From Craspedostauros australis (Eukaryota), in contig JALAGF010005569.1 of assembly GCA_030167865.1 (NCBI GenBank), positions 1 to 64,000 of the forward strand: DNA of 64,000 nucleotides, in the 5' to 3' direction. Shown here piece after piece: positions 1 through 64,000 of the stretch. The position numbers were made by a program, and so were the translations under genes. Every line of letters begins with the position of its first letter. Positions within the stretch are counted from its first letter, which is position 1. The notes under the pieces are model-generated. The model saw only the letters and a list, made by a program, of their open reading frames with translations. It was not told the origin of the DNA and did not search any database.

Positions 1-670
1 ATGGATCTGAGGATGGCATGTCACTGCTGGATGGTACCGAACTGGGCAGATTGCTGACTGAGGTCGGTCCAGATGATGGGTCTGCTGATGGAATGTCACT
101 GGTCGATGGTACCGAACTGGGCAGATTGCTGACTGAGGTCGGTCCAGATGATGGGTCTGAAGACGGAATGTCACTGCCTGATGGCGATCCGCTGCTGGAT
201 GGTGCAGAACTGGGCAAATTGCTGACTGAGGTCGGTCCAGATGATGGGTCTGCGGATGGAATGTCACTGCCTGATGGTGATCCGCTGCTGGATGGTGCCG
301 AACTGGGCAGATTGCTGCCTGACGTTGGTCCAGATGATGGATCTGAGGACGGCATGTCACTGCTGGATGGCGCAGAACTGGGCAGATTGCTGACTGACGT
401 TGGTCCAGATGATGGATCTGCCGATGGCATGTCACTGCTGGATGGTGCCGAACTGGGCAGATTGCTGCCTGACGTCGGTCCAGATGATGGATCCGCCGAT
501 GGTGATCCGCTGCTTGATGGCGCAGAACTGGGCAGATTGCTGACTGACGTTGGTCCAGATGATGGATCTGCTGATGGTGATCCGCTGCTGGATGGTGCAG
601 AACTGGGCAGATTGCTGACTGAGGTCGGTCCAGATGATGGATCTGTGGATGGCATGTCACTGCTGGACGG
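1..670. repeat. Coding tandem repeat, ~75-nt unit (some with 18-nt insertions)
   Basis: Unit gatggcatgtcactgctggatggtaccgaactgggcagattgctgactgaggtcggtccagatgatgggtctgct recurs about 8 times. On the minus strand it encodes PSSSDMPSADPSSGPTSVSNLPSS-type peptides. Confidence 0.92.
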
Positions 671-3600
671 AACACCGCTGGACAACGTCGGCCGAACGGA
701 CGGGATTGTTGACGGTGCTTCGCTATTCGATGGAACACCACTTTCGAGGCTTGGCTGCGAAGATGGGATTGCCGATGGTGCTTCGCTGCTGGACGGAACA
801 CCACTGGACAAACTCGGCTGCGAGGATGGAATTGCTGATGGTGATTCACTGCTGGATGGTACACCGCTGGACAAGCTCGGCTGCGAGGATGGCACACCAC
901 TGGACAACGTCGGCTGCGAGGATGGAATTGCTGATGGTGATTCACTGCTGGATGGCACACCACTGGACAAAGTCGGCTGCGAGGATGGAAATGCTGATGG
1001 TGATTCACTGCTGGATGGAACACCACTGGACAAGCTCGGCTGCGAAGATGGAACACCACTGGACAACGTCGGCTGCGAGGATGGAATTGCTGATGGCGAT
1101 TCGCTGCTGGATGGAACACCGCTCGACAAAGTCGGCTGCAAAGATGGGATTGACGATGGCGATTCGCTGCTGGATGGCACACCACTGGACAAGCTCGGCT
1201 GCGAAGATGGCACACCACTGGACAACGTCGGCTGCGAGGATGGGAATGCTGATGGCGCTTCGCTGCTGGATGGAACACCACTGGACAAAGTCGGCTGCGA
1301 GGATGGGATTGCTGATGGCGCTTCACTGCTGGATGGAACACCACTGGACAACGTCGGCTGCGAGGATGGGATTGACGATGGCGCTTCGCTGCTGGATGGA
1401 ACACCACTGGACAAGCTCGGCTGCGAAGATGGCACACCACTCGACAAGGTGGGCTGCGAGGATGGGAATGCTGATGGTGATTCACTGCTGGATGGGACAC
1501 CGCTGGACAAGCTCGGCTGCGAGGATGGGATTGCTGATGGTGATTCACTGCTGGATGGAACACCGCTGGACAAGGTGGGCTGCGAAGATGGCACACCACT
1601 GGACAAAGTCGGCTGCAAAGATGGGATTGCTGATGGTGATTCACTGCTGGATGGAACACCACTGGACAAAGTCGGCTGCGAGGATGGGAATGCTGATGGA
1701 GCTTCGCTGCTGGATGGTACACCACTCGCCAAGGTGGGCTGCGAGGATGGGATTGCTGATGGTGATTCACTGCTGGATGGAACACCGCTGGACAAGCTCG
1801 GCTGCGAAGATGGCACACCACTGGACAAAGGCGGCTGCAAAGATGGGAATGCTGATGGCGCTTCGCTGCTGNNNNNNNNNNNNNNNNNNNNNNNNNNNNN
1901 NNNNNNNNNNNNNNNNNNNNNAAGCTCGGCTGCGAAGATGGCACACCACTGGACAAAGTCGGCTGCAAAGATGGGAATGCTGATGGCGCTTCGCTGCTGG
2001 ATGGACCACCACTGGACAAAGTCGGCTGCGAGGATGGGATTGCTGATGGCGCTTCACTGCTGGATGGAACACCGCTGGACAAGCTCGGCTGCGAAGATGG
2101 CACACCACTGGACAAAGTCGGCTGCAAAGATGGGAATGCTGATGGCGCTTCGCTGCTGGATGGAACACCACTGGACAAAGTCGGCTGCGAGGATGGGATT
2201 GCTGATGGCGCTTCACTGCTGGATGGCACACCACTGGACAACGTCGGCTGCGAGGATGGGAATGCTGATGGTGATTCACTGCTGGATGGAACACCGCTGG
2301 ACAAGCTCGGCTGCGAGGATGGGATTGCTGATGGTGATTCACTGCTGGATGGAACACCACTGGACAAGCTCGGCTGCGAAGATGGCACACCACTGGACAA
2401 AGTCGGCTGCAAAGATGGGATTGCTGATGGCGCTTCGCTACTGGATGGTACACCACTGGACAACGTCGGCTGCGAGGATGGGATTGACGATGGTGATTCA
2501 CTGCTGGATGGAACACCACTGGACAAAGTCGGCTGCGAGGATGGGAATGCTGATGGCGCTTCGCTGCTGGATGGGACACCGCTGGACAAGCTCGGCTGCG
2601 AGGATGGGATTGCTGATGGCGCTTCACTGCTGGATGGAACACCGCTGGACAAGCTCGGCTGCGAGGATGGGAATGCTGATGGTGATTCGCTACTGGATGG
2701 AACACCACTGGACAAACTCGGCTGCGAGGATGGGATTGACGATGGTGATTCACTGCTGGATGGGAGGCTGCTTGGAAGATTGCTGGATCGTGACGGCATC
2801 GACGAAGGTGGTGACGATGGCGCTTCATTGCCACTTGGCGTGATGCTTGGACCCTCGCTCATTGATGATGACGGCGCCGAGGAGGGTTGAGACGATGGTG
2901 ATTTACTATCAGATGGCATGCTACTCGGGATGTTGCTCGATGACGTTGGCATCGTCGATGGAGGAAAAGTTGGCTGTGCCGTCTCTTGTATCGCTGTTGG
3001 AGCGCTTGTCACATTGCTGACGGTCTGTTCGAACGTCGGTTCGCTTGTTTGCGGGGAAGGCGGCGTCACAGGAGCGCTGGTCGTTTGATTCTGGTCCAAG
3101 GATGGGGCAAGCGTCGCTTGTTGTTCGGTTGGCGATGCACTGATCGATGGTGGGAATGTCGGCTGTGATGTTTCTCCCACTGAAGGCGGATTTGAAGAAT
3201 CCAGTTCCGTTGGAACTACCGACAGTACTGTGGAAGGCTGGACTGTCGGGGCACTGCTTGCGTTTGGGACAACGGTGGAAGGTTGTTGTGACTCGAACGC
3301 CGTGAAGTTCAGGACTTGTGCTCTGTCGGTGCTCCCTGGTCGTGAAATGAAAGCCTCGAAGATGCGTGTGTACCCGCTTGGAAGCAGTCCTCTTCCCACC
3401 AAGTCGATCACCAGCGCATCGAACCGTTGCACGAATGCAACGAATAGACCCTCTTCTGTCGTGTACGTCAAATTTCCAGGTGAATCAGGCGGACCGACAC
3501 CATCATCGGTTGTGTTGGAATCTGCACCGTCATCAAGCTGGACGTCCTGCAAAAACCTAGTGGTCGTTGGGAAAAACGAAAAGAAAGGTTCTTCCGAGGG

Positions 3601-4890
3601 GCATCCGTTGCATTCCAGGTCAGGCAAAAACGCCACACGTAGGGCAGCGTCTGCTACAGTGGAGTCAACGGACTGCACCTCCTGGTCACCGATGGTTGCG
3701 TCCGAGATCAGACGTTCGTACACACCGTCGCACATGCCAGACACGTCGTTGTACGCAGATGTCAGTACGTCCGCGAGCTGCATTTGTTCGGGCATGTCCA
3801 AGGTTCGGTTGAACCCTTCCAGGACAATTGTGAGCGAGGACTGGTGGAATGAGGGATTCAGAGTTCCGCAACTCGAAACGATGGCAGCTGCCGGAGATGC
3901 TGCGACCGCGATTCCAACAGCCGCAGCAGATGCAGCTGCTGCCGCGGCGGTAGCGAGACCTGCACTTTGTGCGGCAGCAGCAACTAGCTCTCCACCAGGC
4001 GGTGGTGCGCCTCCAGCTGCTGCAGCCGCGGCCGTACCAGAAGCAACCGCGTTGGCTGCAGAAGAGGAGGCTTGCACGGCCATTTGTTGCAAGACTAAGG
4101 TCGTCGGCGGGAGTGGTGGAGGTGGCAGCGGAGGTGGGATAACCACTCCGGGTACACCTGTAGCGGCCAATGCCTCGGCGCCTCCGCCCCCACCTGCTAT
4201 GAACCCTCCGCCATCTGCCGCGCCTTTCGCAACCGCAGCTTGCTGAGCGATTGCCACCGCATCGTCTTCATTCGCGATGGGACCATACATGCATGACGAG
4301 ATGCATCTCCAAAGGATCATCCCAATGCTGGTGAAAGCGACAAAAAAGAGCACAAGGAAATTGCCATTGTCTTCCTCGTCATCGTCATCGTCATCGTCGT
4401 TGTTCGTGCCGTCATCTTCATTGGTGGCTTTGGTTCGACGGTTGTTGCCACGTGCGGAGGCGTCCTGATCGGTATCACGGTCACCAGCCGGGTCCGTGTT
4501 GCTGCTGCTATTGTTGTTGTTGTTGTTGTTGCGATTGTCCTTCGGTTGACTGCGATTCGGATGCTCTGCCTTGTTTTGACGGCGCTGCCCGTCGGTTTCA
4601 TTGTACACTACTTCTTCACCCTCATTAAGTCCGGAGGTGGGGCATGCCTCATCCCGAAGAGCAAAGTTTTGATCATTCGCTTGGTACGGTTGAATGTCAC
4701 CATTCTTGTCCGTCTGAAACAGCACGATGTTGTCATCTTGCTCGCTATCACTGCCATACCTTGATGAAGCCAAGTACGAATTATCCATGTAGTCCGGATC
4801 GTATTGCCTTGTGGCACGGTAATTGCGGAATATTTCCTGGATTCGAACGGCGGCGATTTCGGAATGCCGAAGCATTTGCGTTGCGGACAT
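1..4890 (-). CDS. Large type II membrane / cell-surface protein: N-terminal IQ-like motif, acidic region, single TM helix, Ala/Pro-rich linker, small Cys-containing domain with RFLQ motif, then very long Ser/Pro (mucin-like) repeat stalk; 3' end runs off the window
   Basis: Translated by hand because it has no stop inside the window and is missing from the ORF track. The minus frame reads MSATQMLRHSEIAAVRIQEIFRNYRATRQY...DDDDEEDNGNFLVLFFVAFTSIGMILWRCISSC...AYNDVSGMCDGVYER...LECNGCPSEEPFFSFFPTTTRFLQD...PSSQPSLSSGVPSSSESPSA repeats. The frame is open upstream to about 5154, so the start at 4890 is the likely but unproven ATG. The frame across the N gap cannot be verified. Confidence 0.8.
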   Translation of the reverse strand, partial: MSATQMLRHSEIAAVRIQEIFRNYRATRQYDPDYMDNSYLASSRYGSDSEQDDNIVLFQTDKNGDIQPYQANDQNFALRDEACPTSGLNEGEEVVYNETDGQRRQNKAEHPNRSQPKDNRNNNNNNNSSSNTDPAGDRDTDQDASARGNNRRTKATNEDDGTNNDDDDDDDEEDNGNFLVLFFVAFTSIGMILWRCISSCMYGPIANEDDAVAIAQQAAVAKGAADGGGFIAGGGGGAEALAATGVPGVVIPPPLPPPPLPPTTLVLQQMAVQASSSAANAVASGTAAAAAAGGAPPPGGELVAAAAQSAGLATAAAAAASAAAVGIAVAASPAAAIVSSCGTLNPSFHQSSLTIVLEGFNRTLDMPEQMQLADVLTSAYNDVSGMCDGVYERLISDATIGDQEVQSVDSTVADAALRVAFLPDLECNGCPSEEPFFSFFPTTTRFLQDVQLDDGADSNTTDDGVGPPDSPGNLTYTTEEGLFVAFVQRFDALVIDLVGRGLLPSGYTRIFEAFISRPGSTDRAQVLNFTAFESQQPSTVVPNASSAPTVQPSTVLSVVPTELDSSNPPSVGETSQPTFPPSISASPTEQQATLAPSLDQNQTTSAPVTPPSPQTSEPTFEQTVSNVTSAPTAIQETAQPTFPPSTMPTSSSNIPSSMPSDSKSPSSQPSSAPSSSMSEGPSITPSGNEAPSSPPSSMPSRSSNLPSSLPSSSESPSSIPSSQPSLSSGVPSSSESPSAFPSSQPSLSSGVPSSSEAPSAIPSSQPSLSSGVPSSSEAPSAFPSSQPTLSSGVPSSSESPSSIPSSQPTLSSGVPSSSEAPSAIPSLQPTLSSGVPSSQPSLSSGVPSSSESPSAIPSSQPSLSSGVPSSSESPSAFPSSQPTLSSGVPSSSEAPSAIPSSQPTLSSGVPSSSEAPSAFPSLQPTLSSGVPSSQPSLSSGVPSSSEAPSAIPSSQPTLSSGGPSSSEAPSAFPSLQPTLSSGVPSSQPSXXXXXXXXXXXXXXXXXXAAKRHQHSHLCSRLCPVVCHLRSRACPAVFHPAVNHHQQSHPRSPPWRVVYHPAAKLHQHSHPRSRLCPVVFHPAVNHHQQSHLCSRLCPVVCHLRSPPCPAVFHPAVNHHQQSHPRSRACPAVSHPAVNHHQHSHPRSPPCRVVCHLRSRACPVVFHPAAKRHRQSHPRSRRCPVVFHPAVKRHQQSHPRSRLCPVVFHPAAKRHQHSHPRSRRCPVVCHLRSRACPVVCHPAANRHRQSHLCSRLCRAVFHPAANRHQQFHPRSRRCPVVFHLRSRACPVVFHPAVNHHQHFHPRSRLCPVVCHPAVNHHQQFHPRSRRCPVVCHPRSRACPAVYHPAVNHHQQFHPRSRVCPVVFRPAAKHHRQSHLRSQASKVVFHRIAKHRQQSRPFGRRCPAVFRPAVTCHPQIHHLDRPQSAICPVLHHPAADHHQQIHHLDQRQSAICPVLRHQAADHHRRIHHLDRRQAAICPVRHHPAVTCHRQIHHLDQRQSAICPVLRHPAVTCRPQIHHLDQRQAAICPVRHHPAADHHQAVTFHPQTHHLDRPQSAICPVLHHPAADRHQAVTFRLQTHHLDRPQSAICPVRYHRPVTFHQQTHHLDRPQSAICPVRYHPAVTCHPQIH
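671..2762. repeat. Coding tandem repeat array of mixed 63-nt and 33-nt units
   Basis: 63-nt unit (minus strand: PSSQP[ST]LSSGVPSSSE[SA]PSA[IF]) interleaved with a 33-nt subunit (PSSQPSLSSGV). It spans the N gap, so the true copy number is unknown. Confidence 0.93.
1872..1921. other. Assembly gap (50 N) inside the repeat array
   Basis: Run of 50 N. Confidence 0.99.
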
Positions 4891-7800
4891 TTCTTGCCTC
4901 CTCAGTTGTCTTTTCGTTGGTAGAGAGGCGGCGGACGCACGTATTTGCCGTTGCCGTTGTCGGCGTCGGTAGAAGGATATGAGTTGATGGGTGCATGCAC
5001 GAGTCGGGATAGAGCATGATGGGGTGGGTTCACGGTGAGTCTTGTGAGTGTTGGAGTGTGTTGGAAGGCAGGCAGGCAGGCAGCGACGCGCACCGTTCCG
5101 CAACCAGCAAACGTCAACTGACAACGTACGCGTATGTTGCATCAAAGGCTTTTGTCAAGCAGGACGGCAGCAACCGCATTGTCCCATGTTTGGGCACTTA
5201 CCCGTGCAATCGGATGCTCCGCTGATGCATAGATTCGTTGCGAAAGACTTCGGAGGAACTTGCAAGGTTGTCTCGATGAATGGTTCTATTGCATGTTGAA
5301 CGTTGGACGTTGCATGTTGGACATGACGGATGTGTGTACATGTTGGAGTGCGAGTGCGAGTGCGAGTGCCCCCATCGTGCGTGAGAAGAAGATGGTGGCG
5401 GAATACCAGCAGAGGACAGTATGGACAAGAAGGTGGAGGGGTGAGACGCTGGAAGTTTGAAATGGACAGAGTCTGTCCAAGAGCGCTGAATGAGAGAAAG
5501 AGACAGAGAGGAGACGGAGCATTGTATCAAAACGCTGTTGGGATTGTTGGTGCTGCTCCTGCTGCCCTCACCTGGCGATGCGCTGGGAACGCTGCCTCTT
5601 GGTTTCGTTCATGACGATGCTGTACAAGTCGGAGGCGGTGTTCATTCTACGGCTCTGGGATCGGGGGCCGTGGCTGTGCCTGGGGGAAGACATCGTGCTC
5701 TGTATGTCGGAGCTCGAGGCGCCCGTTTGGGATGATGAATCCATCTGGGTCCGTTGTGTTGGTCTCCGCGTGCTCCTCTTGGACGTTGGGCTGGATGAGG
5801 GTCTGCTGCCAATGGTGGAGCCTGTTGGGATACGTGGATGCATCGCATCAGCTTGGCGCTGATCATCGTCCATCTTGTTGGTCACCTCCAAGATCTTTCT
5901 GCTGCTTGCTGCGTTGTCGATTATACTCGTATTGGTATCCTATCGTGCGTATCCAAAATCTTGTTTTGAATCCACCGTCGCGTGCGTTGGAGGGAGGACA
6001 GAGACGGAGATGATACCGTGGAGATGGGGTCTTGCTTGTTGTCTTGGTCAGTGTGGAGTCGAATGGTTTGTTGTGCTGTCGCTTCGAATCTCGGCGTGGG
6101 AGAGGGTGATGCTGTGGACCTGCCCGAACGTGTTGGTGTGAGTTCGTCATGGTTGTTGCGCTAATTGTTCCATTTTCTCACGACGCTGCTGTCTTTGTTG
6201 TTCCATTCTCCTGCCTCTCGTCACCATGGCTTTCCCTTTGGGCGCGATGTGCTGTACTCGTGTTGTGGTTGTGGTTGTGATGGTGTGGTGGCGGTGCCAT
6301 CGTTGTTGAGCACCTCGCCATCAGCAACAAAAAACTCCAAACAGAATCGCGTAAGACGAGCAGCGGCGGATCAATTTTCCTCTCTCGCCGATTTGGCGTC
6401 CAAAAGAGCCCGTGGAGGTGCTGGAAGGAAGAGAAAAGATAATGTGACACTTCCTTGTCGCCATCTTCGGAGGAGAGATCGTCACTTCTTGGACGAGATA
6501 ATAATGAACACAACAGAACCGGACTAACTACAGTACTTAAAGCCAATGAGGAAGGATTTATGCGGTGTCGGCGCATCATCAAACTCGTTCGTACACGCAG
6601 GCTCCCCACTCTTTGTGTTTGCACAACAGCGCCTATCGCAGCCAACCATCTGCAAGAGGAATACGAACCACGGATAATGATGGTGTGCTTATTGTCAAAC
6701 TGCTACCAACATCAGATGGCGTGGCCGCCTCTTGTTGCCATCATCCAATGTCGCGTCCCTTCCTCTCTCTCTCTCTCTCTCTCTGGAGAAAGATCTCTGT
6801 CTGTAGCGATCGTTCTCCAACACCGAGGTGGCGTGCGCCATCGTCGTAGTTCATGCCGCATTCACGCTCGTCAACAATTGACAGATGACTTTTCCTTCCA
6901 CACAAGTACTTGGACGTTGGCGAACGATACAAATGGAATCAACCAATGACTGGCTCGGTCAGGTGTGCGAATGGAATCCTCCAATCCTCGACTCAGACAA
7001 CCTTGTTTCTGAACATCGCTTTCGTTTGTGTCAATGGTTCGAGCAGAAGCACAGCGTTCATGTACCTGTTCACCCATGTCGGCCTGTCTCCTCCACACAT
7101 ATCCCCTCATCCGCGCGCATTCGTCATCTGCCCAAGACTTGATTTTGTGTAGAGACATCAACCTTTTGCACACCGCCGTGTACTTGCTGCCAGGCCGATC
7201 GCCATCGACAAGAACGCAACAGTCGTCACAACAATCCTCTCTGTTGGTGGACTGGTTGGCGCCATTGGAATCTCGTGCCAACGTGCGAGGGCTCTCCTCC
7301 GAAGCACGAAGTGAAGCGCTGAGAGGGAATGGAGCGAAAAAGGGAGCTGATGGACTTCACAAGAGACTATTTTTCTGTTTGGCGGACATTCGATGTGAAG
7401 GGAGTGAGGGTTCTAAATCCGAGCCTCTGATTTTGATGTCTTTTTTGGCGCCTTCGTCGATGACGTCACCAAGCATGCATCGAAGCATGTTCTTTCACAT
7501 TCCACCAATGCAAATAGTGGGTACTACATTCTCGGTATATGTACAAACGGGATTGGTATAACGGACATTGTGTTCGATGAAAACAAATGTTCGATAGATA
7601 CTGTCGAAGGACAGAAACAGCGTTTCCTCACAATGCTCGATATTAACGGTTACAGGTATTCAGGGACTTACTTTTGGCAAGACCCAACTGGCGAGTTCGC
7701 GAAACGATTTGGAAGGCGAAACAACGAGCGTGTGTCGTGGTGGATGTGGTGCAAGACGGTGACAAGGACGACACACGCGGACGTAACAAGAAGAGGCTGT

Positions 7801-8290
7801 TGGCATGGTGGCGAAAACGCAGCGACAGGCGATGGCACTGTGAGCCGTCGCTTCTCTTCCACCAACGGATTGCGAAAGATCCCCAAAAGGCAGATCCGAC
7901 CAAAGACGAAAGGTCACCAAAACGCGACGCTTGGACGTCCAAGGAGATCCGCGAGCATCGATAACCAAACAGGGGAGAACGATCACGGCAACACATACTC
8001 CACGGTTGTGCGTAGGCGCGTGCAGTGGTGCTGATCCAAAGCGGACCTTGCAGCGAACACAGCCGGACTCTTCCAGGATCTCGCTGGCGTACTCTCAGAT
8101 CTGCCATCAGCGAGAAGCAGGCCTGAACCAAGAAGGCAGCGCATTGGCCCCATTCCTGCCGCCTCGATCAACTGGCATTGCGAGGCCGGACGCTGACAAG
8201 TAGAACCCATCCTCACCGTTGCATGTTATACAACACCGCTCTGGTACTGCTCGTGCATATAATAGGACTGCTGCCTACACAGAAATCACC

Positions 8291-11200
8291 ATGAGCGAGG
8301 GCGCCAACCGTTCTTGGAGGGGCATTGGCATCGCCCCATCCCCAAGCTCTGCGCCCATGCTGTCGTTGCCTGCCGGTACCACTTCTGGATCCTTCATGCC
8401 CCCGCAGGTCCTTGGAGTTTCAGGACCGCCTCAGGTTGCCGACAATCGCAATAGCAACAGCAACAAAACTGCTTCGGACGCATCGTCTCCGCAGCGCAAC
8501 GCGGACAATGCCTCTTCTGCACAAGTGGAGACCGTGGAGACTGCGGCACCAACACCCAGCAAGCCAGGACGGTCTCCCACCACACCCACGCAGGCACGAT
8601 CACGGTCGCAGCCGCCCACTAAGGTCCAGTCGCAATCGCCAAATGCTGCCGGTGCCAAAGCGACGCAGAGGAATGTTGTGCAGACCAAACCAAGGCTGGC
8701 ACACCGCCGATCGCAGCAGCTGCTCAAGCATGTCTCCAACGAGCAGAAGGCCATTGCGGCGGATCTGGTTGCGAAGGTCAAGTCAGACTCCAGATCGAAC
8801 CCCAAGAGCCACAGCGGCACAAGCATTGATGGCTCCGTGCCAGAGTCTGCCTCCCAGTCCATGTCGGCTCTTCCGGAATTCGACGCAGGCAACGATTCCA
8901 GCAGACGCGGACATCGCAGTCGGCTGCGTCATCGTAGTCATCCTGCGCTGTGCTCCTTCTCGCAAGGCATTCAACCCTTGGCGTTGCAGACGGCAGCCGC
9001 TGAGGCGAACACGGGCATGACTTCGACCATGAACGCAGACGCGGATATCCATAATGACGTTTTTCTTGCGTCCGGACGCATTCTCTACGTAGCTTGCGTC
9101 CGGACGCAAATTGAACGCTCAGTTTGCGTCCGGACGCAAATTGGGCCAATTTGCGTGGGGACGCAAATGCAAGCTCGCCGAAAATGCCACTTGTACTACT
9201 TAAGTCCCATGTTCCTCCACGATGTCCCGTGTTGCAGAAAAAAAACCCGATTTCGGTCCGAAACCCGAAAGTGGGCTGTTTTTTTTCTGACTCCTTCGAG
9301 TAACGCATTTATTTGGCGATTTCAAAAAAAAAAAACCTCGCGATGCAACACGGCGTCATTGGNNNNNNNNNNNNNNNNNNNNNNNNNNNNNNNNNNNNNN
9401 NNNNNNNNNNNNGTTCCTTTCCGTGCGCCTGTCTTGCTTTTCTGACGTCATGGGATCTAAGGTAATGATCTTTTACTTTTTGATTTCGATGTCATCGACC
9501 ACGATCCTGACAACAACACCAAAATCCTGGCAACGGTGTAACACAACAAGGAGGGTTGGGCACGAATCATGATTTTTTTGTTCAATTACCACAACTTTAG
9601 CGATTATTATAGATTTAACACATGAGTCATGTCGTGAGTCGAGATGGCCAGCGCAAGAGGATCAAAACAAAAAACGGGTTTTCGTAAAGCGTATTTGGGC
9701 TAGTCCTTTCAGTCGCCGCTTGCGTCCGGACGCAAATTGGCCCAATTTGCGTGGGGACGCAAACTGAGCGTCCAATTTGCGTCCGGACACAAGCTACGTA
9801 GGCCAGTACCAGGCCAAAATCATTATGGATATCGGCATGGATGAGTCAACCGGTGTGGATCTGGATGTGGCAGCAGAAGCGTACGCTGCCAACCGAGTGG
9901 CAACTGAAGCGAATGCAGAAGGTGCCGCCACCAACGCACGTGGGACAACGAATGGCAGAGCATTGCCCACAATCTTCGATGCCACCATGTTGACGATGAT
10001 GAATCACAACGGAATGGAGGTGGTCTTCGCCATTGTTCAGCAGGTGCCACCCGGGGACACCGCCTCCGTCAACTCTCCTGCCAAGCACCAACGTCGGAAC
10101 TACGAGCTCAGTGAACCCCCTGTCCTGCTGGTGGTCGATGCCCGCGACTACTTCGTCATCCAACGATTGGACATGATCCCACCACAACGCAACAGAGCAA
10201 ATACCAATGCCAACGTCAATGTCAACCTCACGATCCCAACGTTTGCGCCGGTTGTGAGTCTCACAGCCCATCCCGATTCTGGGACGGTCGTTGTTGTGCA
10301 GCAGGATGGAACACTGACCACCTTCACACCCCAGCGGACATGCTCACCACAGTATCCCGATCAGCAACCAAACGCGACATCTCTTGTCGCACCAACGGCT
10401 CTTCCTGATGGTCACAGCAGTAACACGGGTGCAACCAGCCCTGCGACCATCCCGGCAATGCACGGCAAATACAACTGGAGGCCAACCTGTCAGAACGATC
10501 TAAACCACGTCTTCGTCGCGGAGGAGGAGGAGGAAGGAGAGGAAGACGACCAAGCCAACGGGGCGCATTGGAGATTCATGGACCGTCGATATTCGAAAGT
10601 TGACTCACCCGCAGATTCACACTTCTCCTGCGTGGATGTGTCGCAGTCTCAACAGAAGTGCTTCCTGGTGTCACACGGCAGCCAGATTGCCTTGTTCGAC
10701 GGACTTTTGGAACCACCCTGCCAGCCAAACCCAGCAGCCACATCCTCAACGTCAACGTCAGTGCCACTATCGCCAACCGCTTCGTCACGATCCAACCGCC
10801 TCCCCACCGCCAAACTCATTTGGACCACCATGTGCTCATCTCGCATCTTGACAGCCAAGCTCTCCGGCGACGGCAGAAGCATCGTCGCCGTCCTCGAGGA
10901 GGACAACCAACCCGCACCCACAGACCCAACAGCTGTCAATCAAAACTACGAGTATAGCACAGAACAGGCTTTCGATGACGATGTACATTCCATGGAGGAG
11001 ATCGATCAAGGAATGCAACCCAACCAGAAGTTTGGATGCAGGACGTTCATTCACGATCTCGATGATGGATTTGCGTATGATGTGGCGCACAACTCCGTGA
11101 CCAACCTTTCGGTTGGAGATGACAACGATGCGCAGTCGCAAATGACAGGCCAAGTGACAAAAGCAGGAGCAACGTCAATCGATCAACTCCATCGCTCCAA

Positions 11201-14200
11201 CCTCGAGAGAGCAAGTTCTGTCGGCCGCGTGTACAAATCGGGACCATTCCTTCCGCATTCATCGCCGGTCACCAGAATCTCATTCCGAAGCGCCGTGGGG
11301 CAAACATCTGCACATTTCCAACCCAGCAGCGCCAGCGGCACCAGCAGCGGGAGGAACACAGCGAACCACTTCCAAGATGAAGCGTACATTGGTACCGACC
11401 TTTTGCTCACGTACTGCAAAGACAGATCGACCGTGAGGATCTTCCAGCAATCTGACTGGTCGCAGTGCATGGGCTGGACGACCTCGCCCGACACGCGTGC
11501 CGACTTCGTCTCCGGCAGCGTTGCCTTCACGCTCGGCGATTTGGAACCGCTGGCACCTGCCACAAAAAATCGAAGCACGAAGAGACGGAATGGCGGCAGA
11601 TCCCTCAGCCGGCATAATTCTGGCGCTTCCGACTCCACCGGCAGCCTCGATCCAGCCCTTATCAGCCGTGCACCGAACGGAGGCCTTGGCATGGGGTCGC
11701 CGCCCACTATCGGCAGCACGAGCAACAACATACTCGCAGCGGGGGCATGGATTGCGGAGCTGACCTTCCGACATTCGTCCTTCCCGGCCCTTCGATTGTC
11801 CCGGCTGTCCTACATGCATCACAGCTCTGCTGGCAGCGGCAGGCACGGCCTCCAAACAGCTCACTTCGAATCCGTCGCGGCTATCTTGCCCTGCGAATCC
11901 TTGGACGCCGAATCCATCCTCCAAAGCGATGATCTGGGATTCTGCATCCATGGCATCTGGCCTGCGTGGAATCCATGGACGGCGACTGGGGGGTTGTTCG
12001 GCAACGCGGTTCCTCCCGAAGACCTCACCAAGACGCTCAGCGGGTCTGCCATGGCGTTTCTGGGGTTGGCTGGCAACAACGGCATCAACAGCGGCGGCAC
12101 ACCGAGCAACTTTCCGGGAGGTAGCGGTGGATTCAGTGCCGGCGGCGGCGGTCTCAGCATTCACGGCAACCCTATCGCGATGGGCGGTACCCATGCCCCA
12201 CCCAGCGAGCTCCGCATTTTCGCATCCAACCCGAACAGCGAGATAGTCACCATGGAATTCCCACTTTGGGGCGATGAAGAATTTGGCAGTATGGAGCTGG
12301 GGAGCCCGTTGAGGCATGTCCTAAACCTCGCGGAAACTGCCGAAGTCAACACTCGACCGGCAGCAACGGAGTTGGTGTTGGCAACGTCAGCCATGACAAA
12401 CAGTGGAACCATGCCTGCCATTGCATTTCCAACTCCTGCTGCTGCTGCTGCTGCTGGTGGTCCAGTTTCCATGAAACACGAATCATCTCGTCTGTGTGCA
12501 CAGATCGATCCATTCGAACAACGTTCCATCCATCTCACATGGCGTCGCCAGGGTGGCATCGTGCTGCATTCGCCTGATTGGGACCAGCAGGCGCCGCCCG
12601 AAGAAAATGCTCTTGTTGCGCACAAGGACGACCCACGCCCCAACACACCTTTGGTGCTCCAGGACTGGACCAAAACGCCGATCCCTCTCTCCTTGCCATC
12701 GCTGGAGCTCCCGGATATCCTACCGCCCTTTCAGACGGCTACGACGGTGTCGAAAAAGCAGCTCGATGTCATTATTGCGTTATCGTGGTTTGCTGACGAC
12801 TCCTTCGGTTGTCCGCCAGTTCTCCTCGCTTTGATGTCGTCGGGGAACTGCGTGCTCTTCGAAATCCCACCGCCCATCTTCGCGCTGGAGCCCAACACTC
12901 CGTCGTACGATCCCTTGTCTGGCAACTCCGTCAACAGCGCTGGAAGTACCGGCAGTGGACCCAACAGCCCCGGCAACTTCAATGCCATGGGAGGTCAAAT
13001 CGGACCAACGATGAGTGAAATGGACAGCGACGTCGATGACGAATCCGATCACTACGACGAGCATGAGGCGTACACCGTCATGGTGACGCCTCATCCGGAC
13101 TTTGGTCTTGGTCTGCGGCTGGAATCGCCGATGGATGGAATGCCAGCCGTCGCGGGGTCCTTCAAGAAGAACCCGTTGAATGATGGCATGCTGCCAGTGG
13201 AGAAGACCGGTATGATCATGCTTGGCGATGAACTGTTGAGCGTGAACGGGGTTTCGTTGGAGAACATGACATTTGATGATATCATCGGAACGGTGCGACA
13301 TGTCGGAGCAGAGTCAGGACCAGGGGAAGCACTGCGATTACAGTTCCGACCGTCCCAACCGCGTCCCCGGCGCAGCAGCATGCAGTTGGCAAGCCTGGCA
13401 TTTGCAGAAGCTCCTTCGGTGGATGCGGAAGATCGCAACAATGATAACAGAAACAATCACGGCGCAGATTTCGCCTCGGATGTTCCGAAGAAGCTAAAAT
13501 CGCCAGGCCGAACATCGACCACGGGTAGCAGCAACGACAACTCCAACCGTAGGTCGATGGAACAGATCCTCGGCGTGCCACCAAGCAAGGTCGCACATGG
13601 CCGACCGAGCGGCCATCGGCGCCATGCCAGCGATGGCGGCAACAGTCTCATCAGCTACATACAAAGTCAGCCGATCAGCGAATTCCACCAGCAATTTGGG
13701 CGCGTCCTGATGGAAACCAAGACCAAGCTTCCCCACGGATTCCTTTCGAGCGATGCATCCACAGTGCAGCAGCGCTTCCTCGTGATTCCTACAGCTCCCA
13801 AAGATGATGCCGATGGACCACCTGTTGTCAGCGGACTCGTCATCGTCGCGTCGAGACGTACTCTGCACGTGAAGCATCTGATCTCGCACCTGGACGGTAA
13901 TGATGATCTCCACTCGACCGGATCGTTGATAGATTTGGGTGTTTACGAGATCGAAGAACCGACATTAGAGGAGGGTGATGGCGATGGCGACGGCCACAAG
14001 GAGGTGAATGTGCGCATTCAATCCATTCAAAGCGTGTCATCGACGGGCGATACGTATTGCTTGTTGGTGACGGACAATATCAGTCGATCCTTCTTTGTTT
14101 TCATCGACTTCGACATGAGCACACACGCGAACCCAAACGTGGACGTGGACGAGAGAATTGCCAACCAATCTAAGCCATCCGCCACAATGCGTGGATATCC

Positions 14201-17200
14201 CGCCTTCACTACTCGCGCCAGCACAGAGGCAGGACAAGAACTGCGATCTGCTAAATGTGGTTCGTTGGGAACAATTGCAACGCTGAACGCGTCAGGGCAA
14301 CTGCAGGTATGGACTGCACGACCAGATCCGGCAGCGACCGAAGGCGCACCTGGCAAGCTTCAGAACGAGTACCTGCACAAGGACTACGTCATGGAAACGA
14401 TTCTCTTGCCAGATACCAGCACGGAGGCCGTTGATTTTGCATTCCCGCCCATGGGCACGCTGGATGCGCATGCCAGCCTCGTGGTGTTCACCAGCCACGA
14501 AGCCATACTGTACCAACGAAGAGGATCGAGCAAGTCCTACAGCTGCGTGCTGCAGGTTAAGTACACCTCGACATTGAATGAGCCAGCCATTGGCGCGGCG
14601 ACAAAAACAAGAGACTCCGAAGAGATGCCGTCTCTTCATCGCGTCAATCCGCAAGACGCCTTCCCTCACATCATGAACGCCATCATCGCGGCAATCGATT
14701 CCTACGACGAGCAACACTTTCATTTGCCAGATTGGTCACCGGAATCACTCCTGGCCCATTTGTGCACGATGGAACAAGGTGCCAAGCTCGCATTGGATCG
14801 ACACGTCAAGGCAGTCTTACTGTGGCTCGCAAATCGCATCAATGACCGGCCGATGGACAATGCCATCGATGCCAAGTTGCCGTTGCACGTGTGTCCATTC
14901 GACGAGATAGGCGGAGTTCTGCTGTTGGAAGCAGCGACGGAGGACGAAAAGGCAGATTCCTCTGGCGACGACGCTACGGCTCTGTTGGCCACAATCACGA
15001 CCGCAGCTGATGCTAGCGATGGCGCCAACAGCGATGAGACGAAGGTGTTCAAGGAGACCGTGGAACGATTGAAAACCGTCCTGGCGAAGCCTCGTAAATT
15101 CAAAAGCAGCAACAAGAAATCGTCCTTGCACTGGTCGAGTTCATCTGGATTGGGAGCCTCCATCCTTTCGGCTTCGAAGTCGGCGCACGATGATACACTG
15201 CCTCCCATACTAAAGATGATGGGTCCGGATGAGCTCCGTGTTCTTTGGGCACTCTGCGATTTCAGTCTGAAGTCGCCAAACAACAGCCAGCTCGATGTCC
15301 CTGGTCAGCTGGCCACGACCATTCACGCTCTCCATGAATCGTTGCAGCAGGCACCCGAGATTGAAAAAATAGACGAGTCCGCTGACAGTCGATGGGATGC
15401 CGTCTCGGGCCATGCCTTCCAGGTGCGACGAGCGTTGAGCAGCATTTCGGAGGCGAATGCCAAGCCCGCTGGCAACGCGTCAGCCGGGTGTCTCGGAGCC
15501 TTGCTCAGCGACTGCCAGACCAAGCTGATTGACGATTTCCGCCCGAAAGGTGGCAAGCTCGGATGGGAGCAAGCCCGGTCGCTGAAAATGCCGTTCTGGA
15601 TCCGATCAGACGACAAGCTGCGGGAGATCTGCGAAGAAATCGGGCAGCACACGTATCGGGAAACACGCGACATCATGAAGTCGGCTCTCTTCCTGATTGC
15701 CGCAGGCAAATTGCGGACGTTGCGAAACCTTGCGGCGGCAGATCATACCATGACGGGAAAGAAGTTCTTCAAGTTCGTGACAGGTTACGACTTCTCCTCC
15801 GAGCGAGGCAGACGTGCTGCTGAGAAGAACGCCTTCAGTTTGCTGCGTAAGAACCAGTACGAACCGGCTGCGGCTTTCTTTTTGCTCGCTCAGCCGCCGA
15901 TTCTCAAGTCGGCGGTGGAAACAATCGCGACCAAATTGAATGATCTGAGCCTGGCGTTCCTCGTGGCTCGACTGGTCACGAAGGAATCCACTTCGAAGAG
16001 CGGGCCTGGGATGGGTGGAGGCTCTGCCTTCCCTTCGAGCTTTGGTGGTTTCGGTGGAGGTGGTGGTTATGCCGCCTCCGAAGCCATCGTGAAGAAGGAA
16101 GTCGTTGCAGACAAGGAGAAATTCTGCGATTGGAAGCCCAGGCTCACGAAGATCGCACGAGACGTTCTCCAAGATCGAGGACTGCCAGGCACGACGGACG
16201 ATTCCTGCCTGTCTGCGATCCAATGTCTGTGGTTGGGACAGAGACACGACGCCGCCAACTGGCTGTCCAATCTGTTTGGTTCGGAATCACACACTGTCGC
16301 AAACTTCGTAGCAAGTGCTTCACTCCCACGCATCAAATCTGCCGAGAGAGTGAAGAATGATAAACATCGAGCAATGCGAAGCATGAATGCACTCATCAAC
16401 TTTATCGCGGGACCTCTGCTGCTAAAGATGATGGGCACGTCGCGCAAGGCGCTGTTGTCGTCATCCTTGACGGTTGCGACAAGCCTGATGCACGCAGGCA
16501 TAGACCTTCCGTCCATCCGATGTTTGGTGCAAGGGTTCCAAGAATCCGAGGAGGAAGAGAAGGAGCATGTTGAAGAAGATGCTGAAAAGAGCTCAAAGGC
16601 CGCAGCAGCAGGTACTGGCAGCGGCGCAGCGACGTCATCGATCTTCGATTCATTTGATGCTCCGCGACCTGCGAACCAGCAGCCTGGTGCCACGAGCGGC
16701 ACTTCGAGCGGGATGGTGTCGTCTTCTATCTTTGATAGTTTCGATGCACCCAAACCCAAGCCTGCGACAGCCCAGTCCTCCATCTTTGACAGCTTCGACG
16801 CCGCACCGCCCAAGCCTGCAAAGGCTCCTGCACCAGCGCCCAGTTCGGGACAAATGGCATCTTCAATCTTCGACAGCTTCGATACGGCACCGCCTCCTCG
16901 CAAACCAGCACCTGCTCCAGCCCCAGCAGCTCATTCAGGACAAATGGCATCGTCCATCTTTGACAGTTTCGATGCGGCACCACCACATCGCAAGCCGGTA
17001 CCGGCTCCTACACCGGCATCCATCTTTGATGCGTACGATGTCAATCCCCAAGAAGCCACCAAGCCAAAATCAATGCTGGAACAATTTGGTGGCCCCCCAT
17101 CTGCGAACAACGCATCGAAGGCATCGGATCAGCACCAGAAAGGACCGACACCCAATCCAGTCTCACCGTTGGACTTTGTTGACCTCGATGAAGTGAACGA

Positions 17201-20200
17201 GGGCGTAGCAGAGCTTGTGCACCTGGAAGTTCCAGAGTTGTGGATGCAGTGGCAACAAGAAACGTTGCTGGAAGTTGCTGCTCGTCGTGTGGTGCGAGAA
17301 GTTGCCACGATTACGAGTACCTTCCACGGAGATACATTCTTTCCAGATACCTCGGCCTGTGATACTGGGCTGGGAATCCTCGTTCCGAGACATGCCTCGC
17401 AGGTGCTTCAATTCGATTGCAACGGAGATGACATCCTCGACGACATCAATGCATGCTTGGATGGCATATCGACAGTTAGTGGTCTCGATCGCAACCATGT
17501 CGGATGCAAGGCTGTTGACTTGATCAGAGGATGCGGCAGGACGAACCGATTGATGATATCCGTGCTGCTTCAGCTCGCCATCGGCCAAACAGAGGTGGTC
17601 GAAGATACCATCCGGCATGCGAGTTCGTCTCTGATTCAAGATTGCCAGTCCGTCAGCTTGACGAACGATCGCCTGTCGGAGAAGCAGCCAACACTCGGCA
17701 GAGATGCGACGCTGCACTCCCGACGGCAGGCGGCCAATATGAGCTGGCAGCTCGAGCTCTGCCTTTGGCTGCATCGAAGCGGCGTCTTCCCTCTCACTGG
17801 TATTGCGCTGAGCGAAATGATTGCCGCGACGAGGATTGGCATGATCATCGCCAGCTGGAACAAGGACTTTGATTGCATGCAGACGATGATCAAGTACGAG
17901 CCAGATTGCCTTGTGGATGAGCTCGCCGGACGGCAGCTCTGGGGCAGCCTCAAAATGATTCCTAAAGATACCGACAAGGACAAGAGTTCAGGCGGCAACA
18001 ACCATGGTGGCGGTTGGGAGTTCCTGGTGGACTGCCGCCGCGCCGAAGCGACCAAGCTCCTCAAGTCAAAGCAGACAGGGCGTTTCATTCTCCGCCCGCA
18101 TGCTGAGGAACACGGCGTGTTCACCTTGAGCTTCAAGACGAACCTTGCTCCTGCGGATGACGTTGTGCAGCACGCCATCATTCGACTATCGGACACCGGA
18201 TTCCGTTGCGGCTCGTTCGGTCCATTCGCGACGTTGATGAAGCTGCTTGAGGCGGTATCAGCATCCCTGCCGTTTGATCTGCGATTCGACCTACCGCCAA
18301 CGGAGGATATGTTGAACGAGGAAAAGCTCAAGCCATCACCCAACGCAACATTCTTCCGTAAGTTTGGCCTGATGCGTTCGAAGCAACTGAAGGCTGGCAA
18401 CACGCCCGACGGCCCTGCTGGTTTGCTCAATCTTGACGAGGGTGATGAAGAAGCGCAAGGCAGCGATGACACTGGCGACAATGCCAATGTTAATATCAAT
18501 GCACATGCAAATGCAAATTCCAACGCTGATGCACCCATCGAATCACCAAATCCCGAGGTTGCTGTACAAGCGAAGAAGGACAACGCGCAGCGTGCAAAGC
18601 AGTTCGGTCTCTTCCTCGAACTCTTGGTACTTACGAAGTTCCGCACTCAGCTCAGCGGCATCGTCTCGGCAAGATACGAGGACACAGAGCAGGGCCACGA
18701 TCTCTTCGCCAACTCGGAGGATATGTACTCCATCGGAAGTCTGTCGGATGACTTGCACAAAAATTCGGTAGCACTGCAGTACTCCGTGGCGGTCAGAATG
18801 CTCCGCCCTTTCCTAAACTGGTGCAGACGGCTGGAGCTTGATGTTCTCACATCTTTGTCACCAGATGTTGCCGACACCGTGGCGGCACCCCTGACAATCC
18901 CAATCGCGTTCAAGGCGTCGGAGACCGCCATCGAGATATCGCCAGCCGAGATCTCCACCGTCGTAAGTGCGGGAGACAAGGTCATCCGTCAGATGATCAA
19001 GCGAGGTTCGGGGGTGCAGTTCCGCACCATGCGCTTGGGCGATGGCAACGACAGCGCGATGGTAGTGCTGTTCAGCAAGCGCGAAGCGATGGAGTGGTTG
19101 GTGGAAAGCGGCACGGAGAAATCCACCCGCGACGCCTTCAATCGGTTGAGGCAGATGGAGATCAGCCGCGTCATCGAGGCAATCGATTTCAAGCAGCTTG
19201 CGCCGAAACTGTACAAGGACAGCGTCAGCAATGCTAAGGAGAAACAGAATGCGCAGGCTGAAGCAACCGCAGATGCAAGCACAGGCGCGGTCAGATCCAT
19301 CGAGGACACCGAGGGCATTCGGTACCGTATCGTCGATCCATGGGAGGTGGAACCACTGCGCAGCAGAGAGGCCGAGACGCTGGGCGCGTCGCTGGGTCGT
19401 CACCGATTGCATGCGTTCAGCCTCGCCAAAGTGTCCGCATCCTGCAGTGATGTGTTCCGCACTTTGGGTGGCTCTAAGCTGTTGGAATTGTGGGTCGCAT
19501 GCAACGGTGGCGTGACGCTGTCAAAGGCATTGGCGTCCGCTCACCCTCCATGGGAACGTGGTCCAGGCGTGGAGCTAGCGAACTATATTGGTGGTGGGGC
19601 TGGTGGGGCTGATGGACTCACAATCCTCGAATCTCAACCATTCATGGAGAGCATCCGGCAGCACCTCTATCGCAACGCCCTGTACCGACGCCTCGGCACG
19701 CCGCAACGCTTCCTGGCATTGATCCAGGTAGAGTTGCTGGATCTGAAGAACCTGACAGCCCCAAGCGGCTCGCTGTCGTTGTCCGTCTATTCTCTGCTCC
19801 GTTTGAAGCGAAGCAGCAGCAACAGCAGCAGCTCCAAGGGATCGAAGGGCGGTGCATCATCGGGCAAGTTGCTCAGTCACAAAGCCCGCACGTTGGACAG
19901 CGTCGCAACCGCTCCAGTCCGGCTGGGCAAGACCATGAATGCCGGTCCCAACGCACCAGCATCGTGGGGAAGCTTGGTTCGATTCCGCTTCCCGCTCCCC
20001 GAATTCGTGCAGACGGATGGAGCGTCGCAGTGCAACGATCGCGAAGCACTCTTCAAAGGACCGCCGACGGTACTGCAGCTCGCAGTGTACGAAAAGAAGT
20101 TCATGAGCGATTCGCTGCTGGGTGCCGCAGACGTCAAGCTGGATGGCCTGGGCACTGATGGGCAGCTCGAGGAATGGGTGCCGCTGCAAAACGACAGCTA

Positions 20201-20534
20201 CGGCATCCATTGGTTTGCACGCATTCGACTGACACTCCGCTTCGAACTTTTGTGTCTCAACGATCCGGTCATTCCCCAACCAGGTGATGCCGATGCGAGC
20301 AGGACGCCCGTCAGCGATGGCAATGGCAACGCTGCTGCTGTTACTTCTGGTCAGGCGCAATCGAATGGGGATGGCAACGGAGGATTCGGTCATAGCGATG
20401 GTGATGAGCTGGCACCCAGTGTTGGACTCAAGCGCATTCAACAGCTGACTGACAGTGGCGGTGTCAGCGAGGACATCAAGAAGAGCGTGAGCACGCCAGA
20501 CCTGCTGAGTTACTTCGAGGGCATCGTGTACTAG
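8291..20534 (+). CDS. Rabconnectin-3alpha/DmX/RAVE Rav1-like giant protein with additional PDZ, SH2, DEP-like and C2 domains; coding sequence interrupted by an insertion at 9049-9828
   Basis: The 3585-aa ORF 9777-20534 has the Rav1_C signature (PFWIRS...DFSSERGRRAAEKNAFSLLRKNQYEPAAAFFLLA), a PDZ domain (FGLGLRL...GDELLSVNGVSLENMTFDD), an SH2 domain (WEF...RAEATKLL...GRFILRPH...FTLSF...VQHAII...GPFATLMKLL) and a C-terminal C2 domain (LQLAVYEKKFMSDSLLG...EEWVPL). The upstream ORF from ATG 8291 joins it in frame (..MNADADI|GMDEST..) when the element and one ATAT are removed. Confidence 0.88.
9049..9828. mobile_element. TIR DNA transposon / MITE-like insertion with ATAT target-site duplication
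   Basis: ATAT at 9045-9048 and at 9829-9832. Terminal IR CCATAATGA (9049-9057) / TCATTATGG (9820-9828). 82-bp subterminal IRs at 9085-9166 and 9720-9801 (6 mismatches by eye) built from TTGCGTCCGGACGCAA palindromes. AT-rich interior with an N gap. No transposase is visible. Confidence 0.9.
9363..9412. other. Assembly gap (50 N) inside the transposon-like element
   Basis: Run of 50 N; the true element length is unknown. Confidence 0.99.
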
Positions 20535-21294
20535 AGTATTGCAGAGAGTAAAACGATAGAGTGAGCCAGCATGAGTATCACAGCAGTACTATTCCGGAGA
20601 GAGCAGTAGTAGGTCGTACACCATGCAGCACCGTCCAACAGATAGATGAAATGGCTCATCCTAATAGTCGTACGAACTGTCAAAGCCATTGTTACCCACA
20701 CAGGGCGGGCCAGTTTCATCTTCAATGTGCGTGCTGTCCGTCGAGTATGGGGGAAGTTTCTTGTATTAGCTGGTGGTATGTATAATATGAATGGTTGTTT
20801 ATTTGTACAGAGGTTAGTCGCAAGTAGTGTTGGTGGTGGTGTTTCCATTTGATGGATAATTTGTCTTCGAGTGGGCTCGGAGCATGAGGCAGGCGTGGGC
20901 GTGCTATTGGCTTGGGCTGTTGGTGATTGTCGATTGATGCAATAACTGCATGGAACATCGATCAACTCCGCTTGAGCATTCGCATGTCCACGCCATTCAC
21001 AGGATTAGCGTTAGTAATGTGGCACATACACGTAAGTACATACGAGTGCTGACTCGTACACACAGGTATAGTATAGTACGCCACGAACGGAACAGGGCAG
21101 AACAAAGCTTGGAATGGAGTTCACACATTGTGCGTTCCATAGTTCGCAACGTTGCTGTGGGGGGTCCCATCGGCATGGCTGCTGTTGCTGTTGGTATTGC
21201 TGCCGGCATGGTTGCCGTTGTCGTTCGAGTTGGCATCTGCGTTCCTGTTGCTGTTGACATCCTGTGCATGGGTCATGTCCAAACCCGCCGCCAG

Positions 21295-22251
21295 TCATTC
21301 GCGTTTCACGTCGTCCTCCGCCTCTCGGTACTCGAATCGCTCCCATTCGAACAACAGGGTGCGCTTGATGGGCATTGGGATGCTGCCGTAGCCAATCATG
21401 GGGATGAGGTTGGATGTGTTGTTGCGATACTGCTTGTACCGTTCCGAACATTCCGGGTTGGTGTAATACCGTTTGAGGTTCTTGCCTTCGGCATTCCAGA
21501 CGCCCGTGGCGGTGACGTTGAGCAGGATGTGCATGGTGAAGATCGGGGAAATGGCGCTGAGTGCCCAGACCCAGATTGCGCCGTCTCCGGACCCGGCCGT
21601 CGTGCTGCCAAAGGCGAAGACCCAGCAGCACCACCACTGGAAGATCTCGCCGAAGTAATTGGGGTGTCGCGAGTAGGCCCACAATCCGACCTCGCAGAAG
21701 CCGCCTTGGCGTCCCGCCTCCACCCAGACGGTCTTCTGGATGTCTCCCACGATCTCGACAGCGACGGAACCGGCGAATCCAACCAAGGAGATCCATTCCA
21801 AAGTGGACAGGGACGGCGCCTCGGAGACTTCCGCGCCGATATCCGCGCTGCTGTCGTTGATGAAGATGATGGGCATGGAGATGAGGTAGACCCACATGCC
21901 CTGCATGAGCCAAGTGGCGAGGAAGTACAGGAAGTTGCCCTTGATCTTGTCGAATCGTGCGTCTCCTTTGCGGGAATGCGCGCGGTAGGCCAAGAAGAGC
22001 AGCAGCCAGGATCGGCTCAGCACGAAGACCATCGTCGCCAGCGTCGCGGAGGATCCCCATTCGAGTTCCTTCGCGCTGTCCTGCGACAGCAGGTAGCTGC
22101 CCGCTCCCACGATGATGAAGTTGAGGCCGCCGAAGATGTCATAGAAGGTCTCCGTTTGCAATGCGTAGGCCGCAGCGAACCCCGACAGCTGGATTATGAG
22201 GGTCACGATGGCCGACAGGGTGAACAGCGATGTCGAATGTAGGAACGACAT
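21295..22251 (-). CDS. DUF1295 family multi-pass membrane protein (steroid 5-alpha-reductase-like)
   Basis: Motifs TETFYDIFGGLNF, R..SRKGDARFD, E..GDIQK, GLWAYSRHPNYFGEIFQWW, Y..Y..NTSNLIP. Probable start MSFLHS at 22251. Confidence 0.9.
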   Translation of the reverse strand: MSFLHSTSLFTLSAIVTLIIQLSGFAAAYALQTETFYDIFGGLNFIIVGAGSYLLSQDSAKELEWGSSATLATMVFVLSRSWLLLFLAYRAHSRKGDARFDKIKGNFLYFLATWLMQGMWVYLISMPIIFINDSSADIGAEVSEAPSLSTLEWISLVGFAGSVAVEIVGDIQKTVWVEAGRQGGFCEVGLWAYSRHPNYFGEIFQWWCCWVFAFGSTTAGSGDGAIWVWALSAISPIFTMHILLNVTATGVWNAEGKNLKRYYTNPECSERYKQYRNNTSNLIPMIGYGSIPMPIKRTLLFEWERFEYREAEDDVKRE

Positions 22252-23216
22252 TGTGCTATCTCGTGTCGTGCAGTGAAGTGCGTACTTTCGCTGTTCTTGA
22301 GAATGGTGTGATTGAGTTGCGGGTGTGTACGTATTATATAATAGTAAATGTGATGAATGAGATGGAATGAACCACGATGAACTGTACCGTGACGAGCTGT
22401 GCTGTGATGGAAGGTCTCCAACGAGATGTTTATGACCAATACTTGTGTGTGTGTGGAGTACTATGTGCAGATGAAGGTGCAAGTATGTACGGCAGAGCAC
22501 AACGATCAAGAGTGCACAGAAGTGGATTGGGCGATGTGGCTGTGCTCGTCAAAGGAGGATCAACGTCGAACCTTGTGGAGATGCTGCCTCTTGGAGCGCA
22601 ACCAGTGGGCAAGAAGGGTGAAGATTAACACGCCACGAGTAGTCGTACTGCCGCCAACCATCATTGGAGAGGTCATCATTGTTGCCACCGCCGCCGCTGT
22701 CGTCATCCATCCATCCATCCATCCTCATTGTTCTCACATGTTTTTGTTCCTTGGGACAAGATCCACAGAGCGAGAAACGACACGATTTCTTCTCCCATGC
22801 CACGTTGTTTGAGTCTGCGTCAGATTGTGTGATGTCCAATCGTGAAGAAAATGAAGTGTTCCTTCGAGTCGAACTGACTCGTGCGACCCACATGTCGAAA
22901 CTTCTTCGTGGCGAAAACAGAGCAAGCCGCTTTGATACAATTTTCCGCACACCAACAACGCACAATCGACAACAGAAATTCAACAACAGAAAACGCACAA
23001 TCAAGGCGACAGACAATCGACGATAGATCGCAGGCAATCGACAGGGAGCAAGAGAAGAGGCAGACCATGACAGGACCGCCATCTCGTTCCTTCCACCCGC
23101 GAGTGTTTGCATTAGTATAGCATGGTACTCCCACTGTGCTCTTACTCTCCACGCAATCAGAGGAAGGGCTCCAAGGGACGATCGCAACAAGGCCTCTGCT
23201 TCACAGATTGAGCATC

Positions 23217-24470
23217 ATGGACGATCCGCCGCATCTGAAGATCAACATCAAGGACGCATCCACCATCAGGAGTCAACTGGATGAATTGAAAGCGAGTGCT
23301 GATGGCGAGGCCGACAATGTCAGAGTTGCTTTGACATTCGACTACCCGTTGACAGAAGAATGCGCGTACGCGATCCGCGACTGCGGACGACTGATACAGG
23401 AGTTGACCTTGCTCCAGTTCAGGGAATCGAGCGCGGAAGGCATCAACTTCCTGGCCTCCGTCATGCAGTCAACAGACTCGCTAGCGCATCTGAGATCGAT
23501 CCATCTGTCATCGCGTTGGGTGAATCCTCACCAACGAGAATATGTCACTGATGAAGATCATCTGGAGGATCTACGGTGTCCATATGGCTCAGAAGAGAGT
23601 GACCCTCACCTATGTCTCATGGCGATACTCCAAGCCATTGCCAGCAACCCGAAGGTGCAGGAGGTCTCCTTGGAAAGACTCCAGCTCACTCTCTCCCATT
23701 TCCAAATTCTCATGAACATGGATGTCACCGCACAGGACGAAGGCATCCCGTTGCGACCATACTGCCACTCCTATCTGAAGAAGCTGGAGATCAGTGATTG
23801 CGAGACACCCCTTGAGTGTTTCCAAACACTGATCCAAGATGAGGTCAGGCAGGCACCTGCCTTGAGACCAAAGCAACCCATGTGCCGACTTCAGCACCTG
23901 CGGTTGCATCGAGCAACCTTCAATGCCTCTTGCATATTGCAGGTTGCCGATCGTCTGCAGCACATCTTCTTGGACATGGAGCCCACCGGGATATCATTGG
24001 ACGCGGCCCGATCCCTCCGCAACCTTCTCTCATCTCCCAACTGCACGCTTCAGACGATGGAGTTGGTGGGACCTTCCCCGCATGTCATTCATGACATCAT
24101 CGATGGAATCGAATCCAACAGATCGCTGGACACATTGACCATGACAGAAGATTTGACCCTGCGTCACTGCACCAAACTACATCACATGGCAAAACACAAT
24201 CCCAACCTGGAGAAGCTCACGCTCAGGTCCCTGTACTTCGATAGGTTCGTCGAAGGTGGAGAGGAGCGTTCCCACTTCTTCCAACGCATGCAATTCGCCG
24301 TGCAACTGCGCGAACAACAGTACGAATGTTTGACAAGCATCACAACTGATTTTCCTTTGTCGCACTGGAGTCACATCTTGCGGCAGTTGCTGCAATCCCG
24401 AAGGGGACAAGCCTACGTGTACGATCTGCTGCATCATCGGGCGGGCGTACTGGGCATTATTCATTCATGA
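23217..24470 (+). CDS. RNI-like/leucine-rich-repeat protein of unknown function (diatom-type)
   Basis: Periodic LxxLxL segments (IQELTL, LRSIHL, VQEVSL, LKKLEI, LQHLRL, LQTMEL, LDTLTM, LEKLTL) and the C-terminal 'PLSHWSHIL...VYDLL' pattern typical of diatom RNI-like proteins. Confidence 0.7.
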   Translation: MDDPPHLKINIKDASTIRSQLDELKASADGEADNVRVALTFDYPLTEECAYAIRDCGRLIQELTLLQFRESSAEGINFLASVMQSTDSLAHLRSIHLSSRWVNPHQREYVTDEDHLEDLRCPYGSEESDPHLCLMAILQAIASNPKVQEVSLERLQLTLSHFQILMNMDVTAQDEGIPLRPYCHSYLKKLEISDCETPLECFQTLIQDEVRQAPALRPKQPMCRLQHLRLHRATFNASCILQVADRLQHIFLDMEPTGISLDAARSLRNLLSSPNCTLQTMELVGPSPHVIHDIIDGIESNRSLDTLTMTEDLTLRHCTKLHHMAKHNPNLEKLTLRSLYFDRFVEGGEERSHFFQRMQFAVQLREQQYECLTSITTDFPLSHWSHILRQLLQSRRGQAYVYDLLHHRAGVLGIIHS

Positions 24471-26665
24471 CTTGTAATACTAGAGGATTGAAAGGCGAAG
24501 AAGGAATCGGGACGATCCTGCGTGGCGATGTGAGGAGGAGAGGTGGACGAGGGCAAGAACTTCCAGCCCAGCAACGACGAGCAGAATCGGCAATAAGTGA
24601 TAGTCCAGCCGTAACCTGGGAAGTATGAATTGTCAGTGCAAGAATCACCGACGAGAACGACCAAATCATCTTCAGTTGGGAAAGGATCTTCATCGTCATC
24701 ACCATCGTTGTTGCCATCGCCGTCTTGATCGCGATCTTGTGCCACCAACAACTTGCGCACAGTCGTTATTTGATGATTGTGCCCATGGGCATTGACGTAG
24801 TTGTCCGTCGATCGCTTGTGATTTGGAGTGTTGCCGCTGCTGGCAGAGTCTGGCCCAACCGCAAATACATCCGATGCTAGCGCCAATGCAGTATCGCATA
24901 CTCCGCAATGGATCTTCAGTTCTTTCGCGATCATCTCCTGAAGTTTACTTTGCAAGAATTGAAGACGTTCAACGACGGTGGATGTGTACAACACTTGCAG
25001 CTTCTCGGTTTGTGAGAATGGAAGCGCGGATGCCAACCGGAATGTGAAGGCGTCAGGATCTTTGCTGCTCTCCTCATCCAGCTGCAGCTGTTGATCTGAT
25101 GTGGCGCAGTTCTTGGCAATGTACTGCTCCCACAGGGAGTGGACTTCATGGAGCAAGATGGATTGCCCATGTCGAAGGTAGGCGTGGTAGGGTATGGAGG
25201 AAGAACGCAGGCAGAGGTTCCATGCAAGGCGGTGCTGACGTTGGCGTTTGGAAGGTCCTACAAAATGGCCCGCGTTGTTTGACGTGCTGGTGCTGGTTGG
25301 GTTGGATACGATGGATGGATACGACTTAGACCTCATAGCACGATGATTGGACTGACGACCGAATGGTTCCACTTGGAACAGCTTCAATCCAGCAAAGCTA
25401 CTCTGCGGAAGTCCTTCGATGATTGTGAATTGGTTGGTTCCAACTGCGGTTACCACAAGTTGGGGCGTCGTAAATGAGATTCGCTGGTCGCTGTCGCCAT
25501 CATGGATCTGCCACAGTGTCGATGTCGATGGCGATGATATGGCCGTCGTAGCGTGGCGGTTGCTAGAACCATGCTGTCTTTGCTGTCGCCCCTGATTGTG
25601 CGTTGCGTCGGTCGCATCAGCTCGATCATCGTCCAAAATGGAATCGTTATGCGTGGAAGTGATGGTCGCGATGGTTCCCACACGACCCACGAAAGGATGC
25701 CGCGGACGAGACGGAGGCTGGGGTCGACGCGATGATGTCGGAGGTGTCCGCGACTCTGCATCCGACGAGTCATCTGCGTCGCTGTCGGAATGATCCTCCA
25801 TTCGCCGGTGCGTGAAGTCATCTTCCAGCCGAACAGTGCCAGCACCGCGCCTGATCCCGCCTTGTCCTCGTTGTTGTTCTGTCCTTGAGCCAAACCCGCC
25901 GCCGCCTCGCAGATCCCGCAACCGGTCCACCATGCCACTCATCGTTAGACGTGACCTGCGTGTGTTTCCACGATTGTTTCGCAGTAAGATTCCATGAAGC
26001 ATGAGCAGGTCATGCATCCGGTCCCTTAGGAATCCGTCTTCTTCTTCGTCTGGTACGGCTCCGGCATCCCGCTGCGTGAGGATGCCAATGGTGATCGGCT
26101 TGGACTTTTGCGGAAGCAACCGACTTTCATTGATCTGCCGTCCGAGGTATTCTCGCAACGCAGGATCACGAATGCGCAATGGGATGGAGGCATTCGGGAA
26201 TAGCACAACGCCAGGCAATTCCAGAATGGGAATCGTTTGCAACTGCCTTGCATTCGCATGGTGATTTGGAGTCGGTGTCGCTCGCCTCGATCTTGGTGAT
26301 TCTTTGGTTGCCTGCGTGTGTCGCCGTGTGTGTGGTCCTGTTGGGATGAACATGCCGGTGTCACCAGAAGAGCTTGACTCATGATCACCGGCATCATCGT
26401 TTGCATCATCGTTTGCATCGTCAAGGTCCCCGGTCCAAAGGGGATGGCCGGGACCCAAAAGATACGAGAAGTCCTTATGCTGCTGTGCTCTCGCGGCTAC
26501 TGCCACACGCCTTCCGTTTCTCGCTCCGCTGGTGCTGCCCATGGAGGGGGTTCGCTGTCGTTTCAGCTGCGACTCTGATTCATTCTCAGATGCTGACGAA
26601 TCGCCATCATCTGGTATTGCAGCGGCAGCTGCAGCTGATGCTGTTGTTGGATTGCTCTCTGACAT
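24461..26665 (-). CDS. CRBN: Cereblon homologue (Lon N-terminal domain + CULT/Yippee Zn-binding domain)
   Basis: IPILELPGVVLFPNASIPLRI (Lon-N); LPFSQTEKLQVL...VERL; CGVC...YVNAHGHNHQITTV...SYFPGYGWTITYCRFCSSLLGWKF, which matches the CULT consensus. First plausible ATG at 26665. Confidence 0.9.
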   Translation of the reverse strand: MSESNPTTASAAAAAAIPDDGDSSASENESESQLKRQRTPSMGSTSGARNGRRVAVAARAQQHKDFSYLLGPGHPLWTGDLDDANDDANDDAGDHESSSSGDTGMFIPTGPHTRRHTQATKESPRSRRATPTPNHHANARQLQTIPILELPGVVLFPNASIPLRIRDPALREYLGRQINESRLLPQKSKPITIGILTQRDAGAVPDEEEDGFLRDRMHDLLMLHGILLRNNRGNTRRSRLTMSGMVDRLRDLRGGGGFGSRTEQQRGQGGIRRGAGTVRLEDDFTHRRMEDHSDSDADDSSDAESRTPPTSSRRPQPPSRPRHPFVGRVGTIATITSTHNDSILDDDRADATDATHNQGRQQRQHGSSNRHATTAISSPSTSTLWQIHDGDSDQRISFTTPQLVVTAVGTNQFTIIEGLPQSSFAGLKLFQVEPFGRQSNHRAMRSKSYPSIVSNPTSTSTSNNAGHFVGPSKRQRQHRLAWNLCLRSSSIPYHAYLRHGQSILLHEVHSLWEQYIAKNCATSDQQLQLDEESSKDPDAFTFRLASALPFSQTEKLQVLYTSTVVERLQFLQSKLQEMIAKELKIHCGVCDTALALASDVFAVGPDSASSGNTPNHKRSTDNYVNAHGHNHQITTVRKLLVAQDRDQDGDGNNDGDDDEDPFPTEDDLVVLVGDSCTDNSYFPGYGWTITYCRFCSSLLGWKFLPSSTSPPHIATQDRPDSFFAFQSSSITSHE

Positions 26666-27117
26666 GTGGACTGTTGCTTTCTCTTTTGATGTGGTGACGA
26701 TGGTGAACACGGAACTGCGACAACTGTCTCGAGATTGCGAAGAAAGGATCTTCGCAGAGTCCAAAACGAACGAAGAAATAGTGGATCAAACTACCACAGT
26801 ATGTGTACCTTGACTTCAGACAACCGTACAACAGCATTCATGTCCGAGCGGTCTAAGGAGCTCGACTCAAGTTCGAGTATATTCGTATGCGTGGGTTCAA
26901 ATCCCACTGAATGCACTTTTTGCCACAATCACATCGTCTTTTGTGTTGCATCCATTTCTTTTGCCCGCCCAGTCACTCTGTTCTTACCTGACATGCGAGT
27001 ATGATACGTATACAAGACAATTGCCTAATCCGCGAGTACATCTCTCCGCTGTCCACTCATGCGCAGTCCCAAAGCGTATTATATTGTAGATCTAACGTTA
27101 TTTACTGGTTGCGTGAA

Positions 27118-30100
27118 TCAAGACGACTCCAGGCTCACCTTCGATGCTGTTCGACGTGCGACCGCCAGGCATGCCCTTGTGCTGGTCGATTGCCGCTTCG
27201 CCTGCTGCTGTCGCCGACTCTGCGATGCGGCTTGTCTGGAAATCTTGGATTGCGTTTCGGCCAAGTAATTCCTATATTTCGAGTGCAAGTGCTGCACTTT
27301 CTCAGCCGCTCCCCATTCACCGTACAGGATAGATGCGTTGCGCAAGTAATACGAAGGCCAATGATTCTTGTTGAGGTTGGTCTTCTTGTCCGTCGGGGTC
27401 CAGGAATTGCTGCTCCTGCGCTCGACGTTGCTCTTCGTGATGGAGGGACGTTTCTTCGCGCCCCGTCCCGAGTTCGCGTGTCCCGCTGCTTCTCCACCGT
27501 CTGCTTCGGAAATGGTGGACAGGTAGTATTCGGCCGCCAGTTCATTTGCCAACGCACAATCTTGGACGAAGCCAAGGCGGGCGGCTTCGGCGATGGCGCT
27601 GTCGAACACCGGCTTGGCCAGTTCCGGTTCGGCGATCAGAGTGGCCTTCATCAGCAGGTATCGATGATAGTTGTTCGTGTCGCTCTTCAGCTTCACGATT
27701 TTGCGCATCTGCTTCATGTACGAGCGAGCATGCTTGAAGTGCTTTCTCTTCCCGGTGCCGAGGAAGATGCGAGAATAGGTCAGACCAGCGTGGTACACCC
27801 GGATGGTCTCCGTGGCGTAGCTGAACTCGTCCTTCGTGATGACCTCCAGCTTGGGGATGATCTCCAGCGCGAGGTCCAGATCGCCGAAGTACGTGGCCAG
27901 CTGGATGCGCGACCACAGGAAGAACCCCCAGCGGGCGTAGACGGACGGTTTCATGGACTCGACGGGCGGCACGTGCGAGATGTCCCTCCAGTCTGTGAAC
28001 ACATCGTCGATGCCGATCAGCACCTCCACCATGTTCTGGATAGGAGCGTAGCCCTTGCTGACGACCTGGATCCGATAGTGGTCCATCTGCCCCATCATCT
28101 CCATGCCAGCCTTTTGGATCTGCCTCAAGGAGATGCCCGACATCATGGAGACGATCATGACGGACGCTCTCGATCGGTAGGCGTGCTCCAAATCGCCCGA
28201 TTCGATGCCGGTGCGGTACGCCGAGTGAAACGACTCGAGGACCTTGTCCAAGGGCTCCCACCAGGCCGTGACGAATGCCGTTGATGCCGAGATCGCCTGT
28301 GAATGAACATGCTTCGACTGCGTCCGGGCAAGAATCTTGCTCGCCAACCCGATGGCCCGCTTCGCCTTGTCCTTCTGCTTGAGGATGTTGAGCGACATGA
28401 TCCCGAGGGCGGAAAATGCGTTGGCACCTTCTCCGGAAAGACCATACTCGAACGTCAACCGGACCTGCCGGACAACTGCGAACAGTGCCGTCGGGATGTT
28501 CTTCGAGAAGAACGCCATGATCAGCATGGAACGCAGCGCTTGCATGGTGTACAAGACTCGGTGGTTGGTCATGGGTGGTAGGTTGAGGATGTCATCATCC
28601 GTGTGCTTGTCCAAGTACCTCTGGATGATCCTATTGTCGTAGAGAGTGCGGACGAGGTGATACCTCCGCGGGAATGTGTTCAGCCCCTTCAGAGCACCCA
28701 TCATCATCTTCAGCGCATCGGCGTATCGTTCATCACGGCACAATGCCAGCCCAAGCAACGAATTCACTTCGATCTTCTCCGTCACGGCTGTGGAATGCTT
28801 GAGGATGATCTCACCGAGATCTTCGCCCGCTTTGTAGTTTCCGATGTAAAGCTGGGTATTCAACATCGCCTTGTACGCTCGAAGGCAGATGTCCCGTGCG
28901 TTCGTCCACGGTTCTTCCACCTTGGTCTCCAAGTCTTTCGTGGCCCGGTTGAGGTAGTTCGATGCTGGGACGTAGGCGGACACATCCATCGCCATCTCTC
29001 CAACCTTGACATTCAACTCGATCATCTCCATGGTCGGGATCTGCGCTTGGATCTCTGGCGACGAACTGGCCAAGAAGAGCTGATCGGCGGCAACAAAGCT
29101 CATCCATGTCTCGCCGAACACCGCATCATCTGCCAGATCTCGAAGGTGCCTTCCCATCCGCAGACGGAACAGTTGGAGTTCTTTTCCGCTCGAGATCAGC
29201 GAGAGAGATGCCTGTTGGATCTTATCGTGCGCGAACTGGTACACCTGCCTCGACTTCCTCCTCTGTATCCGAGGCGTGTCCGCCCAGATATCATCAAAGC
29301 CCACCGACTCGTCCGTTTCGTACTGCAGGTTTTGAGAGTTTGGCTTTCGTGGTTGCCCATAGGGGTGCTGCTGCTGCTGGGGCTGCTGCGGTTGTGGTTG
29401 CAGTTGTCCGGATGCTGCTGGATTGCTTCTGTTTGGCGATCCATGGAGGTTCGTGGAAGATTGGCGCTTGCCGGATCGTTTCGTCTTTTTGTGATAATCC
29501 ACACAGACGAGGAGCTTCTCATGGACTGCCACGTCGAGAGCCGCATCGACGTCGATGCCGTCGCCGAATTCGTTCTGCATGAGTCTGCGGAGGACTTCCT
29601 TTTGGAAATTGGATCGCAGAAAGGACGCGATCTTGAGGCAGTCCTGTACGATCGTTGGCATGGAGTACAGCTTCGACAGCACCAGATCCAGGACGTCAGC
29701 CACGGCTTCCATTTCCTCCATGACCCGCGCGATGTCCCAGCGGAACGATGATCGTGGAATACAAGATGGGGGAGAATGCTGAATCATGGACTGCTCCTTG
29801 TACACGATTCCCTTGCGTTTCAGCTCCGTGATGGTTTGCAGGATGTGGAACAGATTTCCGCCGGTTTGCTTGTGGATGGTTCGCACGAGCAGCTGAAAGT
29901 CTGTCCTCGTTGTTTCCTCCACATGAAGGATCCTGGATAGGAACGTGGATACTTCCTGAACTTTGAGATTGCGGATCTCGATGGTGTGCATGCGCTGGAA
30001 AAAACGATGCGACTCGCCGTACGCCTTTGGCGCAATCGCTTTCTCCCACGTTTCGATGGCCTTCTTCAGTGGATGGGGTTCGGCAGCGGTGCTGTCTGCG

Positions 30101-32392
30101 GAACTTCTGCGCCTACGGGGACTGCCATCGGATGACGTTGCGCTGTGCTGCGATGCCTGCATCTGACGCTGCTGCTGTGCGTCTCGAAGACCGTATCCCT
30201 CCACCTCGTCCGTGCGGTAGGAACCGATGATGAGAAGGTTGTGGATGGAGGAATCAATCATCAAGTCGGTGATGAGATCCATCGAACGCTGATCGGACCA
30301 TTGCAGATCTGTGGGATGTGCCGATAGAACAATTGCAATTGTAGTTGCAGTTGTCAGTGTAGTCGTGTTGGAATACGGATGCATAGCGTGAAAGCAAATT
30401 TGAGAGTTGCAATGAATGAGTCAGACTTCCAGCAGAACGGAATAGAATAGAACAGGGGTCGGCTCTGTGGAAAATCTTTCTCAGAGGATGCAGAATGACT
30501 CAAAAATCAATACGCTCTGCCCACCACAGCTGGCCAAACAACTCCATCATGCACTCACCATCCAAGTAGATCACAAGCGGCCTCTGCATCGTCGGAATGA
30601 CCTGTGCCAGCACCTTGAAGCAGTAGATGATCTGACTCCATCTTGATTCCTGGTTGCCGACGACGGTCGAATCCATATGTTCGAACTGTTCATCCAACTT
30701 GTGCAGCCTCTTGCTTTTGATGGCGGTGGATGTTGCCATGCGCAACTTGGAAGCTAGGCTGGTGGAGTTGGATGTGAAAGAAGCTGCGATACTGACATCA
30801 TCATCATGGTCGTCGTCGTCGTCGTCGTCGCCGCTTTCGGTGATTTCGTTCAAGCCGAGACTGCGCGAAGCGAGACTGTGATGGCTGAGGCTGTGATAAC
30901 TTGGAGTCTTGCGACTGCCGGTGCTGGTGCTGCGATGAAGCTTCTCCTCCGATGTCATGTCGATGTATCCGAACTGCGTCATGAAGCCTTCGAAGGCGGG
31001 TATCACCGAAGCCAGAAGAGCGCGTCTCGTCGGATCCATGCGGTTTGCAACCTCGTCGATGATGCGCCGGCGCTCGGCCTCTTCCTCGACCAAGGCGTCC
31101 TCCTCATGTTGCGTGTACGACTCTTCCATCGGCACTTGCAGCTTATCGAAGAGGTCGGTGAAGGCATCCACGATGGCAGACAGCATGGTCGAGTTGAACT
31201 GGTCATACTTGCCGCGGCAGTAGTGCGGCGTCCGGAACTGCCGGTTGCCCTTGGGCGTGTGACCGCTGATCGTATCCACGAAGCTCTGCACGAGCCTGGA
31301 CTTGCCGCTACCCGAAAGTCCATGGACGAGCACCAGCTGCGATGTTTGGTTGGAGGCGTTGATTACGTCCGTGTTTTGGCCGCTGACGTCGTGGTGATGA
31401 TCGACATCGTCTTCTTCAGCGATGCTGCTCATGACATTCGTCGTTGGGTCGTTGGTGCTATGATCCTGATCGTCATCGTCATCGCCGTTTGTACTCGTAT
31501 CGTGGCCATTGCTCTGGCTACTGCCCTTGCTGTGGCTACTGCCCTTGCTGCTCAACCTGGACGACGCCATCGTCATCCTGGCGTAGATGGAGCACAGCTT
31601 TTCCACCTCATCTTCACGACCAACGAAGGGGATGTTGGAGCTGTCGGTGCCATTCGAATCCAGCGAACAGTGACTGCCGGATCCGACGCTGGCGTCCTCG
31701 TTGTCCTTGGCACCGAGGTCGATGTCCTCCATCTGGCTGTCATCGTCGGTCTCGTGCGAAAGGAAACTGGCCGTGCGGATGGTGCAGGTGGTTCGATCCG
31801 GAGAGTGTTGCGAATCTGCAGCATCGCGATGCGACAGCATCACGCTGAAGGATGTGACGTCGCTGTCGCCACCCGTCGACCCTCCATTGGTGGAACTGGA
31901 GGGGGAGCATGTGAGGGGCGGAACCTGAGGTGTGTCTTCGGATGGTGCCACCATCCTGGCATCCGTGTGCGCGGCGATGCCTTGCGCCATGGCGGATGAA
32001 GACGAGACGCCAATCTCGAGAGACGTGAAGGGAGACATCATGTCGTTCGAGTAGAGCTTGGATTGTGTTTGTGAGGATGGCATCGTGGATGCTTGTTCTT
32101 GCATGCGTTTCGGGTCTGGTGTTGCGTGAGTATGTGAAGGCGACGAAAGTGAAGACTTGATCCCCGTTCGGTCATGATGGCCGTGATCACGCTTGGCGTT
32201 AATTGATGAGGGGCGCGCATGGTCGGTGACGACGAGATGCGGCCGTCCGTTTCCGCCGCCACCGGCAGTAGCAGCAACGGCGTTGGTGTGGATGTTGACG
32301 AGGGTGTGCCGTGAGATCATGGTGATCGATTTGTGGTTCGAGTCGCTATCCGAACCGAACTGGAAGCAGGTTGCGCCGGTTGATAGGGACAA
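27118..32392 (-). CDS. Bacterial-type AAA (AAA_16/STAND-like) ATPase with helical/TPR-like C-terminal region; 2 exons (32392 or 32320..30559, 30308..27118)
   Basis: Walker A GLSGSGKS, GKYDQ. The GTGAGT..CAG intron (30558-30309) joins YLD+D+LQWSD to form Walker B LDDLQW. Further motifs IIGSYRTDEV, TGGNLF, YQFAHDKIQQA, ALANELAA, YGEWGAAEKVQHL. The start codon is uncertain. Confidence 0.85.
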
Positions 32393-32515
32393 GGATGGCC
32401 CACTTCACAAGTCTCGAACGGAAGATGAGCGGATGGATGGAGATGAATGCGTATTTGTACTTGTACTTGTACTCGTACTCGAATGAGCAATGAATAAGTG
32501 TGGTAAGGTGGCGCA

Positions 32516-32579
32516 GAGAGTTGTGGACAGGAGAGAGTTGTGGACAGGAGAGAGGGCGGACAGGAGAGAGGGCGGACAG
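32516..32579. repeat. Short tandem repeat (16-17 bp x4) upstream of the AAA ATPase gene
   Basis: gagag(ag)ttgtggacag x2 followed by gagagagggcggacag x2. Confidence 0.75.
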
Positions 32580-33604
32580 TCGGTTTGCTCTGTCGTTGGC
32601 CCGACTTGTATTTGTGCGTGTGGAGGTTGCGAGTATTATAATCATATAAAACGATTCATTCGTCTAAATCCTTCGTCAAAGTACCCAAGATAACAGCACG
32701 TCTCCCCCTGCTCTGCCTCCTCATTGCGAATTTGATTGCGGCGGTGACTGTGTTTTGTCGAACCGCGACTATGGTGACTGCGTGAAGGTGAAGCGCCGCA
32801 AGAACTGCAAGACCTCTCTGGGGCTGAGATGACACATCAAATCGATTGGACTTTTGCGCCGTGGCCGAATGGGCTACGAGGAGGTCGTAAAATAGTGCTC
32901 TGCTCTCCTCTCTGCTCGACCGCCTCTTAATCCACGAGTATGGTTGCGCCGGCGGTAACAATGTGGGCAGCCGAAAGAGCAAAATCACGGCGGCTGTTCT
33001 TGATGGCGCGCTTTGGAGATCGAAGTCAGCCGCAAAGATGTGAGCGACGCCTTTGAGATGGGGCAGAACGATGGATGATTTGTTTTGCATCACCGCTCTT
33101 GGACACAGTCGACGACTAAAACGACGTTCGCAACGGTACACACAGCCTTAACAATCGTGATGTGGCGCGAATAACAACATCGCCTCTTCAGTGCGTGGAC
33201 AAAACGGGTATCGACAGCATCATCAAGATTCCATTTCCTAGGTCTCTTGAAAACTACGGTCGATTTGCATCAAAATTGTTGTAGCTTCGAATCTTCTCTA
33301 TTAGACCTCAAATAGACTATCGCAATTTACAAGAAGCCTAATCATGACGCAGGCCATCACAATCTTCGTTCCTGTCCATCCAAGAGAAAACACCAAACAA
33401 CACAAACACTCAGGACAACCACACTCTCGCACCCTCGCTCATTCACCCACCAACTGTATCCACTCGTATCCACATGGCCTCCATTGCATGAACACGACGC
33501 TGCAGATCATGATCCGGGTTGTCACCATCTTGACCACCGCTCTCACTATTTGCTTCTGCATCAATACCCGTGCCGTCACTGTCATTGGCAGCATCATCGG
33601 CGGC

Positions 33605-35254
33605 ATGGTCCAACTTAGGTTCGCATCAGCACTGCTTGCCAGGACGGGTACAGTCAGAACTTCCAGAGCGGCTGGCGCATCCTTCGACAGACTGCAATTG
33701 GTCGCAATAATCCAGCGGCAACAGCACCATCAGCAGCAACGGCAGCAACATGCTCGTCATGATCGTCATTGCCATCATCACAGACAACACAACCGCCTGC
33801 AGATGAGCACGCAACCTCAGCAGCAGCAGCAGCAGCAGTGTGAACATGACGACGATGTCCACGAGGACCTGGCGTTGGCCGACATGCTATCGCAACCCCA
33901 TAGGATAGTTCGAGTCGCGCAGCATGTGTGGCGGTCCGCGGCAGACCAGCACCAAGGCAGGATACGCGATTTGCTGCAGCCAGGCCTCGCATCCATCCCA
34001 CCATCTGACGTTGCGCGCAGAGACAGACGTCGCAAGAGGCAAGCAAGAATCAGCAATGCTCTGCGAGGCGGTGCGTCTGCCACCTCGCGCACAGTCGGAT
34101 CGAGCAACAGCATCGATGATTGGGTCGCGCCGTTGGATGTGCAGAATCCGGTTTACAACTTTTTGATCGAATACTATGGTCTCAAGGGATCCAAGGGTCC
34201 AAGACAACTCTCCAGGTGGTCTCCCAGCTGCACTCTATTGCTGCATCAGCAGACTCACATTGCCACGGTAGAAGATCTCATGGAAGCCTCCAACGTTGCA
34301 GCAATCGAAATGGACGGCACCGACTGTGAATCCCACTTTTCGTCTCCAGCAGCTATCCCAATGAACGCCATTCTTTTGGAGGGTGCCACAGCAGAAGACT
34401 TCGCGTCCGTGCTGCACCTGCGCGGGGCCACCATCGTCGATGACGACATGCAGCAACGATTCAATCTCCCTGACGGCGCCTTGTACAGCCCGGCGCATTT
34501 CTATGGAAAGCACGACGCAACTCGCAAGCAAGATGCTGCGCGGCTGGCGACTCCCTTTCTGTGGTACAGATCCATCTTGCAAAACACCCTGCTGGCGGAA
34601 CCCATCCTGCATTGCCACGGTCTGCACGAGTGGGCCATGCAGTACCAGCCCGACGGTGCACCGCCGCCACCCAGCGCCAAGTACCAATCTCATCTGCAGC
34701 TGCGCGTGACTCGGCAGACGATCAACGACGCCGTGGAACGCAAGGGCGTCTCGTGCACGCACGTCGATGCGCTGCGCTTCTTCGCCCCGGCCGTCGGTCC
34801 CTTGAATCATCATGGCGCCTCGTTGCAACGCACGGATCAGCTGCGGCTGGAGCAACCGGCCTGCGTGCATGCGCATATGGATCTGCTCAAGGTGGCCATG
34901 AAGCTGCGGCCGTTCTGCGACACGGATCTATTGTGCCGTATTCTGGCAGTGGCGTTGGAATCGAGGCGGTTGGATGTCGCCGCGAGTCCGTACGATGCTA
35001 CGGCGTACGGTGTCGGTGTCGTGCCCATCGAAACGGCGGGAGGCAGAGCAACGTATCGCAAACGCCAGCGCGAGCTGATGCAGAAGGCGGAGCCGATTCG
35101 GCGGGAGCTGTTGCGCGTGTACGACGCTCTGTTGAGCGTGGCCTTCGATGAGGATGTGCTGGGCGTTGCCGATGACAATCCCTTGCCGGAACGTCACTCC
35201 AAGGCAGAACCAGGTGGCAAGCCATGGAGGAAGAACCTGATTCCGAGTCAGTAG
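33605..35254 (+). CDS. Homologue of the actinobacterial family annotated '3-methyladenine DNA glycosylase', with an N-terminal extension
   Basis: NPVYNFLIEYY..P.QL.RWSP, CHGLHEWAMQY, LRV, CTHVDALRFF, EQPACVHAHMDLLK..KL.P, DVAASPYD...G..PIET..GR..Y..RQ match, from memory, the conserved blocks of that bacterial family. Start is uncertain (ORF open from 33344). Confidence 0.75.
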   Translation: MVQLRFASALLARTGTVRTSRAAGASFDRLQLVAIIQRQQHHQQQRQQHARHDRHCHHHRQHNRLQMSTQPQQQQQQQCEHDDDVHEDLALADMLSQPHRIVRVAQHVWRSAADQHQGRIRDLLQPGLASIPPSDVARRDRRRKRQARISNALRGGASATSRTVGSSNSIDDWVAPLDVQNPVYNFLIEYYGLKGSKGPRQLSRWSPSCTLLLHQQTHIATVEDLMEASNVAAIEMDGTDCESHFSSPAAIPMNAILLEGATAEDFASVLHLRGATIVDDDMQQRFNLPDGALYSPAHFYGKHDATRKQDAARLATPFLWYRSILQNTLLAEPILHCHGLHEWAMQYQPDGAPPPPSAKYQSHLQLRVTRQTINDAVERKGVSCTHVDALRFFAPAVGPLNHHGASLQRTDQLRLEQPACVHAHMDLLKVAMKLRPFCDTDLLCRILAVALESRRLDVAASPYDATAYGVGVVPIETAGGRATYRKRQRELMQKAEPIRRELLRVYDALLSVAFDEDVLGVADDNPLPERHSKAEPGGKPWRKNLIPSQ

Positions 35255-35685
35255 ACCACTTTCAATCTGGTGCAGAAAGCAAGAGAGCGATAATATTGGT
35301 ATGGGTATGAGTGACACTCGTGCCTACAGTACTCAACGCTTGCTACGCTTCATCCAGGGCATGTTCCAACACAATCCTGCTAATTACTTGTCCTAGCATA
35401 GGGAGTGCACATACGTACGACGTGTGTATGGCACGTGTACTCGTCGAAACTGGCACATTGCCCCGCAAGATGGGTTGTAAATGGTGGTAACGCATCCGAA
35501 TTCTGACCGCAATTCCATTACGAGAAGTGCTGATTGCTATGCTGCGTGCTTGGTGCAATACTCGTAGCATGCACAGTCTTATCCACACTGTGTGCCCAAT
35601 CCATGCATACATGCATGAAAATATACATTCACCCACAAAGCCGCGCAATCACTCTGCAAGCAACGACCTGAATCTTCCAAGAACG

Positions 35686-36801
35686 TCAAATGCCGCACTC
35701 CTCCCGATTTGGCAGCGCGTAGACCTTGGTCGGTTTGTTCCACAAGCTGAACTTGATGAACCGTTCGAGTTTCGCTGGCTTGCCGATGATCCAGTTGTTG
35801 TGCACGACGTAGGCGCCTTCCCGCTGTTGGGAATTGAAGATCTCAAAGTACTGCTGGCCGACGGGGAAATAGGGATCGTCATTCAACAGCATGTGCACGA
35901 AGGCCTCCCCGTTGGGCCGGTTGGCGAGGATTTGGCGATGCGCATCTTGGATCGCGTCCTGATCGTGCAGATGCTTGCCTGTTTGCATGGCGTTATCCCA
36001 TATCGTCATGAATTGGACGATGTTGACGTCGTCCGCATTCTCACTGAGATTGGCCTTCTTGGCCCGCGGCATATAGATCAATCCGCTGCACAGCAAACCT
36101 TCGGATAGATCCGCAACTTCGCTGACGCCGATAAGCTTGCTCTCGGGATGCTGGCTCTGCACTTCCTGGAAACGCTTGATGGTGTCGGGCGATCGCCAGA
36201 ACGTGTCGGTGTCCGAATACAGGATGTTGTAGTTTCCACTGCTCTTGAGGAAGGCCTTGAGGATGAGCGGGCGAGGCGCCGTGATCTTCTTGAATTCCTC
36301 CGAACCGAACCTTGCGGCATCTTGGAACTTCTTGCCCACGACCTTGCTTTTCCGTATGGGCGGCACGGAGACCGTGTGATCCGGCCAGATCTGCTTGACT
36401 CGCTTCCACGTGAGCTTATCCATCGGCACGATAACGTAGTTGGTGATGCCGATATTGTCCAGGGAGGAAAGCACGTTCTCCAGGAAGTCAATGTAAGGAC
36501 ATGTCGCGATGAAGACGACGATGGTGCCGTCAACGGCGACGTTGTCGAGGATGTCGGCCTCGGGCCAGCTGGGTGGGAGGTTTCTGCCGCGCGGCTCCGC
36601 GAACTCTGTGTTTACCGAGCTCTGGCTGAATGCCTGCCCGATCGAAGTTGACATCTCTTGCATAGATGAGTTCATGCACAAAGACACGTACAGCGCAAGC
36701 AGCGCGAACGTCGCCTTGATGCCGGTCGCAAGGGCCGAGCGGCTTTTTGTGGCACGTCTTGCTGCCTTCGATTTCGACTTTTTCGTTTTCTTCTTTGGCA
36801 T
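35686..36801 (-). CDS. Nucleotide-diphospho-sugar transferase (GT77-like), type II Golgi membrane protein
   Basis: Basic tail + TM helix; ILYSDTDTFW (DxD motif), LCSGLIY, HDQDA, VVHNNWIIGKPAKLERF..LW. Confidence 0.88.
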   Translation of the reverse strand: MPKKKTKKSKSKAARRATKSRSALATGIKATFALLALYVSLCMNSSMQEMSTSIGQAFSQSSVNTEFAEPRGRNLPPSWPEADILDNVAVDGTIVVFIATCPYIDFLENVLSSLDNIGITNYVIVPMDKLTWKRVKQIWPDHTVSVPPIRKSKVVGKKFQDAARFGSEEFKKITAPRPLILKAFLKSSGNYNILYSDTDTFWRSPDTIKRFQEVQSQHPESKLIGVSEVADLSEGLLCSGLIYMPRAKKANLSENADDVNIVQFMTIWDNAMQTGKHLHDQDAIQDAHRQILANRPNGEAFVHMLLNDDPYFPVGQQYFEIFNSQQREGAYVVHNNWIIGKPAKLERFIKFSLWNKPTKVYALPNREECGI

Positions 36802-37351
36802 CGTGAAGTTACTTGTTAGCTGCTGTGCGATGATATGATATAATATGATATATATTGCGTTTGGTGTAGTATCGCACGGTGTATGATGGTCTGCCTCGTA
36901 TCGAAGAGATCAGATTGAGCAGAGTATCGGTGTTGATGTTGGTGTCGGAATGAAATGAAATGAGAGAAGCGATCATTGAGCACGTGTGGCACGAATGCGT
37001 TTGTGGGGTTGTTTGTAGTGAGATTTTTGGTTGCGATCTTTTGGTTCGGTTGCGTTGCACGTGATCATCTTTGTCCTCCGGGTGACATCGCTCATCTATT
37101 TTCGAGTGGTAACTTTGTGGGACCTGTGCTGGAGGTCCCATGTGTACCTGCAACATCAACATCGACAGTAGGATGACTACTCCTGCTCTACTCTTTGATA
37201 CATCCACAGCAATCTGTTGCGGACTCTTGAGCTGGATGAAAACGCAAACGCTATGCTTTAGAAAGTGTGATATAATATCATACATATTGTAAGCACTGTG
37301 CTCCAATGAAGTGTACTGTACAATACAATCATTAACACAGGCAAGGGTTTC

Positions 37352-38824
37352 TCACATCGGAGGCGCCAACGTCGTGGATGCCACGTTCCCTTCACTGATA
37401 TCCTGCGGCGACGCATGCAATCCATCTTCCAACTCATCTTCATCGTCGTCGTCGTCATCGTCCGACCCATGCTGCTGCAGCTGAAAGTGCATGGACGATC
37501 GCTCTTCACGTTGCCGCACCACCTTGTTGAGCTGCGTCTTGGCGTAATAGGACGTGAAACCGACGGCGCAAATACCAAAGACGACGCCCAGCCCCACCAA
37601 CGTCCACGTGACGGCGCCGTTGCTGCTGGTCATCGACGAATCCGTCAAGGATCCGGCCGAGGCGCCGAGGAAGACGTAGAAGATGGTGCCGGGGATGATG
37701 GCCCAGAAGGCCCGCAGGTATTCCCAGAACTGGACGGCTGTGACGCCGGCGATGTAATTCATGGCGTTGAACGGGATGATGGGCGACAGACGCAGCAAGG
37801 TCATGATCTTGAATCCCTGCTCGGCCAGGGCAATGTCCAAGGCCTCGAAGATGGCGTAGCGACGCACGATGGTGTTGGTGACCCATTCGCGCAGCAGGAA
37901 GCGTCCGACGAAGAAGGATCCAGAGCCACCGATGCATGCTCCGGCAAAAACAGCCAGACTGCCGACCGCGATGCCCTGGACGGGACCGAAGGCTTGCGCG
38001 AAGACGTAGCCGGCGCCCATTGTGGGGATCGTGCCTGGGATGAAGAGGACGATGGATGTGGAATAAATGACGATGAAGGCGAAGAAGCCTTCGATGGGGT
38101 TGCGTTCGATCCACTCCAGGAAGGTTTCCAAGCCGCTGGCAATGTACTTGGTCGTGAGAGAATCGACGATGACGAATGCGACGAAGGAGACGAGGAATAT
38201 CCCGATGATGAGCTTCTGGAGGAAGGTGGATTGTGACGCGGGAGACGAGGGTGACGGCGATGCCATCGACAACGATGCCGTCGTTGAGGTGGATGCGACG
38301 TTGGTCGATTGAGAGAGGTTGAGGGGCTGGATCGTTGCTGACAGTTCAGCATCCTGATCGAGATGACGGTGGCTGATCTCGCCGAGGTGGAAACCCTCCG
38401 ATGCTGGCTCTCCTTCGCCTCGGACTTCCAGCAGGTTTTTGGTGGACAGCCGATCGCCGAAGCTCCTCCTGCGGTTCATCATGGTTGACTTCGTTCTTTT
38501 GGATGGGCTGAGAGACGTCGATCTGCTGGCGAGAATGTTCGGCTTTTGGGAGTCCTTCGCTGACACTTTCTCGTTGCTCGTTGGTGGCAAAGATGGAGCT
38601 GTGGACGTACGATCAGACTGAGGCACAGACTGAGACGCAGACGCAGGCAAAGATGTTGGAGGTGCTCCTCGCACTTCACACGAAGAAGGATGCGATTCTG
38701 ACGGCAGCGATTCTTGTTGTTCTGCTTCCTGCGGTTGCTGCTGCTGCTGCTCAACTGAAGTCGATTGTGCACCTGTCTCTTCGTCGTCTGTGCTGCTGCT
38801 TGTGCTCTTGTCAACGATGGTCAT
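37352..38824 (-). CDS. VTT/DedA domain membrane protein (TVP38/TMEM64-like)
   Basis: LFIPGT..TMGAGYVF, GACIG...SFFVGRFLLR, GFKIMTLLRLSPIIPFNAMNYIAGVT, IIPGTIFYVFLG. Confidence 0.92.
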   Translation of the reverse strand: MTIVDKSTSSSTDDEETGAQSTSVEQQQQQPQEAEQQESLPSESHPSSCEVRGAPPTSLPASASQSVPQSDRTSTAPSLPPTSNEKVSAKDSQKPNILASRSTSLSPSKRTKSTMMNRRRSFGDRLSTKNLLEVRGEGEPASEGFHLGEISHRHLDQDAELSATIQPLNLSQSTNVASTSTTASLSMASPSPSSPASQSTFLQKLIIGIFLVSFVAFVIVDSLTTKYIASGLETFLEWIERNPIEGFFAFIVIYSTSIVLFIPGTIPTMGAGYVFAQAFGPVQGIAVGSLAVFAGACIGGSGSFFVGRFLLREWVTNTIVRRYAIFEALDIALAEQGFKIMTLLRLSPIIPFNAMNYIAGVTAVQFWEYLRAFWAIIPGTIFYVFLGASAGSLTDSSMTSSNGAVTWTLVGLGVVFGICAVGFTSYYAKTQLNKVVRQREERSSMHFQLQQHGSDDDDDDDEDELEDGLHASPQDISEGNVASTTLAPPM

Positions 38825-40060
38825 TGATCAACGAATTTGATTGTCGCGAGTGCTGGAAAAGTGCTCGTATTATGTACTATTATATGGTATAATAGTATAG
38901 TAGAATATGATGGTGTGGTAGAACTCGTATGGTGTGATAGGTTGTACGAGTAGGAATAGGAATAGGAGCGCTCTTCAATTGGAGTCACAGAGCATTTGTA
39001 CGTATGGTGCTTTGGTAGGAGTGTGCAAGAGAAAGCAGAGCAGAGTATCAGAGCAGCCCGTTTGAATCCGAAGCGTGGTGGATGATGATCATGTCCGCAA
39101 AGGAAAGGGCGGAGTTACTTGCGTTGCTCGTTGGTATCACAATCGGTGTCAACAGAGCACTTACAATCATCCGAGAATTGCGGGTTGGCGCGCATTGTTT
39201 TGCAGCTGTCACTGTTCGAAGTCTTGGTTGTTCCCTGGTTTCCCGCAAAGCCCGCGGACTGGTCACAACGAGCGCCCTGCTTCGTGAAAAACCTCGGAAC
39301 TTGTGCCAAACCACGCAAGGAAAGCTAGAGAGATGCAGAGATACCCGCATAGCTCATAGAGTACTTGAACGTGCATTCCATCTACAGCCAATCCATGTTC
39401 AGGCGATCCAACTCTGCCCAGGATCTCCCCGCTCAACCTTCAGATGGTAAGGAGAAACACTTCGGTTGGAACATTATCGAAGAGTGGAAACCAATGATGC
39501 AGTTGTCAGCACGAGATGTGCACAAGGGAAGACGCAACAATGCTGCGCAAGCAACCTATACATTCGTCCTCGTATACGACACACGAGCTATTAGACCATT
39601 TCCATCACCCTTGAACATCAAACCGCCAAAACGTGGAGAGCAACTCTGGCGTCATCATCATCATCAATTCGTTCCCCTCACTCCACGCCAATTCCAGCAA
39701 CACCAGAAGCAGACTCGTGTTTTATACGCTACAAACTGTTCACACTAAACGGACTGGAGCGTTGGGACCACGCGAGTATTTCATCTCATCTCATCGTATC
39801 TGTTTGATGCCCGCCTTCTGAATGCTGCGGGAGTAGCCGACTTGCTGTTGTTGGCGATGGGCTCATGGAAGCGATGCCTGCATGCCTGCACGCATGAATG
39901 GACACTGAGTGAGGCTTTCCGGTTGGTCGGGCAAGCAGTTGGCAACCAGAGGTGGAATACTGATACTCCACGCATAGTCGACTCGATTCGATGTTGATGT
40001 TGGGTGCTTACGAGCATGACGGAGAATGTTGGTATGGATGAGCCGTTGGCGGCAGCTTGA

Positions 40061-42949
40061 TCACAAAATGTCACAGCAGCACGTGGATTGCTGCAATATG
40101 GGTATCAACGGTTCACCCGTCTCACGTTCGTAAATCAGGAATTCGATCACCTCGGCGGCGTAGGCATGGGGATTGGTCCAGTCCCAATCCTTGTAGTATG
40201 ACTCGTCTCTGGCATCGATCACGCACTCCTGTATCTGTTTGTCTTCCGTGAAGTTTCCAATCTCGCTCTGGGAGGCAGCATTCACGTCTTTGGGTGGCAC
40301 GTAGGGTGGTCGTTTGCGATCGGACAGCACCGATTCCCAGTTCATGTTCTTGAACCAAGGGTGCGCCATGATCTCTTCGCAACCGTTGGTTCCCAACCTC
40401 GTTTTCTCGTTCTTCTCCAGCAATCGTCGGCAGAAGTCAGCGGCATCAGGATCGAACAGGGCACCGGGGAAATCAGGATTCATCTCCATCGTGGCATGGT
40501 CGATTGCTTTTTCCTGCGCGGCATGATCAGGATGAGGGGTTTTCCATGATCCATTCCATAGAAGTGGGAGTCACCGATGTATGCAGCGATTCCAACAGCC
40601 ATTACGTAATCGTCATCATTCATCGTCGCCGTGGTGTATGTGTGTTGCATGTATGGAGAGACGAGTTGGGCGGGGAAGAATAGAATAGAGTACAGCACAG
40701 GAGGGAATTTCAATGTGAGTCACGCTCTCCTATCAACGTGCCAATCTGTAGCACCACCCATTGACAGTACCAACAACATTAGCAGTCGCAGTAACAGTAA
40801 CAGCATTGGCAATCGTAGCAACCACAAAAGAAAGAACGCACCTTCGTTTCCTTGCCCCGTTCCAGCCCAAAGTTAAGCGCGGCCTCCGATCGGAAGGGAT
40901 TGCCCCCTGATATGAACTCCGCCATGCAGCAGCCGTAGCTGAACCAATCCACCGTGTGTCCGTACGGTAGCCGTTTGCCGTTCCTGTCTCGTCGCAGCAT
41001 CTCCGGCGCCCAGTATCCGCGCGTTCCGGCTGCTCCGTGGAGCTTGGGCGTGATCTTGGTGGCCAGGCCGAGATCGGTGATCTTGACGCGTCCCTGTTCA
41101 TCGAGCAGGCAGTTTTCTGGCTTGAGATCTCGGTAGACGTATCCCTTGTCATGAAGGGCTTGGAGACCGAGCATGATGCGGGCACCGTAGTACTGGCATT
41201 CCTTCTTGGGGAATTTGCCTTTCTGATGCAGGTGGTATCCCAGGTCACCGCCGGTCATGAGATCGAGGATGAGGTAGACATCGTCTTTGGAGTGGAAGGA
41301 GTACTTGAGGTTGACGACGAAGGGACTTTCGACAGCCGCCAGAGCCTTGCGTTCGTTGACGGTCAGCGTTTCTGACTTCTTGAGCTTGATGCGCTTCTTG
41401 TTCATGACCTTCATAGCGTACAGTTTTCCTGACGTTCCCTTCTTGCAGGCTGGTGTACACATGTACGCATACATGTACGGTAAATGATGGACGAGAGCAT
41501 TTCAGAGTATGGAGCAGGGTTGGGCAGAACAAGGCAATGCGAGACGACGTGAAGCAATAAACAAACAATCGCAGACAGAACCAAGAGTGGGGATGATGGG
41601 AGTGAGGATACGTGCATTTGGCAACGGAATGAAAATGTGCAGCAACAAGAACTGGACATCAACTCTGCCATATAGGTTGACACCAAAACCTTTGCACACA
41701 TGCACTCACCTGTGACCAAACCAAATCCTCCGCGACCCAAGACGCGCATGGTGAAGAAATCTTCTGGGATGACGGTACGATCTTGAAACCAGAGGAAGTT
41801 GCGCATCTTGGCGAACTTTTCGGATTGCAGAAAGTCTGTCCAGTAATCGCGCCGCAGACCTTCGACGACGATCCACTCGAGCTTGTCGAAGAGGGCGTCG
41901 GAGAGGTTTGCGGATTCTCGCTGCCGCATGCTGTTGGTGAGTTCTCGCAGGGATGTGTAGCGTTGCGTTTGCGATCGTAGGTTGGAAGACGAGGCTGGTT
42001 TCTGAGGGGCGGAGGACGATGGGTTGGATGTCAAGAATTCGGCGCTGCTGCTGGTGGGGGATGTCGTGTTGGTGCTGTGGCGCTTGGGTTGGATGAGATC
42101 CGTGGCGGGTGCCGATCGTCTCTGCTGCACGTTGGCGCGGTCGACCTCGCGCAGCGACTGGAAGACCTCCTCGAGTATCGGTCCGCGGACGCCGAGGCAG
42201 TTGACTGTTGTTGCGATCGTGGTGATGGTGTTGTCGTCCTCGCCGTCGTAACCACCGATGCCGTTGGGTCCTTCATCAAAGTGCAGCGCTGCCGACGATT
42301 GCTGCTGCTGTTCCTGCTGGTTGCCGTCTGGATCCATCGTGAGCGCCGTTGAGGCAGCATCGTTCTTGGCGGAATTCAGCTTGAGGTTCTTCATCATGGG
42401 CACGGTGTTGAGCTCGTACATGTGGTCGAGTTCCTTGGGCGTGAAGCTCATGGGGCGCTTGGCGTTCTTGCCGCTGCTGGAGTTCCTGTCGCTGTTGGCG
42501 ACGCTGATGGTGGTGGTGGTGGTGGTGCGCGCGAGATCGTACTCATCGATCTCCGTGCGTTTGGGGAAGACCACGAGGCCCGTGTCGTGATCGCGCGACA
42601 GCGGTTTGCAGTAGACCTGGACGATTTTGCGCGCCCGTTCCACGCGGTGCTTGCCCTTCATGTACTTCCATCTGGCCACTTCTTCCGCGAAGTTGATCCT
42701 GAGGTAGTCGTTGCAATCCTCCTTGACGAATGCCGAGAAGAGGAAGAATCCGATCGCCCGTTGCAGCGTCCATTCCAGCGAAAGCGGTGTCTCGTCGCCC
42801 CTCGCGTTGCGCCTTAGCATGTGCTCCCAATCCGCGAGCTGTTCTTCCGTCGGGATCTCCCATGCCAGGACGGGACGCGGTCCTTCCTCCTGCGTGGCGA
42901 TGGCGTTGACGTACTGCGCATCCTCGATGGCATCCTGCAGCTCCTCCAT
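40061..42949 (-). CDS. GRK: G protein-coupled receptor kinase (RGS-homology domain + AGC kinase); 3 exons (42949..41710, 41449..40842, 40513..40061)
   Basis: N-terminus MEELQDAIEDAQYVNA resembles the GRK N-helix; RH domain IGFFLFSAF...INFAEEV. Kinase motifs VLGRGGFGLVT|ACKK..LYAMK, YRDLKPEN, the GRK-typical DLGLA, GTRGYWAPE, and the AGC tail PPYVP.KDVNAASQ. Both introns are GT..AG and frame-preserving. Confidence 0.93.
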
Positions 42950-44741
42950 GGTTGTCTAGAGTAGATGCGTTTGTGTAGATGCGTTTGTGTATCCCCGTGG
43001 GTCTGTGGACGTCGCGGCTGCCGCCAAGGAAAGGCCTATTTGGCTACTACCCCACCAGAGCTGAGGCCGAGGCTGCTGCTGCTGTGGATGGATAGCTTCA
43101 GCACAGCTGTGCGCGGCGTTGAGTTGCGACCGTCCAACGATCAGCAATCGCTCAATCCGCCCGCAGTTGATGCTGGATGGGTCCGCCAGTGCAACGGCAG
43201 CTCGGGCTCTGCCTTCCGGAATGGAATCGGAACAGGATGGACGAGACTGGATGAGACGCTCTGTGTCCTTTGGTGGTTGAGAATCAGCTCGTTCGTGTCT
43301 GCGTCTGAGTCTGCGCCTCCTGCTCTGATGCGGAATGACCCTGTGATTGCAAGTATGTTGATGGGACACTCTCAATGCGTGGGAATGCAGCCGAAGCAAG
43401 ATGATCGCAGAGGCGACGGCGATGAAGGAGATGCTGCTTGCGCAGGTGGTTGAGATTGTCTGGGGGGTGTTTGATGCGGTCTTTCTGAGACAACAGCCCC
43501 AGTCACCCGAAATCGGAATCCTGGAGAAGCGGGAGAGGTTTGATTGATTGGCACCTGTGGCCGTGCGATTGTTGTCTATTGTCGTCTATTGTTGTCAATG
43601 GTGGCTGTGGCTGTCGCTGTGCTTGTTGTGATGGTGCAGCTGCTGCACTCCAGAGTGTCTCCCGCAACACAGCGAGGTTGCTGTCCTCTTTGGCGGATGC
43701 GTCGTTGATGCGATTTGGATTTGGATGATAAGCAGAACCACGCGACGTTGGTGTGCGAACGGGTCTGCTTTGCTTTCCTGTGTTCTGCTCTGCTTCGACA
43801 CAGCGCAGCCGTTCAAGTAGAGTAGCTGCCGAGTAGGCGTAGTAGTATGGTACGACTACCTGTGGCTGTGGCTGACCTCCTGTCGGTGACCCTGCTGTTT
43901 GGGTTGAGCGGAGGTGGGGTCGGTTTGGTGGTCGCCGTCCTCACTGTGGATGCAGATACAGGCGCGGACAGTGGTACTGACAGTGGTATTGACAGCGTTG
44001 ATGTTGCTGATGCCCTGTTGCTGTTGTTGCAGCTGTTGCTGTTCCTCTTCCCGCTCTTCTTGCTGCTGGCAACGCTTCAAGGTGCCCGAAGCGCTGGGAT
44101 CACTGCGTCTGCCGTATGTTAGAAGCGGGTGTCCGTCAATGTCCCACCTCAAAGTGAAGGTGCCACCGCCTGCGACCTTCGTACTCTGTGTGGTGCTGTT
44201 TCGCAGTTTTTGTCGTTCTCGACCAAGATCGCCCGCACGCCATCGTGTTGTGTCATGTTCCGCTGTAAATTCGGTGTGTCTCGTGTTCGCGGAACATCAC
44301 GAAATCATGTACACGGGACACAACGCAATCCCGCAAAGCGGACCTCTTTGGTTGATTGCGCACGACAAGCGCCTCCTGTTCTGGGCTGTCCAACAGTGAC
44401 AATCTTGGTTTCTTGTGGTGTTCGCTTCTTGGTCATTTTCATTAATTGAAGAGTTTTCGGTGCGACACGAAGGAATCGAATGGGTCGCAGGGATGTTTGC
44501 CTTCATGACGTGTGTGGAAAGAAGGTCGTGGGACCCAACAAGAGACACAAACAGGAGAATGAACACAACCACAAAGACAACCACAAAGATCGCACGCCAA
44601 CAAACCCAACAAACCAAACAAACGCAGCACTGACATCATCGGAATCACATCATCTCCAGCAACAACATCAGTGCAAACAGGAGCGCTCTACTCCACAACA
44701 TCATCACTTTACAAAGATACCGCAACTGCGCCTGACACATC

Positions 44742-44909
44742 ATGAAGAGCGTCTCAATCAGAAGTTGCATCATTGCGGCGACCATTGCCTTGTTGGCAGG
44801 TCTCCTTCCGACATCGACACCCGCGATGACAACGATGGTGGATGCATTCGTCGTTCCACAGCACTCCATCCATCGCGTTTTCCACACCACAGCCAGCAAC
44901 AACAATGCC

Positions 44910-44947
<38 letters not shown>

Positions 44948-45752
44948 CGTGAAGACATCATTCATGTTCTCCAAACCCCAAACTACCCTGCAACTGTCGG
45001 CCGAGAACAACAACAGCGCTTCTAAATTGCCGTTCTGGTTGGATCCGGGCACACGCGGTGGCGCCATCGTGCTCAGCGTCCTGCTCTTCGTCGTTCCCAT
45101 CATCGTCTACGCCGTCCTCACATCGCCCCTCTTCGGTCTCGATGGCATCGAAGTGGGCAAGTACATCGGCATTGGGTTCACCTTCATCCTCACCATCCTG
45201 TGGGTGGCCACCTACATCTTCCGAGTCGCCACGAAGGATATGACGTATGTGAGTATAGCAGAACAGAACATAGCAGAACAGAACATAATGGAGATGAACA
45301 TCATGGAGCAGAGGAGAGTGAGCATTCTACTCCACTCTATCCGGGCGACAAAGACAATATTGCGCATGACACCATGTTGAAAGCCATGCGCCATGGTATG
45401 GCTCATTGGAAGATTGCTGGCAGGCAATCGTCACATGCCGTGCCTCCATTCCGAACTTGTTTAGTAACTCATGGTTCTCACGCAGTGTGTCTCCGTCTCT
45501 CTCCCCGATCACCCAATCAACAACGAATGGAGCTTCAAACTGATACCGTCTCCCTTTGCACACACCCCTGCATGGTACACATGCCGCCACCATCCACAAC
45601 GACATCAATGACAACGGCAACGACAACAACAACGACAACAGGCCCAACAACTCAAGGACTACGAGGATGCTGTCATCTCCAAACGTCTGGAAGAACTGGA
45701 CGAAGATGAAATCCAAGCGCTCGTCGAGGAAATTGAACGCGATGAATTTTAA
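44742..45752 (+). CDS. DUF3007 family plastid membrane protein; 2 exons (44742..45248, 45642..45752)
   Basis: Signal peptide + 'VDAFVVP' transit motif; two TM helices; splicing gives TYIFRVATKDMTY|AQQLKDYEDAVISKRLEEL, the DUF3007 consensus. Confidence 0.88.
44897..44948 (+). repeat. (AAC)n coding microsatellite (poly-Asn in transit peptide)
   Basis: aacaacaat gcc (aac)x13. Confidence 0.9.
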
Positions 45753-45973
45753 ACCAACCTAGCGATGCGTCAAGTAAACTATGGTCAATGCTACTACTCG
45801 ACTCATAACTCATCCTCATACTCTCGTACCAAAAGCATGATGCAGCAGTCTGTTATCTCGTTCTCTCTCGCGATATGATAGTATTATGCTCTCACAATTG
45901 TGCCACTGCTGAATGTTGCATTATTCCTGTTCTATAATATCATTTTATTTTATACAGTACGAGTAGCACCGCA

Positions 45974-46786
45974 TTATACTGTCCGCCGAATGATCTCGGC
46001 TGTGAAGATGATGGGATGCGACACTTCGATCGTCACCACCGGCTTCATCATGCGATTGGACGTGCTCACCAGCCCACCGAACTCCATGGGAACCGTGCCA
46101 TCCAAATCCCACTGCAACCCATCCGTCACGATCGTCTCGCACTTCATCGCCAGCGGAATCAAACCACACGTGGGACCTTCTCCCACAGCCAGTGATGGAA
46201 TCGCCGACGTCGGATTGTCCTCCGTCTGCTGGCCACCATAAAAGGGCAACGAGACTTCGCATTTGCGATTGGGCGGGATCAGCACGGCGCAGGTTTCCTC
46301 GTTGTACAGGTAAAGCACCGCAGCGTCGCTCTCCTCCTGCTGCTGCTTCTCCGCATCGCACCACGCGTACAGCGCTTGAAAGGCCGCCATCTCCTGATCG
46401 AATCGACCGCCGAAAGCGCCGTAAACGTAAACGGCATCGAGCGGCGATGCGCCAAATACCCGCGTCAAGGATTTGTCCAGATCGTTGGCATCCTGACACG
46501 GATCCAGTTCGATCGACACACCGTGCGTCGTGTACAACTCGCGCACGTCCTGTCGCAGCGAATCCAAATCGCCGCAGACGCAGTCGGGAATCAGCTTGGC
46601 GTTATGATCGTGCAGCCGGTTGGCACCGCCATCGGCGCAGATGCGGTAGCGTGTCGCATGCCACAGTTTGTCAAAGACGGGGCTGTCGTGGGGCGCTGGT
46701 ATCGGGGTGTTCAACACGACGAGGGCGGCTGTCGTCGTGGTGGGCGCCAGGAAGGGGCTCGTCAATCGCAGTGCCTTGCCGCTCAT
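45974..46786 (-). CDS. TPK1: Thiamine pyrophosphokinase
   Basis: ICADGGANRL, PD.VCGDLDS, QDANDLDKSL, GAFGGRFDQ, GPTCGLIP, TDGLQWDL..MEFGGLVSTSN. Confidence 0.95.
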   Translation of the reverse strand: MSGKALRLTSPFLAPTTTTAALVVLNTPIPAPHDSPVFDKLWHATRYRICADGGANRLHDHNAKLIPDCVCGDLDSLRQDVRELYTTHGVSIELDPCQDANDLDKSLTRVFGASPLDAVYVYGAFGGRFDQEMAAFQALYAWCDAEKQQQEESDAAVLYLYNEETCAVLIPPNRKCEVSLPFYGGQQTEDNPTSAIPSLAVGEGPTCGLIPLAMKCETIVTDGLQWDLDGTVPMEFGGLVSTSNRMMKPVVTIEVSHPIIFTAEIIRRTV

Positions 46787-47348
46787 TGTGACGTGCTCTG
46801 TGGATGCTGTGAAGGGAGCCGCGGATTCGGGAAGGAGCAGCAGTGACAGCACCAGCAGCAACAGCGATTGCTGTTTGCAAAGGCGTGGAATGGTTGCGAC
46901 GGCAGTGGCTGTTCCAGCTGATCGCAGGTGGTCCTCTCCAACAAGTTGACGCAATCGGATGTCCGTAATGTAGTGGTGAGATATTGTAGTCGTACGATCT
47001 TGGATTGGGATATGGTGATCGGAAGAAGGAAGCTGAGCAGAAGAGGCAGCCGACGCTTGCGCGCTATCGATTGCTTCGCGCAGAACGGAACACCACAGAA
47101 AAGGACGCAACAAGGGTGGCGCCTCTGTGTTGTACGACTAAAAGATCTTCTCCGTATCTTCGCCCTCGGTTTTTCGAGTTCGCTCGTCTGTCTGTCTGTC
47201 TTTGCCCATGCCTGCTCTAACAGATGGAAACTAGAGAGAGAGAGAGAATACCAGCACTCTCCAACTCATGGTCGTCTCGAAACGCCATCAAGCTGACTCT
47301 ATTTCGATTTAGTTTCATGCAGTTTGCTTGGTTGCTTTTTTATGTAGT

Positions 47349-49613
47349 TCAGACATCTGTATTTAGCAATGGAAAGATACGCATTGGGTGTGCCTCCGTA
47401 TTGAAGACATGCTGAAGTGGAGGATTGGGGAGTATCACATGTGCGATTGTGCGTTTGTGTTCGTGGTGTTTCATGGTGGCCAGTGGGAAGTCAACAGAGA
47501 GAGAGAGAGAACATCGAGAGATTGTGTGAGTTGGGGAACATCGTGTTCCGACTCGTAGCTGCAGCAACACGAAGAACCATATTCACATCAGCACTCCTAC
47601 CATCGCCACCGCCACCGCCACCGCCAATGCAATCGTTATCGTTATCGCTATCATCGCACAGAGAGGCACAGCAATACGAGTCCATGTACTCACCTTGTTC
47701 AGCAAATCGATCTCGGTCTCGGGATCAAACAGCAGATACAGGTACTTGACTGTTTCCGCCAAGAAGAAAGATTCCATCTTGTTGCGCGGAGGATGCATGG
47801 TGTCGGCGACGGATTTCAATTCACCGTAGCCACCGTTGGTACGACAGTACCGCTCGATGGCCTGGAAGACTTCCCATCCCCATTCCCGGTACACGGGGTC
47901 TTTCGTGAGATGGTGCAGAATGAAGAAGCTCTCCACGGTCTCCGGCCGCAACAAGTAATGCGGCGCACCGCCACCGATGCGAAAGTCTTGCCCTTCCACG
48001 AATTGGACGAATTCCGGAGAGATGCCCGTGTTCATTCGGGCGTACATTTGGTAGCAGGTGTAGGTCAGCGCCTTGCCCGTCTTCAAATCGCGCTGGGCGC
48101 GTTCCGACTCCAATCCCAACGGATCGGTGTACGCGCCAAGGGCCAAAAGCCCGCCCATGAAGCAGACCAGGTGATCCATCTTAGTGTCGTACCGTCCACC
48201 ATTCTTGTCGGCGATGAAGACCAGTCCAGATGGCGTCGAGACTTGCAGAAGCTCATCGTGCATGCCCTGGATGGCGAGGTCGTACATGTCGCGGTACTTG
48301 GACTCCACCTTGCCGCCCTGCAGCCAGATCTTGAGCATGTACTCGTAGAAGGAATCCGACATGGCACCGAAGGTGAGCTTCTGATTGCCGAACGTGGGCG
48401 GCGATCCCTCGTGCGTGCGCACCATGTAGGGATAGAGGCCGTTGGGCGGTTGCATCTTGCGCAGAATCTCAAAGGCGTTGTCAGCTTTGGTGGCGTATTC
48501 CTCGTACCCCGTGACCTTGGCGAGCATGCGGAATTCCAGCTGCAAGGTGCCGGCTTCGGCAGTGAGGATGGAGCCGCCAGTCCAGCCGATGCGGTTGGTC
48601 TGACCCGTGGCCAAGGTGATCTGGCTGTTGGGCAGGCCGGATGGCGTGTTGAAGGCCTTGGCGAGCTTGGAACCCAGCTCGTCGGCCTTGCTCTTGAAGA
48701 TCTCGTCACCGGACCAATCGTAGGCCGCCAGCAACCCTCCCAGACTGCGAATAGTGGTCTCGAAGACGCTCTGCGGTCTCGTGACTTGGAAGCTAGTGTG
48801 CTTGGCGACGTACTTCTTCGCCTCCTCGAACTCCTCGTGCATGCCCATCAGCCACAGTGTGTCCAAGGAATCGAGCAACGTCGTACCCTGGCCGCCCCAC
48901 CCATTGGAGCCGGCCATGGAGACCGGCAGGAGCTCGTCCATTCCGAAGGCATGCGCGTGGTAATTTCCCCACGCATGCTTCATGGCCCGCTTGATGAAGT
49001 ACCGACGCGTGCGTGCCACTTCATCGGAATCGGTGGGTCCGTAGGTGTATGGCGAATCGCCGAATCTGTATTCCTCAAAGCGACTGCCACCTGGCGCCGT
49101 GAAGGTGGAGAAGTCGTGATCTTCCGACACCGCGTCTCCAATGTAGGGCGTGGTGCCGAATGTGCCGATGGTCGCGGTGTGGCCCAAGAAGGCTTCTTTC
49201 GTGGTGCCCAGATTCTTGATGAGAGCCGCGATTTCGGTGTTGGCATGCTTGTTGTTGCCACCGAGGTGCTTGGAGATGAGCTTGGGGATCTTGGCCCCCT
49301 TCTCCTTGATGACCCTCTCGCCGAATTTGATTGCGCTGACCACCTTGGCCTCGGCGTTGCGCACGCGTGTGACGGCCTGCTTGGACTTTCCGCGCAGCAG
49401 ATTCGCCACGCTGGCGTCAGCTCCGTCGCCCTCTGCGTTGAGGGCCTGCGCTGATGCTTCCGGCGATCCGAAGAAGAGGAATCCGATCATGAGACCGCCG
49501 ATGAGCCCAAATCCGATCAAGATGAGACCGCCAAGGATCTTCTGGATGAATTGCTGGCTGCTTCCGCCAGCCCCCTTCGTGCCGCGTCTGCGTCGCAATG
49601 ATTGGGGCGCCAT
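47349..49613 (-). CDS. Class I alpha-1,2-mannosidase (GH47), type II membrane; 2 exons (49613..47694, 47411..47349)
   Basis: HAW..Y..HAFGMDELLP, TLLDSLDTL, SVFETTIRSLGGLL, AEAGTLQLEF, DSFYEYMLK, MDHLVCF, LRPETVES, MESFFLAETVKYLYLLF; the terminal exon supplies HVFNTEAHP. Confidence 0.96.
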
Positions 49614-50733
49614 GGTCGCTTCTATCTATCCTTCTATTGTGTCGTCTGATATGCTGTGCTGTGCTATGGGTTATGCGATGAGTGCTGAGTGCTGAGTGCT
49701 GAGATGGACCGACTCCTCGTACGATCGTTCGTATTGTTGATGTCCGGTTGCAGCGCAAGACTGAAAGTGTACAAAGTGGCAATGAATGTGACGATAAATG
49801 CCACACTAAATGCCACGATCAATGAATGAGCAGAGCAACGAGGAATGGACTTTTGGGAGCAATGATGTGTTCACAGCCGAAACGCAGCTTTCACGATTTG
49901 CTTCCGCCGCGTGATCGTCGTCGTCGTCGTTGCTGCTGTTGCTATGGGTGACTGCAGGTGTCGTCTGGTGCTGCTTGGTGTGTATAGTAGTCGTGTCGGC
50001 TTCGATGGAGGATGGCCCATTGTCGATGGACGGCTGTGAAGATCGTGGCTTGGCACGGATTCTGCTCTCTCATCCCTGATGTTCAGTTTCGCGCGTTGTT
50101 TTGGCGAGAAACAGCCACAACAGTCATTCATGAGACACAACAACGAGAAAAGGGAACAACAAAATCGTTTGTTGCGAAATCGAATGGTTCGTACGAGTCG
50201 GATGTTGAGAAAAAACTGACTGATCTGACCACGACACAGTCGATTCAACCTCATGATCAACACGAGTCGGCATTCGCCAAACGAGACGAAAAGAGAGGGC
50301 GGATCAGACAGAGAAAAAGATCGCGCCACCAGCCCACCAACACATCAAATGCTTCGCGGAAACAAGAAGAAACGTCGCGTTGAGAAGATCCAGGATTTAT
50401 CGGTGTGACCTCGTCGGTTCGCATCGCACCAACGCCCTTGCTATCTTCAACAAGTTCTCCTCTCTTCGTTGGATCAATCCTTCTCTCGTCATTCACTCTC
50501 TCGAAGTATCAAAGGATCAAACATACGATCTGCACCATCAGACAGACTTGCACCACAGCACGAACATCGGGGCCAACCACTAAACGGGTAGGAGGACGAC
50601 ACATGCCCGTAGTATTAATCAAGAGCATCGAAGCGATTCCAATACAACGGGGCATCGAAAGCACAAGAGAGGATTGAGCAACGGCACCGACCTTGCTCTC
50701 ATAACCAACGAACGAATACTCGCACGCATCACC

Positions 50734-52269
50734 ATGAGACTTTCCATCCTCTCCTTCGCGGCATGCGCCGCGTGCATGACCCATGCGTGGCAACCAACCG
50801 CGACGGTGCAGTCATCGGCATTCGTCCAAGCGCGTGGAGGAGTCGCAGACAATGCTGCTGCTCCTTCTTCTTCCACGGCATTGCGCATGGGCATCGGATC
50901 GGGCGCTCGACGTATCCGCGATTCCATCTTCAGCAAGGAGCGCAGCCGTGAAGATCTCAAGATCGGCATTGCAGGGTTCTACGATCGTTCTTCCAAGCTC
51001 TGGGAAGAGGTTTGGGGTGAAGTGAGTTGCAAACGTAACATGCGCATGCGTATGTGTATGAATGTGGTTGTGGCTATGGAATGGGAGTGCACATGCACAT
51101 GCATGTTAATGCTCATTGGCTCCAGAATCGTACTGCATCAATCTGTTTGCTTGGCTGTGCTGGGCTCTCCTCTCAAGCATTATATAATACATACGATCGC
51201 CTAACTCACGCGCACTCCATTGGCCCCATCGCTTCCATCCCGATTCATTCTCTTCCCGTTTCACCTTCCAGCATATGCACCACGGATACTACATCCCCGA
51301 GGATCGCACGGACCACGTGCAAGCGCAGATCGATTTGATCGATGAGGTCCTCAAATGGTCAGGCGTAGAGGATGCCACGTCTGTCGTTGATGTGGGTTGT
51401 GGAATCGGCGGAAGTTCCAGGCACATTGCCAGCAAATTCAACTGCAAAGCGCAAGGCATTACCCTGAGCCCCTACCAGGCCAACCGCGGGAACGAGCTGG
51501 CCAAGGAACAAGGGTTGGCAGGGCAGACCTCGTTTCAGGTGAGACAATGAATTCGATATTGGTCGTGTTGTTTGCAGTGTGCTGCTTGCAATGTATGGTT
51601 GATGATGCGATGGAGGGCAATGATAGATGCAGCTTTCACAGGCTATCACAACGATTTAACGCGGTGGCTCTCACATTCCAACTAACGTTGCTCTATTCTG
51701 CTCTGCTGCAATGTAACCTTCTATGTACTCCATCACATTCGACGTGATCGTTGATGTTGCAGGTCGCCGATGCGTTGGACATGCCGTTCGAGGACAACTC
51801 CTTCGACTTGGTCTGGAGTCTGGAAAGCGGCGAGCATATGCCAGACAAGACGCAGTTCATCAACGAACTCTTCCGCGTCGCCGCCCCGGGCGGTCGCATC
51901 ATCATCGTCACATGGTGCCACCGTGATTTGGAGGCCGACGAGACCGAATTGACCAAAAAGGAAAAACGATTGTTGGCGAAGATCAACCGCGCGTATTACC
52001 TCCCGCGATGGTGCAGCGTGAAGGATTACGTGGACATCCTGGAGGAGAAGGGAATGCAAGACATCCGACGTGAGGATTGGTCGTACATCATCGCGCCATT
52101 CTGGAAGGCCGTCATCAAGAGCAGCCTTAACTTCAAGTCGGTGTTTGGGCTGGTCAAGAGCGGATTCTCCACTCAGCGTGGTGCCTACGCCATGTTCCTC
52201 ATGTTGAGGGGGTTCAACAAGGGACTGATCAAGTTCGGCCTCATCACGTGCACCAAGCCGAAGGCGTAA
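50734..52269 (+). CDS. VTE4: Gamma-tocopherol methyltransferase, plastid-targeted; 3 exons (50734..51021, 51272..51538, 51763..52269)
   Basis: IAGFYDRSSKLWEEVWGE|HMHHGYY, VDVGCGIGGSSR, GITLSPYQA, Q|VADAL.MPF.DNSFDLVWSLESGEHMPDK, PGGRIIIVTWCHR. Canonical phase-0 introns; presequence ..THAWQP. Confidence 0.95.
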
Positions 52270-52527
52270 TTCCGTGGCATTGCGTCGCTTCGCATGACCT
52301 GTACGATCTCCCGCGTGTTTGCAGCACTCAAATCTAGCTCATCCTATGGCAGTGCCTTCATTGCCTTCCATTCCTATGTACCATGCGAAGCCTCTGGACA
52401 ACACAAGCCTCTTCAGAGTGTGCCGATGTAAACAACATTACTCTACCTAAGTCCTTTCTTATTCGTCCTTTCCTATTTGTGCACGCACTGTGCCAGAGTA
52501 CTATTGTATGAGTTCTATGCTTTTTCT

Positions 52528-53865
52528 TTAGATGCCACCTCCCAAATAGATCTCCGGATCGATGTTGTACTGTCGCATGTCTTCCTCCAGCACTGTCTTG
52601 GGCAGCACATCCGAATTGAGCCCATGCCCCTCCATCTCGATGCGGAACATCTCCGACACATCGTCGTGCGGCTTGCCATCATCGAACAGGATGAGCTGCC
52701 CGCGTTCAAACTCAATCCACTCCTCTTCGTACGTCAACGGCGCCGTCGCGATGACGGCGACGCGATCCTGATCCGTCGTGAGGACGGAGAAATCGACGGA
52801 GTAGTCGATATCTTGTAGTTGGCAATGCTGCGTGAAGGGATGCTGCCGCACGGTGTAGTACAGGCCATTCCAGACCTTGCTACCGGGACGGCTGCCGGGC
52901 CACGAGTACGCGAACTGCGTGTACTGGCCGCACGTGAGGAGGAAGTTGAAGATGGTGCCGTCGGGATCGTGAACCACAATTTCGTTGGCCAGCGATTGGA
53001 TCGCCTCATACAGGACAGGCAGGCGTGGCAGAGTCTGGAATTTGGATCGCAAGGCGTTGAGGATGGAGCAGAAGGCTGCTTCGGAATCGGTCGTGCCGAT
53101 TGGGGAGTAGTACGCCTCTACGGTACAAGTATGTGCGTCCTCGTCGTCGTCATCAATGAGACTCGTCAACTGTTGCAACGTGCTCGTCCTGGATTTGGCG
53201 CCCTCCGAGCCATCCGAATTGTCGCTGCCATTCGTCTGCTCGTGCTGCTTGAAGTACGGCACTTCCCCGTTGTGGCAGAAGCACCATTGCATGCCCCACA
53301 TTTCCCTCGAAAAGGGATGCACGTTGGCGAGATCGACGTTGCCCACCGTCGCGTACCGGATGTGCCCCATCATGTTGAGCGTCCGGATGGGGTTTCTGCT
53401 CAAGTAATCCGCCAAGGAAGACGTCGCGGCGGCTTCCACATCATGGAACTGCCGCAAGCCCTTGTCCTGGTAGAAGGCGATGCCCCATCCATCGGAATGA
53501 ATGTCGGTGCCACCGCCGCGACGGTGGAAGCCTTGCAGGCTGAAGGTGAAGTCGGTCGGTGTGGCGCAGTTCATGCCGAGGAGTTGGCATTGCAGTTGCG
53601 TCGCTGTGCTTGGACCTTTCGTGGCAGCAGCTGTGTGTCTCTGAGACGATTGCTGTTGCCTTCGTCGGCCTTCTGAACGTGCCGTCGACGAGACATCTTC
53701 CGATGATGGCTGTGCTGCGATTGGAGACAGTGGGACGATGGAAAAGGCCGATGCCGAATGTAGATGGAGGTCCAGCGATAGCAGCAGCACCAGCGACACC
53801 GCCGGCACCAGCAGGAGGAGGTTGTTGGTCCCGCCTCTCCTTCTCTGCGGAACGTGCAAGGTCAT
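52528..53865 (-). CDS. Class II glutamine amidotransferase / Ntn amidohydrolase of the YafJ-DUG3-EgtC (GATase_4) type with bipartite plastid presequence
   Basis: CQLLGMNCATPTDFTFS, RGGGTDIHSDGWGIAFY, GHIRYATVG..LANVHPFSRE.WG..W.FCHNG, GTTDSEAAFC, VIATAPLT..EEW; signal peptide followed by SASAFSI. Confidence 0.92.
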   Translation of the reverse strand: MTLHVPQRRRGGTNNLLLLVPAVSLVLLLSLDLHLHSASAFSIVPLSPIAAQPSSEDVSSTARSEGRRRQQQSSQRHTAAATKGPSTATQLQCQLLGMNCATPTDFTFSLQGFHRRGGGTDIHSDGWGIAFYQDKGLRQFHDVEAAATSSLADYLSRNPIRTLNMMGHIRYATVGNVDLANVHPFSREMWGMQWCFCHNGEVPYFKQHEQTNGSDNSDGSEGAKSRTSTLQQLTSLIDDDDEDAHTCTVEAYYSPIGTTDSEAAFCSILNALRSKFQTLPRLPVLYEAIQSLANEIVVHDPDGTIFNFLLTCGQYTQFAYSWPGSRPGSKVWNGLYYTVRQHPFTQHCQLQDIDYSVDFSVLTTDQDRVAVIATAPLTYEEEWIEFERGQLILFDDGKPHDDVSEMFRIEMEGHGLNSDVLPKTVLEEDMRQYNIDPEIYLGGGI

Positions 53866-54694
53866 CGTGGAGATTGTACACGGAACGATGAATCAATGAG
53901 TAAATTGGGTGGATGGATGGATGGATGCATGTGAGAGAACCAGAGAATGAGGGTATGACCCAAGCACAGACTCTATTGTGCTGGCTGATCTGGGTGGAGG
54001 TCCCCCATGGTTGATGTTGTTGGCATCAATGGCCCACAGAGGTCTTCTCTCTTCTTTCGTGTGGTGCCATTCTGGGTGGTCATTGGTGGAGGAAGTTGAA
54101 ACGTGGACTGTACCAATCACGGTCGCTTCCGCAGACACGTTTGATCCGTCCATTCCCGTTTGATAGTGACTTGGAGGCAGCGTCGAGAAAGAAGCGCTTC
54201 CGCTGTGTCTGTCGTTGGTGCCTTTGATGGGATGATCAACGAGCAAGATGGTGCAAGAGCCATGTCGACACCAACACCACCAGCGACGATGATGGCAAAG
54301 GCGACGGCCATGGTTGACTGTCCGTCATCACTGTCATCATCACTATCATCATCATCATCATCTATTAGTTCTGGCTACAGATCCTGCGACTACGATAAGC
54401 ATGCCAATGAGAAGTTGAGGCGATGATGCTGATCGGAGAAACACGCTCAGGAACATCGGCAAAGGAGGCAGTGCTGGCAGTGGAGAAGTGATCAGTCGGA
54501 AGGGGCAAAGGCGGCTCACGCGACAGCTTCGTCGTTGGCCGTGCAGACACATGTGCGTGCGTTGATGGAGTGTTGTCTATTCTACGCAGTCCTTCCATAC
54601 GTGAGACGCCATCTTCGTCTCGCCTCGTCTCTCTACTCGTGATCGTGGTCCTGCATCATCACATACGAATACTCCACGTTCGTTGCGGTGTGCG

Positions 54695-56336
54695 ATGAAG
54701 CCATCATGCACAACAAACTCACAGCCAGGTGCTCACAGCACTCTGCGTCAACCATGCGGGAACGATGCGCTCAGCGATTCATCAAAGCAAGACAAGCGTG
54801 TTGTATCTGGCAAGCCAGCTCGATCGGCCCCGTCCACAATCACTTGGTGCCTCCTGTTGGCAGGATTGGCGTTTCTGGGTCAGGTGAGTGTTGTAGAGTA
54901 TGGTACAAATAGAGTATTATTATATTCTATATTATTCTATATGAATGATACTCGTACCATGTTCATACCCGTTCACTCTCCAGATAGAGAGTTGGACATT
55001 CCGCCTTGTCATGCTACGCGTATTACGGATAGCATGCAGTGCACGGGTATGGTGCGGAGAGTATCTCACTTGCGTTCGCCTATGCACCGACTCATTCACC
55101 CCGCTCATTGCAACTGCGCACGATCTACGAGCACACCAGACACGGCAACTTCATCAAGTCCATCAACTCAGCAAGAACACAACGCAACTTGAGAACTTGG
55201 ACCATCTGAGCACTCGTACAATGCCCCAATCGTCCATTCGAATCGAAGCTGCACAATCACGGACGGCGTTCAAATCCAACACGGCCAAGTCAAGCGCGAA
55301 CAAGCAGCATCCCGCCAACGCAATGCGGCAGCAACTTTTAGCTTCGAGCACAAGCGAGAGCACAATATTCTACAACATCTTCATCCCTCCCAATCAAACT
55401 GAAGACGCCATGAAGATCGTTGCGGAGCAGCTGGCATTTCGACAGACATCGTACCTCAGAGACGTCCCGTTGCACTATGTTCTCATTGCACCCAGCGGCA
55501 TAGACGATACTGACACGGCAACAAGCGACATTGCTAAGCGCATCCAATCCATGCCCGGCTGCGAACCATGCACCATGATCCGGCATGTAGCAGACGGGAA
55601 CGAAGAGTTGACGCTGACGCAACTTCATGAACACTGCCAACACCATCCATCCCACCGTGTAGTCTACATCCATTCCAAAGGCACATACCATCCGACCCTC
55701 AGCAATGACATCCTGCGTCGATTATCCATGCGCGCCGTCACATCCAAACAGTGCAATACTGCCAGATCCGCCTGCAATGTGTGCTCCGCCCATTTCTCCG
55801 TCTACCCGTTCTTCACCGCAACCGGCAACTTCTTCGTCGCTCAATGCCAATACGTGCAACAGCTTCTGCCACCCACAACCTACCGACAACGCAAGGATTA
55901 TTTGCATGGAATGTTGGGCACCTTCAATACGACATCATCGCCCTTGTCACAGAACTTCACGATGACGCCGCAACACCTCGAGAAGGGCAAACGGTTGATC
56001 CACTCTTCGTCTCCGTCCGCCGCGTTCCTCCAAAACTCGACACGACGCAAATCATGGATCGGTGTGGGCCGCAACGCCATGGAACATTGGGTGCATTCGC
56101 ATCCCAACGTGCAGCCCTGCGACGTGCATCCCACGTACCGTGGTGCGTACGTCCTATTGAACCGCGGCATCGAAAAGTTCCGTCCCACCGTGCTGCAGGT
56201 TCCGTCGATGCGGACGAGCAAGCACAAAGCCGAATTCGCCCCGTGGTTTCAATTGGAAGGGCGGTTGTTGGAATGGGAATGGATGTACAACGCAGTTCCG
56301 AACAACGACAGTTGGATCTACGGAGTATTACGTTGA
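54695..56336 (+). CDS. Putative type II membrane glycan-modifying/glycosyltransferase-like protein; probable intron starting at 54884 (acceptor 54983 or 55139)
   Basis: Exon 1 ends in a TM helix (TWCLLLAGLAFLGQ|GTGAGT); both candidate acceptors are in frame with the long ORF. Motifs IFYNIFIP, EELTL..L..HC, VVYIHSKG, GNFFVAQCQYV..L, R.AMEHWV. The function is inferred only. Confidence 0.65.
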
Positions 56337-56499
56337 ATTGAGACGGCAGGCGATAGACACAGCCATGGCGACAGCGGTGGTGCTGTTGGTATTTCCCACA
56401 ATAGTAGTAGTAGTAGTAGTCTGACGTGCTCTATGCTACTCTGCTCTATGAGATTCTACAGTGTTACTCCATCTACGACACCACCTACGAGTACGTACC

Positions 56500-58731
56500 C
56501 TACACAAACGATTGGGTCGAGTAGTGCTCATCCTCCAGCGGACGTAGGACTTGTTGATTCCACGCGTAATCTCGGAAGATCTGCAACGCCGTGCGGTCCG
56601 TGACGATCATACGATCTTCGGTGATGGCATTGTCCACATCCGGAACCTCCAGGTAGGAGAGATATCCGTCACGACCATCGACGGGATTCGCGTAATGAAT
56701 GGCCAGACTGTAGGTGGCGTCGAGGTTGATGGCAACGTACTCGCCGCCATCGGCACGGACCTCCACATTGGAAAGGCGTTGGCCTTGGCGTTCGGTGCTG
56801 TTGACATCAAAGCGCATGCCCGCCGTGTAGGGATACAAGCAGCTGCATGCGGCCGTCGCGAAAGTCTTGTCGAGATTCGATTCCAGGATCGACACGATCT
56901 CCTGACCGGTCGCGTTGGGGATGATGATGATGTCGTTTGGAATCGGGATGATGAGCAAGGTGTCGGCGACGCTGAGGTTGCCGGCACGGATGTCCGAATC
57001 GACGGCGGCGGCGTTCTGGAGGACGATGTCGACATTCATGGCACGTCGGATGGAGGAGGCAACCAACGTAGCGACGTCGCCACCGTGTTGAGACGTTTGA
57101 TTGACGGGACACAGATCGCTGTATCCGGATCCTGGCACGCGTTCGTTGCACAACGTTGAAGGTACGGTGGCGATCGTGGCTGCGAATGAGAGGTCGGGGG
57201 GCATGCCCGATGATGTTGGTGCCTGCGTCGCAACGGCAGTGGGAGATGCCGTCGGAGACGCGGTCTCGTTGGCGCGCGGGGGACGCACGATGGATTTGGT
57301 GCCGTCGTCGGAGGTTGACAGAAGCGTCGTCACCGCCACCGCCACGGCGACGATGCACACAATAGCGATGAGCCCAATGATCATGATACGATGTCGATTG
57401 CAGAAGGACGGCTCCTTTTCTGGTGCATCGCATCTGACGACCATGGTGGGTTCGATCATAATTTGCTCTTGCGACTCGGGGTCCCTTTGGGCTTTGCCGC
57501 TGCCGACCACGTACCCCGTGAGGACGCTGTCGGAGACCACATGTTGCACGGCAGCGTCCTCGATCATTTCTTCCGATCGCGACGATGACGTGTTGGATAT
57601 TGCCGTGCTGGAGGTCTTGGCATCGTAGACAAACTCATCGTCAACCTCAACGAGACCTTGTTCCATGGCCGCGTCGCTGTGAAGCATGGCGTTGTTGCGA
57701 GCATAGTACGCACCGGGACGCAGGTCCGCTTCTGCCGCCATATCCAAGAGTTCTTCCGTTTGCGCACTCGCATCGGGAGGAGATCGCAATGCTGGATCAT
57801 GGAATGCGGCTTCGTTCGAGACAGCAGCGGACTGCGTTTGCTCCTGCAGCAGTTCCGAACTGAACTTGCAATCCGCGTTCGTTGTCGCGAACGAGGATGA
57901 GTTGGAACGCATCGGAAGATGCCTGGAGCTGTCCTCCCTTACGGAAAGCAAAAAATCGCTGCCCGTGTCCTTGTAGTACATACCGACGGAGGGTGTGCGC
58001 ATCGGTGGCGCTTGCTTTCCGCCTTGATGCACAGCTGGGATCGCGCGCGGTGAAGATGGCTGCGTGGCAGATTGTGACATGGTGGATGACATGGATGCGC
58101 CTTTCTGAGCTTCCAGGGCAATCCTGGAGGCCACTTGCGAAGCTGTGGTAGCTGCGGATCCGCGGCCCGATGCGAAGGAGGCGGCTCCAGTAGGATATGT
58201 GGCTGATTCCGTGAACGCGGTGGTGTTCGAAGCAGTGGTGAACGCGGAGGTGGAGGCAGTGGATGCCCTGGATTGCGGGAAGCCGTGGGTGTAGCTGCGC
58301 GAAGATGCTTTTGCCTTTGCTTTTGCATCGTCGTCATCCCGCTGCTGCTGCTGTCTTTGCCTTCTACTTGCACGATGTGCCCGGGCCTGGGCTGTCGTTG
58401 AAGTGGTCGTTGCGGATGTGGATGTAGATGTGGATGCAGTTGTTGGCTCAGCCGTCGGCGTTGACGCGGATGCCGATGTCGGTGGAGAGATGGCCTCTGC
58501 AGCCGGTGGCTTCTTCTTGGATGGTGCTTGGTTGTTGTTCATGATTGTATTTGATGTTGATGTTGATGTTAATGATAATGTTGATGAAAATGTGGGTATA
58601 GCTGGAGAGTTGTGGGATGTATTGGTGATCGAAGGAGGCTCTGGCTGCAGTTGTTGCTGATGTCGTTGTTGCGGAGGCTGAACCACAACATCGCTCGATT
58701 CCACCTCGCCGGCGTGATTGATCCTCTTCAT
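56500..58731 (-). CDS. Type II membrane protein with an extracellular 5'-nucleotidase C-terminal (substrate-binding) domain only
   Basis: About 450-aa disordered N-terminus (with PGAY), TM helix IMIIGLIAIVCIVAVAVAVTTLL, PTASPT stalk, then LCNERVPG..GG.V..LVA, DIVLQNAAAV, ATGQEIVSILE, YPYTAGMRFDVN, R.SNVEV, GRDGY. No metallophosphoesterase motifs. Confidence 0.88.
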   Translation of the reverse strand: MKRINHAGEVESSDVVVQPPQQRHQQQLQPEPPSITNTSHNSPAIPTFSSTLSLTSTSTSNTIMNNNQAPSKKKPPAAEAISPPTSASASTPTAEPTTASTSTSTSATTTSTTAQARAHRASRRQRQQQQRDDDDAKAKAKASSRSYTHGFPQSRASTASTSAFTTASNTTAFTESATYPTGAASFASGRGSAATTASQVASRIALEAQKGASMSSTMSQSATQPSSPRAIPAVHQGGKQAPPMRTPSVGMYYKDTGSDFLLSVREDSSRHLPMRSNSSSFATTNADCKFSSELLQEQTQSAAVSNEAAFHDPALRSPPDASAQTEELLDMAAEADLRPGAYYARNNAMLHSDAAMEQGLVEVDDEFVYDAKTSSTAISNTSSSRSEEMIEDAAVQHVVSDSVLTGYVVGSGKAQRDPESQEQIMIEPTMVVRCDAPEKEPSFCNRHRIMIIGLIAIVCIVAVAVAVTTLLSTSDDGTKSIVRPPRANETASPTASPTAVATQAPTSSGMPPDLSFAATIATVPSTLCNERVPGSGYSDLCPVNQTSQHGGDVATLVASSIRRAMNVDIVLQNAAAVDSDIRAGNLSVADTLLIIPIPNDIIIIPNATGQEIVSILESNLDKTFATAACSCLYPYTAGMRFDVNSTERQGQRLSNVEVRADGGEYVAINLDATYSLAIHYANPVDGRDGYLSYLEVPDVDNAITEDRMIVTDRTALQIFRDYAWNQQVLRPLEDEHYSTQSFV

Positions 58732-59686
58732 GTTGGCAAGACTCTTACTCCTCTATTAGCAGAGAGCAGCTCGCACTCGTAATAGTCGTATGTGTGGTTA
58801 CAAAACCGATTGGTGACCGTTGCTCTGTGCACCTTCGGATGAAGAGTGTTGTTGGGGGTTTCGGTGATACTCTGTCACTCCTTTCATGCCTGTTTGAGAG
58901 ACTCTCTTTCAGTGGCCACTGCATTGTACTCTATTCGGGTGCATCTTCTTGCGTTGTTGCCCAGACACGTCAAACACACAAGTTGGCTTGTGGAGATGTT
59001 GCAAACTGGCGACTCTTTTGCCCAAGACCGAAATCAGGACTGGTCAACTCTCCCCAATGCTTGTGTGAGCGCGAGAATGCACGACACCAAGTTGCGCCGG
59101 AAGAAGCGTTGTGGCAAGCCACAATTTCGTGACCTTCCCCTCTCTGTGTCTTCCGTTGATGTTGACCGGTAAGACCACTTTTTTTCTTTTTGTGACACGC
59201 GCTTGCGTGTGTGTGATGTTGTGTTCAGTCACATGTAGCGGGCAATTGTTCTCATTCACATGAAATCAGGAGGCCCAAAGAACTTCATGTTCGCCGTCTC
59301 GCACCTTGTTTAAGGCAGCCGAAGACTACAACGCTTAGTAAATTCCGACTATTTGGTGGCGCGTCTGTCACAAAGCCGGAGAAAGATTCGTCCGGAGTAG
59401 TCCAGCAGAGTATCACAGAAAACATCATGTGAACAAGCACGAAAACCAAAAGAGGGACAAACGCCACAAACGCAAACAAGCGCTGAGCGGTCCTCACGCA
59501 AAACCGTGATGGTTGATGCGAAGAATCAAAATGGCATGGGCTTGTTCATACCCGCTCCCGTTCTGAATCTCAACAGTCAGCACCAACGATGGATTTATCA
59601 TGCTGTTCTGAGACCTCTCACAAACTCATCGAAGCCCACAACAACTATACTCGTACGACCGCTCGCACAATCATCACAGCACAGAA

Positions 59687-59731
59687 ACAAGTCAACAACA
59701 AGTCAACAACAAGTCAACAACAAGTCAACAC
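59687..59731 (+). repeat. 11-bp tandem repeat x4 in the 5' region of the downstream gene
   Basis: (acaagtcaaca)x4. Confidence 0.8.
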
Positions 59732-59818
59732 CACACTTCTCCAACCCAAACCAAGTATTATACGAGGACCTGAACTCGTCCACCCGACCTCCGTCTACAT
59801 CCGAGCACTCCAACCACA

Positions 59819-61693
59819 ATGGCAGATTCAGCACCAATTCCATCCACATCCATGCCACAATCGCTGCATCAACCCAATCAACAACCCAATCAACAACCCA
59901 ATCAGCAACACAATCAGCAGCAACCGCAGATGCAAAGCAGCTTGCCAAAACGCCAGGACGCCATGGCACTCGCAGTGAAAGCGGCAGACATGCAGCAGCA
60001 TCTCTCCAATAACAATGGAATCAACGACGACACCCACGACAACGGCCACAGCAACATCAATCACAAAGATGTTGCAACATCTCCCATGCGCAAACAGATC
60101 AAGCTGACGTCCAAGAAAGCGGGTATCGATACGACTGTGCGTGAGAGCATCAATGACACCAACCAGGCTACTGCTGAAGCCGACACCAACGCCAAGCACC
60201 GCGCAACGTATCAAATCCTGCAATCTGCCTCTGCTTCTGCAACTTCAGCTCAATCGGCCGTCTCCATACCGATCCGCAATCCAACGGATGCCGAAAAGCT
60301 GCTGCACAACCAACAGCAACAGCGCGCTTCCACGTCCAGCCGCATACGGACACTCAGATCCAGCGCAGCGCAACCCCAATCGATGCAGACTGCACCCGAC
60401 TATCTCGCGTCGCCCGCAGCAGCCATGCCGGATTCGACCCAGCCCCGACATTCACTTGCTACCAGCGTAGGTCACAATAACGACGACAGCGGCGACGACA
60501 GCGCCCTGCTCGACATGTCCACTCCAAGCAAGTCGAAGTCCGGCAAGCCAAACTCACCAACATTCCAACCGACTCCGCATGAGAAGGTGAAGAAGACTGG
60601 CGAAAAGGCCATGGAGGCAGCATCTCTGGACGTGCTTCCCATGGCCATGCCCGTCAGTGTGGAAGACGAAGGACCAGAGGATTACGATATTGAACAGGAT
60701 GGCCATCACAAGCAGCCGGTCATCGCAAGGGCAGAGGACCCTACAAAGCCCGCCCAAGTCGACCAACAACGTAAGCGCCGTCTATGCATCATCATTGCTG
60801 TTTTCGTCGTCTTGATTGCGATCGGTGCCGTCGTCGGAATCGTGCTAGCGTCCTCGTCCCCAACGAGGAACAATGACAACACTCCCACTACTACACCAAC
60901 TCCGGCAGCACCCGCAACTCCGGATGCACCCACCGCTGCGCCGCAGCAAGGATCGGCCACTGATGCACCCACCACCTTCGACGTGAACGATCTGCCAACC
61001 GATCTCGTCATCGCGCAGGTGGAATCCACAATCTGCCTCGATCGGTTCCCTGGCATGGGGTACACACGCCTTTGCAATCGCAACGACACCAAAACGCAAG
61101 GTGGTGGCGTCTGCAACATCGTCGCGCAAGCCTTCCTCGATCAGGTCGATGGAGCCGATTTCACGCTCCAAAACGCCGGTGCTTGCCGCACCGATTTGGC
61201 GCCGGGCAACTTCACGATCGATGATGCCAAGAACGTCCTTCCGTTCACCAACCACCTCCTCACATTCCAAGTCACGGGTGCCGAGATCGTCACGCTGCTC
61301 GAACAAGGACTGCACCACGCCTTCGGTCCCAACAATTCCACCGGTGGATATCCCTACTGCGCTGGCATCCGGTACGACGTCGACGCCAACCAGGCTTTCA
61401 ACAACCGCACTACCAATGTCGAGGTCAACCCTCGCCTCGCCAGCGACACGTGGACTCCCATCGATTTGGAGCGGCAATATACGTTGGCGACCAACTCGTA
61501 CGTTGGATTCGCAGGCGACAGCTACACCTTGTTCCAAGACAAGGTTCCGACCGACACCAACTTGGATGCCACGCAGTCCTTCATCCGGTACGCTGTCGCT
61601 CAAGGATACTTGCGAGATCCGCCGCTGGAGGAGTACTCCACTCAGTACTTCGCACCGTACGTTTGGTCGGGTCACGTATCCAGGAGGAAGTAA
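59819..61693 (+). CDS. Paralogous type II membrane protein with an extracellular 5'-nucleotidase C-terminal domain only
   Basis: Disordered N-terminus, RKRR + TM helix LCIIIAVFVVLIAIGAVVGIVLA, PT stalk, then ICLDRFPG..GGGVCNIVAQAF, ADFTLQNAGACRTD, VLPFTN, VTGAEIV.LLE, GGYPYCAGIRYDVD, ATNSY..AGDSY. Confidence 0.9.
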   Translation: MADSAPIPSTSMPQSLHQPNQQPNQQPNQQHNQQQPQMQSSLPKRQDAMALAVKAADMQQHLSNNNGINDDTHDNGHSNINHKDVATSPMRKQIKLTSKKAGIDTTVRESINDTNQATAEADTNAKHRATYQILQSASASATSAQSAVSIPIRNPTDAEKLLHNQQQQRASTSSRIRTLRSSAAQPQSMQTAPDYLASPAAAMPDSTQPRHSLATSVGHNNDDSGDDSALLDMSTPSKSKSGKPNSPTFQPTPHEKVKKTGEKAMEAASLDVLPMAMPVSVEDEGPEDYDIEQDGHHKQPVIARAEDPTKPAQVDQQRKRRLCIIIAVFVVLIAIGAVVGIVLASSSPTRNNDNTPTTTPTPAAPATPDAPTAAPQQGSATDAPTTFDVNDLPTDLVIAQVESTICLDRFPGMGYTRLCNRNDTKTQGGGVCNIVAQAFLDQVDGADFTLQNAGACRTDLAPGNFTIDDAKNVLPFTNHLLTFQVTGAEIVTLLEQGLHHAFGPNNSTGGYPYCAGIRYDVDANQAFNNRTTNVEVNPRLASDTWTPIDLERQYTLATNSYVGFAGDSYTLFQDKVPTDTNLDATQSFIRYAVAQGYLRDPPLEEYSTQYFAPYVWSGHVSRRK

Positions 61694-62106
61694 GCAGCGC
61701 GGGGCTTTACCGATTGATTGGATGGATGGATGGATGGATGACTGATTTTAACATGTAAGGGGCAAGCGACATGAGTCGCACAGTGCAGCATATGCTAGAG
61801 ATCGTCTCATCCATAACACTAGAGCACTCGTGGTGATGAACTTTGATGGACGCAATCTCGTTAGATATCGGGATATACGGTAAATATACATTATATATAC
61901 TATTGAAAGGTCTCTCGTTCCGCTGAAGAAGAACGGACAGTCGTGACATATGACGAATAGAATGTGGTTGAATTTCTCGACCTGAATCGGCTCCCACCAC
62001 AACAACATGACACGCACCCAACGCGCGCAAATGGCCAGAGCAGGCCACAGAATGAACACGCACAGCTACTGAAACCACAATAATCAAGATCACGACGACG
62101 ACGACG

Positions 62107-63744
62107 ATGATGATGCCATCCAAGTGTGATGTTGCTGGGATCCTTCTGCTTGCCTTTGCCCATGGCTTTCCAGTGCATGCATTCCATTCATCTGCCAACC
62201 ATGATGCGATCACACACATGGGAAAGATAGCTGATAATGAACCCAACTATCATCTGAACGGGCACACACGCATGCCTTGCCTGCATCAACAGCGACCATT
62301 TGCAACGGCAGGATCCACCGTTGTCCGAGCTTCGCCGTTGGATAGTGACGCGGACGATGGAAGTGACGACTCGGCCATGGATGAAGAAGAACGCATGCGC
62401 AAGGTCCGTGAATTGCAAAAGATCTTCTACTCGTCCGGAAGTGACGGCGAGACGCCCGACGATGGATCGGGATCCGCATCAGATTCAGACAGCGATGCCA
62501 ACAGCAGTGCATTCCCGCGCAACTTTGATCCCACCACCGGCAGGATCGAGAATGTCCCACTGTGGAGAGTCGGTTGGACTGAGGTGCCGGGACGTACCAA
62601 CGTCTTGAACGTCCACGAGGGGCATTACACCAACATGTTCGAGACCATCTTCGCTCGGCCGCAGCCTTGGTACTTTGGCCATCTGCACTTGCCGGGTGGC
62701 TCCAAATCTCTCACCAACGCAAACGAGCAACGATTCAAGCTCAAATCGTGGCGGGAGGAGATCCAGGACACCACGCGCTTCGACAGCACGAAGCAGCGCG
62801 ATCGATCGTCGGTGGTGGGTGTGCTGATGCGAGCAACCGATTATCGTCGCATGACGGATGGTCGGCTCGTCATCTTGGTGCAAGCCACGGAGAGATTCGT
62901 GGTCCAGGATGTTGTGGAGAGCTTTCCGTACGGATTGGCGACCGTGCAGATCTTGCCGGACAGGGAAGAGATGCTGTTGGCGGAAGCAGGCGACGGCGTT
63001 GCGTTGGATTTGCCTTCGACGTCGTCCGCACGATCCGAAGCTGCTGCAAAGCAAGCCAGAGCGCTCGCGGTTTGCAAGGCACTCGAACTTCATGGGTATG
63101 AATACGCCAACACGCAGCTGTCCAGCACGAAGGACAAAGATTACTTGTCTCAACAGGACGTCTCTGGCCAAGACATTGCCAAAGTGCTACCGTTCGCTGT
63201 CTACAATTGCACGAATCTGCAACTGCTGACTTCGACTGCACAGGCAGCGACAATGAGAGCACCGACCTCTGCTGAAGCTGCTGCTGCTGTGCTGTCTGAC
63301 GAAGACGACGGTTCGCTTTCACTTGAGCAACAGCTCCAAAGCGAACTCATCTTGCGAAATCCACCACCGCTATCCCGCATTCAACAGCAGGATGGGAAAT
63401 CCATAGTGGTTGCCACAGCGTCACCCAACGACGCACCGGCCAAATCCATGACACTGGACGAGCTCGAAGCGGCTGTCTGGGTCTCGTTGGATGGCTTTTG
63501 CCGTGCCGCCAACTTTCGATTGCCGGGAGAGATCAAATTCCTCCGCACGATGGACCCAGCATACCCGTCCATTCGAAGGCAGCAACGCTTGAGCTACGCT
63601 GTGCCTGCCATTTTGGAGAACATCAACATTGGTGCTGGGATGCGGAATATCTGGCTATGCACACCAAGTACGCACGCGCGGCTGGACGCTTTGTTGGAGC
63701 GTCTCGAGTTATTGAATGAAGCTGTTATGGGGGAGTATGAATGA
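62107..63744 (+). CDS. Lon N-terminal (substrate-binding/PUA-like) domain protein, probably plastid-targeted
   Basis: Signal peptide + 'VHAFH'; VPLWRVGWTEVPGRTNVLNVHEGHYTNMFE, VVGVLMR...DGRLVILVQATERF.V, and C-terminal RQQRLSY...R..WL..PST.ARL resemble the Lon-N fold. No AAA or protease domain. Confidence 0.72.
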   Translation: MMMPSKCDVAGILLLAFAHGFPVHAFHSSANHDAITHMGKIADNEPNYHLNGHTRMPCLHQQRPFATAGSTVVRASPLDSDADDGSDDSAMDEEERMRKVRELQKIFYSSGSDGETPDDGSGSASDSDSDANSSAFPRNFDPTTGRIENVPLWRVGWTEVPGRTNVLNVHEGHYTNMFETIFARPQPWYFGHLHLPGGSKSLTNANEQRFKLKSWREEIQDTTRFDSTKQRDRSSVVGVLMRATDYRRMTDGRLVILVQATERFVVQDVVESFPYGLATVQILPDREEMLLAEAGDGVALDLPSTSSARSEAAAKQARALAVCKALELHGYEYANTQLSSTKDKDYLSQQDVSGQDIAKVLPFAVYNCTNLQLLTSTAQAATMRAPTSAEAAAAVLSDEDDGSLSLEQQLQSELILRNPPPLSRIQQQDGKSIVVATASPNDAPAKSMTLDELEAAVWVSLDGFCRAANFRLPGEIKFLRTMDPAYPSIRRQQRLSYAVPAILENINIGAGMRNIWLCTPSTHARLDALLERLELLNEAVMGEYE

Positions 63745-64000
63745 ATCGGGTAGATGAATTGAGTGTTTGGGTGGAGCAAGGAGGAAATAGGAAGACATTG
63801 ACGAACTGGTGACTTGCACTACGAAGACACTTCTGGATTGAGCTGAGGGGATTCTCACATGGAAGGACCCTGAACAGCTGAACACTCGCTCCTGCGACAC
63901 CTTTCTACCATGCCATACTTGCACAACAGAGAAGAAGGACAAACCGAAACGTAAATGGAACTGATGAACAGCCATGAAGTGTTGTGAACCGTTATGATGC

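Follow-up and report, generated by a model that had tools for sequence, protein, structure and literature searches.

Our results suggest that the first 250 or so codons of a diatom RAVE/rabconnectin gene have been interrupted, probably not long ago, by a non-autonomous, MITE-like cut-and-paste transposon with terminal inverted repeats (TIRs). We put the probability of this reading at about 75%. The element covers positions 9049 to 9832 of the window, by which we mean the whole 64-kb stretch of DNA that was analysed, and is 784 bp long as assembled, a figure that excludes the true size of an internal gap. The insertion is real, of an ordinary kind and clean enough to be recent. Mobility and any family assignment would depend on the structure of the one copy seen; both mobility in trans and a recent arrival are our inference.

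Structure of the element and its target site

The element ends in perfectly matching 9-bp TIRs, CCATAATGA on the left (9049–9057) and TCATTATGG on the right (9820–9828), both read directly from the sequence. Inside the termini follow spacers of unequal length, 27 nt on the left (9058–9084) and 18 nt on the right (9802–9819), and then two 82-nt subterminal inverted repeats, or arms (9085–9166 and 9720–9801), with 93% inverted identity. The left arm begins with the palindrome CTACGTAG, and the same palindrome makes up the last bases of the right arm. This layout agrees with the initial annotation, whose coordinates came out the same on re-reading. When the whole window was scanned, the 82-nt repeat proved to be the longest inverted repeat within a span of 6 kb. 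The wider pairing of the ends takes in the flanks as well, as a 17-nt inverted repeat (9041–9057 with 9820–9836) of 94% identity.

Most characteristic of the ends is a palindromic 16-mer, TTGCGTCCGGACGCAA. It occurs seven times with at most two mismatches (0.02 occurrences are expected), always between 9066 and 9792, and at the same threshold there are no copies outside the element across the 64-kb window. Three copies lie in the left arm (9094–9109, 9124–9139 and 9151–9166) and three in the right arm (9720–9735, 9747–9762 and 9777–9792). Aligning the two ends of the element with each other revealed one extra copy in the left spacer (9066–9081), absent from the right spacer, which brings the left end to four copies against three at the right end, spaced by 27–30 bp. 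The simplest reading is that these arrays are putative transposase-binding sites. As single-stranded DNA, the left end (9045–9175) is predicted to fold with a free energy of −43.6 kcal/mol (z = −8.6).

Could the short termini have arisen by chance? On their own they are not rare: elsewhere in the window, five unrelated pairs combine a 9-bp inverted repeat with 4 bp repeated at the flanks, and shuffled sequences contain 2.4 such pairs on average. We nevertheless judge the termini not to be a product of chance, because they lie so close to the outer edges of the 82-nt arms, at distances of 27 nt on the left and 18 nt on the right. By a hand estimate, the chance of finding 9-bp termini so near the arms is about 5e-5 (60 × 60 placements × 4^-9 × 4^-4). 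TIRs and a flanking target duplication, two features expected of a MITE or non-autonomous TIR transposon, are both present, with a direct repeat of 2–7 bp.

Between the arms lie a left interior with A/T runs (9167–9362) and a right interior (9413–9719), both non-coding, on either side of an assembly gap of 50 N (9363–9412) whose true length and content are not fixed by the assembly. The two halves of the element have no similarity, inverted or direct, past the terminal 118 bp or so; the local alignment score of left against right interior is equalled in 28 of 200 shuffles. G+C content is 46.9% in the element compared to 53–57% in the adjoining 2-kb segments. The window's only other gap falls in a tandem coding repeat. 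Its place fits the idea that gaps in this window mark repeats or allelic differences, without proving it.

A gap in the middle of the element also invites the suspicion that the whole structure is an artefact, created when contigs were mis-scaffolded over the gap or a repeat was misplaced into the gene. The second gap adds to this suspicion, if gaps mark assembly trouble. However, the junctions on either side of the gap still pair as terminal inverted repeats, both share the flanking repeat, and the outer flanks belong to one frame of one gene. A chance mis-join is therefore an unlikely source of such matching junctions, and we consider an assembly artefact very improbable.

The initial annotation described the target-site duplication as ATAT. 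ATAT does flank both ends of the element (9045–9048 and 9829–9832), but the length of the duplication is ambiguous and could be 2, 4 or 6 bp, or 7 bp if asymmetric. The longest direct repeat at the junctions is the 7-bp sequence GGATATC (9043–9049 and 9827–9833). Three symmetric readings fit within it: on the left side, TA (9047–9048) followed by TCCATAATGA, ATAT followed by CCATAATGA, or GATATC (9044–9049) followed by CATAATGA. In the 2-bp reading the element runs from TCCATAATGA to TCATTATGGA, with TA on both sides. All three readings lead to the identical empty site GCGGATATCGGC, which is palindromic at 10 of its 12 positions. The nested palindrome at the junction makes TA, ATAT and GATATC equally valid.

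Under the transposon reading, a transposase encoded elsewhere would bind the 9-bp termini together with the TTGCGTCCGGACGCAA arrays. The near-palindromic target GCGGATATCGGC would then be cut symmetrically with a stagger, and 2, 4 or 6 bp would be duplicated on repair.

The interrupted gene

The sequence downstream of the element (9833–20534, plus strand) is the 3' coding part of a RAVE/rabconnectin gene and encodes 3,565 aa from the ATG at 9837. Its product has a clear Rav1p_C domain (PF12234; 1.1e-29, 103.8 bits against a cut-off of 27), an SH2 match and a weak PDZ match. It hence combines the two features by which we recognize a RAVE/rabconnectin protein, Rav1p_C and a length near or above 3,000 aa. 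RAVE/rabconnectin proteins function in V-ATPase assembly. Eight orthologues with 24–29% identity were found, with one named source, the diatom Cylindrotheca closterium; they are 3,081–3,376 aa long and PF12234 is present. A second search for RAVE-like relatives returned 58 additional matches. Diatoms are also among the best named matches of a GH47 gene nearby in the window, at no more than 69% identity. We conclude that the DNA comes from a diatom to which the databases offer no near relative.

The sequence upstream of the element (8291–9048, plus strand) is read as the 5' coding part of the same gene and consists of 252 codons and two bases, ending at the insertion. Its translation finishes with N-A-D-A-D at 9046, which leaves the two bases AT. 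The C at 9833 completes ATC, GGC follows, and then comes the ATG at 9837 that opens the long ORF. If 9049–9832 is deleted, the junction reads GAC GCG GAT ATC GGC ATG GAT, and the upstream and downstream ORFs are in frame. The translations thus agree with the earlier claim that excision fuses the ORF starting at 8291 to the long ORF (3,565 aa). Restoration of the frame by itself has a 1-in-3 chance of occurring.

Two further lines of evidence tie the upstream ORF to the gene. The first is codon usage. The frame of 8291 has a codon-usage log-odds score of +35.9 bits, while the other five frames range from −55 to +17.7; a control of equal size taken from the long ORF scores +45.1 bits.

The second is a motif of the type SG(F/Y/L)H(M/V)PPEVLG, which occurs near the start of seven of the eight orthologues. 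The upstream ORF contains GSFMPPQVLG at aa 33–42 (nt 8387–8416). We built a profile of the motif from seven orthologues, excluding the window and omitting orthologue P0008, whose start corresponds to a later block beginning with MEV. The upstream ORF (AGTTSGSFMPPQVLGV) ranks first of the 1192 six-frame ORFs in the window, with E=0.007, ahead of a runner-up at 0.12. When the motif is compared with the upstream ORF by hhalign, the match has P=5.4e-4 and a score of 31.1 (none of 30 shuffles scores above 21.9), at an hhalign probability of 30.5%. A loose version of the pattern, widened by one residue class once the motif of the window was known, occurs in 19 of 66 RAVE-like proteins, and in 17 of the 37 long ones. 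It always lies within the first 300 aa and never beyond them, over 130,178 residues. None of 120 GH47 control proteins contains it, and its one match in the six-frame set of the window is the upstream ORF.

One could also argue that the 8291–9048 ORF lies outside the RAVE gene. The gene would then start at the ATG at 9837 or at 9825, and the element would sit in its 5' flank or UTR. The first of these start codons is right behind the element, and the second (9825–9827), within the right terminal repeat, shares the frame of the downstream ORF. P0008 offers a precedent, as it starts directly at the MEV block. Moreover, the full N-terminal profile of the orthologues has no significant match in the window (rank 366 of 992, with a score of −0.9 after a bias correction of 28 bits), and the second conserved block (RKR..AVKATKSQAA) has no match in the upstream peptide. 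The linker would otherwise also be unusually long: about 280 aa separate the motif from the GMEVVF block here, compared to 75–123 aa in the seven orthologues in which both were located. Against such a downstream start, the orthologue motif is found in this ORF only, on the correct strand and upstream of the long ORF. Coding-like codons occur in exactly the frame that joins the long ORF, and the 252 codons stay open right up to the insertion base. Nor does the 252-aa peptide have a stand-alone relative in the length class searched, where none of 1913 candidates matched at E<=0.1. We therefore regard such a downstream start as quite unlikely.

Since the upstream ORF has coding-type codons and the N-terminal motif of the orthologues, we place the element within the coding sequence. 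With Rav1p_C downstream and these two features upstream, the insertion is located in the RAVE/rabconnectin coding sequence, as the initial annotation proposed. Orthologues that lack the 8291–9048 peptide would have spoken against that annotation, but the check turned out in its favour. The diatom N-terminal motif is indeed present in this peptide; the remainder of the peptide aligns with the orthologues without significance. Homology of the upstream peptide is based on one motif of about 16 residues. The insertion site appears to be a lineage-specific linker that has no counterpart in the orthologues. Because of the difference in linker length, the exact junction is uncheckable against them. 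In our model, the element would have entered a low-complexity stretch of this linker, downstream of the conserved N-terminal motif and ahead of the first conserved block.

Coding capacity, splicing and further copies

As assembled, the element has no coding capacity. All six frames have negative codon log-odds, and the largest ORF fully within the element is 64 aa long (in the assembled sequence, with 50 N of uncertain true length). None of the seven interior ORFs tested (41–64 aa) has a Pfam match at E<=1. The assembled element lacks a transposase gene, as is usual for MITEs (again with a 50-N gap of uncertain true length), and specifically an ORF for a DDE_Tnp_1_7 (PF13843) transposase.

The frame from 8291 does run on into the element, with 105 codons free of stops before the gap is reached. 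A stop-free left half is also seen in 31 of 5000 mononucleotide shuffles. We ascribe this open frame to composition instead of coding, as stops are scarce in all six frames and codon usage is non-coding. Between 8900 and 9950, Rfam gives only six sub-threshold matches to microRNA hairpins (21–28 bits against cut-offs of 55–100). We take these matches to reflect a generic likeness to hairpins.

The frame of the gene is closed by a TGA at 9765–9767, in the right arm just past the right interior, which blocks a full-length protein in the assembled allele. Only excision of the element, or its removal by splicing, would let this allele yield the whole protein.

Suppose that the element is spliced from the mRNA like an introner. 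In that case the gene would remain functional with a few added codons. There are 49 in-frame pairs of GT and AG, of which GT 9059 or 9089 combined with AG 9805–9806 or 9811–9812 preserves the frame at the cost of few codons. About a third of all GT/AG pairs are expected to be in frame by chance, however. The palindrome CTACGTAG at the outer edges of the arms provides a GT on the left and an AG on the right, but joining these two (9089 with 9800) would break the frame. The splice signals themselves are poor. At the 18 GT sites in 8990–9362, no donor hexamer looks canonical (GTAACG, GTAGCT and GTACTA come closest), and the AGs at 9805 and 9811 are not preceded by a pyrimidine tract.

Other observations are more favourable to splicing. 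The upstream ORF remains intact and coding-like, and a long linker that is absent from the orthologues should accept small additions. Introners have also been reported from the diatom Thalassiosira oceanica, although in the accessible part of that report its introner families are apparently only about 80–180 nt long and unclassified (PMC12130899). Against splicing, 11 of the 17 long ORFs have a Pfam match, each inside one unbroken ORF, and the locus therefore looks intron-poor. All in all, we think it unlikely that the element acts as an intron.

If the transposon reading is correct, further copies might be expected somewhere. There are none in the 64-kb window. When a 20-mer from the subterminal repeat was searched for in metagenomes, a single locus matched, in a G+C-rich contig of 2,328 bases. 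We attribute this match to chance, as it is an isolated copy of the 20-mer accompanied by no other part of the element. A gapped pattern of two motifs had no matches in viral contigs or in prokaryote genome contigs. Neither motif appears in 12 of the 13 supplementary files that accompany PMC12130899. The palindrome core was found in one paper, which is unrelated, and the accessible portions of the literature on diatom MITEs, piggyBac or DNA transposons describe no such family.

Relevance and comparison with known transposon groups

Taken alone, one MITE-like element landing in a gene is nothing unusual. Should its family be multi-copy and mobile to this day, however, the element would point to an active DNA transposon that is endogenous to a diatom, and an active element could be used for insertional mutagenesis. 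To our knowledge, few DNA-transposon families have been characterised in diatoms. One could go further and propose an undescribed, active diatom family of cut-and-paste elements, with a GATATC-centred target and arrays of 16-bp palindromes, that either excises seamlessly or is spliced as a new intron. We give this proposal little chance of being correct. If it were true, we would be looking at an intron-generating transposon shortly after its arrival in an exon, in a gene that is presumably important.

Other results may be put to use more directly. The predicted empty site, GCGGATATCGGC, could serve directly as a PCR marker of polymorphism between haplotypes or strains. The short conserved motif near the N-terminus of diatom RAVE/rabconnectin proteins (SG..MPPE.LG type) is perhaps the more useful by-product of our study, as it helps to fix the true starts of very long genes.

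How does the element compare to known systems? Like the introners of Micromonas, Aureococcus and Thalassiosira oceanica, it is a non-autonomous DNA element in coding sequence with in-frame GT/AG options. Unlike them, it has no canonical splice signals and no family of copies in the sequences searched, and it appears far longer than the T. oceanica families, as far as the accessible part of their description goes.

Sola1 elements have a 4-bp target, AWWT. ATAT would suit this target if the 4-bp reading is correct, a comparison that covers the target duplication. The ends of piggyBac elements consist of two parts, with unequal spacers between terminal and internal repeats, and their termini are CCC...GGG. 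In the 4-bp reading our element is similar in several respects: it has an A/T-only, palindromic 4-bp target, CC...GG termini and two-part ends with unequal spacers. Seamless excision, as in piggyBac, would restore the frame. Its termini in this reading are CCA...TGG, however, not CCC...GGG. The signature of piggyBac is a TTAA target, according to the accessible part of PMC5199201, and PF13843 represents the piggyBac DDD transposase (PMC5751038). The flanks of our element read at most ATAT, and there is no TTAA duplication. The comparison with piggyBac and Sola1 in the initial annotation leans on an arbitrary choice of 4 bp, one of three equal readings. Given the ambiguous length of the duplication, we consider that comparison unsupported.

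A TA duplication is the signature of Tc1/mariner elements, again according to the accessible part of the source (PMC5199201). In the 2-bp reading, which is as possible as ATAT, our element would share this duplication with the Stowaway-like MITEs of that group, and its termini would then be TCCATAATGA. Mariner-like elements do occur in diatoms. Subterminal palindrome arrays are atypical of the Tc1/mariner group, however.

MITEs in general are usually quoted as shorter than 800 bp, in the accessible part of the same source (PMC5199201). At 784 bp plus an unsized gap, our element is at or above the usual limit. Multiple copies are a usual criterion for MITEs, while our element is known here from one copy. 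Its ends, with a 9-bp terminus and arrays of 16-bp palindromes, are also unusually elaborate for a MITE. In most other respects the resemblance to MITEs is close: like them, the element has TIRs and a target duplication, is non-coding, has the potential to form hairpins, is low in G+C compared to its surroundings and is inserted in a gene.

Ends of the element

In the arms of the MITE-like element that splits the RAVE/rabconnectin gene (window 9049-9832), the inner 44 nt (9124-9167 and 9720-9763) match as direct repeats at 98%, which is better than their inverted match. The arms are built from a 16-bp palindrome, and its GGGG variant is found in the same orientation at the left and right ends of the element, but in different units.

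The right terminal repeat also contains an ATG (9825-9827), in the same frame as the long ORF downstream. If a transcript were to begin in the element, this ATG could yield a protein that lacks the first ~250 residues.

A motif near the start of RAVE/rabconnectin proteins

Near their N-termini, RAVE/rabconnectin homologues of diatoms have a short motif in common, of the type SG..MPPE.LG or GALRPPGELG; the copy in the window lies at 8387-8416, in the 5' coding part of the gene. We found the motif in 19 of 66 RAVE-like proteins (eight orthologues from the first search, P0003-P0010, and 58 further matches, P0131-P0188), every time inside the first 300 residues. The motif may help to show where these very long genes truly begin.

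Neighboring coding sequence

Between 20950 and 63744, 11 of 17 long ORFs have Pfam matches, among them GH47, thiamin pyrophosphokinase, GATase_4, two 5'-nucleotidases, VTT and RGS. Because each of these matches is contained in a single unbroken ORF, the locus looks intron-poor.

The window opens with a long tandem coding repeat (1-5142; units of about 60/120 nt), where long ORFs overlap on both strands. Inside it lies the window's only gap besides that of the element (50 Ns, 1872-1921).

Domains and repeats of the RAVE-like protein

In translation, the RAVE-like protein (ORF 9837-20534) contains a run of SSIFDSFDA(P/A) repeats at about residues 2300-2450 (window about 16700-17200), separated by spacers rich in proline and alanine. 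An SH2 match at residues 2733-2805 scores 28.9 bits, above the Pfam cut-off of 21, and a PDZ match at residues 1115-1150 falls below its cut-off; some orthologues carry the PDZ label as well. SH2 together with PDZ is an unusual domain combination in a Rav1 homologue.

What the first reader, a model, noticed from the sequence alone, without database searches (positions are those of the whole stretch)
13070..20250. Rav1/rabconnectin-3 fused to PDZ, SH2, DEP-like and C2 signalling domains
Seen: PDZ (~13070-13350), Rav1_C (~15480-15990), SH2 (~18015-18270, with FILRPH at the FLVRES position keeping the Arg), a DEP-like stretch (~18980-19340, LFSKREAMEWLV...AFNRLRQM...YRIVD) and C2 (~19720-20250) in one ORF. 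Known: yeast Rav1 and animal DMXL1/2 are WD40 + Rav1_C V-ATPase assembly scaffolds without these domains, and SH2 domains are rare outside holozoans/amoebozoans. Inference: a lineage-specific scaffold coupling V-ATPase assembly to phospho-, lipid- or Ca2+ signalling, potentially relevant to acidification of the silica deposition vesicle.
Basis: partly seen in the sequence, partly recalled or inferred. Interest (0 to 1): 0.72.

Follow-up and report, generated by a model that had tools for sequence, protein, structure and literature searches.

The report
Rav1 scaffold with extra signalling domains
One very long diatom gene encodes the proton-pump assembly factor Rav1 with four extra binding modules added (PDZ, SH2, a DEP-like domain and a C2 domain); this design is shared in part across the stramenopiles and has not, as far as I could find, been described.

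Summary
Window 9777-20534 (+) is one uninterrupted 3585-aa ORF. It aligns end to end with full-length diatom orthologues.

- **Rav1p_C:** strong (E 1e-29; yeast Rav1 structure 9cop, E 9.5e-31 by family profile).
- **SH2:** above Pfam's cut-off. The three phosphate-pocket residues are invariant in 41 of 41 sequences.
- **PDZ:** borderline in Pfam, but clear by family profile against solved PDZ domains (E 1.8e-8).
- **C2:** missed by Pfam, but a confident C2 fold (Z 12.3). It is homologous to an oomycete Rav1 C-terminus that does pass Pfam C2.
- **DEP-like:** no sequence support. Two independent fold searches put DEP domains on top, at middling scores (Z 8.2).

The design is not diatom-specific.
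- C2 is on the Rav1 of an oomycete and of pelagophytes.
- A PDZ is on two unnamed non-diatom Rav1 relatives.
- SH2 is in diatoms, Triparma and pelagophytes.

This weakens the proposed link to the silica deposition vesicle. The C2 lacks the usual calcium-binding aspartates.

Best reading: a stramenopile RAVE/rabconnectin scaffold that is targeted to membranes and to phospho- or C-terminal peptide partners. The function is inferred, not shown. I rate it a new variant of a known kind, of moderate interest.

The parts
9825..20534 (+). Probable coding sequence of the Rav1/DMXL-like protein. The ORF is open from 9777, the first ATG is at 9825, and the stop is at 20532-20534. No intron is needed.
   Evidence: A single BLASTP HSP covers aa 63/69-3585 against full-length orthologues P0002 (41% identity) and P0017 (39%).
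13071..13349 (+). PDZ domain (aa 1099-1191) with a conserved DFGLGLRLE loop. It lies about 700 aa before the Rav1p_C match.
   Evidence: Pfam PF00595 23.3 bits on the piece, cut-off 23.2. Family profile against PDB: GRIP PDZ 1p1d at E 1.8e-8, and the other 43 rows after yeast Rav1 are PDZ-domain proteins. G26 G28 L29 R30 L31 E32 of the piece are invariant in 41 of 41.
15498..15986 (+). Rav1p_C core (aa 1908-2070). It matches the central conserved region of yeast Rav1, which binds V1 subunits there.
   Evidence: PF12234 at E 1.1e-29. PDB 9cop_x (yeast Rav1) at E 7.6e-12 with the single sequence and 9.5e-31 with the family profile. The role of this region comes from review passages.
16635..17045 (+). 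Six tandem SSIFDSFD-type short motifs in Pro/Ala/Lys-rich linkers (aa 2287-2423).
   Evidence: Regex scan. IFDxxD occurs in 39 of 40 aligned orthologues, 0-9 copies each. It also appears as a repeated block in the family consensus.
18009..18290 (+). Src-type SH2 domain (aa 2745-2838).
   Evidence: PF00017 34.6 bits, cut-off 21, profile positions 5-75 of 77. Foldseek hits to tensin-family SH2 2l6k at E 1.4e-4 and 2kno at E 3.7e-4. R2755, R2773 and H2799 are invariant in 41 of 41.
18552..18878 (+). Two long predicted helices between the SH2 and the DEP-like domain (aa 2926-3034).
   Evidence: AF2 model m644d9fc675f0, helices 226-264 and 296-327. No further test was made.
18957..19352 (+). DEP-type winged-helix domain (aa 3061-3192). 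Element order: helix, long beta-hairpin, two helices, wing strands, with a low-complexity insert before the last strand.
   Evidence: Model mf2de9905066b, core pLDDT 81-94. VIA search of 48,161 chains: P-Rex1 DEP at Z 8.2 and 7.8, then DEPTOR, pleckstrin, Dvl, RGS9, DEPDC5 and Epac2. Foldseek: pleckstrin DEP at E 0.053, and 13 of the first 20 listed rows (ranks 1-22) carry a DEP domain. Second look: ranks 1-13 are all DEP proteins. No Pfam hit.
19317..19562 (+). Conserved block before the C2 (RYRxVDPWEVE..., aa 3181-3262). It is shared with the oomycete Rav1.
   Evidence: pLDDT 84-91 in the large model. Invariant DPWEVE. BLASTP against Plasmopara P0245 at E 8e-7 and 5e-6.
19707..20252 (+). C2 beta-sandwich (aa 3311-3492), probably calcium-independent.
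   Evidence: VIA Z 12.3-10.2 against many C2 domains, model range 611-792. Foldseek gave 62 matches at E<=1e-3; of the rows shown, all but two SH2 entries were C2 or C2-like domains. Homologous to the C-terminus of Plasmopara Rav1, which passes Pfam C2 at 30.5 bits, cut-off 22. Loop residues.
20490..20531 (+). Conserved C-terminal tail STPDLLSYFEGIVY (aa 3572-3585).
   Evidence: Tails of 41 sequences. P874, D875 and Y879 (model numbering) are at least 90% conserved. 24 of 41 end in [V/L/I]Y.

Best explanation
This is the stramenopile orthologue of Rav1/DMXL, the large scaffold of the RAVE/rabconnectin-3 complex that re-attaches the V1 sector of the V-ATPase to the membrane-bound Vo sector.

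Shown here: the conserved V1-binding core (Rav1p_C) is embedded in a 3585-aa protein that also carries
- a PDZ domain upstream of the core;
- downstream, six SSIFDSFD short motifs, a Src-type SH2 with an intact phosphate pocket, a DEP-type winged helix, a conserved pre-C2 block and a C2 beta-sandwich without the usual calcium ligands;
- a conserved C-terminal tail.

Inferred:
- The C2, perhaps with the DEP-like domain, holds the scaffold on a target membrane through lipids or a membrane protein, without calcium.
- The SH2 reads a phosphorylated residue (pTyr, or pThr/pSer as in Spt6) on a partner or on the protein itself.
- The PDZ binds a C-terminal peptide.
- Together these decide where and when V1 is re-attached to Vo.

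The modules were added stepwise. C2, its preceding block and probably the PDZ are found widely in stramenopiles. SH2 and the DEP-like domain are found within ochrophytes.
For: Identity
- PF12234 at E 1e-29. Yeast Rav1 9cop at E 9.5e-31 by family profile.
- 131 proteins at E<=1e-3, of which the 120 listed are 2004-3889 aa long (most about 3000-3900; a few shorter, probably partial), cover 73-100% of the C-terminal 886 aa (most 99-100%) and carry PF12234. Every listed row that names an organism names a diatom.
- Rav1p_C in 14 of 14 orthologues scanned.

SH2
- Above the Pfam cut-off in the window and in 8 of 14 orthologues; 14 of 14 at E<=0.021.
- The alphaA2 Arg, betaB5 Arg and betaD4 His are invariant in 41 of 41. 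A review names these positions as pTyr contacts (passages).

PDZ.

C2; loops.

DEP-like.

Distribution
- Plasmopara halstedii Rav1/DMX has Rav1p_C plus Pfam C2.
- Pelagophyceae sp. CCMP2097 and Chrysophaeum taylorii have Rav1p_C plus the C2. CCMP2097 also has a diverged SH2 by BLASTP (E 3e-5); Chrysophaeum matches my SH2 model at E 2e-5.
- Triparma columacea has Rav1p_C plus SH2 (28.1 bits), the DEP-like domain and the C2.
- The PDZ model hits 2 of 26 non-diatom proteins, P0194 and P0244, both Rav1p_C plus C2.

Function of the Rav1 core comes from review passages.
Against: - No experiment or expression data for this gene was seen.
- No RAVE partner (Rav2/ROGDI, Skp1, WDR7) and no V-ATPase subunit was examined. 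The window's genome is not held.
- DEP has no sequence support, and its Z of 8.2 lies in the range the tool gives for the best match of models with no clear relative.
- C2 and DEP are not found by Pfam in the window or in any of the 14 orthologues scanned.
- Whether diatoms make enough pTyr for a Src-type SH2 to read was not examined.
- The SH2 model has only moderate confidence, pLDDT about 67-71.
- Some SH2 domains bind unphosphorylated ligands; the top SH2 fold hit, 2l6k, is titled a 'nonphosphorylated peptide recognizing domain'.
- The N-terminal beta-propellers expected of Rav1 gave no WD40 Pfam hit at E<=1 and were not modelled.
Confidence: 0.55

Rival explanations
1. It is a Rav1 orthologue, but the added domains are structural or protein-protein pieces and not signal readers. 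The SH2 binds an unphosphorylated or internal segment. The C2 and the DEP-like domain pack against each other or against RAVE partners, and the PDZ is an internal brace. V-ATPase assembly would then be regulated as in yeast, without phospho- or lipid input through these domains.
For: - The DEP-like and pre-C2 regions are more confident inside the 885-aa model (pLDDT 83-93) than alone (mean 65), which suggests packing between domains.
- The C2 lacks calcium ligands.
- Many solved C2 matches are protein-interaction C2 domains, for example Munc13-1 C2A and CEP120.
- The top SH2 fold match is a non-phosphopeptide binder by its title.
Against: The alphaA2 Arg, betaB5 Arg and betaD4 His are kept in 41 of 41 sequences across centric and pennate diatoms. 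The Arg and the QH motif are also kept in a pelagophyte. That is hard to explain unless a phosphate-binding pocket is under selection.
Confidence: 0.25
2. The protein keeps the Rav1 core, but its main role has moved away from V-ATPase assembly. It would be a general membrane-traffic or signalling scaffold, as the first-described Rab3 GEF/GAP link of rabconnectin-3 suggested.
For: - More than 1500 aa downstream of Rav1p_C have no counterpart in yeast Rav1.
- The domain set (PDZ, SH2, DEP, C2) is typical of signalling adaptors.
- The review notes early Rab3-related interactions of DMXL2 (passages).
Against: The stretch that matches the V1-binding region of yeast Rav1 is the best conserved match to known proteins, at 39% identity to the oomycete orthologue and E 1e-29 to Pfam. 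[quoted passage not shown]
Confidence: 0.12
3. The architecture is an artefact: a mis-assembly, or read-through of neighbouring genes joined into one ORF.
For: None found. Only the unusual length and domain mix raise the question.
Against: - The frame is open for 10.7 kb.
- The same order of parts recurs in the 40 orthologues aligned out of 131 found in many independent assemblies.
- A single full-length HSP links the ORF to two orthologues.
Confidence: 0.01

Closest known systems
Yeast Rav1 (RAVE complex; PDB 9cop)
   Same: Shares the Rav1p_C core, which binds V1 subunits in yeast. E 9.5e-31 by family profile.
   Different: Yeast Rav1 is 1357 aa. The review passages describe it as a double propeller plus alpha-solenoid. 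They mention no PDZ, SH2, DEP-like domain, C2, SSIFDSFD repeats or conserved tail.
Animal DMXL1/2 (rabconnectin-3 alpha)
   Same: A giant Rav1-family scaffold of similar size, about 3000-3400 aa, with the conserved central region (passages).
   Different: The C-terminal extension of DMXL is WD40 repeats. Here it is SH2, a DEP-like domain and a C2. No DMXL sequence was compared directly.
Oomycete Rav1/DMX (Plasmopara halstedii, P0239/P0245, named by its source 'RAVE complex subunit RAV1/DMX protein')
   Same: - Rav1p_C at 39% identity.
- A homologous pre-C2 block and a C-terminal C2 that passes Pfam.
- A weak PDZ-like match at a comparable distance upstream of the core.

   Different: No SH2 or DEP-like match by Pfam, BLASTP or my own models. 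No SSIFDSFD repeats by one regex.
Src-type SH2 domains (PF00017; nearest solved folds are tensin-family SH2 2l6k and 2kno)
   Same: Full-length Pfam match. The FLVR-type arginine, the alphaA2 Arg and the betaD4 His are present.
   Different: It sits in a V-ATPase assembly factor of a stramenopile. Position betaD6 is Ile, where the review says it is often Lys. All 40 other orthologues carry a 15-45 aa insert after the TNL(V)P strand that the window lacks.
DEP domains of P-Rex1, Dishevelled, pleckstrin, DEPTOR, DEPDC5 and RGS7/9
   Same: Same order of elements, with a beta-hairpin arm between the first two helices. These are the top fold matches in two independent searches. From recall: PDZ and DEP also occur together in Dishevelled, DEPTOR and P-Rex1.
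   Different: No sequence-profile match. Z only 6-8. There is a low-complexity insert before the last strand.

Membership tests
Rav1/DMXL (RAVE scaffold, PF12234) | Rav1p_C conserved central region | tested here: met
   103.7 bits, cut-off 27. Yeast Rav1 9cop at E 9.5e-31.
Rav1/DMXL (RAVE scaffold, PF12234) | N-terminal double beta-propeller (WD40) | tested here: inconclusive
   No WD40 Pfam hit at E<=1. The N-terminal 1000 aa were not modelled. The family consensus shows WD-like strings.
Rav1/DMXL (RAVE scaffold, PF12234) | Binds V1 and Vo and promotes V-ATPase assembly with Rav2/ROGDI and Skp1 or WDR7 | not testable with these tools
   The genome is not held. No experiment was possible.
SH2 (PF00017) | Profile match above the curated cut-off | tested here: met
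   28.9 and 34.6 bits against 21. 8 of 14 orthologues are above the cut-off.
SH2 (PF00017) | betaB5 (FLVR) arginine and other phosphate-pocket residues | tested here: met
   R2773, R2755 and H2799 are invariant in 41 of 41. The positions are named in review passages.
SH2 (PF00017) | Binds phosphotyrosine peptides | not testable with these tools
   Needs a binding assay.
PDZ (PF00595) | Profile match | tested here: met
   Borderline in Pfam: 18.4 bits on the whole protein, 23.3 on the piece, cut-off 23.2. The family profile hits GRIP PDZ at E 1.8e-8, and the other 43 rows after yeast Rav1 are PDZ-domain proteins.
PDZ (PF00595) | Carboxylate-binding loop (GLGF-type; the motif name is recalled) | tested here: met
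   DFGLGLRLE at aa 1106-1114. G-x-G-L-R-L-E is invariant in 41 of 41.
C2 (PF00168) | Sequence-profile match | tested here: not met
   No hit at E<=10 in the window and none in 14 orthologues at E<=0.1. The homologous C-terminus of Plasmopara Rav1 does pass, at 30.5 bits against 22.
C2 (PF00168) | Eight-stranded C2 beta-sandwich fold | tested here: met
   Z 12.3-10.2, rmsd 2.5-3.5 A, nearly whole domains aligned. pLDDT 78-96.
C2 (PF00168) | Aspartate cluster for Ca2+ in the top loops (feature recalled) | tested here: not met
   The loop at aa 3326-3334 has no acidic residue. The loop around aa 3439-3445 has one Glu and one Asp and reads EKK. The same holds in the 21 sequences displayed. Loop positions were taken from the model's strands, not from a structural superposition.
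DEP (PF00610) | Sequence-profile match | tested here: not met
   No Pfam hit at E<=10 on aa 3009-3241. None in 14 orthologues.
DEP (PF00610) | Winged helix with a beta-hairpin arm; nearest folds are DEP domains | tested here: inconclusive
   P-Rex1 DEP at Z 8.2, rmsd 3.8 A, 82 aligned. DEP proteins fill ranks 1-13 of the second look. Foldseek's best is E 0.053. The tool warns that a Z of 7-8 is common for models without a relative.

The most novel reading that the evidence does not exclude
In ochrophyte algae, reversible V-ATPase assembly is gated by phosphorylation that a Src-type SH2 built into the RAVE scaffold reads. The ligand could be a phosphorylated V-ATPase or membrane protein. It could also be the scaffold's own conserved C-terminal tail tyrosine (aa 3579), giving a Src- or STAT-like autoinhibition or dimerisation switch. 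The calcium-independent C2 and the DEP-like domain would meanwhile choose the target membrane. This would be a use of SH2-based phospho-signalling for organelle acidification outside animals and amoebae.
Probability: 0.15. Interest if true: 0.8.

Novelty: new variant of a known kind. Interest (0 to 1): 0.5.

Why it matters
RAVE/rabconnectin is the only known dedicated assembly factor of the V-ATPase. How signals reach it is an open question in yeast and animals (review, passages).

A natural version that carries a phospho-reader, a peptide reader and two membrane-type modules points to concrete inputs. These can be tested by deleting single domains in transformable diatoms.

By their titles and the starts of their abstracts, papers listed tie V-ATPase to diatom silica formation and photosynthesis. 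I saw only that listing.

The find also adds a well-conserved, apparently functional Src-type SH2 to a lineage where such domains are little studied. The stepwise gain (C2 and PDZ first, then SH2 and DEP-like) gives a dated series for studying how a housekeeping scaffold acquires signalling domains.

Tried and rejected
- **PDZ binding the protein's own tail.** Complex prediction with aa 1096-1196 and aa 3546-3585 scored 0.10 and 0.02 against a mark of 0.34, which is no verdict. Separately, 17 of 41 tails do not end in [V/L/I]Y, which is poor for a strict PDZ ligand.
- **Expression.** No RNA holder is listed. One small run of guessed kind (X1) holds 0.22 of the sampled words. An identical 767-nt contig covers 19895-20661. 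I do not use this as evidence.
- **ESM Atlas look-alikes** of the C-terminal 885 aa: no usable hit.
- **Earlier findings of this scan:** none by place or by words.
- **The window's own genome** is not held, so I could not look for paralogues, RAVE partners or V-ATPase subunits.
- **Pfam on three neighbouring ORFs** (8219-9445, 20950-22242, 23136-24470): no family.
- **Literature.** Searches for Rav1, rabconnectin, DMXL, RAVE and SH2 together with diatom or stramenopile terms found no paper on this architecture. One search was poorly designed, because the diatom terms alone filled the list.
  - The two surveys of SH2 proteins across eukaryotes (Liu et al. 2011, PMC4255630; Liu and Nash 2012, PMC3415846) are not held and could not be read. 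They may already list a stramenopile Rav1-SH2 protein.
- **PDZ column.** It was invalid, because the ends of the short query were misaligned in A3. I redid it.
- **Pelagophyte PDZ.** Not found by BLASTP or by my model. This does not show absence.
- **About 1200-aa SH2 plus C2 proteins without Rav1p_C** (P0150, P0155, P0161, P0176). I could not decide whether they are stand-alone genes or split gene models.
Full report
**What is in the sequence**

Window 9777..20534 (+) is a single open frame of 3585 codons. The first ATG is at nt 9825. BLASTP joins aa 63/69-3585 to the full-length diatom proteins P0002 and P0017 in one HSP each, at 41% and 39% identity. The gene is therefore complete, needs no intron, and is not a chance ORF or a fusion artefact.

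**Domain by domain**

A Pfam scan of the whole protein gives three families:
- Rav1p_C, aa 1908-2070, 103.7 bits, E 1.1e-29;
- SH2, aa 2753-2825, 28.9 bits, cut-off 21;
- PDZ, aa 1135-1170, 18.4 bits, below the cut-off of 23.2.

On short pieces the SH2 rises to 34.6 bits over profile positions 5-75 of 77, and the PDZ just reaches its cut-off at 23.3 bits.

Against solved structures, the single sequence finds yeast Rav1 (9cop_x, E 7.6e-12) and weak PDZ hits. A profile of the window's C-terminal piece plus 40 full-length orthologues (A1) finds Rav1 at E 9.5e-31 and the GRIP PDZ 1p1d at E 1.8e-8. The other 43 rows are PDZ-domain proteins. The PDZ loop DFGLGLRLE is invariant in 41 of 41. I therefore count the PDZ as real.

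**Structures**

An AlphaFold2 model of aa 2701-3585 with that alignment has mean pLDDT 67 and pTM 0.66. Its confident blocks are at model residues 370-445 and 480-560 and from about 590 to 800, apart from a disordered loop near 650-662.

- *C2.* Foldseek against the PDB gave 62 matches at E<=1e-3. Of the rows shown, all but two were C2 or C2-like domains (Munc13-1, cPLA2, CEP120, NEDD4L, ferlins); the other two were tensin-family SH2 domains, 2l6k at E 1.4e-4 and 2kno at E 3.7e-4. VIA re-alignment gave Z 12.3-10.2, rmsd 2.5-3.5 A and about 115-130 aligned residues over model 611-792, which is aa 3311-3492.
- *DEP-like.* A second model of aa 3036-3285 has mean pLDDT 65, with a core of 81-94. 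Its element order is helix, long beta-hairpin, two helices, then strand.
  - Foldseek found nothing at E<=1e-3. Even so, 13 of the first 20 listed rows (ranks 1-22) carry a DEP domain, the best being pleckstrin 1uhw at E 0.053, probability 0.87.
  - A search of 48,161 representative chains that does not rely on Foldseek ranked P-Rex1 first and second (Z 8.2 and 7.8; rmsd 3.8 and 3.5 A; 82 and 81 aligned). DEPTOR, pleckstrin, Dvl (Fzd4/DEP), pleckstrin-2, RGS9, DEPDC5, Epac2 and RGS7 followed. Other winged-helix-type and unrelated chains sit among and below them at Z about 5-6.
  - In the second look, ranks 1-13 are all DEP proteins.
  - The Z values lie in the range the tool calls common for models without a relative. 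I therefore call this a DEP-type winged helix by fold. Membership of the DEP family is not shown.

**State of the functional sites**

- *SH2.* Across 41 sequences the SH2 is among the best conserved parts. R2755 (alphaA2), R2773 (betaB5, the FLVR arginine) and H2799 (betaD4) are invariant. A review names these positions as pTyr contacts (passages only).
- *SH2 insert.* The window lacks a 15-45 aa insert that all 40 other orthologues carry between the TNL(V)P strand and DDVVQH. That is why only the window gives a full-length Pfam SH2 match. Among 14 orthologues scanned, all have SH2 at E<=0.021 and 8 pass the cut-off. PF00595 appears in 11, and PF00595 or PF17820 in 12, with only 1 above the cut-off. 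None has C2 or DEP.
- *C2.* The loop after the first strand (aa 3326-3334) has no acidic residue. The loop around aa 3439-3445 reads EKK...D. The aspartate cluster that binds Ca2+ in classical C2 domains (recalled knowledge) is therefore absent, and a calcium-independent C2 is likely.

**Distribution**

A word-indexed search with aa 2700-3585 found 131 proteins at E<=1e-3. The 120 listed are 2004-3889 aa long, most of them about 3000-3900 with a few shorter and probably partial, cover 73-100% of the query (most 99-100%), and carry PF12234. Every listed row that names an organism names a diatom, pennate or centric.

An exhaustive phmmer scan of 1.84 billion representatives found 165 hits at E<=1e-3, 116 at E<=1e-10 and 60 at E<=1e-30. 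The weaker tier, at 24-42% identity, includes the following:

| Protein | Organism | What it carries |
|---|---|---|
| P0170 | Pelagophyceae sp. CCMP2097 | Rav1p_C; C2 at 32% identity, E 2e-26; a diverged SH2 found by BLASTP only, E 3e-5, which keeps the Arg and the QH motif |
| P0197 | Chrysophaeum taylorii | Rav1p_C; C2; SH2 by my own model, E 2e-5 at Z=1e6 |
| P0273 | Triparma columacea | Rav1p_C; SH2 at 28.1 bits; DEP-like; C2 |
| P0159 | Chrysoparadoxa australica | DEP-like; C2 (816 aa) |
| P0210 | Epipyxis sp. | weak C2 match |
| P0239/P0245 | Plasmopara halstedii (oomycete), named RAVE subunit RAV1/DMX by its source | Rav1p_C; a C-terminal C2 that passes Pfam at 30.5 bits; the pre-C2 block; no SH2 or DEP-like match |

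A PDZ model built from the diatom alignment hit 2 of 26 non-diatom proteins: P0194 (iE 9.5e-9) and P0244 (iE 2.7e-7). Both are unnamed Rav1p_C plus C2 proteins. BLASTP gives a weak PDZ-like match in Plasmopara, E 0.008, at a comparable distance upstream of Rav1p_C.

So C2, the pre-C2 block and probably the PDZ are old stramenopile additions. The SH2 and the DEP-like domain appear within ochrophytes. Every hit that names an organism names a stramenopile.

**What it most likely does**

The review passages state that the central conserved region of Rav1 binds V1 subunits, and that RAVE/rabconnectin-3 catalyses V-ATPase assembly. By orthology, this protein is the stramenopile RAVE scaffold.

The following are inferences:
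- The C2, perhaps with the DEP-like domain, anchors it to a chosen membrane without calcium.
- The SH2 reads a phosphorylated partner or an internal site.
- The PDZ binds a C-terminal peptide.

Nothing here tests binding, localisation or effect on acidification. The proposed tie to the silica deposition vesicle has no specific support, because an oomycete and pelagophytes, which to my knowledge (recalled) do not silicify, share parts of the design.

**Novelty**

Public sources already label single members as 'PDZ domain-containing protein', 'SH2 domain-containing protein' or 'RAVE complex protein Rav1 C-terminal domain-containing protein'. My searches of the held library found no paper on the combined architecture. 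The two broad SH2 surveys could not be read. I rate it a new variant of a known kind, with interest 0.5.

Noticed in passing
window 16635-17045 (aa 2287-2423): Six tandem SSIFDSFD(A/T)PP-type motifs sit in Pro/Ala/Lys-rich linkers between Rav1p_C and the SH2. IFDxxD occurs in 39 of 40 aligned orthologues, 0-9 copies each. The pelagophyte P0170 shows repeated SALDGFDA(A) strings instead. They look like multivalent short linear motifs. The partner is unknown.
   Followed up: partly
window ~18150-18160 (between aa 2792 and 2796): The window's SH2 lacks a 15-45 aa insert that all 40 other aligned diatom orthologues carry at this point. This makes it the only member with a full-length Pfam SH2 match.
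   Followed up: partly
window 20490-20531 (aa 3572-3585): The C-terminal tail STPDLLSYFEGIVY is conserved. 24 of 41 sequences end in [V/L/I]Y, and the Tyr at aa 3579 is at least 90% conserved. Triparma ends right after the C2. Several unnamed or non-diatom relatives end in acidic-aromatic strings (..SDFF, ..DEVF, ..GDYFF, ..EDFF).
   Followed up: partly
proteins P0150, P0155, P0161, P0176: These unnamed proteins of about 1210-1280 aa carry the SH2 and the C-terminal C2 but no Rav1p_C. The P0150 cluster has 16 members, several of exactly 1212 aa. P0150 aligns from its residue 163 to window aa 2667 onward. They may be stand-alone SH2-C2 genes or split gene models of a Rav1 gene.
   Followed up: partly
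window 8219-9445, 20950-22242, 23136-24470 (+): Neighbouring long ORFs of 408, 430 and 444 aa have no Pfam family at E<=0.1.
   Followed up: partly
window 19895-20661: One small public run of uncertain kind (coded X1) holds an identical 767-nt contig that spans the end of the C2, the stop codon and 127 nt beyond it.
   Followed up: partly

What the first reader, a model, noticed from the sequence alone, without database searches (positions are those of the whole stretch)
56500..61693. Head-to-head pair of receptor-like membrane proteins carrying only the nucleotide-binding half of 5'-nucleotidase
Seen: two divergently oriented paralogues (1,087 bp between starts), each with a long disordered cytosolic N-terminus, one TM helix, a Pro/Thr stalk and a ~220-aa 5'-nucleotidase C-terminal domain. 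Neither has the calcineurin-like catalytic domain (no DxH, GD, GNHE), and there is no room for it between TM and domain. Known: in UshA/CD73/NadN the C-domain binds the nucleotide while the N-domain holds the dimetal site. Inference: catalytically dead nucleotide/nucleoside-capture proteins or extracellular-nucleotide receptors, possibly co-regulated and heterodimeric. This is a candidate undescribed sensing or scavenging system.
Basis: partly seen in the sequence, partly recalled or inferred. Interest (0 to 1): 0.75.

Follow-up and report, generated by a model that had tools for sequence, protein, structure and literature searches.

The report
Diatom membrane proteins with half a nucleotidase
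Two neighbouring, oppositely oriented genes encode membrane-anchored proteins that keep only the nucleotide-binding half of a 5'-nucleotidase and belong to a sizeable, unstudied diatom family that databases wrongly label as the enzyme.

Summary
Gene A (56500-58731, minus, 743 aa) and gene B (59819-61693, plus, 624 aa) lie head to head with 1,087 bp between their ATGs. Each has a long low-complexity N-tail, one TM helix, a 51-54 aa Pro/Thr stalk and a single PF02872 domain. No metallophosphatase domain is found in either protein or anywhere in the 64-kb window.

They are not an isolated oddity. Of 203 relatives gathered, 63 have the same build: tail, TM, then one or two C-domains, with no N-domain. 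The 4 named ones are all raphid pennate diatoms, and one is annotated "5'-nucleotidase".

- B keeps all six CD73-type ligand-contact residues. So do 18 of 35 domains in its clade, at about 43% mean identity, which argues that a nucleotide or nucleoside pocket is still under selection.
- A is a fast-evolving copy. It has lost a phosphate arginine and one adenine-clamp residue, and the segment holding the second clamp is remodelled.
- The tandem subfamily has lost the pocket entirely.

Catalysis is excluded. Nucleotide binding by B is inferred. A receptor role, heterodimerisation and co-regulation remain untested. I rate this a new variant of a known kind, of moderate interest.

The parts
56500..58731 (-). 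Gene A, single open frame of 743 codons plus stop (P0001)
   Evidence: chance of staying open about 5e-14
57388..58731 (-). A: N-terminal tail, residues 1-448. Rich in S/A/T/P/Q, with no Pfam domain. Predicted cytosolic.
   Evidence: no similarity to the tails of 61 relatives
57331..57387 (-). A: transmembrane helix, residues 449-467 (signal anchor)
   Evidence: Kyte-Doolittle 19-mer mean 3.32; 3 K/R before it against 1 after
57178..57330 (-). A: Pro/Thr/Ser/Ala stalk, residues 468-518 (51 aa)
56503..57177 (-). A: 5'-nucleotidase C-terminal domain, residues 519-743. The pocket is remodelled: R395 equivalent is Asp, F417 equivalent is Ile, and there is an insertion at the F500/D506 segment.
   Evidence: Pfam; tblastn 57177..56503; residues; AF2 pLDDT 89.2 with a low-confidence loop
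58732..59818 (.). Shared 1,087-bp intergenic spacer between the two divergent starts (GC 0.49). Holds an 11-nt tandem repeat, AACAAGTCAAC x4, at 59686-59729.
59819..61693 (+). Gene B, single open frame of 624 codons plus stop (P0002)
   Evidence: chance of staying open about 7e-12
59819..60787 (+). B: N-terminal tail, residues 1-323. Rich in A/S/Q/P/D, with a QQPN repeat near the start and no Pfam domain above its cut-off. Predicted cytosolic.
60788..60844 (+). B: transmembrane helix, residues 324-342 (signal anchor)
   Evidence: Kyte-Doolittle mean 3.34; 5 K/R before it against 1 after
60845..61006 (+). B: Pro/Thr stalk, residues 343-396 (54 aa)
61007..61654 (+). B: 5'-nucleotidase C-terminal domain, residues 397-612. 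All six ligand-contact residues are kept (R409, N452, R457, F476, Y561, D567).
   Evidence: Pfam; PDB alignments; residue mapping; AF2 pLDDT 94; Foldseek best match NadN 3ztv, E 3.3e-20

Best explanation
A and B are intact paralogous genes for type II (N-in, C-out) single-pass membrane glycoproteins. Their only folded module is the substrate-binding C-terminal domain of a NadN/CD73-type ecto-5'-nucleotidase, held on a mucin-like Pro/Thr stalk. The metallophosphatase half, which carries the dimetal site, is gone, so neither protein can hydrolyse nucleotides (shown).

They belong to a diatom family that arose from the full-length secreted enzyme. In that family a long disordered tail and a signal anchor stand where the signal peptide and N-domain stand in the full-length enzymes (shown at family level).

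B keeps the complete pocket: two aromatic clamp residues, Asn and Asp for the ribose, and two Arg for the phosphate. It most likely still binds a nucleoside or nucleotide at the exoplasmic face without turning it over. That would make it a capture, presentation or sensing module, perhaps working beside separate phosphatases or transporters (inferred).

A is probably the product of a local inverted duplication followed by accelerated divergence. Its pocket has been rebuilt, so it most likely no longer binds nucleotides in the canonical way and has a different ligand or a regulatory or partner role (inferred).
For: Architecture and missing domain:
- PF02872 is the only family above its cut-off and PF00149 is absent at E<=1.
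- No N-domain remnant exists anywhere in the 64 kb.
- The stalks of 51 and 54 aa leave no room for it.

Family:
- My own N-domain and C-domain HMMs, run on the 203 relatives, give 63 proteins with TM plus one or two C-domains and no N-domain.
- Pfam confirms 0 of 61 of these carry PF00149.
- All 63 have the TM before the domain, and K/R is higher on the N-side in 57 of 63.
- In a 199-row tree, all but 3 of the C-only domains (probable fragments) fall outside the full-length group. The label 'full' needs 4 changes against 66.5 when shuffled.
- The named members are Seminavis robusta, Fragilariopsis cylindrus, Nitzschia sp. and Cylindrotheca fusiformis.

Fold: AF2 models reach pLDDT 94 (B) and 89 (A). 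The best PDB match is NadN 3ztv, E 3.3e-20, TMq 0.74.

Pocket:
- The CD73 contacts are F417/F500 (base), N390/D506 (ribose) and R354/R395 (phosphate). AMP binds the C-domain of the open form in a preformed site (PMC8677862, passages).
- HMMER alignments to NadN and cobra 5'-NT place B's N452, R457, F476, Y561 and D567 on these sites.
- All six are kept in 92 of 105 full-length domains, 18 of 35 single-clade domains including B, and 0 of 56 tandem domains.
- In 23 pocket-keeping truncated domains (mean pairwise identity 43%), the chemistry is kept at 20-23 of 23 per site.

A and B as sisters: the tree with A and B held together scores 9.95 log-likelihood units higher than the free-search tree, p-AU 0.714. 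End branches are 1.25 (A) against 0.48 (B).

Exoplasmic hints: 4-5 N-x-S/T sequons in each ectodomain, and a nearly invariant Cys pair (C406/C419 in B).
Against: - No binding, localisation or expression measurement exists.
- Pocket conservation in B could reflect fold constraints or recent ancestry rather than ligand binding.
- Half of B's own clade and the whole tandem subfamily have dropped the pocket. The fold can therefore serve a nucleotide-independent role, which may also apply to B.
- The 23-member 'pocket-keeping' set was defined after seeing the tree and the residues.
- The backbone of the trees is weak (support 81-92). A single origin of the truncation is compatible with the data but not shown.
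- The A+B sister result involves a long branch.
- Topology rests on hydropathy and the positive-inside rule only.
- The start codons and the long tails are inferred from open frames. Internal Met codons just before each TM could give short-tailed forms.
- No whole genome was available to ask whether a separate N-domain protein or a full-length enzyme exists in this organism.
Confidence: 0.6

Rival explanations
1. Nucleotide-independent surface or endomembrane glycoproteins. The C-domain fold has been recruited as a scaffold for protein or glycan contacts (cell surface, wall or adhesion related). The intact pocket in B is a leftover with no ligand role.
For: - 0 of 56 tandem domains and 17 of 35 single-clade domains, including A, lack the full pocket. 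These proteins still remain intact, anchored and diverse.
- The stalks are mucin-like Pro/Thr.
- All 4 named members come from raphid pennate diatoms.
Against: In 23 truncated domains with only 43% mean identity, the six pocket positions keep their chemistry in 20-23 of 23. That is hard to explain without selection on the pocket. No paper links these proteins to the wall or to adhesion: 'nucleotidase' had 0 occurrences in the 12 gliding/adhesion papers listed.
Confidence: 0.22
2. Split enzyme. The membrane-anchored C-domain pairs in trans with a separately encoded metallophosphatase (N-domain-only) protein to rebuild 5'-nucleotidase activity at the membrane.
For: The review PMC8475336 (passages) reports that the isolated UshA N-domain hydrolyses ATP, ADP and pNPP but not AMP. 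The C-domain therefore supplies AMP specificity, and trans supply is conceivable.
Against: - Catalysis in the fused enzymes needs a 96-114 degree rotation about the covalent linker helix.
- No N-domain gene lies in the 64-kb window.
- Among the 203 relatives gathered, none was an N-domain-only form. However, the searches were made with the C-domain and could not have found one.
- The rest of the genome could not be searched.
Confidence: 0.08
3. Ligand-sensing receptor. Nucleotide binding to B outside, alone or with A, changes the state of the long cytosolic tail and signals inward.
For: - N-in/C-out topology with an intact pocket in B.
- Long tails are kept open across the family (median 248 aa, up to 1,348).
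- One relative (P0007) carries a DUF6824 domain in its tail.
Against: - The tails of A and B have no Pfam domain, and no detectable similarity to each other (best E 1.9) or to the tails of 61 relatives.
- 60 of 61 relatives scanned have no tail domain.
- Tail length runs from 9 to 1,348 aa, so the tail is dispensable in some members.
Confidence: 0.1
4. Artefact: wrong gene models or decaying pseudogenes of a full-length nucleotidase.
For: Neither exact protein sequence is in the 15-billion-protein collection. Expression is not established.
Against: - Both frames are intact over 743 and 624 codons.
- The TM lies directly upstream of the domain.
- The same build recurs in 61 relatives, including annotated diatom genomes.
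- No N-domain remnant is found in the window.
- Both domains fold with high confidence.
Confidence: 0.03

Closest known systems
Haemophilus influenzae NAD nucleotidase NadN (PDB 3ztv/3zu0)
   Same: Closest solved relative of the ectodomain. Sequence E 2.3e-28; Foldseek E 3.3e-20, TMq 0.74, 28% identity. The pocket motifs align residue for residue with B.
   Different: NadN is a soluble periplasmic two-domain enzyme with the metallophosphatase N-domain. A and B have no N-domain and are anchored by an N-terminal TM helix with a long tail.
Human ecto-5'-nucleotidase CD73 and snake-venom 5'-nucleotidases
   Same: Same C-domain fold. B keeps the equivalents of R354, N390, R395, F417, F500 and D506. 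Both are displayed on the outer face of a membrane.
   Different: CD73 is catalytic, carries the dimetal N-domain, and is GPI-anchored at its C-terminus (recalled). Here the anchor is N-terminal, there is no catalysis, and identity is only 14-18%.
Full-length diatom 5'-nucleotidase, e.g. Fistulifera solaris FisN_26Hh177 (P0004)
   Same: Closest named relative of B's domain: 51% identity, E 1.7e-61. Shares the NadN-like C-domain, including the C...R.PG.G...C loop and the terminal YSTQSF motif.
   Different: P0004 has a hydrophobic N-terminus and PF00149 before the C-domain. It ends in a hydrophobic stretch after a Pro/Ala/Glu-rich spacer. That is the opposite anchoring, and a complete enzyme.
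Seminavis robusta CAB9522301.1, annotated '5'-nucleotidase' (P0154), and Fragilariopsis cylindrus OEU16242.1 (P0225)
   Same: P0154 has the same truncated build (tail, TM, single C-domain, no PF00149) and the same clade as A and B. P0225 was not analysed here; it lies in the 90%-identity cluster of the tandem-form P0084.
   Different: Only 33-41% identical to B. They are automatic annotations with no experimental work found. Whether they also sit in head-to-head pairs is unknown.
Pseudoenzymes in general
   Same: An enzyme-family member that has lost the catalytic machinery but is retained and diversified. The concept comes from reviews seen only as a search listing and abstracts (PMC5106787, PMC10211241).
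   Different: Here a whole catalytic domain has been removed rather than catalytic residues mutated. What remains is the substrate-binding domain alone, re-anchored in the membrane.

Membership tests
Bifunctional metallophosphatase/5'-nucleotidase (UshA, NadN, CD73; EC 3.1.3.5) | N-terminal calcineurin-like metallophosphatase domain (PF00149) with dimetal site and Asp-His dyad | tested here: not met
   No PF00149 at E<=1 in A or B. My own N-domain HMM finds nothing. tblastn with 5 full-length relatives finds no N-domain anywhere in the 64-kb window.
Bifunctional metallophosphatase/5'-nucleotidase (UshA, NadN, CD73; EC 3.1.3.5) | C-terminal substrate-binding domain (PF02872) with the family fold | tested here: met
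   PF02872 E 1.2e-15 (A) and 2.2e-27 (B). AF2 pLDDT 89 and 94. B's model matches NadN, Thermus 5'-NT, CD73 and UshA at Foldseek probability 1.00. A's model was not fold-searched.
Bifunctional metallophosphatase/5'-nucleotidase (UshA, NadN, CD73; EC 3.1.3.5) | Six ligand-contact residues of the C-domain (CD73 R354, N390, R395, F417, F500, D506) | tested here: inconclusive
   B: 6 of 6 kept (R409, N452, R457, F476, Y561, D567). A: R and N kept, R395 is D, F417 is I, and the F500/D506 segment is ambiguous because of an insertion of about 12 aa. So the feature is met for B and not met for A.
Bifunctional metallophosphatase/5'-nucleotidase (UshA, NadN, CD73; EC 3.1.3.5) | Phosphohydrolase activity on 5'-nucleotides | not testable with these tools
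   Needs an enzyme assay. Absence is predicted because the whole catalytic domain is missing.
Diatom TM-anchored C-domain-only family (defined here; no published description found) | Tail, single TM helix and short stalk, then one or two PF02872 domains, with no PF00149 | tested here: met
   A and B fit this build. 63 of 203 gathered proteins share it. 0 of 61 carry PF00149. 63 of 63 have the TM before the domain.
Diatom TM-anchored C-domain-only family (defined here; no published description found) | C-domain groups with other truncated members rather than with full-length enzymes | tested here: met
   FastTree places a 35-row clade of single-domain forms, holding A and B, at support 85. IQ-TREE places all truncated rows on one side with one full-length row, at support 81. 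Support is modest, and A sits on a long branch.
Cell-surface receptors with a signalling output domain | A recognisable cytosolic signalling or enzymatic domain | tested here: not met
   No Pfam family in the tail of A or B. Among 61 relatives, only P0007 has a tail domain (DUF6824, function unknown).

The most novel reading that the evidence does not exclude
The family is a diatom-specific class of extracellular nucleotide or nucleoside sensors. A catalytically stripped, membrane-tethered 5'-nucleotidase C-domain reads external AMP, ATP, NAD or nucleosides. It passes the signal through a fast-evolving disordered cytosolic tail, which in at least one relative carries a DUF6824 module. Pocket-intact (B-type) and pocket-rebuilt (A-type) paralogues would pair as sensor and modulator, expressed from a shared divergent promoter.
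Probability: 0.1. Interest if true: 0.85.

Novelty: new variant of a known kind. Interest (0 to 1): 0.55.

Why it matters
5'-nucleotidase transcripts and proteins are used as markers of organic-phosphorus scavenging in diatom cultures and field metatranscriptomes:
- PMC5825098 and PMC3315573 (passages);
- bioRxiv 10.1101/2025.04.09.648040 (passages).

A large diatom family carries only the PF02872 half, and at least one genome annotates such a protein as "5'-nucleotidase" (Seminavis robusta). Annotation by domain or by best hit will therefore count non-enzymes as enzymes.

Biologically, the family is a natural experiment. The substrate-binding domain of an ecto-enzyme was cut loose and re-anchored the other way round in the membrane. 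It then either kept or rebuilt its pocket. If B-type members bind nucleotides, they are candidates for capture or sensing of external nucleotides in a major phytoplankton group, where I know of no described nucleotide receptor (my recollection; not searched for here).

Tried and rejected
- Sequencing runs: no RNA holder listed. One run of guessed kind (X1) held 21% of the sampled words.
- Laying X1: contigs with 100% identity and no joints cover 56432-57136 (3' part of A plus 68 nt past the stop) and 61271-61840 (3' part of B plus 147 nt past the stop). They also cover the 3' parts of both flanking genes. The run's kind is a guess, so transcription is not shown. The uncovered 5' parts carry no information.
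- Complex prediction of the A and B ectodomains: no answer.
- Whole-genome search: no genome is held. I could not look for full-length or N-domain-only genes in the same organism.
- Profile search with alignment A1: swamped by low-complexity words from the tails. Only 4 hits, none useful.
- ESM Atlas: only generic PF02872 clusters, scores 0.83.
- Metagenome loci: the first alignment was too diverse for a pattern. The second returned 80 loci at 35-48% identity. 77 of 80 have an N-domain and the other 3 are cut at a contig end, so these are full-length forms and give no context for the truncated family.
- Tail comparison: no similarity between the tails of A or B and any other tail.
- A UIM-like helix motif ([FL]AL[SQ][LF]A) is present in 5 relatives, in 4 of them in the cytosolic tail, but not in A or B.
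- Intergenic spacer: no shared palindromic or repeated element beyond an 11-nt tandem repeat. No promoter analysis was attempted.
- Earlier findings of this scan: nothing.
- Literature searches for a description of C-domain-only 5'-nucleotidase relatives in diatoms found none. These searches cover open-access full text only, not supplements.


Full report
**1. What is there**

The window reads like a gene-dense, intron-poor eukaryote, with long ATG-to-stop frames on both strands and GC 0.50-0.58. At the reported place there are two divergent open frames:
- A: 56500..58731 on the minus strand, 743 aa.
- B: 59819..61693 on the plus strand, 624 aa.

The ATGs are 1,087 bp apart. From window base composition, a frame stays open over 743 or 624 codons with probability about 5e-14 or 7e-12. 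The tails alone (448 and 323 codons) give 1e-8 and 2e-6.

**2. Domain content**

At E<=1, Pfam gives PF02872 (5_nucleotid_C) as the only family above its cut-off in each protein: A 549-690, E 1.2e-15; B 422-573, E 2.2e-27. B also has a sub-threshold NadN_nucleosid_C match. PF00149 is absent.

BLASTP aligns A and B from the TM helix to the C-terminus at 31% identity (E 2e-34). The tails do not align; the best tail hit has E 1.9.

I ran tblastn with five full-length relatives against all 64 kb. It hits only the two C-domains, starting at residues 351-391 of the queries, which is where their C-domain begins. No match to an N-domain scored better than E 0.2.

Each protein has a single strongly hydrophobic 19-mer (A 449-467, B 324-342). 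A Pro/Thr/Ser/Ala stretch of 51 or 54 residues follows before the domain.

K/R residues lie on the N-side of the helix: 3 against 1 in A and 5 against 1 in B. The ectodomains carry 5 (A) and 4 (B) N-x-S/T sequons and a conserved Cys pair. This fits an N-in/C-out signal-anchor protein with a glycosylated exoplasmic domain. The topology is inferred, not measured.

**3. Fold**

The ectodomains were modelled with a 65-row alignment. They fold at pLDDT 94.0 (B) and 89.2 (A). Foldseek puts B next to:
- H. influenzae NadN (3ztv, E 3.3e-20, TMq 0.74);
- the Thermus 5'-nucleotidase;
- many CD73 entries;
- UshA.

By sequence, NadN is also the best solved relative (E 2.3e-28).

**4. A family, not a one-off**

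Three searches gathered the 203 proteins classed here, A and B included. The exhaustive search counted 4,226 library hits at E<=1e-3, of which the best 150 were returned. I classed all 203 with HMMs built here for the N-domain and the C-domain, plus a hydropathy scan:

| Class | Count |
|---|---|
| Both domains (full-length) | 115 |
| Truncated with TM: single-clade forms 34 (one of them, P0060, with two C-domains) and tandem-clade forms 29 | 63 |
| Rest: short fragments, plus three C-only proteins that group with the full-length enzymes | 25 |

Pfam on 61 of the truncated relatives found PF00149 in 0 of 61. The only tail domain was DUF6824 in P0007. All 63 truncated proteins, counting A and B, have the TM before the domain. 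K/R is higher before the helix in 57, equal in 5 and lower in 1. Tail length runs from 9 to 1,348 aa with a median of 248.

Cluster look-ups named four members:
- Seminavis robusta CAB9522301.1, annotated "5'-nucleotidase";
- Fragilariopsis cylindrus OEU16242.1;
- Nitzschia sp. Nitz4;
- Cylindrotheca fusiformis.

That all four are raphid pennate diatoms is my own knowledge. The closest named full-length enzyme is from the diatom Fistulifera solaris (51% identity). The other truncated members come from unnamed environmental or run assemblies, so the true taxonomic range is unknown. Neither A nor B is present letter for letter in the 15-billion-protein collection.

**5. Phylogeny**

I built a FastTree of 199 C-domains:
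- The single-domain truncated forms, with A and B, fall in one 35-row group (support 85).
- The tandem forms fall in a 56-row group whose first and second domains separate cleanly.
- The full-length enzymes fall in a 108-row group. It also holds three C-only rows that are probably fragments.

The label "full" needs 4 changes, against 66.5 for shuffled labels.

A 57-row IQ-TREE run gives the same picture with weak backbone support (81). One loss of the N-domain is compatible with the data but not demonstrated.

Forcing A and B together gives a tree 9.95 log-likelihood units better than the free search (p-AU 0.714). A's end branch is 1.25, against 0.48 for B. The simplest reading is a local inverted duplication with accelerated change in A. 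The long branch is a caveat.

**6. The pocket**

In CD73, AMP bound to the open form sits wholly on the C-domain, in a preformed site. Phe417 and Phe500 clamp the base, Asn390 and Asp506 hold the ribose, and Arg354 and Arg395 hold the phosphate (PMC8677862, passages read). A review states the same division of labour for UshA (PMC8475336, passages read).

HMMER alignments of B to NadN and to cobra 5'-nucleotidase line up the N-x4-R, LPF and aromatic-x5-D motifs. In B the six positions are R409, N452, R457, F476, Y561 and D567, all conserved.

A keeps R and N. It has Asp for R395 and Ile for F417, and both lie in gap-free blocks. The segment with F500/D506 carries an insertion of about 12 residues. 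MAFFT and BLASTP align it differently, and AF2 models it with low confidence. A therefore keeps 3 or 4 of the 6.

Across the data set, all six are kept as follows:

| Set | All six kept |
|---|---|
| Full-length domains | 92 of 105 |
| Single-clade domains | 18 of 35 |
| Tandem first domains | 0 of 28 |
| Tandem second domains | 0 of 28 |

The losses in the single clade are concentrated in one 11-row subclade. There R354 is Gln in 10 of 11 and R395 is Leu or Val in 9 of 11.

In the remaining 23 domains (mean pairwise identity 43%) the chemistry is kept at:
- R in 22 of 23;
- N in 23 of 23;
- R/K in 20 of 23;
- aromatic in 23 of 23 (the F417 position);
- aromatic in 22 of 23 (the F500 position);
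- D in 22 of 23.

I defined that set after seeing the tree, so it illustrates the pattern rather than testing it. Even so, the pattern points to continued selection on a nucleotide-type pocket in B-type members long after the catalytic domain was lost. It also points to repeated abandonment or rebuilding of the pocket elsewhere in the family.

**7. Mechanism**

Shown:
- The proteins lack the catalytic domain.
- They are anchored by an N-terminal helix.
- They carry a well-folded NadN-like C-domain.
- They belong to a diversified diatom family.

Inferred:
- The domain faces outward or into a lumen.
- B still binds a nucleoside or nucleotide without hydrolysing it.
- A has moved to another ligand or role.

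How binding would be used is open. Options are hand-over to phosphatases or transporters, sensing through the tail, or buffering. The receptor version has no positive support, because the tails have no domains and no conserved motifs. The rival explanations are scored in their own section.

**8. Expression and pairing**

No RNA run is on record. Contigs of one small run of guessed kind match the 3' parts of A and B, and of both neighbouring genes, exactly and collinearly. This is compatible with cDNA but does not prove it. The complex prediction for the two ectodomains gave no answer. Co-regulation from the shared spacer is untested.

**9. Novelty**

The domain and its parent enzymes are textbook. 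The truncated, re-anchored build exists in public diatom annotations, but only as automatic labels. Seven full-text searches found no paper that describes or tests it. Supplements and non-open papers were not covered.

I rate it a new variant of a known kind. It is moderately interesting biologically. It is also practically relevant, because the family can be miscounted as 5'-nucleotidase in phosphorus-stress studies.

Noticed in passing
window 9825-20534 (+): A single 3,569-aa open frame carries a RAVE/Rav1p_C match (E 1.1e-29) and also an SH2 domain match (residues 2737-2809, E 1.2e-6, above Pfam's cut-off). An SH2 domain in a rabconnectin/RAVE-like protein of a diatom-like organism is unusual.
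   Followed up: no
window 24464-26665 (-) and 62107-63744 (+): Two separate open frames in the window each carry a LON substrate-binding (PF02190) domain and no protease domain. One of them is the immediate downstream neighbour of gene B.
   Followed up: no
window 59686-59729 and 59867-59922: An 11-nt tandem repeat (AACAAGTCAAC x4) lies about 90 nt upstream of B's ATG. A 12-nt repeat inside the start of B's coding region encodes a QQPN repeat.
   Followed up: partly
relatives P0058, P0063, P0068, P0071 and 24 more: A tandem subfamily has a tail, a TM and two C-domains in a row. First and second domains form separate clades, so the duplication is old. None of the 56 domains keeps the six ligand residues.
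   Followed up: partly
relatives P0006, P0013, P0078, P0135 (cytosolic tails): A short helix-like motif ([FL]AL[SQ][LF]A followed by acidic residues, reminiscent of a ubiquitin-interacting motif) recurs in the tails of four members of the pocket-degenerate subclade. It is absent from A and B.
   Followed up: partly
relative P0007 residues 249-334: One truncated relative carries a DUF6824 domain (E 5.5e-18) in its cytosolic tail. No paper mentions this domain.
   Followed up: partly
window 41414-42949 (-): A 512-aa open frame with an RGS (regulator of G-protein signalling) domain match, E 8.7e-8.
   Followed up: no
window 54945-56336 (+): The upstream neighbour, convergent with gene A, is a 463-aa open frame with no Pfam match. 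Its 3' end is 163 bp from A's stop codon, and an X1 contig covers it.
   Followed up: no
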